Below, piece by piece: positions 1 to 64,000 of a stretch of DNA of 64,000 nucleotides. Made by a program: the position numbers and the translations under genes. Origin of the DNA: Squalus acanthias (lineage: Eukaryota); the NCBI GenBank assembly GCA_030390025.1, contig CM059431.1, positions 132,372,001 to 132,436,000 of the forward strand, in the 5' to 3' direction. Under the pieces are notes generated by a model that did no database searches, was not told where the DNA came from, and saw only the letters and a program-made list of their open reading frames with translations. Every line of letters starts with the position of its first letter. Positions within the stretch are counted from its first letter, which is position 1.

Positions 1-1085
1 CAATGGCTTCTCTTCCCGATCCCGCACTGTCACCTCTGGTGTCCCCCAAGGATCTATCCTTGGCCCCCTCCTATTTCTTGTCTACCTGCTGCCCCTTGGT
101 GACATCATCCGGCAACACAACGTGAGTTTTCACGTGTATGCTGATGATACCCAGCTCTACCTCTCCTCCACCTCTCTCGAACCCTCCACCATCTCGATAT
201 TATCAGACTGCTTGGTTGAGTAGAAATTTCCTCCAATTAAATATCGGGAAGACCGAAGCCATTGTCTTCGGTTCACACCGCAAACTCCATTCCCTTTCCA
301 CTGATTCGATCTCTCTCCACGGCAACTGTCTAAGGCTGACCAAGTCTGTTCCGAACCTTGGTGTCAGATTTGATCACGAATTGAGCTTCCTACCTCATAT
401 CCGTTCTATCATTGAGACTGCCCATTTCCACCTTCATGATATTGCCCGTCTCCGGCCTTACCTCAACTTATCTGCTGCTGAAACTCTCATCAGTGCCTTT
501 ATCACCTCTAGACTTGACTATTCCAATGCACTCCTGGCCGGCCACCCTAGTTCTACCCTCCATAAACTTGAGGTCATCCAAAACTCTGCTGTCCGTGTGC
601 TAACTCGCACTAAGTCCCGTTCACCCATCACCCCTGTGCTTGCTGACCTACATTGGCTCTCAGTTAAGCAACACCTCGATTTAAAAATTCTCATCCTTGT
701 TTTCAAATCCCTCCATTGTCTTGCCCCTCCCTATCTCTGTAATCTCCTCCAGCCCTATAATCCCCCTAGACCTCTGCACTTCGCCTATTCTGGACTTTTG
801 AACATCTCCGATTTTAAATGCTCCACCATTGGCAGTCGTGCCTTCAGCTGCCTAGGTCCTAATCTTTGGAATTCCATCCCTAAATCTCTCCGCCTCTCTA
901 CTTCTCTTTCCTCCTTTAAGACTCTCCTTAAAACCTACCTCTTCGACCAAACTTTTGGTCATCTGCCCTAACATCTCCTTATATGGCTCAGTGTCAATTT
1001 TCTTTTTTGATCACACTCCTGTGAAGCGCCTTGGGACATTTTATTACGTTAAAGGCACTGTATAAATATAATTTGTTGTTGTTGT
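1..1085 (+). mobile_element. L2-type LINE 3' portion
   Basis: [46 protein letters not shown]; (GTT)n tail. Confidence 0.9.
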
Positions 1086-1344
1086 TCTTATGTTCTTAAA
1101 CTGAGTGAAAAAATTCAAATGAGGTCCTGCCATTAAATTCGGCAGGATCTCCGCCTTTCCCGTATTTCCAGGTTTCCCGGCCACTGACAGTCGCCCCCGC
1201 TCCCTACCCGTCTCCCTGTAAATATCGGGGCCTAATAATTTGTCTTCTATTTGAATTATGCCCCTGCTGGCCAATAATGACTTAGTATGGAGAATGTCAG
1301 AGCAGAGAACGGTAGCATAATGTTTATACATCGTTATAGGGAAC

Positions 1345-1771
1345 AGTAGCATAATGGTTATGTTACTGGACTCATAATCCAGAGGCCTTGACTAATGATC
1401 TGGAGACATGAGTTCAAATTCTCACCATGGCAGCTGCGTAATTTAAGTTCAGTTAATTAAATAAATCTGGAATAAAAAGCTAGTATCAGTAATGGTGACC
1501 ATGAAACTACTGGATTGTTGTAAAAACCCATCTGGTTCACTAATGTCCTTTAGGGAAGGAAATCTGCCGTCCTTACCCGGTCTGGCCTGTATGTAGCCAC
1601 AGCAACTGCCCTCTGAGCTGTACCAAACCACTACAAAGAAGTATCACCACACGGACTGCAACGGTTCAAGAAGTTGGCTCACCACCACCTTCTCAATTGC
1701 AATTAGGGATGGGCAATAAATGCTGGCCTTGCCAGCGACGCCCACATCCCGTGAACAAATAAATAAAAAAA
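1345..1771 (+). mobile_element. tRNA-headed SINE-like repeat with LINE-derived 3' end
   Basis: A-box-like TAGCATAATGGT, B-box-like GTTCAAAT; body repeated at 13750-13895; ends GLQRFKKLAHHHLL + A-rich tail. Confidence 0.7.
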
Positions 1772-1838
1772 GAGTAATTTTCTCTTGGCTGGAAGAAGTA
1801 TAATGAAATCATGGGAAAAAATTAATTTTTAAACCTAC

Positions 1839-2040
1839 CTGGTAGTTCAACTGCATATGAGTAGCCAAGCTCACTTGAAGATACAAATAACTGCTCATTG
1901 GTCACAGGTGGGAAAAATGGCACCATGTTAAACTGCCTGTTGTGCCCAATAGGTGCCATCTCCTCAGGCCATGAGCTGATTGAAGGACTATTTTGTTTCA
2001 TCCACTCATCAAAAACAGCATCAGTAAAGGCATGTAGCAC
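1839..2040 (-). CDS. DCT: DCT coding exon 7 (202 bp); exon 8 lies outside the window
   Basis: gtaacag|GTG acceptor, G|gtagg donor; [15 protein letters not shown]...[20 protein letters not shown]...[10 protein letters not shown]. Confidence 0.96.
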
Positions 2041-5000
2041 CTGTTACAATGAAAAGGTAGATAAGAGTGAATAATTCTTCCAATTATAAGGTTGCCTTCA
2101 CTATACCTGTCAATCCACAAGCTTGAAAATCAGGTGCTTAGGCAAAAAGATCAGGGGCAAATAGCAAAAACCATAGACATTTTATAGTATATAAATTAGA
2201 ATGCAGTTTGGAATAGTGCTAGGTAGCTGCATCATACATTTTAGGCTGCAGCTATGCTGCACTACCAGTCTGAAATCAGTAGCTGCAGAGTGTAAACAGC
2301 AGTTGATAAGATCCAAGTTAAGCTGCAGGCTGCCCAGCTGTGACTTGCACTACACTTTTGAACATTATCAAAATGCAATTTAGCATCAAGCCATCTGACG
2401 CAGTGTACTGGCCTCCAGTCTTACATTGAGTTTCTTATGAGCCAGGAAACATTGCCCAGTGTAGAGAGGCCTTGGCCCTGCTCCTTCTGACTTGGCTGGT
2501 GTTGTCAGGGACAGGCAGAGGCTCTGCCCCTTACAAGGCCAACTGGGATTTCCCAACTAAGTATCTGGGTACCAGCTTTTTTTTTTGAGCAGTTTTGCCG
2601 GACTCCCACTTGAGTTACAGCAGGAGTCCTACTGAACTGTCGAGAAAATCCAGCCCTGAAGTGTTCAGTGTCAACGAACAAGTCTTGGGGTAGCTCTGCT
2701 AACAAATCATTCTGTGCTAAAACCAACAAGCTCAAGCCGATTGATTCTAGACTGCCTCCAGAAAAAGAGCTGATTCAAAGTCATAGTTTTGGGTTGTGAT
2801 TGTGACCCATGCTAGCTGTCACTACAGCAGATGAAAAGGCTGAGAATGCAAGAAGTAGAATTCTACTGTCCATCTAATCCTTCTTGGAGAGGTGTGTGTT
2901 TGTGGGAGGGGAGGGGAACATTAGATCTAATTTTGCAGATTTACACTGGAACTAGTTATAAAATATTCAGCTCCTGCTTGTCCTCAATAATTAGCCATTG
3001 CCAATCTTGAATCCTTTATTCATCATGCCCTAACACTGGATGTTCTTGACAAAGATGAGGCAGCAATTATGAATGATTAAAAGCACATTTTAAAAGTCAC
3101 AATGCAATGTAACTTCTCCCAATGACAGAAGGAATAAAACTGAATCAGGTTAGAGTGGGGCATAGATTTTCCAAGTTCAAGCCATTATTGTGGACAGAGA
3201 ATCATGGGCATCCTCGATTTTCCAATATACACTGCCAGTGTGCGAGGTTCCCTACATAATATCTGAAAATGACCCCTACCCCAGAGGCAGGACATGTATA
3301 ACATTTGGACAATGACTTAGGACTGCTCCAATACTTTTTTTTTAATGTTTGTAACACCTGAAAATGGAAGAAACTGCAAAGTTAACAATGCAACAGAATA
3401 TTATCTGCCTATTTGGATACAAATGTTCTTACCCCAGAGATCACAATCCCATTCTTACACTTGAGGTAACATTAAACTTCAACTGCAAACTACAAACAGG
3501 TTAAACACAACCATCATACACAATGGGGTGATTTTGCCCCTGAATGGTATTCAGGCAGCCGGCCACCTAATAGTCCCAACAGGAGGCACGGTCTATTTTG
3601 TGGGCTGGGCATCATTACCATACTGCTAGTGGGCTGTGGATGGAAAGCAGGTACCCTGGGGCATCCCGATGGCTCTGGGGCAGTGCAATATCAGGAGGCC
3701 CGGAGGCTGGCTCAGCTCAGAGAAAGGTAAGTCCAGGGGGAGAGCCCATGAGCACTCCTGCTCCCTACAGCCCCACAAAAGTAAATATAAACTTACCTGC
3801 TGGGCTCCTCTTCAACTGTCCCACCAGATGATACTGGGAGTACTGACCTAAAATGGCAATCGGGGTCCTATGTACATCACAAGACCCTGATTTGCATATT
3901 CAAAGAGTCTACTGCCTGACTCAGGTGGGCGGTCCCGCTGCCCAGCAGTCGGCCCTGGTTAAGATAGGTACAGCAACACTATCAGCAGGAACAGGGCTGT
4001 CAGTCATTTCCCAGCTTTTTTGAGACGCTACCACCTCATTTCTATATGGGGGAGGCCTCAAAATCCCTTCCATTATCTTGTAATATCAGCTTTGATTGAA
4101 GGTATATCCTGGAGGTGGAATTTTGCCATTGTAGCCCTGGCAGAAGGACCTGGCAGTAGCCCAGAAAGAAACAGCAACTCACATCCCATGACTCTTTCAC
4201 CAGCATTTTTAAACACCAGCACAACTGTACACATCTTAAAGAATAGTTAGTGAGTTGGAGGAGATAGCTGTAGAGGAGCAAGTGGTAGGGGCAGAGGAGG
4301 AACAGGAAACTACTTCCTGGACAGCCATATGGCTGTTATATGTGATGAATTTGGACAGCTTTGATACTATTCAATGGAAAAATAGATGAAAATGCTGATC
4401 ATTGCATAATTCACCTGTTTGACATGTGTGAGCAACACATTAGATGGTACTGCAGGTGATCCCTAGGTTCACCTGGAAGGAAGTGATGCTGATGACCTTG
4501 ACTGCCTCCTTGCAGCAGATGGGACAACTCTTCCATTGGCTCCCTACTAACCCAGAATCTGCAGAGGCAGTTGTCCTCAGTCAGTGCCAGGTGGGTGTGT
4601 CAGGCCTTCAGATGTAGTTGGTGGCACAATGACAGGTATGGCTGGTCTGGTTCTGGTGCCCACTGATGTCCCCAACATGCCTTTTGTCTTATACCACTTC
4701 CAGAATGAAATATTATATTTGGGATCTTTGAAATCAATCCCTATCAACTTGACTTGGCTACTGTCGCAGGGCTCTGTAGCTTACACTTAGATGTCCTGTT
4801 TGTATTGCAAGGGCCCCTTTCTATGACCGCCTTTAAAGCTCTTCCTGTGTAGTTGGTCTTGTAAATATTTCAATTAGTTTTAGATTTTTGTTTTTTGTTT
4901 CAACATAAATATTCTCTACATGAGTCTAAATATACATTTTTTTTAAACCAGCACTACATAGGTACCAGAAAACTGGAAATTAAAAAAAGAGAGTTCATTC

Positions 5001-5723
5001 ACACATGGAGCTTCCAGAATGCCCACTCCAGATGGGAAAAGAGAAGGCTTCATTTAAATGTATCTCAACACATTTTAATATTTAAATGAAGCTTACACAT
5101 ACTTTAGACTGACCACAGAGAACAGTGTGAATATTGTATGCTAGGCAAATCATGCAGAGATCATGATCATTTAACTGTATTCTTTTTTTCCACTTAAATG
5201 TTATGGATCATAAAAAGTTCACAAATGCAGATATGTGCACAGATAAGAACAAATTACAATTTGTTTGTAACTCATGGATCATAAACATTCTTAGTTAACC
5301 CATCTCTTTTTTCTATCCTCTATGTAGGTGTACTTGATTCTATTTTGAAAAACTGCAGTATTTAGCAATTCTTTTCAGTCATATGAATCTCCTACCATTT
5401 CAATTCTCACATGCATACCTTAAAGTTTTGAAACTTAAGGACACAGTGGCAAGTTTACAGCACTCCTATAGTAACGTGGTAAAAGTAACAAACAATATTA
5501 CAACCATTAAACAAGTAACAGCATAGTACAAGTGCACTGAGGATACACCCTTAAGGGAGAAAAATCATGCACTGTGAAGTGATCCATTTAATCCCTGCAT
5601 CAAATAACTGAACACAGCAGGACATTTGTTGCCATTGGCAAAGCAGGAATCATATGGTAACTGACGGAGTTATGGTAGGATGGTCAGAGCAGTTCAATTA
5701 TTTTAGGTGAGGTAAAGACATAC

Positions 5724-5862
5724 CACAAAAAGTGGATCGTTTGCTGCCGAGTGTGCAAGAGCACTTGTTCCATTCAAAAAAGAATGGACAAGATTATGAA
5801 GACTCTGCATTCCACCAGTGCCAGTTTCACTTTCTGGTGTATCAAATCCCTCAAGGGCATTT
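5724..5862 (-). CDS. DCT: DCT coding exon 6 (139 bp)
   Basis: tttctttcag|A acceptor, GTG|gtatg donor; NALEGFDTPESETGTGGMQSLHNLVHSFLNGTSALAHSAANDPLFV with two metal-B His. Read by hand. Confidence 0.96.
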
Positions 5863-6958
5863 CTGAAAGAAAAATCAGGTTATTAGTCACAGTATCACAC
5901 GTCTATGCAAAGTCTGACAAATCTATAGGCAGCAGGAATTTCCACTAATTCGAGGAGTGCTTAAATGAGCGATTTAAAATGGGCGAGTTTCCTCAGGAAT
6001 TAGTTTTCATCTCATTAATAAAGGGGGAGAAGAGGAAGAAGGGCTGCGCAAGACAATGGGTCCCACATTACAAAATTGCAGTGGCACAGTAGGTCTTAGT
6101 TTTGCAAATCAAAACCTTGAAAATTGGTTTCAAGCAGCATGCAGCTTTTCATTCCTATCATAAGAAATTTCCATAATGGCATTAATTGAATTCCTACAAT
6201 GCGCCTAACCAATAATAAAGTACTAGGGGTTTAAAGTGAGCTCTGAGTAGAAGATATTAATATTTTGCCAGTCTCGAAAAGCATTCTTGTGCAAATTTTA
6301 TTGAAAGAATCTGAGAATTAGTCTTTCTGAACAAAGCATTGTGCAGAAGTCTAGGGGCTAGCAATTTAGCTGGAGTTGCCAGAATTCTAATCTAAGTAAC
6401 CTATCCCTCACTCACTAATAATTCCTTTTACTTTCACCACTTCAACTTTAATCCTTTCCCTCAGCTGGTCATCTATACTGAAATGATTTCATATTCAAGA
6501 TTCATTGCAACATAACTGTTTTACTATATGATATTTATTCTTGTATATTCAGAAAAATCTTATCTTCGCGGAACACAATCGGAAACAGCCTTAAAACAGG
6601 CATTTCAGAACCACATTACTGACACTTTACCCCTTTGAGCACTGTGCTAGCATCAAAGGATTCAATATTAATATCATGTTTCTGGTTTTTGCAAATGATA
6701 CCAAGCACGTAAAGCCACATCAAATTCCACTGAACATTCAGAAATCAATTCAGGTACATCTGGTTCTCAGTTCTGTACATATTACTGTACAATGCATCCA
6801 TACCTCTTTCTGTAAAGATCTTCAGGGAAGATTTTACTTTTCACTATGCATTGATCAGGTATTAGAAGCTCTTTGTTGAAGCTGTGGTTTTAGGGGTCAT
6901 TATTTATAGACACCATTCATCAACTGTACCACCCCCATCTCCCCCCCACCATTCCCCA

Positions 6959-6980
6959 ACACACACACACACACACACAC
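6959..6980. repeat. (AC)11 microsatellite
   Basis: Read directly. Confidence 0.9.
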
Positions 6981-7850
6981 GAGGGTAAATTTTCAATGAT
7001 TAATACACATGTTCAACACCAAATGGTGGTAGTTACTGATTGGAGAATGGGAAAATGGGAGTGGAGATCCATCATGCCAAATCTCTTCCCATTTTACACA
7101 TCACATGCATTTCTGGTGGGATATTTGAGAGCTGCAAGAAGTTGCTGCCAGAAATATATTGAATATTTCAATATTTAAATTAAGTTCCAATTATGTTATT
7201 TTGACGTTCATGATATTTCCGAATGTCCCTGCGTGAATAACAGTGAGTGATCTAGCCATGTGAGTAAAATGGGTATCCAGGGTTGTTGACTTGTACATAA
7301 AGAGCTATCTAAAAGGTCCAGTAAGAAGATACCTTGAACAATTGTCAAGCCATTTCTGCACCATTTTCTTCTTTTTTCTGTTGTTACTTAGGTTTCTAGG
7401 AGCCTGTACTTTTTAGAAGAAGAATAAAACCAAGAGAGGAATGCCAAGCACCTGTTGGTACTCCCACAACACAATCTATAGCAGAGGTGCATGTACCTCC
7501 ATTTGTTAGAGGAACAGTGCCTGAAAAGGCTGTGATTTACAAGGGATGCTGTGAGATTTATGCCATATTATCCAAACAGGCCTTCAGCTAAATTCGTCCA
7601 CAGCCATGGTATTGTCAATTGTTGTTAACGTCACACAACCATCACATTTCATGCTTCAGCGTTATTATAGGCTGCCAATGTGGAATCAGCAACATAAGTT
7701 GGCTGCAGATGTGTACATCAAGTGACCAATGCGAGTGAGAAATTTTATCCCCTTCCCTGTGGACAATCGACTACAGCATGAAAGGGCTGTGTAATTTAAT
7801 AGTGAGAGGTCGCACAACACCAGGTTATAGTCCAACAGTTTTATTTGAAA

Positions 7851-7893
7851 TCACAAGCTTTCGGAGCTATCGATTTGCTCCTTCCTCAGGTGA
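7851..7893 (-). ncRNA. Mirror hammerhead motif, sense with respect to DCT transcription
   Basis: Exact reverse complement of 13549-13591. Confidence 0.8.
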
Positions 7894-8225
7894 AGTAAAT
7901 TAGATACAGAATCTCCAAAGCATATATAGGTGGAAAACAAAGCATGTGTACTTTACAATTGCAGACCAATAAATTAAATCATCCTGACTATCTGCCAAGG
8001 TGTGATAAAGTTAATTAAGTCAGCCAGGAAGGTACCACATCAAAGACATAGCAAGATACAACTGAGACAATGAGGTGTAGTCGCAGGGGTTCTAACGTGT
8101 CAAAAGCTGCCGTCTGTATGTAAAACGAAAAGCTTTAACATTTTTTTACTTTTTTACTGGGAAAATTTTTACTTTTTTACTGGGAATCACATCTGTGAAC
8201 AAGCTAACGACGACTCGAGTCCGGA

Positions 8226-10718
8226 TCACGTCATGTATCGTGACATAAACCCAAGATCCCGATTGAGACCGTCTTCATGAGTGCGGAACTTGGCTATCAG
8301 TTTCTGCTCGATGATTTTGCGTTGTCGTGTGTTTCTAAGGTTGCCTTGGAGAACGCTTACCCGCAGATCCGAGGCTGAATGTCCTTGACTGCTGAAGTGT
8401 TCCCCGACTGGGAGGTAACAATCCTGCCTGGCGATTGTTGCGCGGTGCTCGTTCATACGTTGTCTCAGTGTCTGCATGGTCTCGCCGATGTACCATGCCG
8501 CGGTGCATTCTTTCCTGCAACGTATGAGGTAGACAACGTTGGCCGAGTCACATGAGTATGTACCATGTACCTGGTGGGTAGTGTCCTCACGTGTGATGGT
8601 GGTATCTGTGTTGATGATCTGGCATGTCTTGCAGAGTTTGCCATGGCAGGGTTGTGTGGTGTCGTGGTCGCTGTTATCCTGAAAGCTGGGTAATTTGCTG
8701 CGAACGATGGTACTTCTGAGGTTAGGCGGCTGTTTGAAGGCAAGTAGTGGAGGCGTGGGGATGGCCTTAGCGAGGTGTTTGTCGTCATCGATGACATGTT
8801 GAAGGCTGCGAAGAACATGGCGTAGTTTCTCCGCTTCGGGGAAGTACTGGACGACGTAGGGTACCCTGTTGGTTGTGTCCCGTGTTTGCCTTCTGAGGAG
8901 GTCTATGTGATTTTTCGCTGTGGCCCGTCGGAACTGTCGATCGATGAGTCGAGCGTCATATCCCGTTCTTACGAGGGCGTTTTTCAGCGTCCGTAGGTGT
9001 CCATCGCGTTCCTCCTCGTCTGAGCAGATCCTGTGTATTCGCAGGGCTTGTCCATAGGGGATGGCTTCTTTAACATGGTTAGGGTGGAAGCTGGAGAAGT
9101 GGAGCATCGTGAGGTTGTCCGTGGGCTTGCGGTAGAGTGAAGTGCTGAGGTGTCCGTCTTTGATGGAGATTCGTGTGTCCAGGAATGAGACTGATTCTGA
9201 GGAGTAGTCCATGGTGAGTTTGATGGTGGGATGGAACATGTTTATGTTATCGTGTAGTCTTTTCAGTGATCCTTCGCCATGGGTCCAAAGGAAGAAAATG
9301 TCGTCGATGTATCTGGTATACAGCGTTGGCTGGAGGTCCTGTGCAGCGAAGAAGTCTTGCTCGAACTTGTGCATGAAGATGTTGGCGTATTGGGGTGCGA
9401 ATTTGGTCCCCATGGCTGTTCCGTGTGTTTGGGTAAAAAAATGGTTGTCGAAGGTGAAGACATTGTGGTCAAGGATGAAGCGGATGAGTTGTAGGATGGC
9501 GTCTGGAGATTGGCTGTTGTTGATGTTGAGTACTGAGGCTGTTGCAGCGATGCCGTCATCGTGGGGGATACTGGTGTAGAGTGCCGATACGTCCATCGTG
9601 GCAAGGAGTGTTCCTGGTTCAACTGGTCCGTGGGTGCTGAGTTTCTGTAAGAAGTCTGTAGTGTCGCGACAGAAGCTGGGGGTTCCCTGTACGATGGGTT
9701 TCAGAATGCCCTCGACGTATCCAGAGAGGTTCTCGCACAGGGTTCCATTGCCTGATACGATAGGACGTCCGGGTGTGTTGGCTTTGTGTATCTTTGGGAG
9801 GCAGTAGAAGTCTCCCACGCGGGGATTACGTGGGATGAGAGCGCGTAGGATGTTTTGAAGGTCTGGATCGAAGGTCTTGATCAGTCTATTGAGTTGGCGG
9901 GTGTGTTCTTTGGTCGGATCTGCGGGTAGCTGTCTGTAGTGTTCCTGGTTGTCCAGTTGTCGGTATGCTTCTTTACAATAGTCCGTTCTGTTCTGTATGA
10001 CGATGGCTCCTCCTTTGTCCGCTGGTTTGATGACAATGTTGCGGTTGGTCTTGAGAGCGTGGATGGCGTTGCGTTGTGCTCGGGTGACATTCTGGACTGT
10101 CTTGTGAGTGCGGCTGATGAATCTGGCGTTGATGCATCTCCTGACAGCTTGAGCATACATGTCAAGCTTGGGGCAGCGACCCTCCGGAGGGGTCCAGTTT
10201 GACTCTTTTTTCTTCGGTTGCTGCACTGCGAGTCCCTCTGTCTGCTGTTCTGGATCATTGATTGTCTCATTGGGTTTGTTGCTGACATCTTGGGATTTGT
10301 GGAAGTATTCCCGGAGCCTCATTCTCCTGATGAATTCCTCCGTGTCTGCCGCGAGGCCGATGGGGTCCATTTTGGTGGTTGGGCAGAACTTGAGCCCTAG
10401 GGCGAGAACTTCGATTTCGTCTGGTTGAAGGGTGTGGTCCGACAGGTTGACGATGGACTTCCCTGTGGTTGCAGCCGTGGTACCGGGGGAGGCTTGGTTG
10501 CTGCTGGTGGTGATGCCGAGTTTCTCAAGCTTCCTGTTCTTGATGCGCATGTAGGCAGCGTAGTTCCGTTGCCTCGTCTGTTTGGTGGTGTCTCGTAACT
10601 GGTCTGCTGTGTCCTGAGCACAGGCTGAGAGCATGGACTCTATCTTGGTTTCGAGGTTGTGGCGTTTGCTGTAGAGCTGGTGTACGAGATGGTTGAGGAG
10701 TGTGCGAGAGGTACGACG
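8226..10718 (-). CDS. Mirror copy of the Penelope RT + GIY-YIG ORF
   Basis: Same protein with three amino-acid differences in the arms (NRTD/NRMD, KNHI/KNRI, PEAE/PGAE). Confidence 0.92.
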   Translation of the reverse strand, partial: RRTSRTLLNHLVHQLYSKRHNLETKIESMLSACAQDTADQLRDTTKQTRQRNYAAYMRIKNRKLEKLGITTSSNQASPGTTAATTGKSIVNLSDHTLQPDEIEVLALGLKFCPTTKMDPIGLAADTEEFIRRMRLREYFHKSQDVSNKPNETINDPEQQTEGLAVQQPKKKESNWTPPEGRCPKLDMYAQAVRRCINARFISRTHKTVQNVTRAQRNAIHALKTNRNIVIKPADKGGAIVIQNRTDYCKEAYRQLDNQEHYRQLPADPTKEHTRQLNRLIKTFDPDLQNILRALIPRNPRVGDFYCLPKIHKANTPGRPIVSGNGTLCENLSGYVEGILKPIVQGTPSFCRDTTDFLQKLSTHGPVEPGTLLATMDVSALYTSIPHDDGIAATASVLNINNSQSPDAILQLIRFILDHNVFTFDNHFFTQTHGTAMGTKFAPQYANIFMHKFEQDFFAAQDLQPTLYTRYIDDIFFLWTHGEGSLKRLHDNINMFHPTIKLTMDYSSESVSFLDTRISIKDGHLSTSLYRKPTDNLTMLHFSSFHPNHVKEAIPYGQALRIHRICSDEEERDGHLRTLKNALVRTGYDARLIDRQFRRATAKNHIDLLRRQTRDTTNRVPYVVQYFPEAEKLRHVLRSLQHVIDDDKHLAKAIPTPPLLAFKQPPNLRSTIVRSKLPSFQDNSDHDTTQPCHGKLCKTCQIINTDTTITREDTTHQVHGTYSCDSANVVYLIRCRKECTAAWYIGETMQTLRQRMNEHRATIARQDCYLPVGEHFSSQGHSASDLRVSVLQGNLRNTRQRKIIEQKLIAKFRTHEDGLNRDLGFMSRYMT

Positions 10719-10723
10719 GCAGA

Positions 10724-13216
10724 CGTCGTACCTCTCGCACACTCCTCAACCATCTCGTACACCAGCTCTACAGCAAACGCCACAACCTCGAAACCAAGAT
10801 AGAGTCCATGCTCTCAGCCTGTGCTCAGGACACAGCAGACCAGTTACGAGACACCACCAAACAGACGAGGCAACGGAACTACGCTGCCTACATGCGCATC
10901 AAGAACAGGAAGCTTGAGAAACTCGGCATCACCACCAGCAGCAACCAAGCCTCCCCCGGTACCACGGCTGCAACCACAGGGAAGTCCATCGTCAACCTGT
11001 CGGACCACACCCTTCAACCAGACGAAATCGAAGTTCTCGCCCTAGGGCTCAAGTTCTGCCCAACCACCAAAATGGACCCCATCGGCCTCGCGGCAGACAC
11101 GGAGGAATTCATCAGGAGAATGAGGCTCCGGGAATACTTCCACAAATCCCAAGATGTCAGCAACAAACCCAATGAGACAATCAATGATCCAGAACAGCAG
11201 ACAGAGGGACTCGCAGTGCAGCAACCGAAGAAAAAAGAGTCAAACTGGACCCCTCCGGAGGGTCGCTGCCCCAAGCTTGACATGTATGCTCAAGCTGTCA
11301 GGAGATGCATCAACGCCAGATTCATCAGCCGCACTCACAAGACAGTCCAGAATGTCACCCGAGCACAACGCAACGCCATCCACGCTCTCAAGACCAACCG
11401 CAACATTGTCATCAAACCAGCGGACAAAGGAGGAGCCATCGTCATACAGAACAGAATGGACTATTGTAAAGAAGCATACCGACAACTGGACAACCAGGAA
11501 CACTACAGACAGCTACCCGCAGATCCGACCAAAGAACACACCCGCCAACTCAATAGACTGATCAAGACCTTCGATCCAGACCTTCAAAACATCCTACGCG
11601 CTCTCATCCCACGTAATCCCCGCGTGGGAGACTTCTACTGCCTCCCAAAGATACACAAAGCCAACACACCCGGACGTCCTATCGTATCAGGCAATGGAAC
11701 CCTGTGCGAGAACCTCTCTGGATACGTCGAGGGCATTCTGAAACCCATCGTACAGGGAACCCCCAGCTTCTGTCGCGACACTACAGACTTCTTACAGAAA
11801 CTCAGCACCCACGGACCAGTTGAACCAGGAACACTCCTTGCCACGATGGACGTATCGGCACTCTACACCAGTATCCCCCACGATGACGGCATCGCTGCAA
11901 CAGCCTCAGTACTCAACATCAACAACAGCCAATCTCCAGACGCCATCCTACAACTCATCCGCTTCATCCTTGACCACAATGTCTTCACCTTCGACAACCA
12001 TTTTTTTACCCAAACACACGGAACAGCCATGGGGACCAAATTCGCACCCCAATACGCCAACATCTTCATGCACAAGTTCGAGCAAGACTTCTTCGCTGCA
12101 CAGGACCTCCAGCCAACGCTGTATACCAGATACATCGACGACATTTTCTTCCTTTGGACCCATGGCGAAGGATCACTGAAAAGACTACACGATAACATAA
12201 ACATGTTCCATCCCACCATCAAACTCACCATGGACTACTCCTCAGAATCAGTCTCATTCCTGGACACACGAATCTCCATCAAAGACGGACACCTCAGCAC
12301 TTCACTCTACCGCAAGCCCACGGACAACCTCACGATGCTCCACTTCTCCAGCTTCCACCCTAACCATGTTAAAGAAGCCATCCCCTATGGACAAGCCCTG
12401 CGAATACACAGGATCTGCTCAGACGAGGAGGAACGCGATGGACACCTACGGACGCTGAAAAACGCCCTCGTAAGAACGGGATATGACGCTCGACTCATCG
12501 ATCGACAGTTCCGACGGGCCACAGCGAAAAATCGCATAGACCTCCTCAGAAGGCAAACACGGGACACAACCAACAGGGTACCCTACGTCGTCCAGTACTT
12601 CCCCGGAGCGGAGAAACTACGCCATGTTCTTCGCAGCCTTCAACATGTCATCGATGACGACAAACACCTCGCTAAGGCCATCCCCACGCCTCCACTACTT
12701 GCCTTCAAACAGCCGCCTAACCTCAGAAGTACCATCGTTCGCAGCAAATTACCCAGCTTTCAGGATAACAGCGACCACGACACCACACAACCCTGCCATG
12801 GCAAACTCTGCAAGACATGCCAGATCATCAACACAGATACCACCATCACACGTGAGGACACTACCCACCAGGTACATGGTACATACTCATGTGACTCGGC
12901 CAACGTTGTCTACCTCATACGTTGCAGGAAAGAATGCACCGCGGCATGGTACATCGGCGAGACCATGCAGACACTGAGACAACGTATGAACGAGCACCGC
13001 GCAACAATCGCCAGGCAGGATTGTTACCTCCCAGTCGGGGAACACTTCAGCAGTCAAGGACATTCAGCCTCGGATCTGCGGGTAAGCGTTCTCCAAGGCA
13101 ACCTTAGAAACACACGACAACGCAAAATCATCGAGCAGAAACTGATAGCCAAGTTCCGCACTCATGAAGACGGTCTCAATCGGGATCTTGGGTTTATGTC
13201 ACGATACATGACGTGA
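10724..13216 (+). CDS. Penelope RT + GIY-YIG endonuclease ORF, 5'-truncated, uninterrupted
   Basis: Motifs IKPADKGG, FYCLPKIHK, GRPIVS, DVSALYTSIP, GTAMG, RYIDD; Cys linker PCHGKLCKTC; VVYLIRC..C...YIGET...R..EH endonuclease. Confidence 0.92.
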   Translation, partial: RRTSRTLLNHLVHQLYSKRHNLETKIESMLSACAQDTADQLRDTTKQTRQRNYAAYMRIKNRKLEKLGITTSSNQASPGTTAATTGKSIVNLSDHTLQPDEIEVLALGLKFCPTTKMDPIGLAADTEEFIRRMRLREYFHKSQDVSNKPNETINDPEQQTEGLAVQQPKKKESNWTPPEGRCPKLDMYAQAVRRCINARFISRTHKTVQNVTRAQRNAIHALKTNRNIVIKPADKGGAIVIQNRMDYCKEAYRQLDNQEHYRQLPADPTKEHTRQLNRLIKTFDPDLQNILRALIPRNPRVGDFYCLPKIHKANTPGRPIVSGNGTLCENLSGYVEGILKPIVQGTPSFCRDTTDFLQKLSTHGPVEPGTLLATMDVSALYTSIPHDDGIAATASVLNINNSQSPDAILQLIRFILDHNVFTFDNHFFTQTHGTAMGTKFAPQYANIFMHKFEQDFFAAQDLQPTLYTRYIDDIFFLWTHGEGSLKRLHDNINMFHPTIKLTMDYSSESVSFLDTRISIKDGHLSTSLYRKPTDNLTMLHFSSFHPNHVKEAIPYGQALRIHRICSDEEERDGHLRTLKNALVRTGYDARLIDRQFRRATAKNRIDLLRRQTRDTTNRVPYVVQYFPGAEKLRHVLRSLQHVIDDDKHLAKAIPTPPLLAFKQPPNLRSTIVRSKLPSFQDNSDHDTTQPCHGKLCKTCQIINTDTTITREDTTHQVHGTYSCDSANVVYLIRCRKECTAAWYIGETMQTLRQRMNEHRATIARQDCYLPVGEHFSSQGHSASDLRVSVLQGNLRNTRQRKIIEQKLIAKFRTHEDGLNRDLGFMSRYMT

Positions 13217-13548
13217 TCCGGACTCGAGTCGTCGTTAGCTTGTTCACAGATGTGATTCCCAGTAAAAAAGTAAAAATTTTCCCAGTAAAAAAGTAAAAAA
13301 ATGTTAAAGCTTTTCGTTTTACATACAGACGGCAGCTTTTGACATGTTAGAACCCCTGCGACTACACCTCATTGTCTCAGTTGTATCTTGCTATGTCTTT
13401 GATGTGGTACCTTCCTGGCTGACTTAATTAACTTTATCACACCTTGGCAGATAGTCAGGATGATTTAATTTATTGGTCTGCAATTGTAAAGTACACATGC
13501 TTTGTTTTCCACCTATATATGCTTTGGAGATTCTGTATCTAATTTACT

Positions 13549-13591
13549 TCACCTGAGGAAGGAGCAAATCGATAGCTCCGAAAGCTTGTGA
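13549..13591 (+). ncRNA. Minimal type I hammerhead ribozyme motif in the Penelope 3' region
   Basis: TCAC-CTGAGGA-A-GGAGC[AAATCGATA]GCTCC-GAAA-GCTT-GTGA: stem I, CUGANGA core, stem II, GAAA, palindromic AAGCTT in place of stem III. Confidence 0.8.
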
Positions 13592-14217
13592 TTTCAAATA
13601 AAACTGTTGGACTATAACCTGGTGTTGTGCGACCTCTCAATTTTGTCCACCCCAGTCAACACCGGCATCTCCGCATCATAATTTAATAGTAGCAGAATTC
13701 CCAAAGTACTGAGTGTTATAGTTTGCATTCATTTCAGAGAAGCAAGTACAAATCCCACCATGGCAGTTGGGGAATTTAAATTCAGTTAATTAAATAAATC
13801 TGGAATAAAAAGCTAGTATCAGTAATGGTGACCGTGAAACTATTGGATTGTCGTAAAAATCCATCTGGTTCACTACTGTCCTTTAGGGAAGGAAATCAGC
13901 CTACTCTCAATCATCAGCAAAGTGATGGAAGGTGTCGTCAACAGTGCTATCAAGCAGCACTTACTCACCAATAACCTGCTGACTGTAAGTGAATAAAAGA
14001 ATAAGGGTGAGAAGGAAGAACACCAGAAATCTGCCACAAACCCTGAGCTGGAGGCGGGATGTGTGACAAATTTCTGCTACTTTCACAGTTTCTAATTCTT
14101 CATTTCCTTCCTACATTTCCATACCCCCATGACTTCCTTCCCAAGCTTTTGAGGGCATCCCTTATATACAGGGTTAGATATTGCAAGGCAAAGTTTCCTG
14201 CCCTTGCAAATGTTCTC

Positions 14218-14345
14218 TTTCTCTACATTACAACAGTGACTACACTTAAAAAAAAGTACTTAATTGGCTGTAAAGCGCTTTGGGACGTCCGGTGGTCGTG
14301 AAAGGCGCTATATAAATGCAAGTCTTTCTCTCTTTCTTTCTTTCT
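14218..14345 (+). repeat. L2-related SINE/LINE 3' tail
   Basis: ATTGGCTGTAAAGCGCTTTGGGACGTCC...GCGCTATATAAATGCAAGTC + (TTTC)n; related copy at 26535-26620 on minus. Confidence 0.6.
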
Positions 14346-14709
14346 CTGTTATTGTGCACTGTCTTCTACAAGCAGAGCAGAAGAAATGAGAAATTCCAAC
14401 TGTCAAGATGACATGCAGCAAAATCCAACTGTCCTCATGCACCTATAGTGGGTGTGATGTGATGCATATTAGTATTTAACTACAATAGAGGGAAGGCTTG
14501 TTTTGCGCTGATTGCATGCAAGGATGTGAGTGAAAGAACACTTCCAGGTAAAGGTTAGGGGTGATAAGGGTTACCCAGCTGCATCATAGATACTCATGGT
14601 TAGATTGAAAACTCTCTTGCGTTGATTGAGGAATTTTCCCTTTGGATTGGAAAATTGCCAAAGTCACTCCATTATGTAAGAAGGGTGGGAGTGGTAAACC
14701 ATGAAATCA

Positions 14710-16380
14710 TAGACCTGTTAGTCGATGTTATTTATGTGGGCTTCCAGAAGATATTCAATAAGGTTCCACACAGGAGACTGTTAGCAAAACTGAAAGCACA
14801 TAGAATTGGAGACAACCTTTTGACATGGGTAGTAGACAGAAAGTAGAGATAATGGCCGGAATTTTCAGAGGTAAGAACGGGTGGGTTGGAGGCGTGGGGG
14901 GGAAGTGAAAGTTGAAAAAATGTGAACCCCGACCCCAACCCGCCTCCTTTCACCTTTCACTCGGGGGGTGGGGGGGGGTGTGCGGGCTGCCAACTCGCTG
15001 CCAAGAGGAGGGTTGGCAATTTACATATTATAATGAGGCCTGAAACCTCTACTTTAACCTGCTTTGCAGGTTTTACTGCAGACGGCTGCGAATCCTGGGG
15101 CTCAGGATTCCCAGTGGCTGCAACGAGGTGGCCTCAGCCTCGGAGAGCAATCCTTGTGGGGCGGGAGGAGCAGGAGTGCTTCCACCCGGCCCCCCCAAGC
15201 TCCCCCATTATCAGCCTGGCACCCATCCCCCCACCCCGGCCGGGGTCGGGGTTCGGACCCCCCCCCCGCCGCACCCGGGATCGGATCCCCCTGGGCTTGG
15301 ACAACCCCCACCACCGCCCCACCATCCTGGGCCCAGCACTTACTTGTTGCTGCGGCCTCATCCTCCGAGTTCCTGTTAATCAGGCTGACTTCCAGGCAGG
15401 TAACCCACCCCTGAAGTCGCACGCACGCTGTGGAGTTAAAACGGCCTTCCAGGTTTCCCACCATCTCCCGGGTCCCCCCCGCACCGTGCCAGTGGGACCC
15501 GGCAAAATCCAGCCTAATGGGTATGTACTCAGATGTGACTAGTGTGCCCCTCAGGATCACTACTGGGGCCTCAGCTTTTCACGATATTTATGAATAGCTT
15601 AAATGAAGGAATAGAGAGCCGTACATGCAAATTTGCTGATGACACTAAGTTAGTTAGCACAGTAAGTCATGTAGTTGGGAGCAGGAAGTTGCAAAAGGAC
15701 ATTGATAGATTAAATGAGTGGGCAAAACTGTGGCAGATGGAGTTCAATGTGGGGAAGTGTGAGGTCATCCACTTTGGACCTGCGATATTTCAAAGTACTG
15801 TCTAAATACGAGGAATTGTGGAGGAGAAGAGTGCTCTGGTTAGACAGCGTCGAGAGTACTGCATTCGATTCTGGGCTTTGTACCTCAGGAAGGATATATT
15901 GGCCTTGCAGCACAGATTCATCAGAATGCTACTGGAGCTTAGAGGGTTAAATTATGAGGACAGGTTGTGTAGACTAGGCTTGTATTCCCTTGAATATAGA
16001 AGATTGTGTTTAATTGAGGTGTTTAAGATGATTAAAGGATATGATAGGGTAGATAGAGAGAAACTATTTCCTTTGGTGGGCGAATCCAGAACAAGGGGGG
16101 CATAATCTTAAAATTGGAGCTAGGCCATTCAGGGTTGACGTTAGGAAGCACTTCTTCACACAAATATTGGTATAAATCTGGAACGCTCTCCTCCAAAAAG
16201 CTGTTGAGGCTAGGTCAATTGAAAATTTATAAACTGAGATTGATGGACTTTTGTTAGATAAGTGATATTAAGGGATATGGAATCAAGGCTGGTAAATGGA
16301 GTTAAGATACAGATCAGCCATGATCTAATTGAATGGTGGAGTAGGCTCAAGGGGCTGAATGGCCTACTCCTGTTCCTATG
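14710..16380 (+). mobile_element. CR1 3' fragment with nested MITE
   Basis: FQKIFNKVPHRRL, LLGPQLF, KFADDTK, RLGLYSLE; CR1-type 3' UTR ending GGCCTACTCCTGTTCCTATG. Confidence 0.85.
14854..15514. mobile_element. GC-rich MITE in CR1
   Basis: Ends GGCCGGAATTT / AAATCCAGCC, flanked by duplicated (T)AAT. Confidence 0.72.
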
Positions 16381-17995
16381 GAAGTACTTTAAGACAGTGT
16401 GAATGGGAGGTAGTTACAGTGCCATATGTAATTGGTCCACTGCATTAATGGAAGATTATGGTGGGTTCTCCTATGTTGGTTAAATCATTAAACTTTTTTC
16501 AGCACTGTTTCCAATGCAGTGTGTTGGAGGGGCATTAATACTAATAGTCACCTTCACCCATCCTCTCTGATCTGGTCATTTTAGGAGGCTACAGTGCTCA
16601 TTCCTCTATCTCGCTTTCTCGAGAGGAATCTCTATAGCCCGATTCAAACAATGGGCCATTCCTTGGCTTCCCACATTCTGCCCAGACACTGACTTTTGCC
16701 ACGAGTCCCAAATTGCTATTTTCAGAAATCAACAGGGGCTGCCCCTTTAAGATGCTGTAATCCTGTAGTGGCACATTCTTTCCCATCCACCAATGGGCAA
16801 GCTTATCAATCACAAATGCTTTCCATGCAGCCATCTCAACCAGCATATTAAAATTATGTTTGACCCCGGAAATACGCACAAGGTCAGGGCACTATGGGCT
16901 CAATTTTAACTTATGGGCAACCAATCGGCCCATTCCAGTAAGCTGCGGACACCAAATGGGTGTCTCGATGTAGCTTGCCAGATTAAGGTTGGCACAATAT
17001 CGGATGCCACAAAGGCCCCAGAGGTAGGCCCCTGAAAAAGTGGTAGCGGGCTGATTGCCACGTAAACAGGGCGGTAAATCTACCGACACCATTATGAGGC
17101 CATTATTGCCCCATTATTGCTGATTTCAGTAAGTTAACTTCAACTCCTATCTGTTGGGCAGGTGCAATTTTTGCACTGCCCTTCCTCTGGTTGGGCTTAT
17201 GCACGATCAGTAAATCGTTGCTACCATGTACTTTTGGGTTTTGTCTAGGTCTGATCTTGTATTCAACTAGATGTACAATGAAGTATCTCAAAAGCAGTTC
17301 CAAGAAAAGCTTAACATAAATTGGTGAAAGCAATTATTTAGTGTCTGATGTGGAGGGGGTTAAATAGGATAACAAAAATGGCGTGGGGATCATGGTGTAC
17401 GATTAACCTGTGTCCATTCATTGCGCTGCCTGCTGATTTCCATGATTGCAGCACTATCCGTGCTGTTCATTGGCTGCATGCATTAGCAGGAGGCCCGATA
17501 TCACGAGTGGCTAGTGCTAGTTAAAGGTAGACTGCACATCTTAAAGGGGAGGTGTATTGTGGCTGCTGGAAGTGGTGTCAGGAGTGAATTGATTTTGAAG
17601 AATTTTGTCAAGGTGGTTCAACCTACGAGAGAACGTGATCCAAGGTTTTCTGACAATGCGCTGGCGGCCTTGGTGCAAGAGGTAGAGAAAAGGAGAGACA
17701 TCGGCCAGAAACCTTACCTTGGGAGCGTGCAGGCCGCGTAGCAGGTCGCCATCCCGAAGATTTCAACAACGTGTTCTGCACTGCGCGTTTAACTCAATTG
17801 TACCAATTGAAAGAGTCATGTGGGTTTCCCGGCCCAATTAAATGGAGCGGGTCTGATGACGTCACCGATGACTCGTTTTCAGCGCGGCTATGTAAAGCAG
17901 CCTTGCACACATCACATTTGAAGGTTGCTGTAGGAGTGTTCAAGGTGCTTTGAAGAGCTACAAATTGCTGAATAAGATTGAGAATTCTGTGGGTC

Positions 17996-19660
17996 ATGGA
18001 GACACAAAGACAGGCGGCAGCGCCAAGATTCCCAGATGCCTCCCTGGAAGTGCTGGTCCAGGGAGTAAGAGCACGCAGGGAGGTCCTCTTCCATGAGGAT
18101 GGCCGAAAAAGCCCAGCCCGAGACACTAAGAAGGTATGGCTAGCGATTGCAGAGGAGGTCAGCAGCAGGGATGTGGTGAGGCGGACGTGGATCCAGTGCC
18201 GCAAATGATTCAATGATCTCATCAGGTCAGGAAAGGTGAGTACAATGTCACACTCACCTACATCCTGATGTGCATGTCACCCCAACCCCATCAATCTGCC
18301 TTCCCAAGCTTACTCCTGCACATCACTCCTCACACCAACCTACCTTGCAGGTCCACCCATCTCTCTCTGTCTGTGTACCTACTCACATCCCCATCTGACA
18401 AACCACCACTGACACTCACCCTCATCCTAATGCAATCCTAGCAAGTAACACCACAGAAGGAGGCCATTTGGCAATGTCACGCCACTCCTTCATAGTCACT
18501 CTCTACAGATGTAGCCCATCCATTCCTTACACTCATTCCATCACTCTCACTCAAAGTTCTCTTCTTTCCCTCCTTGCAGAAGAGAGCCCACAACAACAGG
18601 GAGAGGTGGAGAACCAGAGGTGGCCCTCCAATATTCACAAATTTGACTCAGCAGAGGAGGAGGCCCTAGAAATCTCTGGAGTTGCAGAGCTGCTGGCAGT
18701 GTGAGATGGATAGAGGAGGACATCCCAGCAAGCTGGTGACAGAATTAAATCTCATACAGCCAAATGGCATACAACAGTCACTCATATGGTGACTGATGTC
18801 AGCAGCCAGTGAAATGTCAGCATGTGCATAATAGTAATGTTACCCATTCTTAACATAACACTTCTAATTCATCTCCTTACTCTCCGACAGGTCCATGAAG
18901 TGTCCCCCCTCCATTGTCCAGCCGGAGGAGGAAGAGGACTCCTCAGAGGAAGCTCCAGTCTCTGAGGGTGTACCGTCAGTAGACCCATGCGCACCCAGCA
19001 CCAGCGCAGGTGGGTCCTGTGAGAGATAGAATAGTGCTGTCACCTGGTGTCTCAGGCATCATAAGTGAGCAAGAGCAGATGGTGGAGACAGGGACAGCTG
19101 TGCAGAGTCCTCAGTGGAGGGCGCTGGACGCTCCAAGCTCAGCTGATCTGCATGCAGATGCTGAACCTCGGGTGGCATCGAGAAAGAGGATGATCTTGGA
19201 GGAGCAGCAACAATTGCGCGAGGCTCCAGCAGCTTTTCCAGCTGCGATGTGTGCGATTGTAGAGAGAATGGAGGAGTCCATCTCCACCATGAGCACCACC
19301 ATCTCGCAGGCGATGGCGACAATGTGCTGTTCCATGGAAAGGATGGCCATCTGCACGGAGCAGCAAATGCGCCAGTCCAACGAGAACATGCTTGCTGTGA
19401 ACAACAAATTGCAGACACTCATTGACCTCATCTCGAGAAGGGATACTAATGTAGACTTGGGCGTTCATCGCCCCACTGATGTGCAGCAAGGTGCTCTCCA
19501 GCAGTCTTTGGCGGGGCCCTCACAGGCTCCAAAACCCAGAGGACATCCGCCAAAAGTGTCTAAACAGTTGCAGCAGGAAAATGAGCAACCTGCTTCTACC
19601 TCTGCTGAAGCCATAGGGGATGCACCTCGTAGAAGCACATGGAAAAGAAAAAAGACATAA
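17996..19660 (+). pseudogene. PIF/Harbinger Myb/SANT-like DNA-binding gene relic (three putative exons)
   Basis: APRFPDASLEVLVQGV...W..IAEEV...RTWIQCRK*FNDL; donors at 18236 and 18736, acceptors at 18579 and 18890; in-frame stop. Confidence 0.75.
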
Positions 19661-20059
19661 TCCTAGATGCACAAGTGTATGCACATGGGTGTATCAAAAA
19701 ATGTTAATGTTAAGTTTCAGTTGTATTTATGATGCACATAAATTTCTTCCTTTGCACAACTTTCCCATCTTGTCCATTTTTGCCTGCTACCTGGGAAGTG
19801 GCTATGTCACTTGGAATGACATGACTTAACTCAAGCAATGGGGGTTTGGGTAACAGGAATGGCTTGGTCATTGTAGGACTGTTTTGTGGTGTTGTTGGGG
19901 GCGGGGGGGGCGTTGTGGGGGGCGAGAGCGAAGTTAGTACAGCATCTGGCAGCCGTATGGATGCACTGGTGCAAGTTACGTTAAGTAAATCTGGTCATCC
20001 TGGGTCTCCCAGGGAGCAATCTGCACTTCTGCTGGTACCATCTCCACTTCAGGTTGCTC

Positions 20060-21140
20060 CTCCTCCTCCTCGTGTTCCACCTGTTCCTCCTCCTCTTCCT
20101 CTGAAGAGGCTGTGCGCTAAGTGCCTTGCTCCTCCTGCAGCTCCAATCCTTGTTGCTGTGCTATGTTGTGCAGTGCACAGTAGACGACGATGATTCTGGA
20201 GACCCTGGCTGGTGCGTACTGAAGGGCTCCTCCAGATCTGTCAAGGCATCTGAAGCAAATCTACATCATGCCGCTTGCTTGCTCTATGTCACATCTGGTG
20301 GACATGTGGCTGCCATTAGAATGCTCCTCAGCCTCATTACTTGGCCTTCTCAGGGGTGTCATCAGCCACTTCTTCAGTGGACAGCCCTTGTCTCCAAGCA
20401 GACAGCTGGTAAGTCTGTTTGGAGATGCGAAGAGCTGAAGCAAGGTGGACTGGCGCAAGACAAGAGTCATGACAACTGCCTAGGAATCTGGCTCACACAT
20501 GCATGATGATCTTTTTATGGTTGCAGACAAGCTGCACAGAGGGAAAGGAAGCCCTTCCAGTTCACCAACACTCCTGGGTGATCTGGGGGAGCCTTGATGG
20601 CCACGTGTGCAGTCAATGACGCCCTGCACCTGTGGGAGGCTAGCCAGAGCCGCAAAGCCGAGCGCCCGCTCAGTAACACTGGCTTCATCAGTGGCAAAGT
20701 TTACATAATTGGCTGACTTGTGAAACAAGGCATCGGTCACCTGGGTGATACATGTGGGCGGCCGACTGCGAGATGCTGCAAATGTCTGCTGCAGATCCCT
20801 CGAAGGAGCCTGAGGCGAAGAAGTTGAGGGCGGTGGTGACTTTGGAAACCACTAGTATGGCAAGTCCACCAGGTTCCTCTCGGCAGCAGGTCTTGTTCCA
20901 GCAAGCTACAAATGTCTGCACGACCTGGCATGATACCCTGAGCCTCCTTTGGCACTGCTGTCCAGTCATATGCAGGAAGCTCATCCTCTGCCTATATACC
21001 CTGTGTTGGGGGTATTGCCTCCAGCGCGGTGCAGCCCTTTGATGAGCCCCTCTCTCCTGTGGAGCATCAGGTCGTTGAGGAGAAGGCTGCTGTTGTGGTT
21101 GCTGCTGCTGCTGCTGGTGTTGGTGGTGCTGGGGCTCATC
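20060..21140 (-). pseudogene. Harbinger (HARBI1-like) DDE transposase relic, convergent with the Myb gene
   Basis: [45 protein letters not shown]; frameshifts and stops. Confidence 0.88.
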
Positions 21141-21225
21141 TTGGTCTGATTCAGAGGTCCAAGGTGAGACAGCATAAGCTGCAACCAGGCTGATCTAAGG
21201 CAGGTAAAGTGGAGATCAGAGGCAC

Positions 21226-24200
21226 AATCAACAACAACTTGAATTTTTACAACAACTTTTATTTTTATAGCACCTTTAATGTAGTAAAACATCCCAAAGC
21301 GCTTCACAGGAGTATTAGAAGACATAAATTTGACACCAAGCCACATAAGAAGAAATTAGGGCAGATGACCAAAAACTTGGTCAAATAGGTAGGCTTTAAG
21401 GAGTGTCTTAAAGGAGGAAAGAGATGTAGAGAGGCGGAGAGGTTTAGTGAGGGAGTTCCAGAGCTTAGGGCCTTGGCAGCTTAAGGCACAGCCACCAACT
21501 GTTGAGCGATTGTAATCAGGGTTGCTCAAGAGGGCATAATTTGAGGAGCGCAGATATCTTGGGGGGGTGGGGGTGGGGAGGGCAGTTGTGGGGCTTAAGG
21601 AGATTACAGAGATAGGGAGGGGTGAGGCCGTGGAGGGATTTGAAAACAAGGATGATAATTTTGAAATGGAGGCATTGCTTAACCGGGAGCCAATGGAGGT
21701 CAGCGAGCACAGGGGTGTTCGGTGAATGGGACTTGGTGTGGGTTAGGACATGGCCAGCCAAGTTTTGGATGACCTCAAGTTTACGTAGGATAGAATGTGG
21801 GAGGCCAGCCAGGATTGCGTTGGAATAGTCAAGTCTAGAGGTAACAAAGGCATGGATGAAGGTTTCAGCAGCAGAGGGCGGGGCGGAGATGGACAATGTT
21901 ATGAAGGTGGAAATAGGTGGTCTTCGTTATGCCACGGATATGTGGTTGGAAGCTCATTTCAGGGTCAAATATGACACCAAGGTTCAGCCTCAGACAGATG
22001 CTAGGGAGAGGGATGGAGTCGGTGGCTAGGGAACGGAGTTTGTGGTGGGAACCGAAAACAATGGCTTCGGTCTTCCCAATATTTAATCGGAGAAATTTCT
22101 GCTCATCCACTACTGGATGTCGGACAAGCAGTTTGACAATTTAGAGACTGTGGAGGGGCCGAGAGAAGTGGTGAGGTAGAGCTGGGTGTCATCAGCGTAC
22201 ATGTGGAAACTGATGCTGTGTTTTCGGATGATGTCGCCAAGGGGCAGCATGTAGATGAAAAATATGAGGGGGCCAAGGATAGATCCTTGGGGGACACCAG
22301 AGGTAACGATGCGGGAGTGGGAAGAGAAGCCATTGCAGATGTTTTTCTGGCTACGATTACATAGATAAGAATGGAACCAGGCAAGTGCAGTCCCACCCAG
22401 CTGGACGATGGTGGAGAGGCGTTGGAGGAGGATGGAGTGATCAACTTCTCAAAGGCTGCAGGCAGGTCGAGAAGGGATAGTTTACCTTTGTCACAGTCAC
22501 AAAGGATGTCATTTGTGACTTTGATGAGAGCCGTTTTGGTACTGTGGCAGGAGCAGAAACTGGATTGGAGAGATTCAAACAAGAAACATAGAAACATAGA
22601 AGAGAGTTGCGGGAAAGATGGGCACCAATTTGGGAGGCGACAACACGTTCAAGGACTTGAGAGGAAAGCAAGGTTGGAGATGGGGCGGTAGTTTGCAAAG
22701 ACGGAGGGGTCAAGGGTTGTCTTTTGAGGAGAGGGGTGATGACGGCAGATTTGAGGGAGAGGGGGACAGTACCTGAGCAGAGCAAACCGTTAACAATATC
22801 AGCTAACATAGGAGCCAGAAAAGGAAGTTGGGTGGTCAGCAGTTTAGTGGGAATAGGGTCGAGGAAGCAGGAAGTGGGTCTCATGGACAAGATGAGCTTG
22901 GAGAGGTCAAGAGGGGAGATTGGAGAGAAACTGGAGTAAGATGCAAATTCAGGGCTAGGGCAGAAGAGAACCTTAGAGGAAGTTTGGCCTGGTGGGATAG
23001 GCAAGGAAGGGAAGTGGCAGAGGCAGCTGATCGAATGGTCTCAATCTTAGAGACAAAGAAATCCATGAGCTCCTCGCACTTGTTGTTGGAGATGAACATG
23101 GAGGAGATAGGGGAGAGGGGTTTAAGAAGACAGTTAGCAGTAGAGAATAGAAGCCAGGGGTTATCGTTGCATTCCAGAATGATCCTGAAATAGTGAGCAA
23201 TTTTGGCTGACAAGAGTAGGACTCGATAATGCTTTATGTGGTCCAGCCAGTTCTGGCAGTGAATGGCTAAACCAGTTGTTCACCATATCCGTTCAAGTCT
23301 GTGTCCCTTGGACTTGAGGGAGCGAAGATGAGAACCATACCAGGGGGGACGGCCAGGGTGAGAGAGAGTAATGGTTTTAATAGGGACTAGGGCTTCAAAG
23401 GTGGTAGGTGAGGGTGTAGTTGAGCAGATCGGTAGCTGCAGAAATGTCGTGGTGAATGGAGGGCCAGAGGTTGGACAGTTGGGATTTCATAAGTGCGTTG
23501 TAAGAGAGTTGGGAGAGAGTTTTTTTTCCCCAGGGGCGGACACAGAAGGTAATAGGGTTGTTGGGGGAAGGGGGATGTGGGTGGAGAGCGATACAAGGAA
23601 GTGGTCAGAGATGGCCTTATCTGCGATTGACACGGTGGGAGTAGCGCGGTCACGAGAGATGGCAAGGTCAAGGGGACGGCCGTGAATATGGGTTGGGGAG
23701 TTCACATGGAGGGAGAGATTAAGGGAGGATAGGAGTCTAAACTCAGAGGAGAGAGTGCGCATGATGAATTGAGATGGAGTTTCAAATCACCGGAAGGTGA
23801 GAAGTCACTCAGTGCAGAGGCTGAGGGAGGAGAGCAGTGAAGATATCTCGATGATAAAATTTTTATGGTACTTGGGTGGGCGGTAGAGATTGAGAATTTT
23901 AAATGAGAGCTGCGGTGTGGAACAAGGTGAGATACTCAAAGGAGGATAAAATGCCAGAGGAGTAGACAGACAGACCAAGGTGTGATTTGGTGATGAGAGC
24001 CACACAGCCACCACAGCGGTCTGGGCGGAGCAAGTGGTGGATGGTATAGCCAGGTGGGGAGGCTTCATTTAAGGGCAAGGTGTCATCACCCCTCAGCCAA
24101 GTTTCCATCAGGGCCCTGATGTCAATGCAATCATCCACGATAAGCTCATGGATGGCAAGGGCTTTGTTCGCAAGTGAACAGACATTCTGCAGGGAGATGC

Positions 24201-24430
24201 GAAGAGGGTCGGTGATGGCTGATCCACTGCCAGTGTCCACATGGTCAGCGCTTGAAGTGAGTTGGACGGGGAGGAGATTGGCAAGGTTAGCACCCCGCGG
24301 GCGCGCTGGGTGGGAAGGTCGGAGAGAGAGTAGGATTGGACAGTTGGGGTTGCTACTCGTGAAGAGGCAGCGATAAGTGCCACAGGTGGGCCCTTCGGAG
24401 GATGCCAAGAGAGGCACAGAGGGAAGCTGG
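21226..24430 (-). mobile_element. L2-type LINE, near full ORF2 (APE + RT), frameshifted
   Basis: ISLQNVCSL, METWL, LYRPPK, LDLAISR, HSTKTALIKVTND, SRLDYSN; CAA tail on the plus strand. Confidence 0.9.
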
Positions 24431-24789
24431 ATGCTTATCTAAGAGGGAGTCAAGCCTGGGACAGCAGCAGGAGAGTAGGAAGGTCAAAGATTATTGGAGG
24501 GTTAGAGTAGGGATCTGGGAGGTGCAGGAATCCTGTGTGCAACAAGTTATAGCCAAAACCTGATGTTAAAAAGGCAGTTAAGGATCTCTCAATGAGCAGT
24601 TAAGTACCTCAATGAAGTCGCCCGCCTCTCCCGAGGGGGTCCATGGCACGCCTCGAAACGCACCCGAGTTGAAGGCGGAAGTCGGCGGGATGATGGTGGG
24701 TTCCCGAAGTACTGTCAATTTCCACGCTTTTAACTGCCAACCCACCCCCAAACCCACGCGCTTAGCATTCGTAAAATTCCGGCCATCTT

Positions 24790-25062
24790 GTACGTTGTAG
24801 CCTCCCTTCCTCTTCCTCTTCCTCCACTTCCTCTTGTACCTCCTCCTCTTCATGCTCCTGAGCTTTCTGTCTGATATGTGGTGGCAAGGGCTGTTCCCTC
24901 AATGGCCAGGTTGTGCATCATGCCCACTCAGCTGAGTTCTGCAGGTCTCCTCTAGAGCGGTCCAGGCAGCAGAAGCATTGCTTGAGGACGCCGATGGTAT
25001 GCTCTATAATGTTCCTTGTGGCAGAATGGCTCTCATTGTAGGCCTGCTGTGCACGTGGATTC
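24790..25062 (-). mobile_element. Harbinger transposase C-terminal relic
   Basis: Hand translation NPRAQQAYNESHSATRNIIEHTIGVLKQCFCCLDRS. Confidence 0.75.
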
Positions 25063-25065
25063 CTT

Positions 25066-25405
25066 AGAGGTGATGGTGTTCCCATGCACCTGCTGCCCTT
25101 GTCCTTCTAGGTGGTAAAGGTCGTGGGTTTGGGAAGTGCTGTCGAAGAAGCTTTGGCGAGTTGCTGCAGTACATCTTGTAGATGGTACACACTGCAGCCA
25201 CGGTACACCGGTGGTGGAGGGAGTGAATGTTTAAGGTGGTGGATGGGGTGCCAATCAAGCAGGCTGCTTTGTCCTGGATGGTGTCGAGCTTCTTGAGTGT
25301 TGTTGGAGCTGCACTCATCCAGGCAAGTGGAGAGTATTCCATCACATTCCTGACTTGTGCCTTGTAGATGGTGGAAAGGCTTTGGGGAGTCAGGAGGTGA
25401 GATAC
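25066..25405 (-). mobile_element. CR1-clade LINE fragment
   Basis: MEYSPLAWMSAAPTTLKKLDTIQDKA. Confidence 0.75.
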
Positions 25406-25684
25406 TTCCCGTTGGAAGTATGCATGTGCATCTCGGAGTCTTATTTGGCGCCTAAAAAACAGGCGCTACGTGGCCCAATTTAACCCCCGGAAATGTTCAG
25501 ATCACATTTGCCTGGAATGCCTGTGGGTATTCTCTGGATTGTCATTTAGTGAGGTGCATGATAAACTCTCCAGTACCTTCAGCTTTCATTAAACATTTCT
25601 ATTTCCATAAAGTTCTTTCATTAAGTATTGTAAAACAAATTAATACTAATTTTCCTCTTCAAGTGCAAGTTTAAACATACTTAC

Positions 25685-25864
25685 CTGAAGCTGAAGCTAG
25701 AATTCCGGAAATAAGGTGGGCTATCAAATTCTTTAATAGACATGCAACGACGGACATCCTCCATGGTTGGCAGCCAAACGTTACCCTTTTCCATGAAGCC
25801 TCTCCTGAGTGGACCTTCATTTGTTCCATTGCAGAGGGTGACCAAGCGGTTATAATCATCCAAA
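25685..25864 (-). CDS. DCT: DCT coding exon 5 (180 bp)
   Basis: ttgtag|T acceptor, AG|gtaag donor; [21 protein letters not shown]...LPTMEDV...[14 protein letters not shown]. Confidence 0.96.
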
Positions 25865-26684
25865 CTACAAATTTTACATGAAAATCACAATAAAATTGAA
25901 TATTAGAAATTATAATGGCAATGAGACAATCTTTACATAAGTGTTGGTTATAATAACCATGTGCTTAGTACTGCACAATGTACAGTTTCTAGCTTGTTAA
26001 TCCTTTTAGGGACATCAATGTAAAAATAAGACGACAGACTGAGAAGAGGATAAATCTAGATGTTTCTTTGATTATAGTATCTAATCTACAGAGCTAGTCA
26101 TTTTTGATCAATATTGGTCTTGGATCTGTAACTCAAAAGGAAATTGACTCCCATTATTGCACTAAGTGACAGAATCCATTTGTTAATTACAATAATCACT
26201 GCATAGTTTGAAAATAATGCTTTAAAAGGAAGTTACAGTAAAATTCACTCCCACTGGGGAGCTGTGCTCAAAAGGAGCATGAATCAGAGAATCAGTAATA
26301 CAGTGTTATAATGTCATCTCCGACCCCCCACTCCCTTACAGCACAATGGGAGTGCAGAATCTGTGACTTTACCCCGCAGCGTATGAATTTGGTCTGGCTG
26401 AGAAGTTATGTGGACAATTGGATTCATAGAACAAGTCTGCATCCCATTCAAGATGGGGTTGTGGATAGAAGGAATGAATAGCATCAGAAAGGCAATCAAG
26501 CAAAAAATATTCTGAATGGTAATGGACTTACAGACAACTTGCATTTATAAAGCGCTTTTCACAACTTCAGGACATCCCAAAGTGCTTTACAGCCAATGAA
26601 GTACTTTTGAAATGTTGTAATGTAAGATTTGCATTAATGTTTAATTCAGAACTCAAAAGCAATCTGTAGTATTTAATCACTAAC

Positions 26685-26851
26685 CTGTTGCATACAATCT
26701 CCCAGCGTGCGAACCTGGAGCTCTGATTTATTAATGCTGGGTCATCAAGGCGCATAGATCCCAACAAAGGATCTGTGCACACATCACAGTCATTTCTTCC
26801 TGTGGCAAAATTCCAGTATGGAAGTGCAAATGATTCATTTCCTATGAGTTT
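26685..26851 (-). CDS. DCT: DCT coding exon 4 (167 bp)
   Basis: ctctatcag|AAA acceptor, AG|gttag donor; [31 protein letters not shown]...[12 protein letters not shown]. Confidence 0.96.
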
Positions 26852-27109
26852 CTGATAGAGAGAACTTGGATTAAACTTCAGTGTTGAAAATATTCAGTAG
26901 GTCCACTCAAATGTACAGAATAATGAGTGGTTCAGTGGTGTAGCATATTTGTGTTTAAGCATACTGTGCCATGAAATGATAGGAGATAACCTCTGTCTGC
27001 AATTTCCCATGCAGCAAATTCCCAACCTCCGCTGGGCTAATATGTTGAAGTCCTAGACACTAGATCAAAAAAGAAAAAATACTTTGGAGGAGCATCTTCA
27101 CCACATTTG

Positions 27110-27792
27110 GCTAAGAAGGTGGCAGGACATATTGAGAGAGTGGTTAGCAAAGCATATGGGATCTTGGGCTTCATAAATAGAGGTATTGAGTACAAAAGTA
27201 GAGAAGTTATGCTGAACCTTTATAAAGCACTGGTTAGGCCACAACTGGAGTATTGTGTCCAGTTCTGGTCACCACACTTTAGGAAGGATGGGAAGGCACT
27301 TGAGAGGGTGCAGAGGAGATTTACCAGAATGGTTCCGGGGATGGGGGATCTTAGCTACAAGGACAGGTTGGCGAAGCTGGATTTGTTTTCATTAGAGCAA
27401 AGGAGGCTGAGGGATGATTTGATAGAGGTGAACAAGATTATGACAGGTTTGGATAGGCTAGATGGGGAAAAGCTGTTCTCCACTAGTTGATGGTACAAGG
27501 ACTAGGGGACACAGATTTAAGGTTTTGGGCAAGAGAGACAGGGGGGATATGAGGAAAAACTTTTTTATGCAGTGAGTGGTGATGACCTGGAATTCGCTGC
27601 CGATGGAAGTGGTGGAAGCGGAAACACTCAATGTTCTCAAGGGGAGACTGGATAGGCACTTGACGGAAATAAACTTGCAGGGCTACGGGGATAGAGCGGG
27701 GGAATGGGACTGACTGGATTGCTCTGCAGAGAGCCGGCATAGACTCGATGGGCCGAATAGCCTCCTTCTGTGCCGTTATGACTCTATGACTG
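27110..27792 (+). mobile_element. CR1 3' fragment
   Basis: KAYGILGFINRGIEYKSRE...VRPQLEYCVQFWSP; 3' UTR with CTATGACT tail. Confidence 0.88.
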
Positions 27793-28079
27793 ACTTAATT
27801 ATAAAACATTCTCTTCAACCAAATTGAAATGGTATTTGGATGAAAGGCATGAGGAGATGGGTCACAAGAGCAACATTAATTTATAAACAGTTTGGGCTGG
27901 TGATACAAAATAAGGCAGATTAGGAATCCCCAAAGGGGGAAGCGGTTATAAAGTGTAACACTCTTTTCTGTGCACAAGCCCACCCTCCCCTCTTTCTTTT
28001 ATAACTTTCTATTTCCTCAACTATTAAACCCATTTGTAAATTAAAACAATTCACCACATTAATGAAAGCACTGTCTAAC

Positions 28080-28180
28080 CTGTAAATCTCTCTCCAGCAA
28101 CATTAAATGGTATCGATGCCAGGTAAGGAAAGCTGGACCTTGGTGAGAAAAATCAATGGCTTTAAATGTACGCCCGGGTC
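28080..28180 (-). CDS. DCT: DCT coding exon 3 (101 bp)
   Basis: ttcttgcag|GA acceptor, CAG|gttag donor; [33 protein letters not shown] with metal-A histidines. Absent from the ORF track; read by hand. Confidence 0.96.
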
Positions 28181-28566
28181 CTGCAAGAATAAGGAAAAAA
28201 GACGAAGAAACGTATTACACTAAATTTATCAAATGAAAATGAAAATTGGTAAATTACTATTGTGACCGATAGTCAATCCAAAATTTGCCAGTTGTACCCA
28301 CAATTGTCATCAGTCTCAGAAAAATATTCAACGAGAGCTCCATGTATATGCAAAAATGATAATTTTGACTTTTATGGTATGCTTTGCAAGGCCAAGGAAA
28401 AGAGTACTTCTTTAACAAAAATCTAATCTTGAAAGATCCTTGTTGAAGGTGGATTTTACATTATCTAGGGCATGTGAGAAAAAACTGTGACTGCATTCAT
28501 TAGTTTTCAGTTATACTATCAAAACTAGCCTTCTAAAATGGCAAGTGTGCCGCAAAAATGAACATG

Positions 28567-29248
28567 GGGCTGGATTTTCATTGACCCGTGGAGGTGGGTT
28601 TGGAGGCGTGTGGGGGGTTAAAATTGCAAAAACTGCCGGGCGGGCACAAGCTCGCCTCCATGCAATTTTCATTAAATCATGTCTGCTGGTCCCGACTCCG
28701 TCCCGCCTCTTAGAGGCGGGATAGGCCCTTAACAAGCACTAAATTGCCTCTATAATGCCATTTTGAAAGGCTTTTGTAATTTTAACCCTTTTTCTACGTG
28801 ACGCACGCCTGTTCTGAACCACGAATGTGAAACCTGGCGGGAGCACATTTGACTGGCTGGCTATGGGGCTGGCTATGGGGCTGCATATATGGATGGCTAT
28901 GTGGATGGATGCATATATGGATGGATGGGGAGGAGACATATCTGGGAGTGGTGGTGTAAAATATCTGGGAGCAGACTTAGGGCTGCTGCTGCTCATTTTG
29001 CATCCAGGTCCTCTCACAGCAAAGGCCAGGCAGTCTCTGAAGACCTTCAATGCAGCAGCAATGATGACATCATCAGAGGCGACTTTCAGACTGAAAACAC
29101 TAATTGGTTCATGGGTTCCCATATGCTGGAACTCAATTGCCCAATTAGGTGAAAATTGCATCAATCTCCCACATCCAATTGCAGTCGGGTGGCTAACACG
29201 AAAAGTGGATGACACGACCCCAACCCGCCCAGTATCAAAATCCAGCCC
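28567..29248. mobile_element. Harbinger-type MITE
   Basis: TIR GGGCTGGATTTT / AAAATCCAGCCC, 3-bp TSD ATG. Confidence 0.85.
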
Positions 29249-31499
29249 ATGATATTTTTAATGTTAGCCCAATTTAACAAAAAGTGCATGAAAGATGAAG
29301 GATTGAATTGAACAGTAAACAAAACTAATCTGGCCTCTCTCTACATAACCACAGATTTCCATGGTTGCTATTTTAGTTGGTAACAGCTCTAGAAAGTTAG
29401 CCAGTACGGATAGGAATATTTTGAAACCATATATGGGAATTCTGGTTGTATGTTATCCCAGCTGCAATATAAAAATGTGGTTTCTTTTTCTACAAAGAGC
29501 TTTCTGTCGGGTTATATTCTTGCGACAAATATAATAACATTTAAATTGGATTTTATAATTGATAAATCAGTTTTATTAACCAAGAATGTTTTAATATCTC
29601 TATTCTAATAGCGATTAGTAAATGAAACTGCCTATACATCTTAAAACCTTAGATGGAATAAACAAGGATTACAAGAAGCACAAACTAATGTGACTTTTAA
29701 TGTATTAATTTTTAATATGTCAAGAGACTTGCATCTAGCATGCACCTAACTGGAGGCGGTATCAGTGACAGCCAATCCTTCAACAATTTCCACAAAACAA
29801 GGAGTGACATCACAGGACAGCAGGTAGGTGATTGGTTGGTGAGTATTAAGGTTCTATTTTCTCTCTAACCTAGGACAGTGGTTTAAACTAGGTGCGGGAA
29901 ACTACAAAGTACTGTATTAACTTTATAGGTTAACTACTTAAATTAATTAATATAACTATAAATAATTGTTGAATAAAAACTTTAACTAATTAAATAAATA
30001 AAATAAGGCTAGACTAAGATATGGCAGGGCAGGTTGTGTGTCTGGACTGCAGTATGTGGGAGTTTGTGGACAGTGAGACTGTCCCGAGTGAACACGGCTG
30101 CAGGAGATGTCTCCATCTCGAATCTCTCCGGCTCAGAGTATTGAGCTGGAGTGCGAGTTGGAGACACTCCGACACACAAGGGAGGGGGAGGAATTTCTGG
30201 ACAGTTTTATCCAGAATGCAGTCACACCCCAGGTTCAGGAAGGGGTGTGACTGCCAGGGAGCCGGGTAGCAGGGATTTAGGAGAGGTTGAGAAGGAGGTC
30301 CCGCAGACACTGGTCCTGTCCTGTGAGGACAAGGAGAAAGACTGCAGGGATGACAGCCACAATGCAGACCAAGGCACCGTGGCTCAGAAGGCTGCCCAAG
30401 GAGGGGGGTGGGGGGGGGGGGTGGAAGAGCAGAATAGAAATGTGGTAGTGATAGGGGGGGATAGATAGCGTCCTCTGCAGCCAAAAACGAGAACCCTGAA
30501 GTGTGTCCTGAAGGGATATCTCACGGCAGCTGGAGAGGAACTTGGAAAGGGAAGGGGTAAGTCCAGTTGTTGTGGTCCATGTTGGAACAAACGACATAGG
30601 TAGGAACGGGGAGGAGGTCCTACTGAAAGAGTATCAGGAGCTAGGTTCTAAATTAAAAAGCAGGACATCGAGAGTAATAATTTCTGGATTATTGCCTGAG
30701 CCACGTGCAAATTGGTATAGAAGCAGACAGATCAGGAGAATTAACACGTGGCGAAAGGACGGGTGTGGGAAAGAGGGGTTCTTTTTCATGGGACACTGGC
30801 ACCAGTACTGGGACAGGAAGGAGCAGTACCGATGGGACAGGCGCCACCTGAACCGGGATGGGACCCGTGTCCTAGCGGAAAGGGTAAATTGGGAGGTGCC
30901 AAAGGCTTTAAACTAGTAAGATGGGGAGAGGGATCTACAAGAAACGTAACCAGTCTAATTATAAACAAAACAGGAAAAGAGAGCATAGGAAAGAATAAAG
31001 TAAGGGAGGACATAGATGGCAAGGGAATAAATAGAGTTATAGAACAGGAGTCTAAAAAGATGGTTAAACATAAAGTGAGAGGATATCCTATTAAAAATGA
31101 ATTAAACTATATGTACAGCAATGCACACAGTGTCTGTAATTAAACAGGGAAGCTGGAGGCAATCATGCGTTGCGAGGAACCAGACATAGTAGGGATTACT
31201 GAGACATGGCTACAGAAAAATCAGGACTGGGAATTAAACATTGCAGGATATAACATACTCAGAAAAGATAGAGGGAAAAAGTGGAGGTGGAGTAGCTGTA
31301 CTTATTAGGGATAACATAATGGCAGTAGAAAAAAGTGACGCAGCTATCAGCAAGACAAAAACAGAATCCATATGGAAAGAGATAAAAGATAATAAGGGAT
31401 CAATCACACTAATAGGTATAGTCTACAGACCACCTAATAGTGGAAGGGAGGTGGAGGAATAAATATGCAGACAAATTAGGAAAATGAGTAAAAAACATA

Positions 31500-31996
31500 G
31501 GGGGAAAATTCGGTTGCTTTGCACCTCCTAAGAGGGTGCTAACGGGGCGCAAAGCAACTAGCGCCCAGGCACGGCGCCGCCAATGCCTCCCGTGAAATTC
31601 AGTGGGAGGTTAGCGGCGGCGGTAACCGTGCGCAGCGCCCCGCTCGCAATCTTCGGTAGCGCCCCCTGACTCATCGCCGGACGCCATGTCCGACGGGGTC
31701 AGGGGGGCCTACCTGCGGCCGGGGTGGCGTTAATTAAATGCGAGGTGCCAGGCACCCGCCACGGAGTGCTGGTTGCGCTCCGTGAGCCCGGCACTCCGAT
31801 TACTGGTCACCCAGCTGGGGCCCAGGTCGCGCTGCGCAAGGCCCCTCCCCTTTAAGAAGGGGAGGAAGGCCTGCAGTACCGTGGCATGACGTGCCGCGAT
31901 ATTCCCTCGCAGTGCCCCAAGAGGGTGGCGGGGCGCTAAAAGTAGTGCCCCGGCGAAGTTAGCACCCCAAAGGGGGCACGGCTCAATTTTTCCCTC
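31500..31996. mobile_element. GC-rich MITE in CR1
   Basis: Ends GGGGGAAAATT / AATTTTTCCCTC, TSD ATA; the CR1 frame resumes after it. Confidence 0.72.
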
Positions 31997-32278
31997 ATAA
32001 AATAATCATCATAGAGGATTTCAACTACCCTGATATTAATTGGACAGAAGAGGTATGTAAAGGGGATAAGGGAATCGAGTTCCTACAATGTGTACAGGAC
32101 CCCTTTCTAATTCAATATGTAAAAAGTCCAACAAGGGAGGATTCGCTATTGAATCTAGTAATGGGGAATGAACCAGAGCAGATAAGAGAAGTAAAAGTAG
32201 GGGAACATCTAGGCAATAGTGACCATAATATAATATACTTATGGCCTTCTCAATTATCAAAGTGTGATGAAAACCAGG

Positions 32279-33046
32279 GGGCGAGATCTTACCAGCCCTG
32301 GGGAGGCGGGTATGGAGGCGGGACTGCCGAGAAAATGGCAGAATCTGGGGGCGGGTGCCCATCTCGCCCCCCAACCCGCCTCCATGCCATCTTGCCAGGA
32401 GGGGGGTAGCTGACCCATGCCGAGTCTCGCCTCCTTGGAGAAGGGAAGGGGATTACAGCCACTTAACTGCCTGTTAACAGGTAGTTAACAGGCAGATAAG
32501 AGGATTATCACCATTTTACCCACACAAGTGCGGGCTTCCCGAAGGCTCCGCACCCCGCCAGGGTCACAGACGCGAGCAGTGGGTCTGCGGGGTGCAAAAG
32601 TGCGCTGTGAAGGTAAGTGATGGGTGCAAGTGTGGAGAAGTGAGCATGTGAGGCAAGTGGAAAGTGTTAGAAAAAGTTTACTTACTTTTGTTTCTTCCTG
32701 CAGGCTTCAATCATTGGGTATGTGGAGAGTCTCGCATCTCCGCGGCAGAGATGACAGATGGCTGCTGCATTCTCCAATGCAACAACCATCTAATTTCTGC
32801 TAAAGAAAGAGGTTTGATGAGTCTTGAATTCAAGAACTCATCAAACTACAGAGAATGTCAGTATTTGACAGCTTCATCTCTGTAACCGACTTTCCCTTAA
32901 TTGGCCTGCTAAACCCGCTGGGCGGGCTTAACAAGGTCAATCAAGGGAAAATAGCGTGGGTTGGCCAGAAGTTGATGGAGGCGGGACAAAAACCTGACAA
33001 GTGGGAGTCCCGCCTCTAAAAGCTCCCCATTGGCAAAATCCAGCCC
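32279..33046. mobile_element. Harbinger-type MITE in CR1
   Basis: Imperfect TIR GGGCGAGATCTT / AAAATCCAGCCC, TSD AGG. Confidence 0.75.
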
Positions 33047-35318
33047 AGGGCAATAGATTGGAGAAAAGTTGATTTTAAGGGGTTGAGAATAGAACTTGGG
33101 AAAATAAAATGGGCAACAACAATGTAGAACAGCAATGGGAAACATTTAAAATGGTGTTCAACAGAGTGCAGGTACAATATATTCCACTAAAAGGAAAGAA
33201 CAAACTAAACACTAATGAGACTCCATGGATGAATAAAGCCATAAGGGAACAATTGAGGGTAAGGAAAGAGTCATACATTAAGTACATAGACAGCAGGGGA
33301 GTGCATGATAAGGGTGAAAACAAAGAGTTTAGGAGAGAAGTCAAAAAAAACAATTAGGAAGGCAAAGAGGAAATATGAAATTAAATCATCAAGGAACATA
33401 AAACAAAATAGTAAAATATTTTACAGACACATCAATAAAAAAAGGAAGGTTGGGATGGGAATAGGGCCATTAGATAGACAGGATAATGCCACAGGTAATG
33501 ATAGAGAGATGGCAGAAATATTAACTAATTATTTGGCTTCAGTATTTACCAGGGAGATAGAACAGGTGGACATGACTTTGGATGATGAGATTAGTAATGA
33601 GATAAGTGCATTTTAAAACATTTTTAAAAGAGGGGTTATATTAAATCAACTAATCAAACTCAGGATAAAACCCCTGGTCCGGAGGGATTGCATCCACGCA
33701 TTTTAAAAGAATCTAGGGAAGCGATAGCAGAGGCATTACTACACATATTTAATAATTCGTTAGAAAAAGGTGCAGTGCCAGAGGACTGGTGGATAGTTAA
33801 TGTAATACCTATATTTAAGAAGGGGGATAGAACATGTCCAGGGAATTATAGACCAGTCAGCTTAACATCGGTGGTAGGAAAAATAATGGAATCCCTACTA
33901 AAGGAGAAAATAGAAGAATATCTAGAAACTAAAAACATAGTAATGAATAGTCAGGATTTCAAAAGGGAAAGTCTTGCTTGACCAACCTCATTGAATTTTT
34001 TGAAGAGGTAACAGAGAGAGTAGACAATGGTAATGCAGTAGATGTAATTTATCTAGATTTTCAAAAGGCCTTTGATAAGGTACCCCATAATATACTGATG
34101 AACAAGCTCAGAGAATGCGGAGTCAGGGGACACGCAGCAGAATGGATAGCCAGCTGGCTTCAAGACAGAAAACAGAGAGTAGGGGTAAAAGGTAGCTATT
34201 CACAGTGGCAGAAGGTGGGTAGTGGTGTTCCACAAGTATTAGTACTGGGACCACTGTTGTTCACAGTTTATATTAACGATTTAGAATCAAAAACACAATT
34301 TCTAAATTTGCGGATGACACCAAATTGAGGGGGGGGGAATAGTCAATACTGAGGAGGACTGCAACAAATTACAGGAGGACATTAATAAACTTGCAGAATG
34401 GGCATATGATTGGCAAATGAAGTTCAACACAGATAAATGGGAGGTATTACAATTTGATAGGTAGAATAGGGAGGTCACTTATTACTTGGAGGGTGCGAGT
34501 CTAGGTGGGGTAGAGGAACAAAGGGATCTCGGAGTACAAATACACAAATCACAAAAAGTGGCAACACAGGTTAGCAAGGCCATAAAAAAGAGCAAACCAA
34601 GCACTAGGGTTTATTTCTAGAGGGATAGAATTGAAAAGTAGGGAAGTTATGCTAAACCTGTATCGAACCTTGGTTAGACCACAGAGTACTGCATACAGTT
34701 CTGGTCACCATATTATAAAAAGGATATAGAGGCACTGGAGAGGGTCCAGAGAAGATTTACAAGGATGATACCAGAAATGCGAGGGTATACATATCAAGAA
34801 AAGATGAACAGGCTGGGTCTCTTTTCTCTTGAAAAAAGGCTGAGGGGTGACCTAAAAGAGGTCTTTAAAATTATGAAAGGTTTTGATAGAGTAGATACAG
34901 AGCGAATGTTTCCACTTGTGGGGAAGAGCATAACTAGAGGCCATCAATATAAGATAGTCACCAAGAAATCCAATAGGGAATTCAGAAGAAACTTCTTTAC
35001 CCAAAGAGTGGTGAGAATGTGGAACTCGCTACCACAGGGAGTGGTTGAAGCTAAAAGTACAGATGCATTTAAGGGGAGGCTAGACAAGCATATGAGGGAG
35101 AAGGGAATAGAGGGTAATGCTGATAGATTTAGATGAGGAAAGACGGGTGGTGGAGCATAAACGCTGGCATGGACTGGTTGTGCCGAATAGCCTGTTTCTG
35201 TGCCGTACACCCTATGTAATCTTAGCATGCACTTCTTGTTTGTCACACTTACTTCCTGTAATGCCATACTTTTACCATAACATTTTTGTCATCACAAGTA
35301 ACCAGCAGCAAATCAGTA

Positions 35319-35711
35319 CTGAAGAGATAGGGACCAGACAAATCAAGTGAGGGAAGTGGCTAGAAAACTATAAGAAGCTATTAAAGACTGTATTCAAAAC
35401 ATTTTCAAAAACTGTCTTTAATAGCTTCTCATAGTTTTCTAGACACTTCCTCATTTTTGATTTGTGTGTCTCTCTTTCCCTATCTCTCAGCTTGACTAGC
35501 TTTCTCAAGAAAATAAGTTAATAACTTTTATTTAAAAGTTTAACTAAAAATCTATTCAAAATCAGCATCCACTTTGTATTCAAAGCATTTTCAAAAACAA
35601 AGTGGATGGTGATTTTGAATAGATTTTTAGTTAAACTTTCAAATAAAAGCTATTAACTTATTTTCTTACTTGAGAAAGTAAGTCAAGCTGAGAGATAGAG
35701 AAAGAGAGACA
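35319..35711. repeat. Double hairpin (two overlapping inverted repeats sharing one loop sequence), unclassified
   Basis: Hairpin 1 35319-35388/35414-35490; hairpin 2 35467-35577/35597-35711; turns TGTATTCAAAACATTTTCAAAAACT and TGTATTCAAAGCATTTTCAAAAACA. Confidence 0.9.
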
Positions 35712-35854
35712 TCGTTCAATTGTTTATATTTATTTAATGCTGGTGTAAGATTTGTTTATACAGTTGTGAGTGAATGAAACATTAATTATTTGTTCTTGAG
35801 TGTAAAATACAAGAAGCTGTTGTCACAAAAATGAAGCATTTTTCATAAGGTAAT

Positions 35855-38800
35855 AGAGTCATAGTCATAGAGTTATACAGCACAGAAAGAGGCCCTTCGG
35901 CCCATCGTGTCCGCGCCGGCCATCAAGCCCTGTCTATTCTAATCCCATTTTCCAGCACTTGGTCCGTAGCCATGTATGCTATGGCGTTTCAAGTGCTCAT
36001 CTAAATGCTGCTTGAATGTTGTGAGGGTTCCTGCCTCTACCACCCTTTCAGGCAGTGAGTTCCAGATTCCAACCACCCTCTGGGTGAAAAAGTTTTTCCT
36101 CAAATCCCCTCTAAACATCCTGCCCCTTACCTTGAAACTATTCCCCCTGGTTATTGACCTCTCTACTAAGGGGTAAAAGTTCCTTTCTATCTGCCCTATC
36201 TATGCCCCTCATAATTTTGTACACCTCAATCAGGTCCCCCCTCAGCCTTCTCTGCTCTAAGGAAAACAACCCCAGCCTGTCCAGTCCCTCTTCATAGCTG
36301 AAGCGCTGCAGCCCAGGTAACATCCTGGTGAATCTCCTCTGCACCCTCTCCAATGCAATCACATCCTTCCTATAGTGTGGCAACCAGAACTGCACACAGT
36401 ATTCCAGCTGTGGCCTAACTAGCGTTTTGTACAGCTCCATCATAACCTCCCTGCTCTTATATTCTATGCCTCGGCTAATGAAGGCAAGTATCCCATATGC
36501 CTTTTTAACCACCTTATCTACCTGTCCTGCTGCCTTTAGGGATCTATGTACATGCACACCAAGGTCCCTCTGATCCTCTGTCCTTCCTAGGGTCCTACCA
36601 TTCATTGTGTATTCCCTTGCCTTGTTAGTCCTCCCAAAATGCATCACCTCACACTTTTCAGGGTTAAATTCCATTTGCCACTGTTCTGCCCATCTAACCA
36701 ACCCGTCTATATCGTCCTGTAGCCTGAGGCTTCCCTCCTCGCTATTTACCACCCCACCAATTTTCGTGTCATCTGCGAACTTACTGATCATACCTCCTAC
36801 ATTCATATCTAAATCATTAATGTACACTACAACCAGCAAAGGACCCAGCACCGATCCCTGCGGTACACCACTGGACACAGGCTTCCAGTCACAAAAACAA
36901 CCTTCGACCATCACCCTCTGCCTCCTGCCACTAAGCCAATTTTGGATCCAATGTGCCAAGTTGCCCTGGATCCCATGGGCTCTTACCTTCTTGACCAGTC
37001 TCCCATGCGGGACTTTGTCAAAAGCCTTACTGAAGTCCATGTAGACCAGATCAACTGCACTACCCTCATCCACACACCTAGTCACCCCCTCAAAAAATTC
37101 AATAAAATTGGTCAGACATGATCTCCCCCTGACAAAGCCATGTTGACTATCCTTGATTAATCCTTGCCTCTCCAAGTGGAGACTAATTCTGTCCCTCAGA
37201 ATTTTTTCCAATAATTTCTCTACCACTGATGTTAGGCTCACTGGCCTGTAATTCCCTGATTTATCCCTACTACCTTTCTTGAATAATGGTACTACGTTAG
37301 CTGTTCTCCAGTCCTCTGGCACCTCCCCTGTGGCCAGAGAGGTTCTGAAAATTTGTGTCAGAGCCCCTGCAATCTCCTCCCTTGCCTCACACAGCAGCCT
37401 GGGATACATCTCATCTGGGCCTGGGGATTATCCACTTTTAAGCCCGCTAAAACCGTTAATACCTCCTCCCTCTCAATACTAATTTGTTCAAGTATATCAC
37501 AATCCCCCTGCCTGATTTCTATGCCTACATCGTCCTTCTCCATAGTGAACACAGATGCAAAATATTCATTTAAAACCCCACCTACATCTTCTGGCTCTAC
37601 ACACAGATTGCCACTTTGGTCCCTAATGGGCCCTACTCTTTCCCTGGTTATCCTCTTGCCTTAATATACTTATAAAACACTTTGGGATTTTCCTTTATTT
37701 TGCCCGCCAGTGTTATTTCATGCCCCCTCTTCGCTCTCCTAATTTCTTTTTTAAGTACCCCCCTGCACTTTCTATACTCCTCTAGGGATTCCACTGTTTT
37801 TAGTCCTTTGTATCTGCCAAAAGCCTCCCTTTTTTTCCTACTCCATTCTCGTATATCCCTTGACATCCAGGGTTCCCTGGGCTTGTTGGTCCCATCCTTG
37901 ACCTTTACAGGAACATGTTGCCGTTGTACTCTCTCTATTTCCTTTCTGAAAGACTCCCACTGCTCTGATGTGGATTTTCCTACAAGTAGCTGATCCCAAT
38001 CCACTTTGGCCAGATCCTGCCTTCTCATATTAAAATTGGCCTTCCCCCAATTTAGAACCTTTATTTCCGGTCCATCTTTGTACTTTTCCATGACTACCTT
38101 AAATCTCACCGAATTATGGTCACTGTCACCAAAATGCTCTCCTACTAACACTTCTACCACTTGCCCAGCTACATTCCCTAGAATTAGGTCCAGTACCCTC
38201 CCCTCTCATGTAGGACTTTCTACATGCTGGCTCAAAAAGCTCTCCTGGATGCACTTTAAGCATTCCGCACCCTCTAAGCCTTTCACACTCTGACTATCCC
38301 AGTTAATATTGGGGAAGTTGAAATCCCCTACTATTATTACCCTATTATTTCTACACTTCTCTGAGATTTGCCGACAAATCTGTTCCTCTATCTCCCCCTG
38401 ACTGTTTGGGGGCCTATAGTACACTCCCAGCAAAGTGCTTGCCCCATTTTTGTTTTTAAGTTCTACCCATATGGCCTCATTAGAGAGCGGCGAGGCAGCA
38501 GAAGCGGCGGACCTGCGAGGGAACAGAGGCGGCGAGCGGCGGTATTTAAGGTGAGCCCCGAGGCGGTTTACAAATCCAGGTTCCGGGAGAAGGAAGCAAA
38601 AAATATTCGTAGTGTGACATCACCAAAAAGCAGGTAAGTGATTGGTTGGTGAGTGTTTTCTTTCTCAATTTTTCTAAACTTAAATTTTGTGGCTTCTACG
38701 GTCTCTTTGTGTAGCGGGGACTACTGTTAAGTAAGGGCCCTTGAGTATATCACTTAATTCCAGTGTAATTGGTGGGATCCATTTAATTAATTAATTAAAG

Positions 38801-41800
38801 GGTAAGTCATGGCAGGACAGTTCAGTGCTGTGACATGCTCTTCCTGCGCTATGTGGGAAATCAGGGACACTTCCTGTGTCCCTGACAACCATGTGTGCGG
38901 GAGGTGTATCCAGCTGCAGCTACTGACGGACCGCATTGCGGCGCTGGAGCTATGGATGGATGCATACTGGAGCATTCGCGACATCGTGGATAGCACATTT
39001 AGGGAGTTGGTCACACCGCAGGTAAAGGGTGTACAGGCAGGAAGGGAATGGGTGACCACCAGGCAGAGTAATAGGCGCAGGCAGGTAGTGCAGGGGTCCC
39101 CTGTGGCCATCCCCTCTCAAACAGATATACCGCTTTGGATGTTGTTGAGGGAGATGGCTTATCAGTGGAAGACAGCAGCAGCCAACTTCCTAGCACCATA
39201 GATGGTTCTGCTGCACAGGATGGGAGGAAAAAGAGTGGGAGAGCTATCGTGATAGGGGATTCTATTGTAAGGGGAATAGATAGGCGTTTCTGTGGCAGCA
39301 AACGAGACTCCGGGATGGTATGTTGCCTCCCTGGTGCAAGGGTCAAGGATGTCTCAGAGCGGCTACAGAGCATTTTGGAAGGGGAGGGTGAACAGCCAGT
39401 TATCGTGGTGCCTATAGGTACCAGCGATATAGGTAAAAAACGGGATGAGGTCCTAAAAGCAGAATATAGGGAGTTAGGAGGTAAATTAAAAAATTGGACC
39501 TCAAAAAAGGTGGTAATCTCAGGATTGCTACTAGTGCCACGTGCTAGTCAGAGTAGAAATAGAAGGATATTTCAAATGAATACGTGGCTAGAGGAATGGT
39601 GCAAGGGAGAGGGATTCAAATTCCTGGGGCATTGGAACCGGTTCTGGGGGAGGTGGGACCAGTACAAACCGGACGGTCTACACCTGGGCAGGGCCGGGAC
39701 CGATGTCCTAGGGGGAGTGTTTGCTAGTGCTCTGGGGGAGGGTTTAAACTAAAATGGCAGGGTTGGGAACCTGAGCAGGGAGACAGAGGAAAGGGAAACA
39801 AGGATAAAAGCAAAAGATAGGAAGGAGAAAAACTAAAGCTGCAGTCAGAGAAAACAACAGTTTAAATCAAACATGGCCACAGTAAATACTAATTCTAATA
39901 GGTCTAAGAGCATTAAAAAACCAAGCCTGAAGGCTTTGTGTCTTAATGCAAGGAGCATTCGGAACAAGGTGGACGAATTAGCTGCGCAAATAGAGGTAAA
40001 CGAATATGATTTGATTGGGATTACCGAAACATGGCTCCAGGGTGGCCAAGGCTGAGAACTTAATATCCAGGGGTACTCAATATTCAGCAAAGATAGGCAA
40101 AAAGGAAAGGGAGGTGGGGTAGCATTGCTGGTTAAAGAGGGGATTAACACAATTGAAAGGAAGGATATTAGCTCTGATGATGTGGAATCTGTATGGGTTG
40201 AACTGAGAAATAACAAGGGGCAGAAAACGTTAGTGGGAGTGATATATAGACCTCCAAACAGTAATGCGGAGGTTGGGGATGGCATTAAAAGGGAAATTAG
40301 AGAAGCGTGCAATAAGGGCACAGCAGTCATCATGGGTGACTTTAATCTACATATAGATTGGACTAACCAAATTAGTAACAATACTATGGAGGAGGAATTC
40401 CTGGAGTGTTTACGGGATGGTTTCCTGGACCAATATGTCGAGGAACCAACCAGAGATCAGGCCACCTTAAACTGGGTATTATGCAATGAGAAAGGATTAA
40501 TTAGCAATCTTGTTGTGCGAGGCCCCTTGGGTCGGAGCGATCATAATATGATCGAATTCTTCATTAGGATGGAGAGTGAAGTAGTTGACTCAGAGACTAG
40601 GTTCCTGAATTTAAATAAAGGAAACTACGATGGTATGAGGTGCGAGTTGGGTAGGATTGATTGGGGAATGTCACTCAAAGGGCTGGATAGGCAATGGCAA
40701 ACATTCAAAGACCGCATGGACGAACTACAGAATTTGTTCATCCCAGTTTGGCATAAGAATAAAACAAAAAGGGTGACTCAACCATGGCTAACAAGGGAAA
40801 TTAGGATAGCATAAGATCCAAGGAGAGGGCATATAAATTGGCCAGAAAAAGCAGTAACCCTGTGGATTGGGAGCAATTTAAGATTCAACAAAGGAGGACA
40901 AAGGGATTAATTAAGAAGGGGGAAATAGAACACAAGAGTAAGCTTGCAGGGAACATAAAAACTGACTGTAAAAGCTTTTATAGATATGTGAAGAGAAAAA
41001 GATTACTGAAATCAAGCATAGGTCCCTTGCAGTCAGAATCAGGGGAACTTATAATGGGGAACAAAGAAATGTCAGACCAATTAAATACATATTTTGGTTC
41101 TGTCTTCACAAAGGGAGGACACAAATAACCTCCCAGAGATGTTGGAGAACATAGGGTCTGATGAAAGGGAGGAACTGAAAGAAATCAGTATTTGTAGGGA
41201 AATGGTGTTAGGGAAATTGAAGGGATTGAAGGCCGATAAATCCCCAGGGCATGATAATCTACATCCTAGGGTACTTAAGGAAGTGGCCCTAGAAATAGTA
41301 GATGCATTGCTGATCATCTTCCAACATTCAATGGAATCTGGAACAGTACCCATGGATTGGAGGGTAGCTAATGTTACCCCACTATTCAAAAAGGGTGGTA
41401 GAGAGAAAACGGGGAACCACAGACCGGTAAGCCTGACATCGGTAGTGGGGAAAATGCTAGAGTCCATTATCAAAGATGTAATAGCTGAGCACTTGAAAAA
41501 TAGTGACAGGATCGGACAAAGTCAGCATGGATTTACAAAAGGTAAATCATGCTTGACTAATCTACTGGAATTTTTTGAGGATGTAACTGGTAAAATAGAT
41601 AAGGGAGAACCAGTGGATGTGGTGTATTTGGACTTCCAAAAGGCCTTTGATAAGGTCCTGCATAAGAGATTAGCGTGTAAAGTTAAGGCACATGGGATTG
41701 GGGGCAAGGTATTGACTTGGATAGAGAACTGGTTGGCAGACAGAAAGCAAAGAGTTGCAATAAACGGGTCTTTTTCCGAGTGGCAGGCAGTGACTAGTGG

Positions 41801-43245
41801 GGTACCGCAGGGATCGGTCCTTGGACCCCAGCTATTCACAATATATATTAATGATCTCGACAAGGGAACTAGATGTAATATCTCCAAGATTGCAGATGAC
41901 TCAAAACTGGATGGGCGTGTGTGCTGCGAGGAGGATGCCGAGAAACTCCAGGATGATTTGGACAGGTTGGGTGATTGGGCAGAAGCGTGGCAGATGCAAT
42001 ATAACGTGGATAAATGCGAGGTTATCCACTTTGGTGGCAAAAACAGAAAGGCAGATTATTATCTGAATGGCAATAGATTGGGAGAAGGGGAAGTGCAACG
42101 AGACCTGGGTGTCCTTGTGCAACAGTCACTGAAGGTAAGCATGCAGGTACAGCAGGCGGTTAAGAAGGCAAATGGTATGTTGGCCTTCATAGCGAGAGGG
42201 TTCGAGTACAGGAACAAGTTGCAGCAGTTGTACAGGGCCTTGGTGAGACCACACCTTGAGTACTGTGTGCAGTTTTGGTCGCCTTATCTGAGGAAGGATG
42301 TTCTTGCCATGGAAAGAGTTCAGTGAAGATTCACAAGGCTGATACCTGGGATGGCAGGAATGACGTATGAAGAGAGATTGGGTCGATTGGGCTTATACTC
42401 GCTGGAGTTTAGAAGAATGAGAGGGGATCTCATTGAAACTTATAAAATTCTGACAGGACAGGACAAACTAGATGCAGGAAGGATGTTCCCGATGGTCGGG
42501 GAGTCCAGAACCAGGGGTCACAGTCTAAAGGATAAGGGGTAAGCCATTTAGGACAGAAATGAGGAGGAATCTCTTCACCCAGAGAGTGGTGAACCTGTGG
42601 AATTCTCTGCCACAGAAGGCAGTAGAGGCAAATTCATTAAATAGATTCAAGAAGGAGTTGGATATATTTCTTTAGGCTAAAGGGATCAAGGGATATGGGG
42701 AGAAAGCAGGGACAGGGTACTGAATTTGGATGATCAGCCATGATCGCATTGAATGGCGGAGCAGGCTAGAGGGGCCGAATGGCCTACTCCTGCTCCTATC
42801 TTCTATGATTCTATGATTCTATGAACCTGCTAAGATATCATCCCTCCTTACAGCAGTAATTGACTCCTTGATTAATATTGCGACACCCCCTCCTCTTTTA
42901 CACCCCCCTCTGTCTCACCTGAAGATTCTATACCCCGGAATATTGAGCTGCCAGTCCTGCCCCTCCCTCAACCATGTCTCTGTGATAGCAACAATATCAT
43001 ACTCCCAGGTGTTCATCAACACCTGCAATTCATCTGCCTTACTCGCAAGACTCCTTGCATTAAAATAAATGCCATCCAGCCTTGCCATACTCCTTTGTGC
43101 CGTTACATATTTGCTCTTCCTTCCAGGCTGACTTGTTTTTTCCTCTATATTTGGCTGTGCATCACCCCCTACTGTAGCTCCACTCCGTATCCCATCCCCC
43201 TGCCAAGTTAGTTTAAACCCCCCCCCCCCAAAAGTACTAGCAAAC
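35855..43245 (-). mobile_element. CR1 LINE interrupted by the 38482-42824 element
   Basis: RT 36138-37409 and APE 37648-38433; the APE N-terminal part (NASSLASKADE, AITETW) resumes at 42825-43245. Confidence 0.88.
38482..42824 (+). mobile_element. Near full-length CR1 LINE (5' UTR, ORF1 Zn/SGNH esterase, ORF2 APE-RT), frameshifted
   Basis: ORF1 CSSCAMWE..CGRC, VIGDSIVRG, PDGLHL; ORF2 CLNARSIRNK, GITETW, RT motifs; tail (TTCTATGA)3. Confidence 0.93.
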
Positions 43246-43449
43246 TATTGAATTTAAATCTATTGACTCACAGGAGGTTCAAGCTTGTTCCACAAGCATT
43301 GTCTTTGTCTGAATGCTGCAAATGACAATCAATTTAATGTAATTATGAGAATTTAACAAAATTCCACATGAAAGAAAAATCTCAAAACTGTGGGATTCAG
43401 GGGACATCTTGGGTGTTATGTCAGGTGGGATGGCGGGGGATACTAGAAT

Positions 43450-43935
43450 CTGTCAGTACAGAGTGACTGAGCACTTGGACAAATTTGAGCTGATCAGAGA
43501 GAGCAGTGCAAATTCACCAGAATAATACTGGGTCACTTTATTAAGACATGATTCATAAACTTGGCTTGTAATCTCGTGAGTCTCTAATTGAGGTGTTTAA
43601 AATGATAAAAGGGTAGATACCGAAAAATTATTTCCTCTGGTGGGGGAATCCAGGACAAGGGGGCATAATCTTAAAATTAGAGCTAGGGAGTGAAATCAGG
43701 AAGCACGTCTTCATACAAAGGGTAGTAGAAATCTGGAACTCTCTCCCCCAAATGACGGTGGATGCTGGGTCAATTGAAACTTTCAAGACTGAGTTGATAG
43801 ATTTTTGTTAGGTAAAGGTATCAAGGGATATGGAGCAAAGGCAGGTAAATGGGGTTAAGGTACTGATCAGCAATGATCTAACTGAATGGCAGAACAGGCT
43901 CGAAGGCTGAATGGCCTACTCCTTTTATGTTCATA
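43450..43935 (+). mobile_element. CR1 3' fragment
   Basis: Similar to 16010-16380 (EKLFPLVGESRTRGHNL and the same 3' UTR). Confidence 0.75.
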
Positions 43936-44229
43936 GAGAAATAATTAATGGCAAAAACAGTGGTTTCTGGAAAGGGTTAGGGAGAAGGTATGCTTTAACT
44001 GTCACCAAGCAAACAAGAACGATGCAAATACATTTACACTGTAGGATATTCATTGTCGCAATACAACACCATGGGTAAATGCGTTGGTATGCTACTGGAA
44101 GATACAAATGAATTACTCATTTCGCTAAATTCTTACCAGGCTTATTTTAATATGAAATTGGTAATAGACAGGAGCTCCAGAAACTAGGCTGCTCTTGGTG
44201 ACTAATAAAAAATAAAGAGTACAACTAAC

Positions 44230-44529
44230 CCAGCAGCGTGTCTCTTGTAGAGTAGTAATGAAGCCACACAAAATAATTGTATATGGTAACATTTGCAACT
44301 TGTGGCTGAGTTCTGTTAGGCCCCAGCAAGCCCAGCCAGTGTTGGGTAGCAATTACATAATCTGGGTGGATTGTAGTTTTGGCTTGATCCAATGCATCCA
44401 AGAACTGCTGTTGCTCCATTGGGGTCAATGAAAGAATATTTTTTCTAATCACTGGTGGTTTTCTCAGGTCACAGTTGAGGCCAGTCCACCCAAATTTGCA
44501 CTCACCACAGTTGTAGCCGGCATAGTTTC
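44230..44529 (-). CDS. DCT: DCT coding exon 2 (300 bp)
   Basis: aaaatag|GA acceptor, G|gttag donor; [16 protein letters not shown]...[18 protein letters not shown]...[17 protein letters not shown], includes first metal-A His. Size matches recalled mammalian DCT exon 2. Confidence 0.96.
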
Positions 44530-45929
44530 CTATTTTAATGAACAGAAAAGTTTCACAAATTAGAGAATGATCACTTCATTAATAACAATATTGCAATTTT
44601 TTTGTAATGTTATTACAGATGTCATTCAACTGGGAGGACAAGGCGTTATGGACACTACAGCTATCAACACTGCTCAACATCATCCCATCCATTTAATACA
44701 AGGCACTAAATTCATACGTTGTCTCTATTGCTCCCAAACCTTGATAACTCACTTCTGCTTGTCCAGCAGAATCAACCCTTAACTTTCATTCTGCTGAAAA
44801 TACCATTCTTTGTGAACATTGAAACAACGGTTTCTTTTCGTCTACTGATCAGCCTGGTACTAATGTAAGCTCTTTGCTGTTCTGAGTGTCCTCAAACTAT
44901 TCATCAATGAAACTTCCTTTATCCCTTATTGGCCCAGTAATTCAGCTAATCTCCTAGCCCTTTTCCTCATGTGCAATCCAAATTCTCACGCTATATTCTT
45001 TTCACATTGCTGGGCTCCTCTGATCACTGTCCCATATTTGCCTCTTGGCAGAATAGCCTGCAGAAAAATCACACTTTGTAAAACAATCCCACCATACATC
45101 AGCCAAATTCTTTGCAGTTTTCCCATGGTCCAGCTGTTGCCTTTATTCTTCTGATCTTTCCATCTCCATCAGTGAAGTAATTGGTGTTATTCTAGGTGGC
45201 AACACAGCTGGTACTGTATGTTGATTCAATCGTGTCATCATCACAATGCACCTAGAAATGCAAGCCATCTTTAGATCTACTTGTAACCTCTGTAAATCCA
45301 CTATTATAGCTGCTAAATTAAAATTTATTGAACTGAATGAAACATTAACTCTGTTTCTCTATCCACAGATGCTGCTTGACCTGCTGAGTATTTCCAACAT
45401 TTTCTGTTTTTATTTCAGATTTCCAGCATCTGCAGTATTTTGCTTTTGTGGAGCCAACTACTCATTTTGGCTCACTATTCGCCAGCTCTAATCTTGGTAA
45501 AGAAATTCCCTCCATTCCTTCGTTCTGTTCAACCCTTCGGGCTAACAGGTCTATTAGATCTTCTGGTCCCTGGACTCTAATGAGGCTTCTGGTGTGGTGG
45601 TTTCCCTTTCATTATGGTCAAAATGTCAGCCTCCAGACTTAGCCCTGAATGTACACCACTGGTGCCCCTTTAAGAAGAACTTTGTGCCTGCAGACGGAGT
45701 TACATGCTAGTTTCTTAGGTCAGCTTATTTGCTTGCGCATTGGTACTGGCATTGGTGTAAAACATGTGTGAGCAGCTGAACCACGTGGAAACTTCTGTGC
45801 AGCCTTTAAAAACATAATTCAGCCTTGCTCAGCAACAGATTGGGAACAACCACAGAAGAAAGGAACAGTGCTTGGCTTTTTCACTTCACTCTTTAATAAT
45901 TTCACTGCATGGAGCAATAATTTTATTGT

Positions 45930-47690
45930 GCTTGTACAGAATCATGACAATGCAAGCACCATCTGTACCCAAAGGGTAGCAGGCCAGGGCCCCATCCCTT
46001 TACAGATACAAACCTCCAAACTGAAGCCAGGAAGCACATATTCCTCAATGTGGATGACATTGCCAGGAATGTAACTCATGTTGCCTGGAGGAAGGTGGCA
46101 CTAGCACTGAGCACCAATTCACTCATCCCCAGGAATGCAGATTGGTGCCATAAAAAAGTTCAATGACCTCACCAGGGCTTGCAAGGTGACACATTGGATG
46201 CTCGCTCCTTTTTTCCTTGCCCACCCTAGGCACAAGCATACTCTTCACTGTCTTAAAGCAACACCCCTACAACTAACCCTTCATATTGCACTCTGGTTAA
46301 GAGTGGCTCGAACTCCGAATCCTGCACTATGGCTACACAGCTCCCCTGGCACCAAGAACTTTCATGTACAATCCCAAAACCCTCCAATTTATCACCCTCA
46401 TACCCCAACATTGCTTATTTCATCTCTTGCATGCCACTTGACACATTCTTAACTGCCAGCCTTACCCTCATTTATTCATCTTTTTGCAGAAGGAATTGGC
46501 ACATAATGCCCACCAAAGGCAGGCCACAGGAGGGCATCCTCACCTTCAAACCTCTCTCCTCTTTAGAGGACAAGACCACCCAGCCCTCGTCATGGGAGAT
46601 GACAGAGTTAGCAGGATCTTGCCAGCGCTAGGTGCTGTCACGTGGTAGAATGGATAGTGGATTGAGAGAATGTCTGTTTATTTGCAAATAAGGAGAAGAA
46701 GGTCGGGCTGTGGTGTCTAAGGTAGACTGAGTTACACCAAGAAGACTTCTCTCAGTCCTCTGATGCCTGTTGCAGCTGTCAGCAAGGACCTCTCTGAGTG
46801 TACAGCATCCTAATAGTCTGCTCCCTGTAGTTCAGAATCCACCAGAGCCAAGGACTCCTTCTCAGCCATGTCAAACTGCAGCACTTCCTGAATGGCAAAT
46901 TTGTGAAGGGTACTACAGGCTATCACTATTCGGGAGACCTGATCTGGAGCATACTGCAGAGCACCTGCCGACCAATCTAAGCAGAAAAAATGGTCTTCTG
47001 TATCACTAGTCTGGTAGCTGCATGTGCCTTGTTTTACCGACCCTCTGCTTTTGTTCAGGATAGTCAGAGTGGGGTCATCAGAGGGGTCTGCATGAGGTAT
47101 GCCTTCGCACCTTCAGCCATCCGTTGATGTGCTTTTCTTCCCTGTAGAGGTCAGAGAGGGCCGAGTGGGGAGAATGAAGGTGTCACAGCAACTTCCTGCA
47201 TATCAGGTGTTGAAGTGAATGATCCTCTGCATCACAAACTATCTGTGCATTCAGGGACTGGACGCCTTCCTGTTCACGTAGGAGAGAGGGTGTTCTGTGG
47301 GTGCCTTCAAATTGATGGGAGTGCCACAGATTGTACCAAGGACAATGGAGAAGCCCACAACCCCATAGAACCATATGGTCCTTCCTTTCTGCAATCCCAA
47401 AGCTTAAGAATGGGGCAGCTCTGCTGCAAAGAGCGTCAGAGCCTCCTTACAACAGTCTAGTTATGTTGCACAGATCCCCCACGGCTGCCTGAAAATTGAG
47501 GGCAGTGGTGACCTTCATTGACATAGACAGCAGTACAAGCAGATAAGCTTGGCTTCAGGTCTTCATGCACCAGGTGACAGAGATGCCCTATTCAAATTTG
47601 GAGAAGTGAACCCTTCTGATGCCGAGTTCATCAGAGAGGTCCTCATATGGCCTGTTCTGTCAGTAAGTTTTTAGGGGACAGGACACATCA
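45930..47690. mobile_element. Highly decayed Harbinger element (Myb on +, transposase on -)
   Basis: KKFNDLTRACKV at ~46150; minus-strand KVTTALNF and SLNAQIVCD remnants. Confidence 0.6.
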
Positions 47691-48822
47691 TCCTCTTCCA
47701 ATGCCTCTCCTCTGTGGTCCAGCTGAGTGGACTGCCCTTGCCTGGTTCCACTCTTATCTATCTAGTTGTAGCCAGAGAATCTCCTGCATGGCTTCTCTTC
47801 CTGCTCCCACGCCATTATGTCTGTAGTCCTGCAAAGATCTATCCTTGGCCCCCTTCTATTTCTCATCTACATGCTGCCCCTTGGCGACATCACCTGATAA
47901 CACAACTTCAGGTTCCACATGTACGCTGATGATACCCAGCTCTACCTTACCACCACCTCTCTCGACCACTCACTGCCTCAGTGTTGTTAGGCTGCGTGTC
48001 CGACATCCAGTCCTGGATGAGCCGAAATTTCCTCCAATTAAATATTGGGAAGCCTTTGTCTTTGGCCCCCACCACAAACTCCGTTCCCTAACCATCGATT
48101 CCATCCCCCTCCCTGGCCACTGACTGAGGCTGAACTAGGCTGTTTACAACTTTGGCATCCTATTTGACTCTAGGCTGAGCTACTGACCCTATATCCTCTC
48201 CATCACAAAGACCGCCGATTTCCATCTCCGTAACATCACCCATCTCCACTCCTACCTCAGCACATGTGCTGCTAAAATCCTCATCCATGGTTTTATTACC
48301 TCCAAACTCGACTATTCCAATGCTCTACTGGCCGTCCACCCATATTCCACACTCTATAAACTTAGTCATCTAAAACTCTGCTGCCCGTACCCTAACTCAC
48401 ACCAAGTCTTGTTTACCCATCACCCCTGTGCTCGCTGACCTACATTGGCTCCTGGTCCGCTAACGCATCAGTTTTAAAATTCTCATTCTCATGCACAAAT
48501 CCCTCCATGACTTCACTCCTCCAGCCCTACAACCCTCCAAGTACTCTGCATTCCTCCAATTCTGGTCTCTTCTGCCTCCCCCACTTCCTTCACCCCACCA
48601 ATGGCTGGTGTGCCTTCTGCTGTCTAAGCCCTAAGCTCTGGATTTCTCTTCCTAAACCTCTGCCTCTCCACCCCCTCTTCTCCTTTAAGACCCCCCTTAA
48701 AACCTATCTCGTAACCCCCTGTCCGAATGACTCCCTCTTTAGCTCAGTCAATTTTTGTCTGATTAAACGCCTTGAGACATTTTACTACGTTAAAGGCGCT
48801 ATATAAATGCAAGTTGTTGTTG
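47690..48822 (+). mobile_element. L2-type LINE 3' portion
   Basis: Homologous to 1-1085, same TATAAATGCAAGTTGTTGTTG end. Confidence 0.85.
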
Positions 48823-49035
48823 GTAATATCTGGTGAGCTGTATCTTTCTGGAATTGTGCTGGACTCTCCCCTCCAACCTGTGCTGCGTTTCCTACTATAT
48901 CCCTAAGAAAAGGTTTTCTCCCTTATCTTTCCAGTTACCATCCCATTGCCTTTGCTTCAGAATTTTCTAAAGTTGGGGACGCTACTAACCCCTGAATGAT
49001 CTAGTGAAAATAACATAAACCTGAAGACAAAAGGA

Positions 49036-50130
49036 TCATAGAATCATAGAATAGTACAGTACAGAAGGAGGCCACTCAGCCCATCGAGTCTCTGCCAGCT
49101 CTTTCGAAGAGTAATCCAGTTAGTCGTACTCCCCCACTCTTTCCCCAAATCCCTGCAATTTTTTCTCCTTCAAGTATTTATCCAATTCCCTTTCGAAGGC
49201 TATTATTGAATCTGTATCCACCACCCGATCAGGCAGTGCATTCCGAATCATTGTGTAAAAAAGCTTTTTCCTCATGTCGCCTCTGGTTCTTTCACCAATC
49301 ACCTTCAATCTGTGCCCCTTCAGCCAGCCGTTGGAAACAGTTTCCCTTTATTTACTCTAACTAAACCCTTGGTGATTTTAAACAACTCTATCAAATCTCC
49401 GCTTAGCCTTCTCTGCTCTAAGGATAACAACCCCAGCTTCTCTAGTCTATTCACGTAACTTTAATCCCTCATCCCTGGAACCATTCTAGTAAATCTCTTC
49501 TGTACCCTCTCCAAAGCCTTCATGTCCTTCCTAAAGTGTGGTGCCCAGAATTGGACAAAGTACTCCAGCTAGGGCCAAAACTAGTCTTTTATATCGGTTT
49601 AGCATAAATCCTGTCTTTTGTACTCTATCCTCTATTTATAAAGCCCAGGATCCCATATGCTTTACTAACTGCTTTGTTAACTTGTCCTGCCACCTTCAAA
49701 GATTTGTGCACAAACACTCCCAGGTCTCTCTCTTGCACCCCCTTTAAAATTGTACCATTTAGTGTGTATTGTCTCTCCTCATTCTTCCTACCAAAATGTA
49801 TCACCTCACACTTTTCTGCGTTGAATTTCATCTGCCATGTGTCCGCCCATTCCACCAGCCTGTCTATGTCTTCTTGAAGTCTATTACTATCTTACTCACT
49901 CTTTACTCCAAGTTTTGTGTCATCTGCAAATTTTGAAATTGTGCCCTGTACCCCCAAGTCCAAGTTATTAATGTATATCAAAAACAGTAGTGGTCCTAGT
50001 ACTGAACCTTGGTGAATTCCACTGTATACCACCCTCCAGTCTGAAAAACAGCCAGCCATTCACCACAACTCTTTTTTCTATCTCTTAGCCAATTTTGTAT
50101 CCATGCTGCTACTGCCTCTTTTATCCCATG
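49036..50130 (-). mobile_element. CR1 3' fragment
   Basis: WADTWQMKFNAEKCEVIHFG...KAYGILGFINRG; TCTATGAT tail. Confidence 0.85.
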
Positions 50131-50411
50131 GAGAAATAGGAGATGAGAATAAGGGTAACATAAATGGTCAGGGAACAGATACAGTTATAGCACATGAGTA
50201 TAAAATGAAGATTTAAAATAAAGTGAGGGGAACAATTAATATTGACGAGTGTGATTTTAACAAGTACTGTACACTGGAAATATAGTGTTCAGCTCAGAGA
50301 TTCAAACACATTTTACAGCCGATAAATAAAATAAAATTGAAAGATGGAAGGGTTAATAACAGAGTTAGAGCCATGACTTGTACATAAGCAGAAATTAGAA
50401 AGTCCCGTTAC

Positions 50412-50694
50412 CGGTACACCTGCAGGTCCGATTAAAGAATTTCAGCGGCCACCTCTCCCGATCATCCACGTTTCGAAGGTTGTACGGTCCACTCCAGGGT
50501 TTCTCGTTGACTTGCACATCAGCACAGTTCCCTCGATTGGCTTCAGTCCCGCAGAGCATCGCTGGATCGGAGCCCTGGGGTGGGCAGCATTGCTTGGAGA
50601 GCAGGGCAGAGACGGTGGTACATGCACGGGGAAATTGAGCAGCAGCCAGCTCGAAAACCCCGATCACCGTCCACAGCCACAGAGATAGACACAT
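50412..50694 (-). CDS. DCT: Dopachrome tautomerase (TYRP2) coding exon 1: signal peptide + Cys-rich domain
   Basis: ATG at 50694 gives [27 protein letters not shown]...CCP...[20 protein letters not shown]; donor G|gtaacg at 50412/50411. Typical tyrosinase-family N-terminus. Confidence 0.95.
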
Positions 50695-50852
50695 TCTCCC
50701 GAAACACAAGCAACTCACTGAAAGAGTCACCCGTTACTGCCAGATCAACTTGTACACTTCAATACAACTAAACCCCTGCGGTATGTGCTTACGCATGGGT
50801 CGCTAATAAAACCTCATTGAGGGGATAATTTAACTGAATGCATCTCATGATT

Positions 50853-50863
50853 TGCACATGACT
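50853..50863 (-). promoter_or_regulatory. M-box (MITF site) of the DCT promoter
   Basis: Minus strand AGTCATGTGCA, 10/11 match to the M-box AGTCATGTGCT of tyrosinase-family promoters, ~160 bp upstream of the ATG. Confidence 0.85.
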
Positions 50864-50935
50864 TGTGGCCCTTAACCTACAGAATTTTCTCACCAAGCCT
50901 TATCACATTTCTGATAACCTTACATTGAAATTCTT

Positions 50936-53900
50936 TGCTGCCTTGAAGATGAGTTCATTGAGTGTATTAGGGATGGGTTTCTTGAGCAGTATGTAACTGA
51001 ACCGACCAGGGGGCAAGCAACATTAGATCTGGTCCTGTGTAAGGAGACAGGATTAATTAAAAATGTCCTAGTAAAGGATAGATTAAAGGGTAAGACGATA
51101 CATGATCAGTGGTGTACATTTAAGGAGTTCCACTACCCACAGGGCCATGACCGATCCGAACCTAGACTCATGTCCAAATTCCTGCCCGCTCCCCATAACC
51201 CTTAATGCCCTTTACTTCTAGGAAACTGTCTATTTCTGTTTTAAATTTATTTAATGATGTAGCTTCTACAGCTTTTTGTGGCAGCATATTCCATGGACCT
51301 ACCACCCTCTGAGTGAAGTAGTTCCTCCTCATCTCAGTTTTGAAAGAGCAGCCCCTTATTCTAAGACTATGTCCCCTAGTTCTAGTCTCACCCGTCATCG
51401 GGAACATCCTCCCCGCATCCACCCGATCCAACCCCTTCACAATCTTACATGTTTCAATAAGATCGCCTCTCATTCTTCTGAACTCCAATGAGTAGAGTCC
51501 CAATCTACACAACCTCTCCTCATATGACCACCCCCTCATCCCCGGGATTAACCGAGTGAACCTTTTTTGCACTGCCTCGAGAGCAAGGATGTCTTTCCTT
51601 AAGTAAGGACACCAAAACTGTATGCAGTATTCCAGGTGCGGTCTCACCAATACCTTGTACAACTGAAGCAATACCTCCCTATTTTTGTATTCTATCCCCC
51701 TAGCAATGAAAGCCAACATTCCATTTGCCTTCTTAATCACTTGCTGCACCTGCATACTAACCTTTTGAGTTTCGTGCACCAGGACCCCCAGATCCCTTTG
51801 CACTTCAGTACTCTCCAGTTTCTTTCCATTAAGATAATAAATTGCTCTGGGATTTTTCCTGCCAAAGTGCATCACCTCACACTTTCCAGTGTTGTATTCC
51901 ATCTGCCAAATCTCTGCCCACTTACTTAGCCTGTCTATGTCCCCTTGCAGGTTTTTTATGTCCTCCTCACTCACTACTTTCCCTCCCATCTTAGTATCAT
52001 CTGCAAATTTTGATATGTTACACTTGGTCCCTTCCTCCAAATCGTTAATATAGATTGTAAAGAGTTGGGGACCCAGCACTGACCCCTGTGGAACACCACT
52101 AGTTACTGATTGCCAGTCTGAGAATGAACCATTTATCCCAACTCTTTGCTTTCTGTTAGATAGCCAATCCTCTATCCATGCCAGAATATTACCCCCAATC
52201 CTGTGATTTTTTACCTTAAGCAATAATCTTTTGTGTGGCACCTTGTCAAATGCCTTTTGGAAGTCTAAATACACTACATCCACTGGTTCCCCTTTATCCA
52301 CTCTATATGTTACTTCCTCAAAGAACTCCAGCAAATTTGTCAAACATGACTTCCCCTTCGTAAAACCATGCTGACTTTGTCCTATTAAATTATGATTATC
52401 CAAATGTCCTGTTACTGTTTCCTTAATAATGGACTCCAAAATTTTACCTACCACAGATGTTAGGCTAACCGGTCTATAGTTACCAGCCTTCTGTCTACTG
52501 CCCTTTTTAAATAAGGGTGTTACATTAGCAGTTTTCCAGTCTGCCGGGACCTTAGCGGAATCCAGGGAGTTTTGAAAAATTATCACCAATGCATCTACAA
52601 TCCCTACCGCCACTTCCTTCAAGACTCTAGGATGTAAGCCATCAGGTCCAGGTGATTTATCCGCCTTGAGTCCCATTATTTTACCGAGTACCACTTCCTT
52701 AGTGATTTTGATCATGTTTAGCTCCTCTTCCCCTATAGCCCCCTGTTTGTCCAGTGTTGGGATATTCTTAGTGTCCTCTACTGTAAAGACTGATACAAAA
52801 TATTCATTCAGTGTTTTTGCCATCTCCATATTTCCCACCATTAATTTCCCGGTCTCATCCTCTAAGGGACCAACATTTACTTTAGCCACCCTTTTTCTTT
52901 TTATATAACTATAAAAACTCTTACTATCTGTTTTTATATTTTTTGCTAATTTACTTTCATAATCTATCTTCCCTTTCTTAATCAATCTTTTTGTTATTTT
53001 TTGCTGCCTTTTAAAGTTTTCCCAATCCTCTGTCCTCCCACTAGATTTCGCTACCTTATATGCCCTTGTTTTTAGTCGAATACTATCCTTAATTTCTTTA
53101 CTTAGCCACGGATGACTGTCCTTTTTTTTACACCCTTTTCTTTTCAGTGGAATATATTTTTTTTGGAAGTTGTAAAATAACTCCTTGAATGTACACCACT
53201 GATCATGTGTCATCTTACCCTTTAATCTATTTTCCCAATCCACTCCACTCAATTCCGCTCGCATACCTTCATAGTCTCCTTTATTCAAGCTTAGCACGCT
53301 TGTTTGAGATCCAACCTTCTCACCCTCTAATTGAATATGGAATTCAACCATGTTATGGTCACTCATTCCAAGGGGATCCTTTACTAGGACATTTTTAATT
53401 AATCCTGTCTCGTTACACAGGACCAGATCTAAGGTTGCTTGCCCCCTGGTCGGTTCAGTTACATACTGCTCAAGAAACCCATCCCTAATACACTCAATGA
53501 ACTCATCCTCAAGGCAGCCCTGCCCCATTTGAATTGTCCAATTAATATGATAGTTAAAATCCCCCATAATTATAGATGTTCCCTTATTACATGCCTCAAC
53601 TATTTCCTGATTGATACTCCGTCCAACAGATTTTACAACTTCCAAAAAATATATATTCCACTGAGAAGAAAAGGGTGTAAAAGAAAAGTCAGTCATCCGT
53701 GGCTAAGTAAAGAAATTAAGGATAATATTCAACTAAAAACAAGGGCTTATAAGGTAGCCAAATCTAGTGGGAGGATAGAGGATTGGGAAAACTTTAAAAG
53801 ACAGCAAAAAATAACAAAAAGATTGATTAAGAAAGGGAAGATAGATTATGAAAGTAAATTAGCAAAAAATATAAAAACAGATAGTAAGAGTTTTTATAGT

Positions 53901-55725
53901 TATATAAAAAGAAAAAGGGTGGCTAAAGTAAATGTTGGTCCCTTGGAGGATGAGACCGGGAAATTAATGGTGGGAAATATGGAGATGGCAAAAACACTGA
54001 ATGAATATTTTGTATCAGTCTTTACAGTAGAGGACACTAAGAATATCCCAACACTGGACAAACAGGGGGCTATAGGGGAAGAGGAGCTAAACATGATCAA
54101 AATCACTAAGGAAGTGGTACTCGGTAAAATAATGGGACTCAAGGCGGATAAATCACCTGGACCTGATGGCTTACATCCTAGGGTCTTGAGGGAAGTGGCG
54201 GTAGGGATTGTGGATGCATTGGTAATCATTTTCCAAAACTCCCTGGACTCAGCAAAGATCCCGGCAGACTGGAAAACTGCTAATTTAACACCCTTATTTA
54301 AAAAGGGCAGTAGACAGAAGGCTGGAAACTATAGACCGGTTAGCCTAACATCTGTGGTAGGTAAAATTTTGGAGTCCATTATTAAGGAGACAGTAACTGG
54401 ACATTTGGATAATCATAATTTAATAGGACAAAGTCAGCATGGTTTTATGAAGGGGAAGTCATGTTTGACAAATTTGCTGGAGTTCTTTGAGGAAGTAACA
54501 CACAGGGTGGATAAAGGGGAACCAGTGGATGTGGTGTATTTAGACTTCCAAAAGGCATTTGACAAGGTGCCACACAAAAGATTATTGCTTAAGAAAAAAA
54601 ATCACAGGATTGGGGGTAATATTCTGGCATGGATAGAGGATTGGCTATCTAACAGAAAGCAAAGAGTTGGGATAAATGGTTCATTCTCAGACTGGCAATC
54701 AGTAACTAGTGGTGTTCCACAGGGGTCAGTGCTGGGTCCCCAACTCTTTACAATCTATATTAACGATTTGGAGGAGGGGACCGAGTGTAACATATCAAAG
54801 TTTGTAGATGATACTAAGATGGGAGGGAAAGTAGTGAGTGAGGAGGACATAAAAAATCTGCAAGGGGACATAGACAGGCTAAGTAAGTGGGCAGAGATTT
54901 GGCAGATGGAATACAATACTGGAAAGTGTGAGGTTATGCACTTTGGCAGGAAAAATAGTACAGCAAGTTATTATCTAAATGGCAAGAAACTGGAAAGTAC
55001 TGAAGTACAAAGGGATCTGGGGGTCCTGGTGCACGAAACTCAAAAGGTTAGTATGCAGGTGCAGCAAGTGATTAAGAAGGCCAATGGAATGTTGGCTTTC
55101 ATTGCTAAGGGGATAGAATATAAAAATAGGGAGGTATTGCTTCAGTTGTACAGGGTATTGGTGAGACCGCACCTGGAATACTGCATACAGTTTTGGTGTC
55201 CATACTTAAGAAAAGACATACTTGCTCTCGAGGCAGTACAAAGAAGGTTCACTCGGTTAATCCCGGGGATGAGGGGATGGACATATGAGGAGAGGTTGGG
55301 TAGATTGGGACTCTACTCATTGGAGTTCAGAAGAATGAGAGGCGATCTTATTGAAACATATAAGATTGTGAAGGGGTTGGATCGGGTGGATGCGGGTAGG
55401 ATGTTCCCGATGATGGGTGAAACTAGAACTAGGGGGCATAATCTTAGAATAAGGGGCTGCTTTTTCAAAACTGAGATGAGAAGGAACTACTTCACTCAGA
55501 GGGTGGTAGGTCCATGGAATATGCTGCCCCAAAAAGCTGTAGAAGCTAAATCATTACATAAATTTAAAACAGAAATAGACAGTTTCCTAGAAGTAAAGGG
55601 AATTAAGGGTTACGGGGAGCGGGCAGGAATTTGGACATGAGTCTAGGTTCGGATCGGTCATGGCCCTGTGGGTAGCGTAGCGGGCCCAGGGGCCGTGTAG
55701 CCTGATTCTGCTCCTATTTCGTGTG
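50936..55725 (+). mobile_element. CR1 LINE of the same subfamily, split into 50936-51129 and 53630-55725 by the inverted copy
   Basis: ...DQWCTFKE at 51129 resumes as FYNFQK at 53630; ORF continues to the stop at 55640, then 3' UTR. Left piece has an internal deletion near 51078. Confidence 0.88.
51130..53629 (-). mobile_element. CR1 LINE ORF2 segment (APE C-part + RT), inverted, lacking its 3' terminus
   Basis: Long stop-free frame: IMGDFN, KSPGPDG, NYRPVSLTS, YLDFQKAFD, GVPQGSVLGP, KFADD; 3' UTR stops at GGGTAG. Confidence 0.92.
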
Positions 55726-56024
55726 TCCAATTCTGTTAGGTTCAGGAGATGGTTCTGTGATAGTAGATTGGCGGTTAGGATCAGATCAGCCATGATCTTA
55801 TTGAATGGCGGAGCAGGCTCGAGGGGCCAGTTGGCCTACTCCTGCTCCTATTTCTTATGTTCTTAGATAGTTTTCATGCTCCATTGAAAACTTTCTAATT
55901 TGTTCAGAGGGTGTTGATAAGACTGGCAAAGCCAGATTTATTGCCCATTCCTCATTGTTCTGAGAAGCTGGTGGAGGGCCACCTTGAACTGTTGGAGTCC
56001 TTGTGGTGATGTTCCAACATTGAT

Positions 56025-56635
56025 GCCCTGCCCCTGCCTCAGTCCAATGGCTGCTGAAACTCTCATCCATGCTTTTGTTACCTCCAGACTGGACTATTCC
56101 AATGTTCTCCTGGTTAGCCACCCAGCTTCCACCCTCAATAAACTTAAGCTCATTAAAAACTCTGATGCCCCATCCTCACTGGCACCAAGTCCCATTCACC
56201 CATCACTCCTGTGTTCACTGACCTACATTGGCTCCTGGTCCCTGAACACCTCCATTTAAAAATGTTCATTCTTGTGTTCGAATCCCTTCATGGCCTTGCC
56301 CCACCCTATCTCTGTAACCTCCTCCAGCCCTACAACCCTCCGGGATCTCTGCGTTGCTCCATTTCTGGCCTGTTGCGCATCCCCCACTTCCTTCACCCCA
56401 CCATTGGCGGCCGTGCCTTCAGCTGTCCAGGCCCTAAACTCTGGAATTCCCTTCCTAAACCTCTCCACCTCTCTCTCCTCCTTTAACATCCTCCTTAAAA
56501 CCTAGCTCTGACCAACCTGTCCTAAAGTCTCCTCCTTTGGCTCATGTCATTTTTTTGTCAGATTATGCTTCTGGGAAGTGCCTTGGGATGTGTTACTACG
56601 TTGAAGGTGCTATGTAACTGCAAATTGTTGTGTTG
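56025..56635 (+). mobile_element. L2-type LINE 3' fragment
   Basis: AETLIHAFVTSRLDYSN, DLHWL, GPKLWNSLP. Confidence 0.85.
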
Positions 56636-56807
56636 ATATAAGGTAGGGAATTCAAGCATATTGATGCAATGAAAATAAAGGAACAGTGATATATGTCTAA
56701 GTCAGGATGCTGTGTGAGTTAGAGTGATGTGTTCCCAGGACATCTCCACTCCTGCCCTTTTTAGTGGTAAAGGTCGCAGGTCAGGGAGCTGCTATCAAAG
56801 TAACAAC

Positions 56808-57388
56808 TGTTGGTGAAAAATTAATTCACTCGAGTCTGTCGTAAAGCAAAAGATCACAGTTTATTATTCAGAGCGCTCCGGGAGAATTCAGAGCGCTCTG
56901 GGAGAATGGTCACAGCCTGCGGTCTCATGACCCGCTTCTCAACTTAACAATGGTCACACAAGCTTCTTTATACACTTCCAAAAGCCAGAAAATACAAACC
57001 TCAGCACAGTTAGGGTTAGGGTTACATCATGAGTGACCCTTAGGTTGTCTAAAAACAACTTGATCAGAATTTTACACTGTTAGCGAAACTTATCCTTCAC
57101 TTCTGCTTTTTGTCAACCATCTGCGCTGCGAGGTTTCATTCTTAGTCCTTTCGAGGCTAGTTTATCATAAAAAAACAATGATTCACATTTTTGTTCTGCA
57201 GTGTCTGCATTATCTATACTGCAGCCTAAGCAAGTTGGTCTTTATCTAATTATACCCGTCTCCATCGGCTTGTAGCCTTCGGGAGGTACTTTGACCTTTA
57301 CTATAGTCCTTTAAGCAGTTCAACTAATCTTAAACATTACAACTGATTTGCCCTTACATTATTACAATTAATTTTTTTAACTCTTACA
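56808..57388 (-). repeat. ERV 3' LTR (581 bp)
   Basis: Preceded on the minus strand by purine tract AATAGGAGGGAC (57389-57400); contains minus-strand TATAAA (~56966-56971) and AATAAA (56860-56865). Confidence 0.95.
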
Positions 57389-57905
57389 GTCCCTCCTATT
57401 GGTCCCTGGCCAAAGCTTGATTTGTCTTGGGGACCATCATACCATGGTTATAACGGCGGCACACAGTTTCTAATGCTCTGTTGATGAGATCTTTTGACGA
57501 TGTTATTGTTGTTTCACAGTCCAATGTAAATGAGAACGCGCTCGGGAGAACGAGAGAGAAAGACACCCCGGAAGAGGTTGAGCTGCACAGTCCAGTCACA
57601 TCATGACTGTTGAGCTATTCGTACCATTTAGGTTAGGTTCTTCCTCTCCTCTTCCGTTTTTTTTTCTATCCTCCGTCCTCCGCCTGACTTGTCATGAACA
57701 TGTCCTTCTCTTTGAAATATCGATGATCCATTTCTTCCGTGTGTAGACGTATTCCTTGTAGCTTAAAGTTGTTCCCTTCATCTGTTTGTCTGTTTCTTCT
57801 TGTGTCATATGCCGCAACCAATGGTTTGTCCCTATTCTACTCTATCTCTAAAGTTTTACACATGCATTAATACAAACGTTACCCGCGCGTAAGCATTTTC
57901 CTTTC

Positions 57906-58408
57906 TTAGATAAACAGTGATCTATCTTTTATGTTATGATACACCTGCCCCACTGGTGCGGCTGGAACGACATCTTTTGCCATTTGGGCGCAGCAACATT
58001 TCAACAATAAAACCAGACCATACATCACTAATATTATAACAAAGAACAAAATCAATCCTTGTACTACTGATGTCCCGAGTGATCCCAACCATCCAGTTGT
58101 CCAGCCCCAAAGGGTGGATGCCGGAGGTTGTTTTAACTTTTTTACTTCTTCCTGTATGTGTTCTGCCAAGTTAGTTATTTCTTCTGAGCAGTCTGGTATG
58201 TAGGTACAACATTCTGTACCTATTAGGGCACAGGTTCCCCCTTTTTCTGCAAACACATAGTCAAGGGCCATGTTAATGGATTCCCTTGCCAATTTACCCG
58301 TAACTCTCTTTTGGCCCGTGGGGGTACTCTAGCCTGAGTCCTCCCGAGGCTACATATTATGTTTACACAAACAAGCAAACTACACATGATATCGCGTAAC
58401 ACGTTCAT
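57906..58408 (-). pseudogene. env: ERV env remnant: signal peptide joined by deletion to TM ectodomain/anchor
   Basis: MNVLRDIMCSLLVCVNIICSLG leader (58408), then in another frame NMALDYVFAEKGGTCALIGTECCTYIPD (ISD + CX6CC) and a hydrophobic anchor. Confidence 0.88.
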
Positions 58409-58512
58409 CTTATCACTTTATGTTAACAATGTCCCGAAGGCTATATCGCCAACCTAACCACTTTGTTGCTTGTAAAATCTATTTTCCTGTGGGGGTGAAT
58501 AGAATATTGTTA

Positions 58513-58740
58513 TTAAGCTGGTTCCTCGATCATAATCATTTGGATTCCCTCCTCCTGCTCGACCGGTTGGAATTGACGGGACCGTTCCCATACATATTTC
58601 AGGATATATCCCAAGGTATATCCTATCAAGATAATACATATTATCCAAACTAGTGTTTGTGTCAGCGTCCATTCCCATTCGTCATATTGTCTAGCATATT
58701 CTTCATTTTCTACAAAAGGTACTTGTTCTGGTGTAGCCAT
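58513..58740 (-). CDS. Putative 75-aa single-pass membrane accessory ORF between pol and env
   Basis: ATG in AGAATGG context 2 nt after the pol stop; hydrophobic TLVWIICIILIGYTLGYIL between acidic flanks. Confidence 0.45.
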   Translation of the reverse strand: MATPEQVPFVENEEYARQYDEWEWTLTQTLVWIICIILIGYTLGYILKYVWERSRQFQPVEQEEGIQMIMIEEPA

Positions 58741-58742
58741 TC

Positions 58743-60225
58743 TTAAATTGGTGAAGGGTCATAGGCTTTTAGCTGTGTCCAGTGCTTCCATCGTCCCATG
58801 CCCTTTATATTAATGCAAGCACACGTATCCCCACTAATTAAAATCTGATATGGTCCCGACCATTTTGGGGCGAACCCGGGTTTTCCTGGTAGATTCTTAA
58901 CCATTACCTTGGTCCCCGCTGGAGCGATATATGGAAATGCGGTCAATTCCAAATCTTTATCTCTTTCTTCCTGTCTTTCCCTAGTTTGCTGTTTCATTTC
59001 TTTTAATTGGTTACTCATTTCCAGGACATATCTGCAGAGTTTATCCTTTAGGGGACCCACATCTTCTCCTCCAGTCATTATACCATGGGGGTCCTCCCCG
59101 TCATTAGCTCATATGGTGATAGGCCCGTGGTTCGATTTGGGGTGGCTCTTAGTTTCATTAATACTGTGGGTAGCACATCCACCCACCTTTGCTGTTTTTC
59201 CCCCAATGCTTTGGCTACCGCTGTTTTTAAGGTGAGATTCATTCTTTCTACCATTCCAGAACTTTGAGGATGGTATGGGATGTGGAATTTCTGTTTTATT
59301 GACCCCCTTCCTGTATGGAGCTTCCATGATGTAGTTCTAAAAGTATCTGTCTGATGCACACGGGGGCTATCACCTTTCCATTCTTTCGCCATATTGCCTC
59401 TTCATCTGGTCTGCCCCCTACTCGGTACCATTCCTGTCTTTCGTCTTCTGGGGCATCTGCATGCAATTTACTGATATCTATTTCCTCTACCTGTGCACTA
59501 GCTACATTCCCTTCAACCATTTCTTGTTCAAGAGCTCGCTGTGCTGCTCGATCAGCGGCCTGGTTCCCTTTTTGCTCCTGATTCTGTATCTTCTGGTGCG
59601 CTTTGATTTTTATTACTGCAGCTTGTGCTGGGGCTTTCGTGGCTTCCAAGAGGGCCTCTATTCGCTGCTGGTGTTTTATGTGATCCCCTCCGGTTGTCAC
59701 AAACCCCCTTCTCCCCCAAGCTGTCATATAATCGTGTACCACTCCGAATGCATATCTACTATCCGTGTAGATGTTTACTGTCTTTCCCCTTGCTAATTCT
59801 AGTGCCTTTGTTAACGCTACTATCTCGGCTACTTGTGCCGACAAGCTTCCGTCTAACCTTCCCGACATTTCTGTTTCCAACTGATCATTTACTACTGCCC
59901 ATTCTGTCCGGGGAGATCCCTCTACATATTTCCTTGACCCGTCTACGTACAGTGTCATCTGAGCTTCCTCCAGCGGTTCGTCCTGCACGAGGGTTTCGTC
60001 TAGTTCCCCCTCCGTCTCTGAGCACTGATGGGGGCTTCCCTCACTCAGGATGCCTTCCGCGGGGTTTTCCCCTGTATCCCGAATTACCTTAACTGTCTGG
60101 TCTATCGGCAGTAGGACTGCTTCCCATCGAGCTCGCCGCATATTGGAAACTGACCGTAGTTTCCCGGTATTTAACATCTCTACCAGTGTATGCCGAGTGT
60201 GTAAGATGATATCCCCTGTCATCAC
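58743..60225 (-). pseudogene. pol: ERV pol remnant: connection/RNase H + partial integrase, frameshifted and deleted
   Basis: LYVDGS, AQVAEIVAL, IYTDSRYAFGVVHD, IKAH (RNase H); HIPYHPQSSGMVERMN, TTGLSPYELMTGR, PKWSGPY, WKHWTQLK (integrase core/C-term). Confidence 0.9.
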
Positions 60226-60822
60226 AGTTGGTTTGCTACTCTAACTCTGCATCTCTGTCCTACATTATTCTTAGCGCATATTATACAACGGTGACAATAC
60301 TTCGCCACCTCGCGACCCATCTTTGGCCACCACCAGTACTGTGTCAGTAGGTGCAACATGTTACTTCTGCCGGTATGTGTTACACCATGGTACAGCCCCA
60401 TCAGTTGTTGTCTACAACCTTCCGGTGCCACCACCTGGTTTCGTGGGCCCCATCTCCAAATTCTATCTCGTAACTGTACGCCAGCTTGTTTCCATCTCTC
60501 CTTTTCCTCTTTACTAGTATTTTCTTGTATCTCCACTATATTCACTTCCTGAACCCCAGTGGCTGTCATGACCATATTTATCTCGTGTTCAAACGCGGCT
60601 TCTGGTTTAAGTTCCTCCGCGGCTAGTTTTGCGGCCAAATCTGCATACCGATTTTCTATGGGAGCCTGATCCTGGGGCTCCTATGAGTCCATGTCTATCT
60701 TCGTGTGGGCCTCTATTTTAATTACCGCGGTTTCTAAAGGTGCCTGTGTCGCCTTAACTAACCTTTCTATTAGTTTTCCATGTTTTACTACCTTTCCAGT
60801 GGAGGTCATATAACTCCTTCTG
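60222..60822 (-). pseudogene. Second, divergent RNase H C-half + integrase HHCC zinc domain
   Basis: RRSYMTSTGKVVKHGKLIERLVKATQAPLETAVIKIEAH...YADLAAKLAA...YHGVTHTG...WWWPKM...CHRCIICAKNN. Confidence 0.8.
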
Positions 60823-62598
60823 TTAATATTCCGGATGCTGGGTTTATTCCAGTATTTTTTGTATTAATACTGATCCATCTCTTGGTCAGAGGATTGTTTC
60901 CCACTTTGCTTTCTGGCTATCTGATATAGTTCTGTTTAAGAGCCCAAGGGGTTAATTTATCAAATCTTAATTTTCCTTCCATCACTGTGGGGAAATACTA
61001 ACTTAAAATTAAGACACTAAAATTTAATAATGTCCAATATCTTTAAATTTCATTCAGCCATACTAAAGTTGTTGCTTACAACTGGAGAAAAATTTGTTTT
61101 TCACATTTAAACAAATTGCTTCGGAGGATTCCACCATAGCAACCGCGACTCCAAGGTTAAATCTTAGACTGAAACTTAATCTTTTGTTAAACAAACTTTT
61201 TGTTTTTCTTCTCAGTTTTTACACACCAGCTTAACTGAAATTGTAGTTTGAAGTTTTGTTTCAATTCTGGGTGCACAATCTTATTCAATGCGGTCTACAC
61301 AAATTTACACCAACCAGAATTTCACCGTGGCCACAATGAAAGTCTGGTTTTAATAGGTTAATTCACCTCTAACTCCAATTCAATCCAGATCAGTTTTTTT
61401 TTAAACTAACCAGTATCACTTGGAAAAGAAAGAAACCACATTAACAAAGAAACAATTACTCATGCCTTGTAAACATTCAAATTCATTTTCCTCCAGGCAC
61501 ATTGGCAACTGTGACTTCAAGGCTGAAGCTTATCTTTTGTAAAACAATTAACAAACTTAAAACAACACACACTTGTCCGTCATTCAAGACAGGTCTCCAA
61601 AGGGTTAAACAGCTTTTAGCTCTCTGTACAAAAGAGTGGGTGGAGCTAAAACAAAAATGACTTCCGTTTTTTAAAGACAGACTTTTAGACAAAGAAATAC
61701 TGTGACTTCTTAAACATTCACAGTCAGGTAAACTTTTATACTTTGACACACACTTTCACACAAACTGAGATCCCAGCATTTTTAATTTTTTAAGGTTCCT
61801 GTCACTTAGCAAATCTTGAGTTTTATTTGTCTCGGCACAAATATTAATATAGCTCTTGTTCTAATTCAAGAATTCTTTCATTTTTACTTGCAAGTTTAGT
61901 GTGGAGTCGCTGCACCTTGTTTGTCAATGCGACTAATTGGTTTACTAGTATTACCCTCGCCTTTTTCAGTTTTTGACCCTCTACCACTCTCTCTTACCTT
62001 CGGATCCTGGAGCGGATCCCACCCCTCCTTCATCATCTTATTAACTAAACCCTTCCGGTCGTCTGCATAGAACATAGTAAGGGCACCATTCGTCCCTATT
62101 CTATTTCTTTCTATGACACCATATATAGTCCAACTTACAGTCTTACCAAATACTGAGTTCCTCTAATCGGGTTAGTTCTTGATACCTTAAAAGACTTTAA
62201 GCGGTTAAATAGTCACATTACACACACACATATATTAATTGACTTCACGATCCCAGAGTACTTTGGTTCTCTACGCCTACTTGATCCTGGCCATTACGTG
62301 GGGCCCAATCGCCCTCTTAATTCTGGCTCAGGCTAGGTGTGTGAGACAGACGCCCTCCTTGTCCGTGTTGATCAGTCAATTACTCATACCTTCGCGACAT
62401 TTATCGCTACACAGTGTTCCCTTAGTACACGCGATCCACACTCACACAACTGTGTTCTCATACCTCTAACAGACTTTCACTTGATTTGTGATGCTATGGC
62501 ACTGCCTCTCCGCTGTCCCAAGCGATTCAATTTCTGGACGGTCAAAATTTGACTTCTCGTCGGCTTCACTGGTACGGGCGGTCTTTCAGTCCCAGAGC

Positions 62599-62616
62599 AT
62601 CCTGCTGACTACGCCA
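62599..62616 (-). promoter_or_regulatory. Primer binding site complementary to tRNA-Ser
   Basis: TGGCGTAGTCAGCAGGAT, 2 nt after the 5' LTR; 17/18 complementary to the recalled tRNA-Ser 3' end ATCCTGCCGACTACGCCA. Confidence 0.85.
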
Positions 62617-62618
62617 AT

Positions 62619-63198
62619 TGTTGGTGAAAAATTAATTCACTCGAGTCTGTCGTAAAACAAAAGATCACAGTTTATTATTCAGAGCGCTCCGGGAGAATTC
62701 AGAGCGCTCTGGGAGAACGGTCACAGCCTGCGGTCTCATGACCCGCTTCTCAACTTAACAATGGTCACACAAGCTTCTTTATACACTTCCAAAAGCCAGA
62801 AAATACAAACCTCAGCACAGTTAGGGTTAGGGTTACATCATGAGTGACCCTTAGGTTGTCTAAAAACAACTTGATCAGAATTTTACACTGTTAGCGAAAC
62901 TTATCCTTTACTTCTGCTTTTTGTCAACCATCTGCGCTGTGAGGTTTCATTCTTAGTCCTTTCGAGGCTAGTTTATTATAAAAAACAATGATTCACATTT
63001 TTATTCTGCAGTATCTGCATTATCTATACTGCAGCCTAAGCAAGTTGGTCTTTATCTAATTATACCCGTCTCCATCGGCTTGTAGCCTTCAGGAGGTGCT
63101 TTGACCTTTACTATAGTCCTTTAAGCAGTTCAACTAATCTTAAACATTACAACTGATTTGCCCCTACATTATTACAATTAATTTTTTTAACTCTTACA
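62619..63198 (-). repeat. ERV 5' LTR (580 bp)
   Basis: Direct repeat of 56808-57388 with about 11 differences by eye (~98%); followed on the minus strand by the PBS. Confidence 0.95.
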
Positions 63199-64000
63199 CA
63201 ACAATAACAACAACTTGTATTTATATAGCGCCTTTAACGTAGTAAAACATCCCAAGGCGCTTCACAGGAGTATTATAAGACCAAAAAAATTGACACCGAG
63301 CCACATAAGGAGAAATTAGGGCAGGTGACCAAAAGCTTGGTCAAAGAAGTAGGTTTTAAGGAGCGTCTTAAAGGAGGAAAGAGAGGTAGAGAGGCGGAGA
63401 GGTTTAGGCAGGGAATTCCAGAGCTTAGGGCCTAGGCAACAGAAGGGCACGGCCACCAATGGTTGAGCGATTATAATCAGGGATGCTCAAGAGGGCAGAA
63501 TTAGAGGAGCGCAGATATCTCAGGGGGTTGTGGGGCTGAAGGAGATTACAGAGATAGGGAGGGGCGAGGCCATGGAGGGATTTGAAAACAAGGATGATAA
63601 TTTTGAAATCAAGGCGTTGCTTAAGTGGGAGCCAATGTAGGTCAGCGAGCACAGGGGAGATGGGTGAACGGGAGTTGGTGCCAGTTAGGACATGGGTAGC
63701 CAAGTTTTGAATGACCTCAAGTTTTCTTAGGGTAGAATATGGGAGGCCAGCCAGGAGTGCATTGGAATAGTCAAGTCTAGAGGTAACAAAGGCATGGATG
63801 AGGTTTTCAGCAGTGGATGAGCTGAGGCAAGGGCGGAGTCGGGCGATGTTACGGAGGCGAAAATAGGTGGTCTTAGTTATGCAGCGGATATGTGGTCGGA
63901 AGCTCATTTCAGGGTCAAATATAACATCAAGGTTGCGAACATGTGGTTCAGCCATAGACAGATGTTAGGGAGAGAGATGGAGTCGGTGGCTAGGGAACAG
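63199..64000 (-). mobile_element. L2-type LINE 3' portion; the ERV sits in its CAA tail
   Basis: ORF 63425-63955 (HAFVTSRLDYSN, LHWLP); tail CAACAATAACAACAAC abuts the LTR. Confidence 0.88.

Follow-up and report, generated by a model that had tools for sequence, protein, structure and literature searches.

Penelope-like elements (PLEs) with head-to-head units and palindromic junctions are the published norm (PMC3846280 and PMC8557442, both in part). In rotifers, these junction palindromes are frequent and were read as self-priming on an antisense template (PMC3846280, in part). The vertebrate clades reported are Neptune and Poseidon (bioRxiv 2026.07.22.740005, in part), and a CX2-5CxxC linker between the reverse transcriptase (RT) and the C-terminal endonuclease (EN) is described for Neptune and Nematis (PMC8557442, in part). 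For PAc, the Poseidon element of Anolis carolinensis (Frangieh et al. 2024, PMC11167929), both target strands were cut and extended in vitro, and two RT start sites bounded the tail. The inverted junction and the second strand were not addressed there, later transposition steps were not validated, and how PLEs finish insertion and why head-to-head copies form is still an open question (PMC11167929).

Here, we describe a palindromic PLE unit in a 64-kb stretch of the Squalus acanthias genome (the window). It is an extreme but ordinary member of the described architecture. A first, sequence-only reading had called it extreme, which is right for the arm length and not for the architecture, given the published norm. 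The overall architecture is already in print; the new result is which arm owns the central loop.

Anatomy of the shark unit

At the structural level, an ungapped walk outward from the centre of the assembly sequence delimited two arms of 2916 nt (7803-10718 and 10724-13639) around GCAGA, with 99.86% identity and exactly four mismatches (9985/11457, 8908/12534, 8836/12606, and 8097/13345). The palindrome totals 5.8 kb, and its flanks are unlike each other. The sequence-only reading had given the same arms, centre, and number of differences. It had also taken the 5 nt as a spacer: they are present but not foreign, since they continue the left arm, and the copies thus measure 2921 nt (left) and 2916 nt (right).

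The target-site duplication (TSD) word TAATTTAATAGT occurs twice in the window, and the chance of such a pair is 1.7e-7 to 1.4e-6, depending on composition. Among random position pairs, 8 of 20,000 had a common word of at least 12 nt (+/-3 nt slack). The T at 13679 is also the last tail base of the family and the T at 7803 is also the first base of the arm, so each TSD copy overlaps the element by 1 nt, for a tail of 39-40 nt. The single 12-bp TSD around the whole unit, the one insertion event deduced from it, and the tail on the right arm only (13640-13678) were all as first proposed. The tail had been equated with the known 30-40-nt extension, and both its length and the family ends at its two sides agree. 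No paralogue of the target site was found in the window. The repeat at 13745-13901 was rejected as an empty site, as it begins 55 nt past the TSD.

Table 1. Features of the palindromic unit, in positions of the window
Feature	Positions	Strand	Remarks
Left TSD copy	7792..7803	+	11/12 nt A/T; last T common to arm
Left tail-less 5'-truncated element copy	7803..10723	-	2916-nt arm + 5-nt loop; loop assigned from contig loose ends
Hammerhead motif, mirror copy (putative)	7851..7893	-	Mirror of 13549-13591, no arm difference there; by eye
Left RT-EN frame	8226..10723	-	Open, without N-terminus; 2 replacements (R to H, G to E)
5-nt centre, probably templated element sequence	10719..10723	-	Codons L-C ahead of RRTS; junction between 10723 and 10724 without microhomology
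Right tail-bearing 5'-truncated element copy	10724..13639	+	2916-nt arm
Right RT-EN frame	10724..13216	+	830 codons, open, without N-terminus; 1 replacement (T to M)
RT core match	11816..12196	+	RVT_1, E 2.7e-8; YIDD
CX4CxxC linker, RT to endonuclease	12794..12820	+	Neptune/Nematis mark; definition from PMC8557442 (in part)
GIY-YIG endonuclease match	12905..13009	+	E 1.2e-4, 22.8 bits, cut-off 22.6
Minimal type-I hammerhead motif in 3' end (putative)	13549..13591	+	By eye; stem II folds; features per PMC4209133 (in part)
Tail	13640..13679	+	39 nt + T common to TSD; this arm only
Right TSD copy	13679..13690	+	Direct repeat of left copy

Element identity and differences between the arms

Judged by its sequence, the element is a 5'-truncated PLE, most probably of Neptune type, present as two copies head to head. 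The Penelope-like identity, already recognized in the sequence-only reading, was supported by the PLE-type RT (with DKG and YIDD motifs), the Cys linker, the GIY-YIG match, and the one-sided tail; the same Pfam set is found in 1365 homologues. The GIY-YIG match (PF01541), just above the cut-off, is C-terminal and has the CCHH residues. The endonuclease Cys and His columns are invariant in 30 homologues and present in the protein of the window too. The clade call rests on the CX4CxxC linker, which fits the mark of Neptune that Nematis shares. The terminal repeat is the inverted second copy, head to head, with no direct pseudo-LTR at the locus. A putative hammerhead presented the core, an extra nt, a 5-bp stem II, GAAA, and a palindromic 15.2-16.2, following the features of the minimal motif (PMC4209133, in part); a Rfam search gave one chance match and no hammerhead match.

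Both frames are open, as the sequence-only reading had stated (stop-free 839 codons), but open is not intact: they start at the equivalent of residue 63 of the relative P0003 (881 aa), and ~62 N-terminal codons are missing. With no start-codon-complete ORF and no upstream repeat or pseudo-LTR promoter, this is not an autonomous full-length PLE copy, and without the N-terminus it was dead on arrival. No other copy of the family was found in the window, and the exact 3'-end motif had 0 matches in metagenome contigs. Horizontal transfer was not inferred from the shares of 0.20-0.42 in runs of other organisms.

Three of the four arm differences are CpG transitions, when CpG makes up 10.2% of arm sites (p = 0.004), and the CpG-type changes split two and two between the arms. 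All four are C-to-T on the same strand, a bias that is not significant (p = 0.125). The sequence-only reading had taken the CpG-type transitions to fit decay after insertion; the four changes could also date from the integration itself. They translate into an age, 7e3 to 2.5e6 generations, solely on the condition that they postdate fixation in the chromosome.

All three coding differences are replacements, at residues where homologues side with the other arm, unlike a CR1 pair in the same window, with 41 synonymous and 29 replacement differences; this argues for one source of the arms. Together with the one TSD, it ruled out two separate insertions. At sites where both arms differ from most family contigs (e.g. 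11086), RT error and source variant are inseparable, because contigs drop rare variants.

Loop ownership and formation of the palindrome

Contigs from 4 of the 24 listed runs were aligned to 10680-15200 (centre, right arm, tail, and right flank), and summed contig depths were not taken as copy number. Among the loose ends listed, the antisense sequence of the family runs on through GCAGA in three of the four runs: loose ends lie behind 10723 in X7 (at least 1 contig) and X20 (at least 6), and behind 10721 in X1 (at least 1). Homologues read LC at the position of the centre. Because other family copies continue through GCAGA, the 5-nt centre is most likely element sequence belonging to the tail-less left arm, and the strand reading antisense-loop-sense would be the one joined to the tail-less end.

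Among the joints listed, other family copies end at 13679 (at least 14 contigs, three of the four runs) and at 13639 (at least 7 contigs, two of the four runs; joints marked 'between: not known'), and these ends appear to match the two RT start sites of PMC11167929. Inversions with unequal arms account for 2 of the 15 listed joints, 121 and 837 nt apart. The rows listed (32 of 211,124 pieces, 15 of 278 joints, and 24 of 3597 loose ends) include no contig that crosses the centre or the right junction, and none that shows an empty site. X20 contains the orthologous flank at ~96%, and its lack of cover at 13247-13548 proves nothing.

With a sense RNA template, loop ownership disfavours the fold-back of a single first cDNA, since the loop is part of the tail-less arm, and a cDNA begun at that end has no template for the tail, which must come from a second primed cDNA. 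Single-primer fold-back of the tail-bearing cDNA was ruled out by the loop orientation, as the loop would lie the other way round. The sequence-only reading had offered fold-back or double priming: double priming is supported, whereas plain single-cDNA fold-back misfits both the loop and the tail. On a sense template, we infer that priming from both nicked strands was needed, with start sites ~40 nt apart, and that both ends acted as primers at this locus. The unit, unusually long and clean, points to copying that began on both cut DNA strands.

In the model that we prefer, the palindrome would derive from one retrotransposition event. The GIY-YIG nuclease would nick both strands of an A/T-rich site ~12 nt apart, and both 3' ends, each paired over 1 nt, would prime reverse transcription on the sense RNA. 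The cDNA from the left (top-strand) end would begin at the upstream site 13639 and lack the tail; that from the right (bottom-strand) end would begin at 13679, the downstream site, and include it. The left cDNA would run ~2.92 kb and stop 62 codons short of the ORF start; its 3' end would then turn back with the 5-nt loop and extend along itself (snap-back). Finally, the new sense strand would pair with the right cDNA and take up the tail, and repair would seal the unit. We consider the model as a whole to have an even chance of being right, and the snap-back of the tail-less cDNA, our preferred closing step, stands at the same balance.

The next three nt of the family (GTC) could pair 3 bp with the stem, in a register present at 39 of 2874 positions, a match noticed post hoc (3.9% for any of three registers). 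For snap-back pairing of 2-4 bp, the background level is 8.7%. There is no exact microhomology at the junction, and a 3-bp snap-back predicts one C fewer than observed, so the model must assume an added or inserted base. Besides, unequal-arm inversions (2 of the 15 listed joints) are not explained by snap-back alone, the evidence is one locus, and the in vitro work concerns a Poseidon-clade element and does not reach second-strand synthesis.

The N-terminal 215 residues of P0003, a 62%-identical relative folded without its alignment, were modelled as a homodimer (score 0.54; best of three controls 0.01), with runs agreeing in at least 90% of contacts and pLDDT of at least 66. In microbes, 21 of 30 solved pairs and none of 23 single chains reached the dimer mark; in eukaryotes, 17 of 29 solved pairs did (animals, 7 of 16), and 0 of 30 single chains. 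Among eukaryotic pairs without a solved relative, only one of seven reached it. We count this predicted dimer in favor of the preferred model, with that low rate, the use of a relative, and the folding without its alignment as counterweights.

Twin priming would explain the unit by two long cDNAs: both nicked ends extend ~2.9 kb and stop 5 nt apart, and a template jump or end joining then connects their 3' ends. Either one RNA carries two RT subunits, of which the tail-less one leads, or two RNAs are used. A blunt junction with zero microhomology and zero added bases is the simplest parse, the unequal-arm inversions (2 of the 15 listed joints) and the predicted P0003 dimer suit it, and the loop ownership equals that of snap-back if the tail-less RT leads. 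However, two independent stops within 5 nt over ~3 kb are improbable unless coupled, contig depth in X7 does not fall at 10724 as it would at a shared RNA end (569 vs. 526 and 528 adjacent), and 2.9 kb of cDNA would lie in the way of the trailing RT and have to be displaced. We regard twin priming as a serious but rather unlikely competitor.

The same loop ownership would result from two steps: first an ordinary insertion whose tail-less copy was long and whose tail-bearing arm was short, then completion of the palindrome by break-induced fold-back and host DNA synthesis. In yeast repair mutants, inverted repeats of 5-9 bp can drive palindromic duplication (PMC7999016, in part), but here the outer 294 nt of the arms, the would-be older pair, hold none of the four differences, and a second rare event is required, which makes this route improbable. 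Slightly less probable still is self-priming on antisense RNA, as Arkhipova et al. 2013 can be read: the transcript would fold back and prime sense DNA, the hairpin being integrated and one tail trimmed by a nuclease. It is a published proposal for head-to-head palindromes (PMC3846280, in part), the tail has been attributed to nuclease resolution (PMC8557442, in part), and loop ownership fits; later in vitro work, however, places the tail between two RT start sites of the sense RNA (PMC11167929), and the 1-nt target overlaps at both ends fit target priming on both sides. We give least credit to an assembly or library artefact, either a chimera produced by fold-back or an assembler that homogenised the arms or joined them. 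Long reads are known to contain artificial palindromes (PMC6218980, in part), the family is high-copy, and among the rows listed no contig covers the centre or right junction. Yet a fold-back read would mirror the flank too, and the flanks here differ; the direct 12-nt duplication, the one-sided tail at the family's own two ends, and the CpG-type differences split two and two also speak against it.

Significance and comparison with known systems

A broader reading, which we put forward tentatively and hold to be somewhat doubtful, is that a near-perfect palindrome would be the default product of shark Neptune-type elements: a dimeric RT-endonuclease would start cDNA synthesis from both nicked strands, at two sites of the RNA, the unit would be closed through the 3' end of the tail-less cDNA, and the loop would always lie on the tail-less arm. 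Over 1e4 to 1e6 generations, the shark germ line would then tolerate such multi-kb, nearly spacerless palindromes. If true, the missing second-strand step of Penelope transposition could be read off genomes as a rule, and long palindromes of known date would form a natural series for measuring palindrome decay in a vertebrate. Longer, more alike, and shorter-spaced repeats are more recombinogenic (PMC7999016, in part), and a 5.8-kb palindrome with this centre and arm identity belongs to a class expected to be unstable; its age and allele frequency are measurable. In a copy this young every joint can still be read, and asking to which arm the loop belongs offers a simple test.

Canonical EN-bearing PLE insertions (Craig et al. 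2021, PMC8557442; Pen2a_Av, Arkhipova et al. 2013, PMC3846280; both in part) likewise carry a head-to-head inverted copy at the 5' junction, a palindromic junction, a 30-40-bp tail at one end, a short TSD, and a hammerhead in the terminal repeat (here a putative motif). In the examples given there, the inverted parts are ~180-220 bp and the palindromes 18-38 bp, beside a longer direct part, whereas in the shark unit the whole 2.9-kb insert is inverted, with a 5-nt centre and no direct pseudo-LTR. The accessible parts of PMC6431247, PMC12910113, and PMC8969392 hold nothing further on long palindromes. PAc resembles the shark element in its A/T-rich target, in the cutting and extension of both strands and the start sites at the tail bounds (as the preferred model would have them here), and in a predicted dimer via the N-terminal helix; it differs in its Poseidon clade and in start sites 111-118 nt into the ORF, and the shark element has the Cys linker (PMC11167929).

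Among sharks, Penelope-like proteins of the same RT-EN family come from Heptranchias perlo (92%, cluster of 54), Scyliorhinus torazame (85%), and Mustelus asterias (82%), all filed as uncharacterized and without genomic context; these matches point to a shark or another elasmobranch as host. In distant relatives (best 80 of 589 loci), 6 of 80 had an inverted repeat of at least 30 nt and 0 of 80 a multi-kb palindrome, in contigs mostly below 7 kb, so this is no test.

Ostertag and Kazazian are said to have explained L1 5' inversions by twin priming in 2001. As proposed for the shark unit, both nicked target strands prime; in both cases, the inversion lies inside one TSD. L1 differs in that its second primer begins deep within the RNA and its inverted part duplicates nothing, whereas in the shark unit both starts would lie ~40 nt apart at the 3' end, giving a duplication-palindrome.

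Structure and age of the inverted unit

At the structural level, an ungapped walk outward from the centre paired 2916 positions with four mismatches before pairing was lost, and BLAST gave 99.863% identity between arms across 2916 nt. The 12-mer (11/12 A/T) has exactly two copies in the 64-kb window, one per outer end of the unit; from composition, the chance of this repeat is 1.7e-7 to 1.4e-6, and a shared word of at least 12 nt occurred in 8 of 20,000 random position pairs (slack of 3 nt on each side). The right arm has 39 additional nt between its end and the duplication, and the window holds no N bases. Both stop-free frames are directed away from the centre, thus the copies lie head to head. 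This agrees with the sequence-only reading of long arms with four differences, a single 12-bp target-site duplication (TSD), a tail on the right arm only and two open ORFs. Its claim of one insertion event also holds, with a single duplication bounding the unit: the inverted unit is real in the assembly and the product of one event.

Features of the window (window coordinates)
Feature	Position	Remarks
TSD copies	7792-7803 and 13679-13690	12-mer
Left arm	7803-10718	tail-less
Centre	10719-10723	5 nt
Right arm	10724-13639	tail-bearing
Tail	13640-13678	39 nt
Stop-free frames	8226-10745 (-) and 10697-13216 (+)
Candidate minimal type-I hammerhead	13549-13591	readable by eye; stem II folds
Inverted CR1-type LINE pair	51133-53178 and 53630-55675	head-to-head; 2046-nt arms, 96.4%
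Direct repeats	56804-57388 and 62615-63198	about 585 nt, 98-99%; TG...CA ends, apparent 4-nt duplication outside
RNase H-like frame	59296-60240	between the direct repeats; labelled by eye

Every arm difference is a G:C to A:T transition, and three of the four are located at CpG, against 10.2% of sites (p = 0.004), as had been proposed. Among 7 of the 15 aligned homologues listed, the residues were T in five and M in none at 11457, R in all seven at 12534, and G in five and E in none at 12606, which places one change in the right arm and two in the left. The change at 13345, in the untranslated end, would belong to the right arm by CpG logic alone. The three coding differences all replace a residue, which fits decay from one source; the CR1-type pair, by contrast, presents 41 synonymous and 29 replacement differences. 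The latter point to two different source copies for that pair, whose centre holds 451 nt with rearranged pieces; no convincing TSD was found around 51133-55675. The stretch 56804-63198 is probably a young LTR-bounded element.

At a fixed rate of 7e-10 per base per generation, as given for the epaulette shark in PMC10587355 (95% interval 1.4-14.1e-10, excluded here), the arm differences are equivalent to 9.8e5 generations (2.7e5-2.5e6) for all sites and 2.7e5 (6.9e3-1.5e6) for non-CpG sites. On the top strand, each of the four reads as C-to-T (8097/13345, 8836, 8908, 11457; p = 0.125, not significant, n = 4). Damage at time zero to an intermediate that was single-stranded would give such a pattern as well; conversion between the arms, or polishing, would bias the age the opposite way. 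Within a top-strand hairpin, the four differences are G.T pairs. Long persistence of the palindrome is plausible.

The element and its protein

In both frames there is an RVT_1 match (E about 3e-8), followed in the C-terminal part by a GIY-YIG match barely over the cut-off. The protein contains DKG, YIDD and a CX4CxxC linker. This type of linker is described as a mark of the Neptune and Nematis clades (PMC8557442), and by its linker the element would be Neptune-type. The closest named relatives among 120 of 1365 matches listed are shark proteins (92%, 85%, and 82%), which makes a shark the most likely host. The candidate hammerhead was read using traits described in PMC4209133; an Rfam search reported none at that position.

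Aligned with P0003, a relative of 881 aa at 62% identity, both arms begin at the counterpart of its residue 63, and the first Met lies 28 codons inside the arm. Thus, both copies are 5′-truncated and not autonomous, though open. P0003 residues 1-215, modelled as two copies without the alignment, scored 0.54 vs. 0.01 in the best of three controls, with at least 90% contact agreement between runs, pLDDT of at least 66 and an interface at 42-76. The dimer mark was reached by 21/30 solved pairs and 0/23 single chains from microbes, and by 17/29 pairs and 0/30 single chains from eukaryotes (animals 7/16; 1/7 when lacking an older solved relative). The model supports a predicted dimer like that of the anole protein (PMC11167929), although ours was built on a 62% relative. 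The truncation at this locus takes away more than half of the modelled interface.

Ends, centre, and route of integration

We compared contigs from four of 24 listed runs with window 10680-15200. Among 15 of 278 joints listed, contigs exit the element at 13679 with clean joints (at least six in X1, seven in X5, and one in X20), at 13639 (at least three in X1 and four in X5) and at 13633 (at least four in X5 and two in X20), the last two marked "between: not known". These exits all enter one site of a common repeat, and the contigs behind them are other family copies; at least two further contigs each in X1 and X5, among the joints listed, exit at 13679 to a nearby place. Since 13639 is the left-arm start and 13679 the tail end, including the T that also begins the duplication, each end of the unit has 1 nt in common with the target. 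The unit's outer ends are the family's two ends. At a SINE-like repeat (window 14223), tailed and tail-less 3′ ends of other copies join the same position in three of the four runs, among the joints listed. This position may be a preferred target; it also suggests that ends of both types can occupy the same side.

Loose contig ends track the left arm across the centre before leaving the window sequence in three of the four runs (among those listed, behind 10723 in at least one X7 and six X20 contigs, and behind 10721 in at least one X1 contig). Read by hand on the coding strand, the frame runs on into the homologues' N-terminal motif, with L-C preceding the arm's first R. Because family contigs continue the left arm and its frame through the centre, the five bases are the final templated bases of the tail-less copy: the spacer measures 5 nt, as read from the sequence alone, but is not foreign. 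The family's next base is unlike the window's on either side of 10723/10724, and the simplest parse is a blunt junction with zero microhomology and zero added bases. There is a hint of a second parse, in which a snap-back of 3 bp was accompanied by an additional C (family GTC next, window CGTC). The GTC register, spotted after the fact, occurs at 39/2874 arm positions (1.4%; any of three registers, 3.9%), and 250/2880 possible ends could snap back with at least 3 bp.

With a sense RNA template, the top strand would read antisense, loop, sense, and its join with the target lies at the tail-less start. Priming by the right nick alone with fold-back does not fit, since the loop would then read the opposite way; nor does the left nick alone, which leaves no tail-carrying antisense DNA for the sense strand to copy. 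Loop orientation and a tail needing its own antisense template make it likely that both nicks primed here, and a little more so if the structure is real. Of the earlier proposal of fold-back or double priming, we therefore retain double priming and drop fold-back from one nick. The tail-less cDNA would then snap back, copy itself and pair with the tail-bearing cDNA, a closure of the centre to which we give an even chance; it is favoured because it accounts for the 5-nt loop without coincidence and fits the junction palindromes described as frequent in rotifer elements (PMC3846280). Joining of two long cDNAs end to end, which we regard as rather unlikely, would be consistent with a blunt junction as well as with unequal inversions (two among 15 of 278 joints listed). 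A fold-back made by the host at a later time is improbable, and an antisense RNA template slightly more so.

An assembly or library artefact is the least probable origin. A fold-back read would mirror the flank too, whereas the flanks here are unrelated (BLAST); moreover, the unit lies within a direct duplication, its asymmetry coincides with the two ends of the family, and the arm differences show a biological pattern. Sampled words of window 6500-15000 were present at 0.83-0.85 in two samples of one organism. Among contigs listed, X5 equals the window in the flank and X1 is off by a 6-nt gap, and either may be the source of the assembly. No contig across the centre or junction and no empty site were found among the contigs listed for the four runs (window 10680-15200). 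Contigs of X7, labelled as another organism, covered 10724-11301 deeply with 99-100% identity. Of the runs listed, 19 with a label other than the best-matching organism held 0.20-0.42 of the words. The subfamily is young and common to more than one organism label, which either close kinship or transfer may account for.

Comparison with known systems

For a Poseidon element, PMC11167929 describes cutting and extension of both strands, a preference for A/T-rich DNA and two RT start sites flanking the tail. PMC7999016 describes repeats as more recombinogenic the longer, the more alike and the closer together they are, and inverted Alu pairs 12 bp apart as stalling forks. Among 80 metagenome loci with distant relatives, L054 holds a 257-nt head-to-head palindrome (12-268, 87%), and its centre and that of the window unit lie near one and the same N-terminal helix; this position may be due to chance, the loci having been selected for long matches. 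Two others, L051 (1-8804) and L012, present long direct tandems of about 4-kb units (99%), the other known arrangement of Penelope-like elements.

According to PMC8557442 and PMC8969392, insertions of these elements frequently have an inverted 5′-truncated copy adjoining the 5′ end and a tail at one of the ends; the usual orientation is head to head (PMC3846280). This locus adds to an already known Penelope-like architecture and is unusual in arm length. Its added value is the argument on which copy owns the loop: with it, the second-strand question can be recast as a count answerable from a whole assembly.
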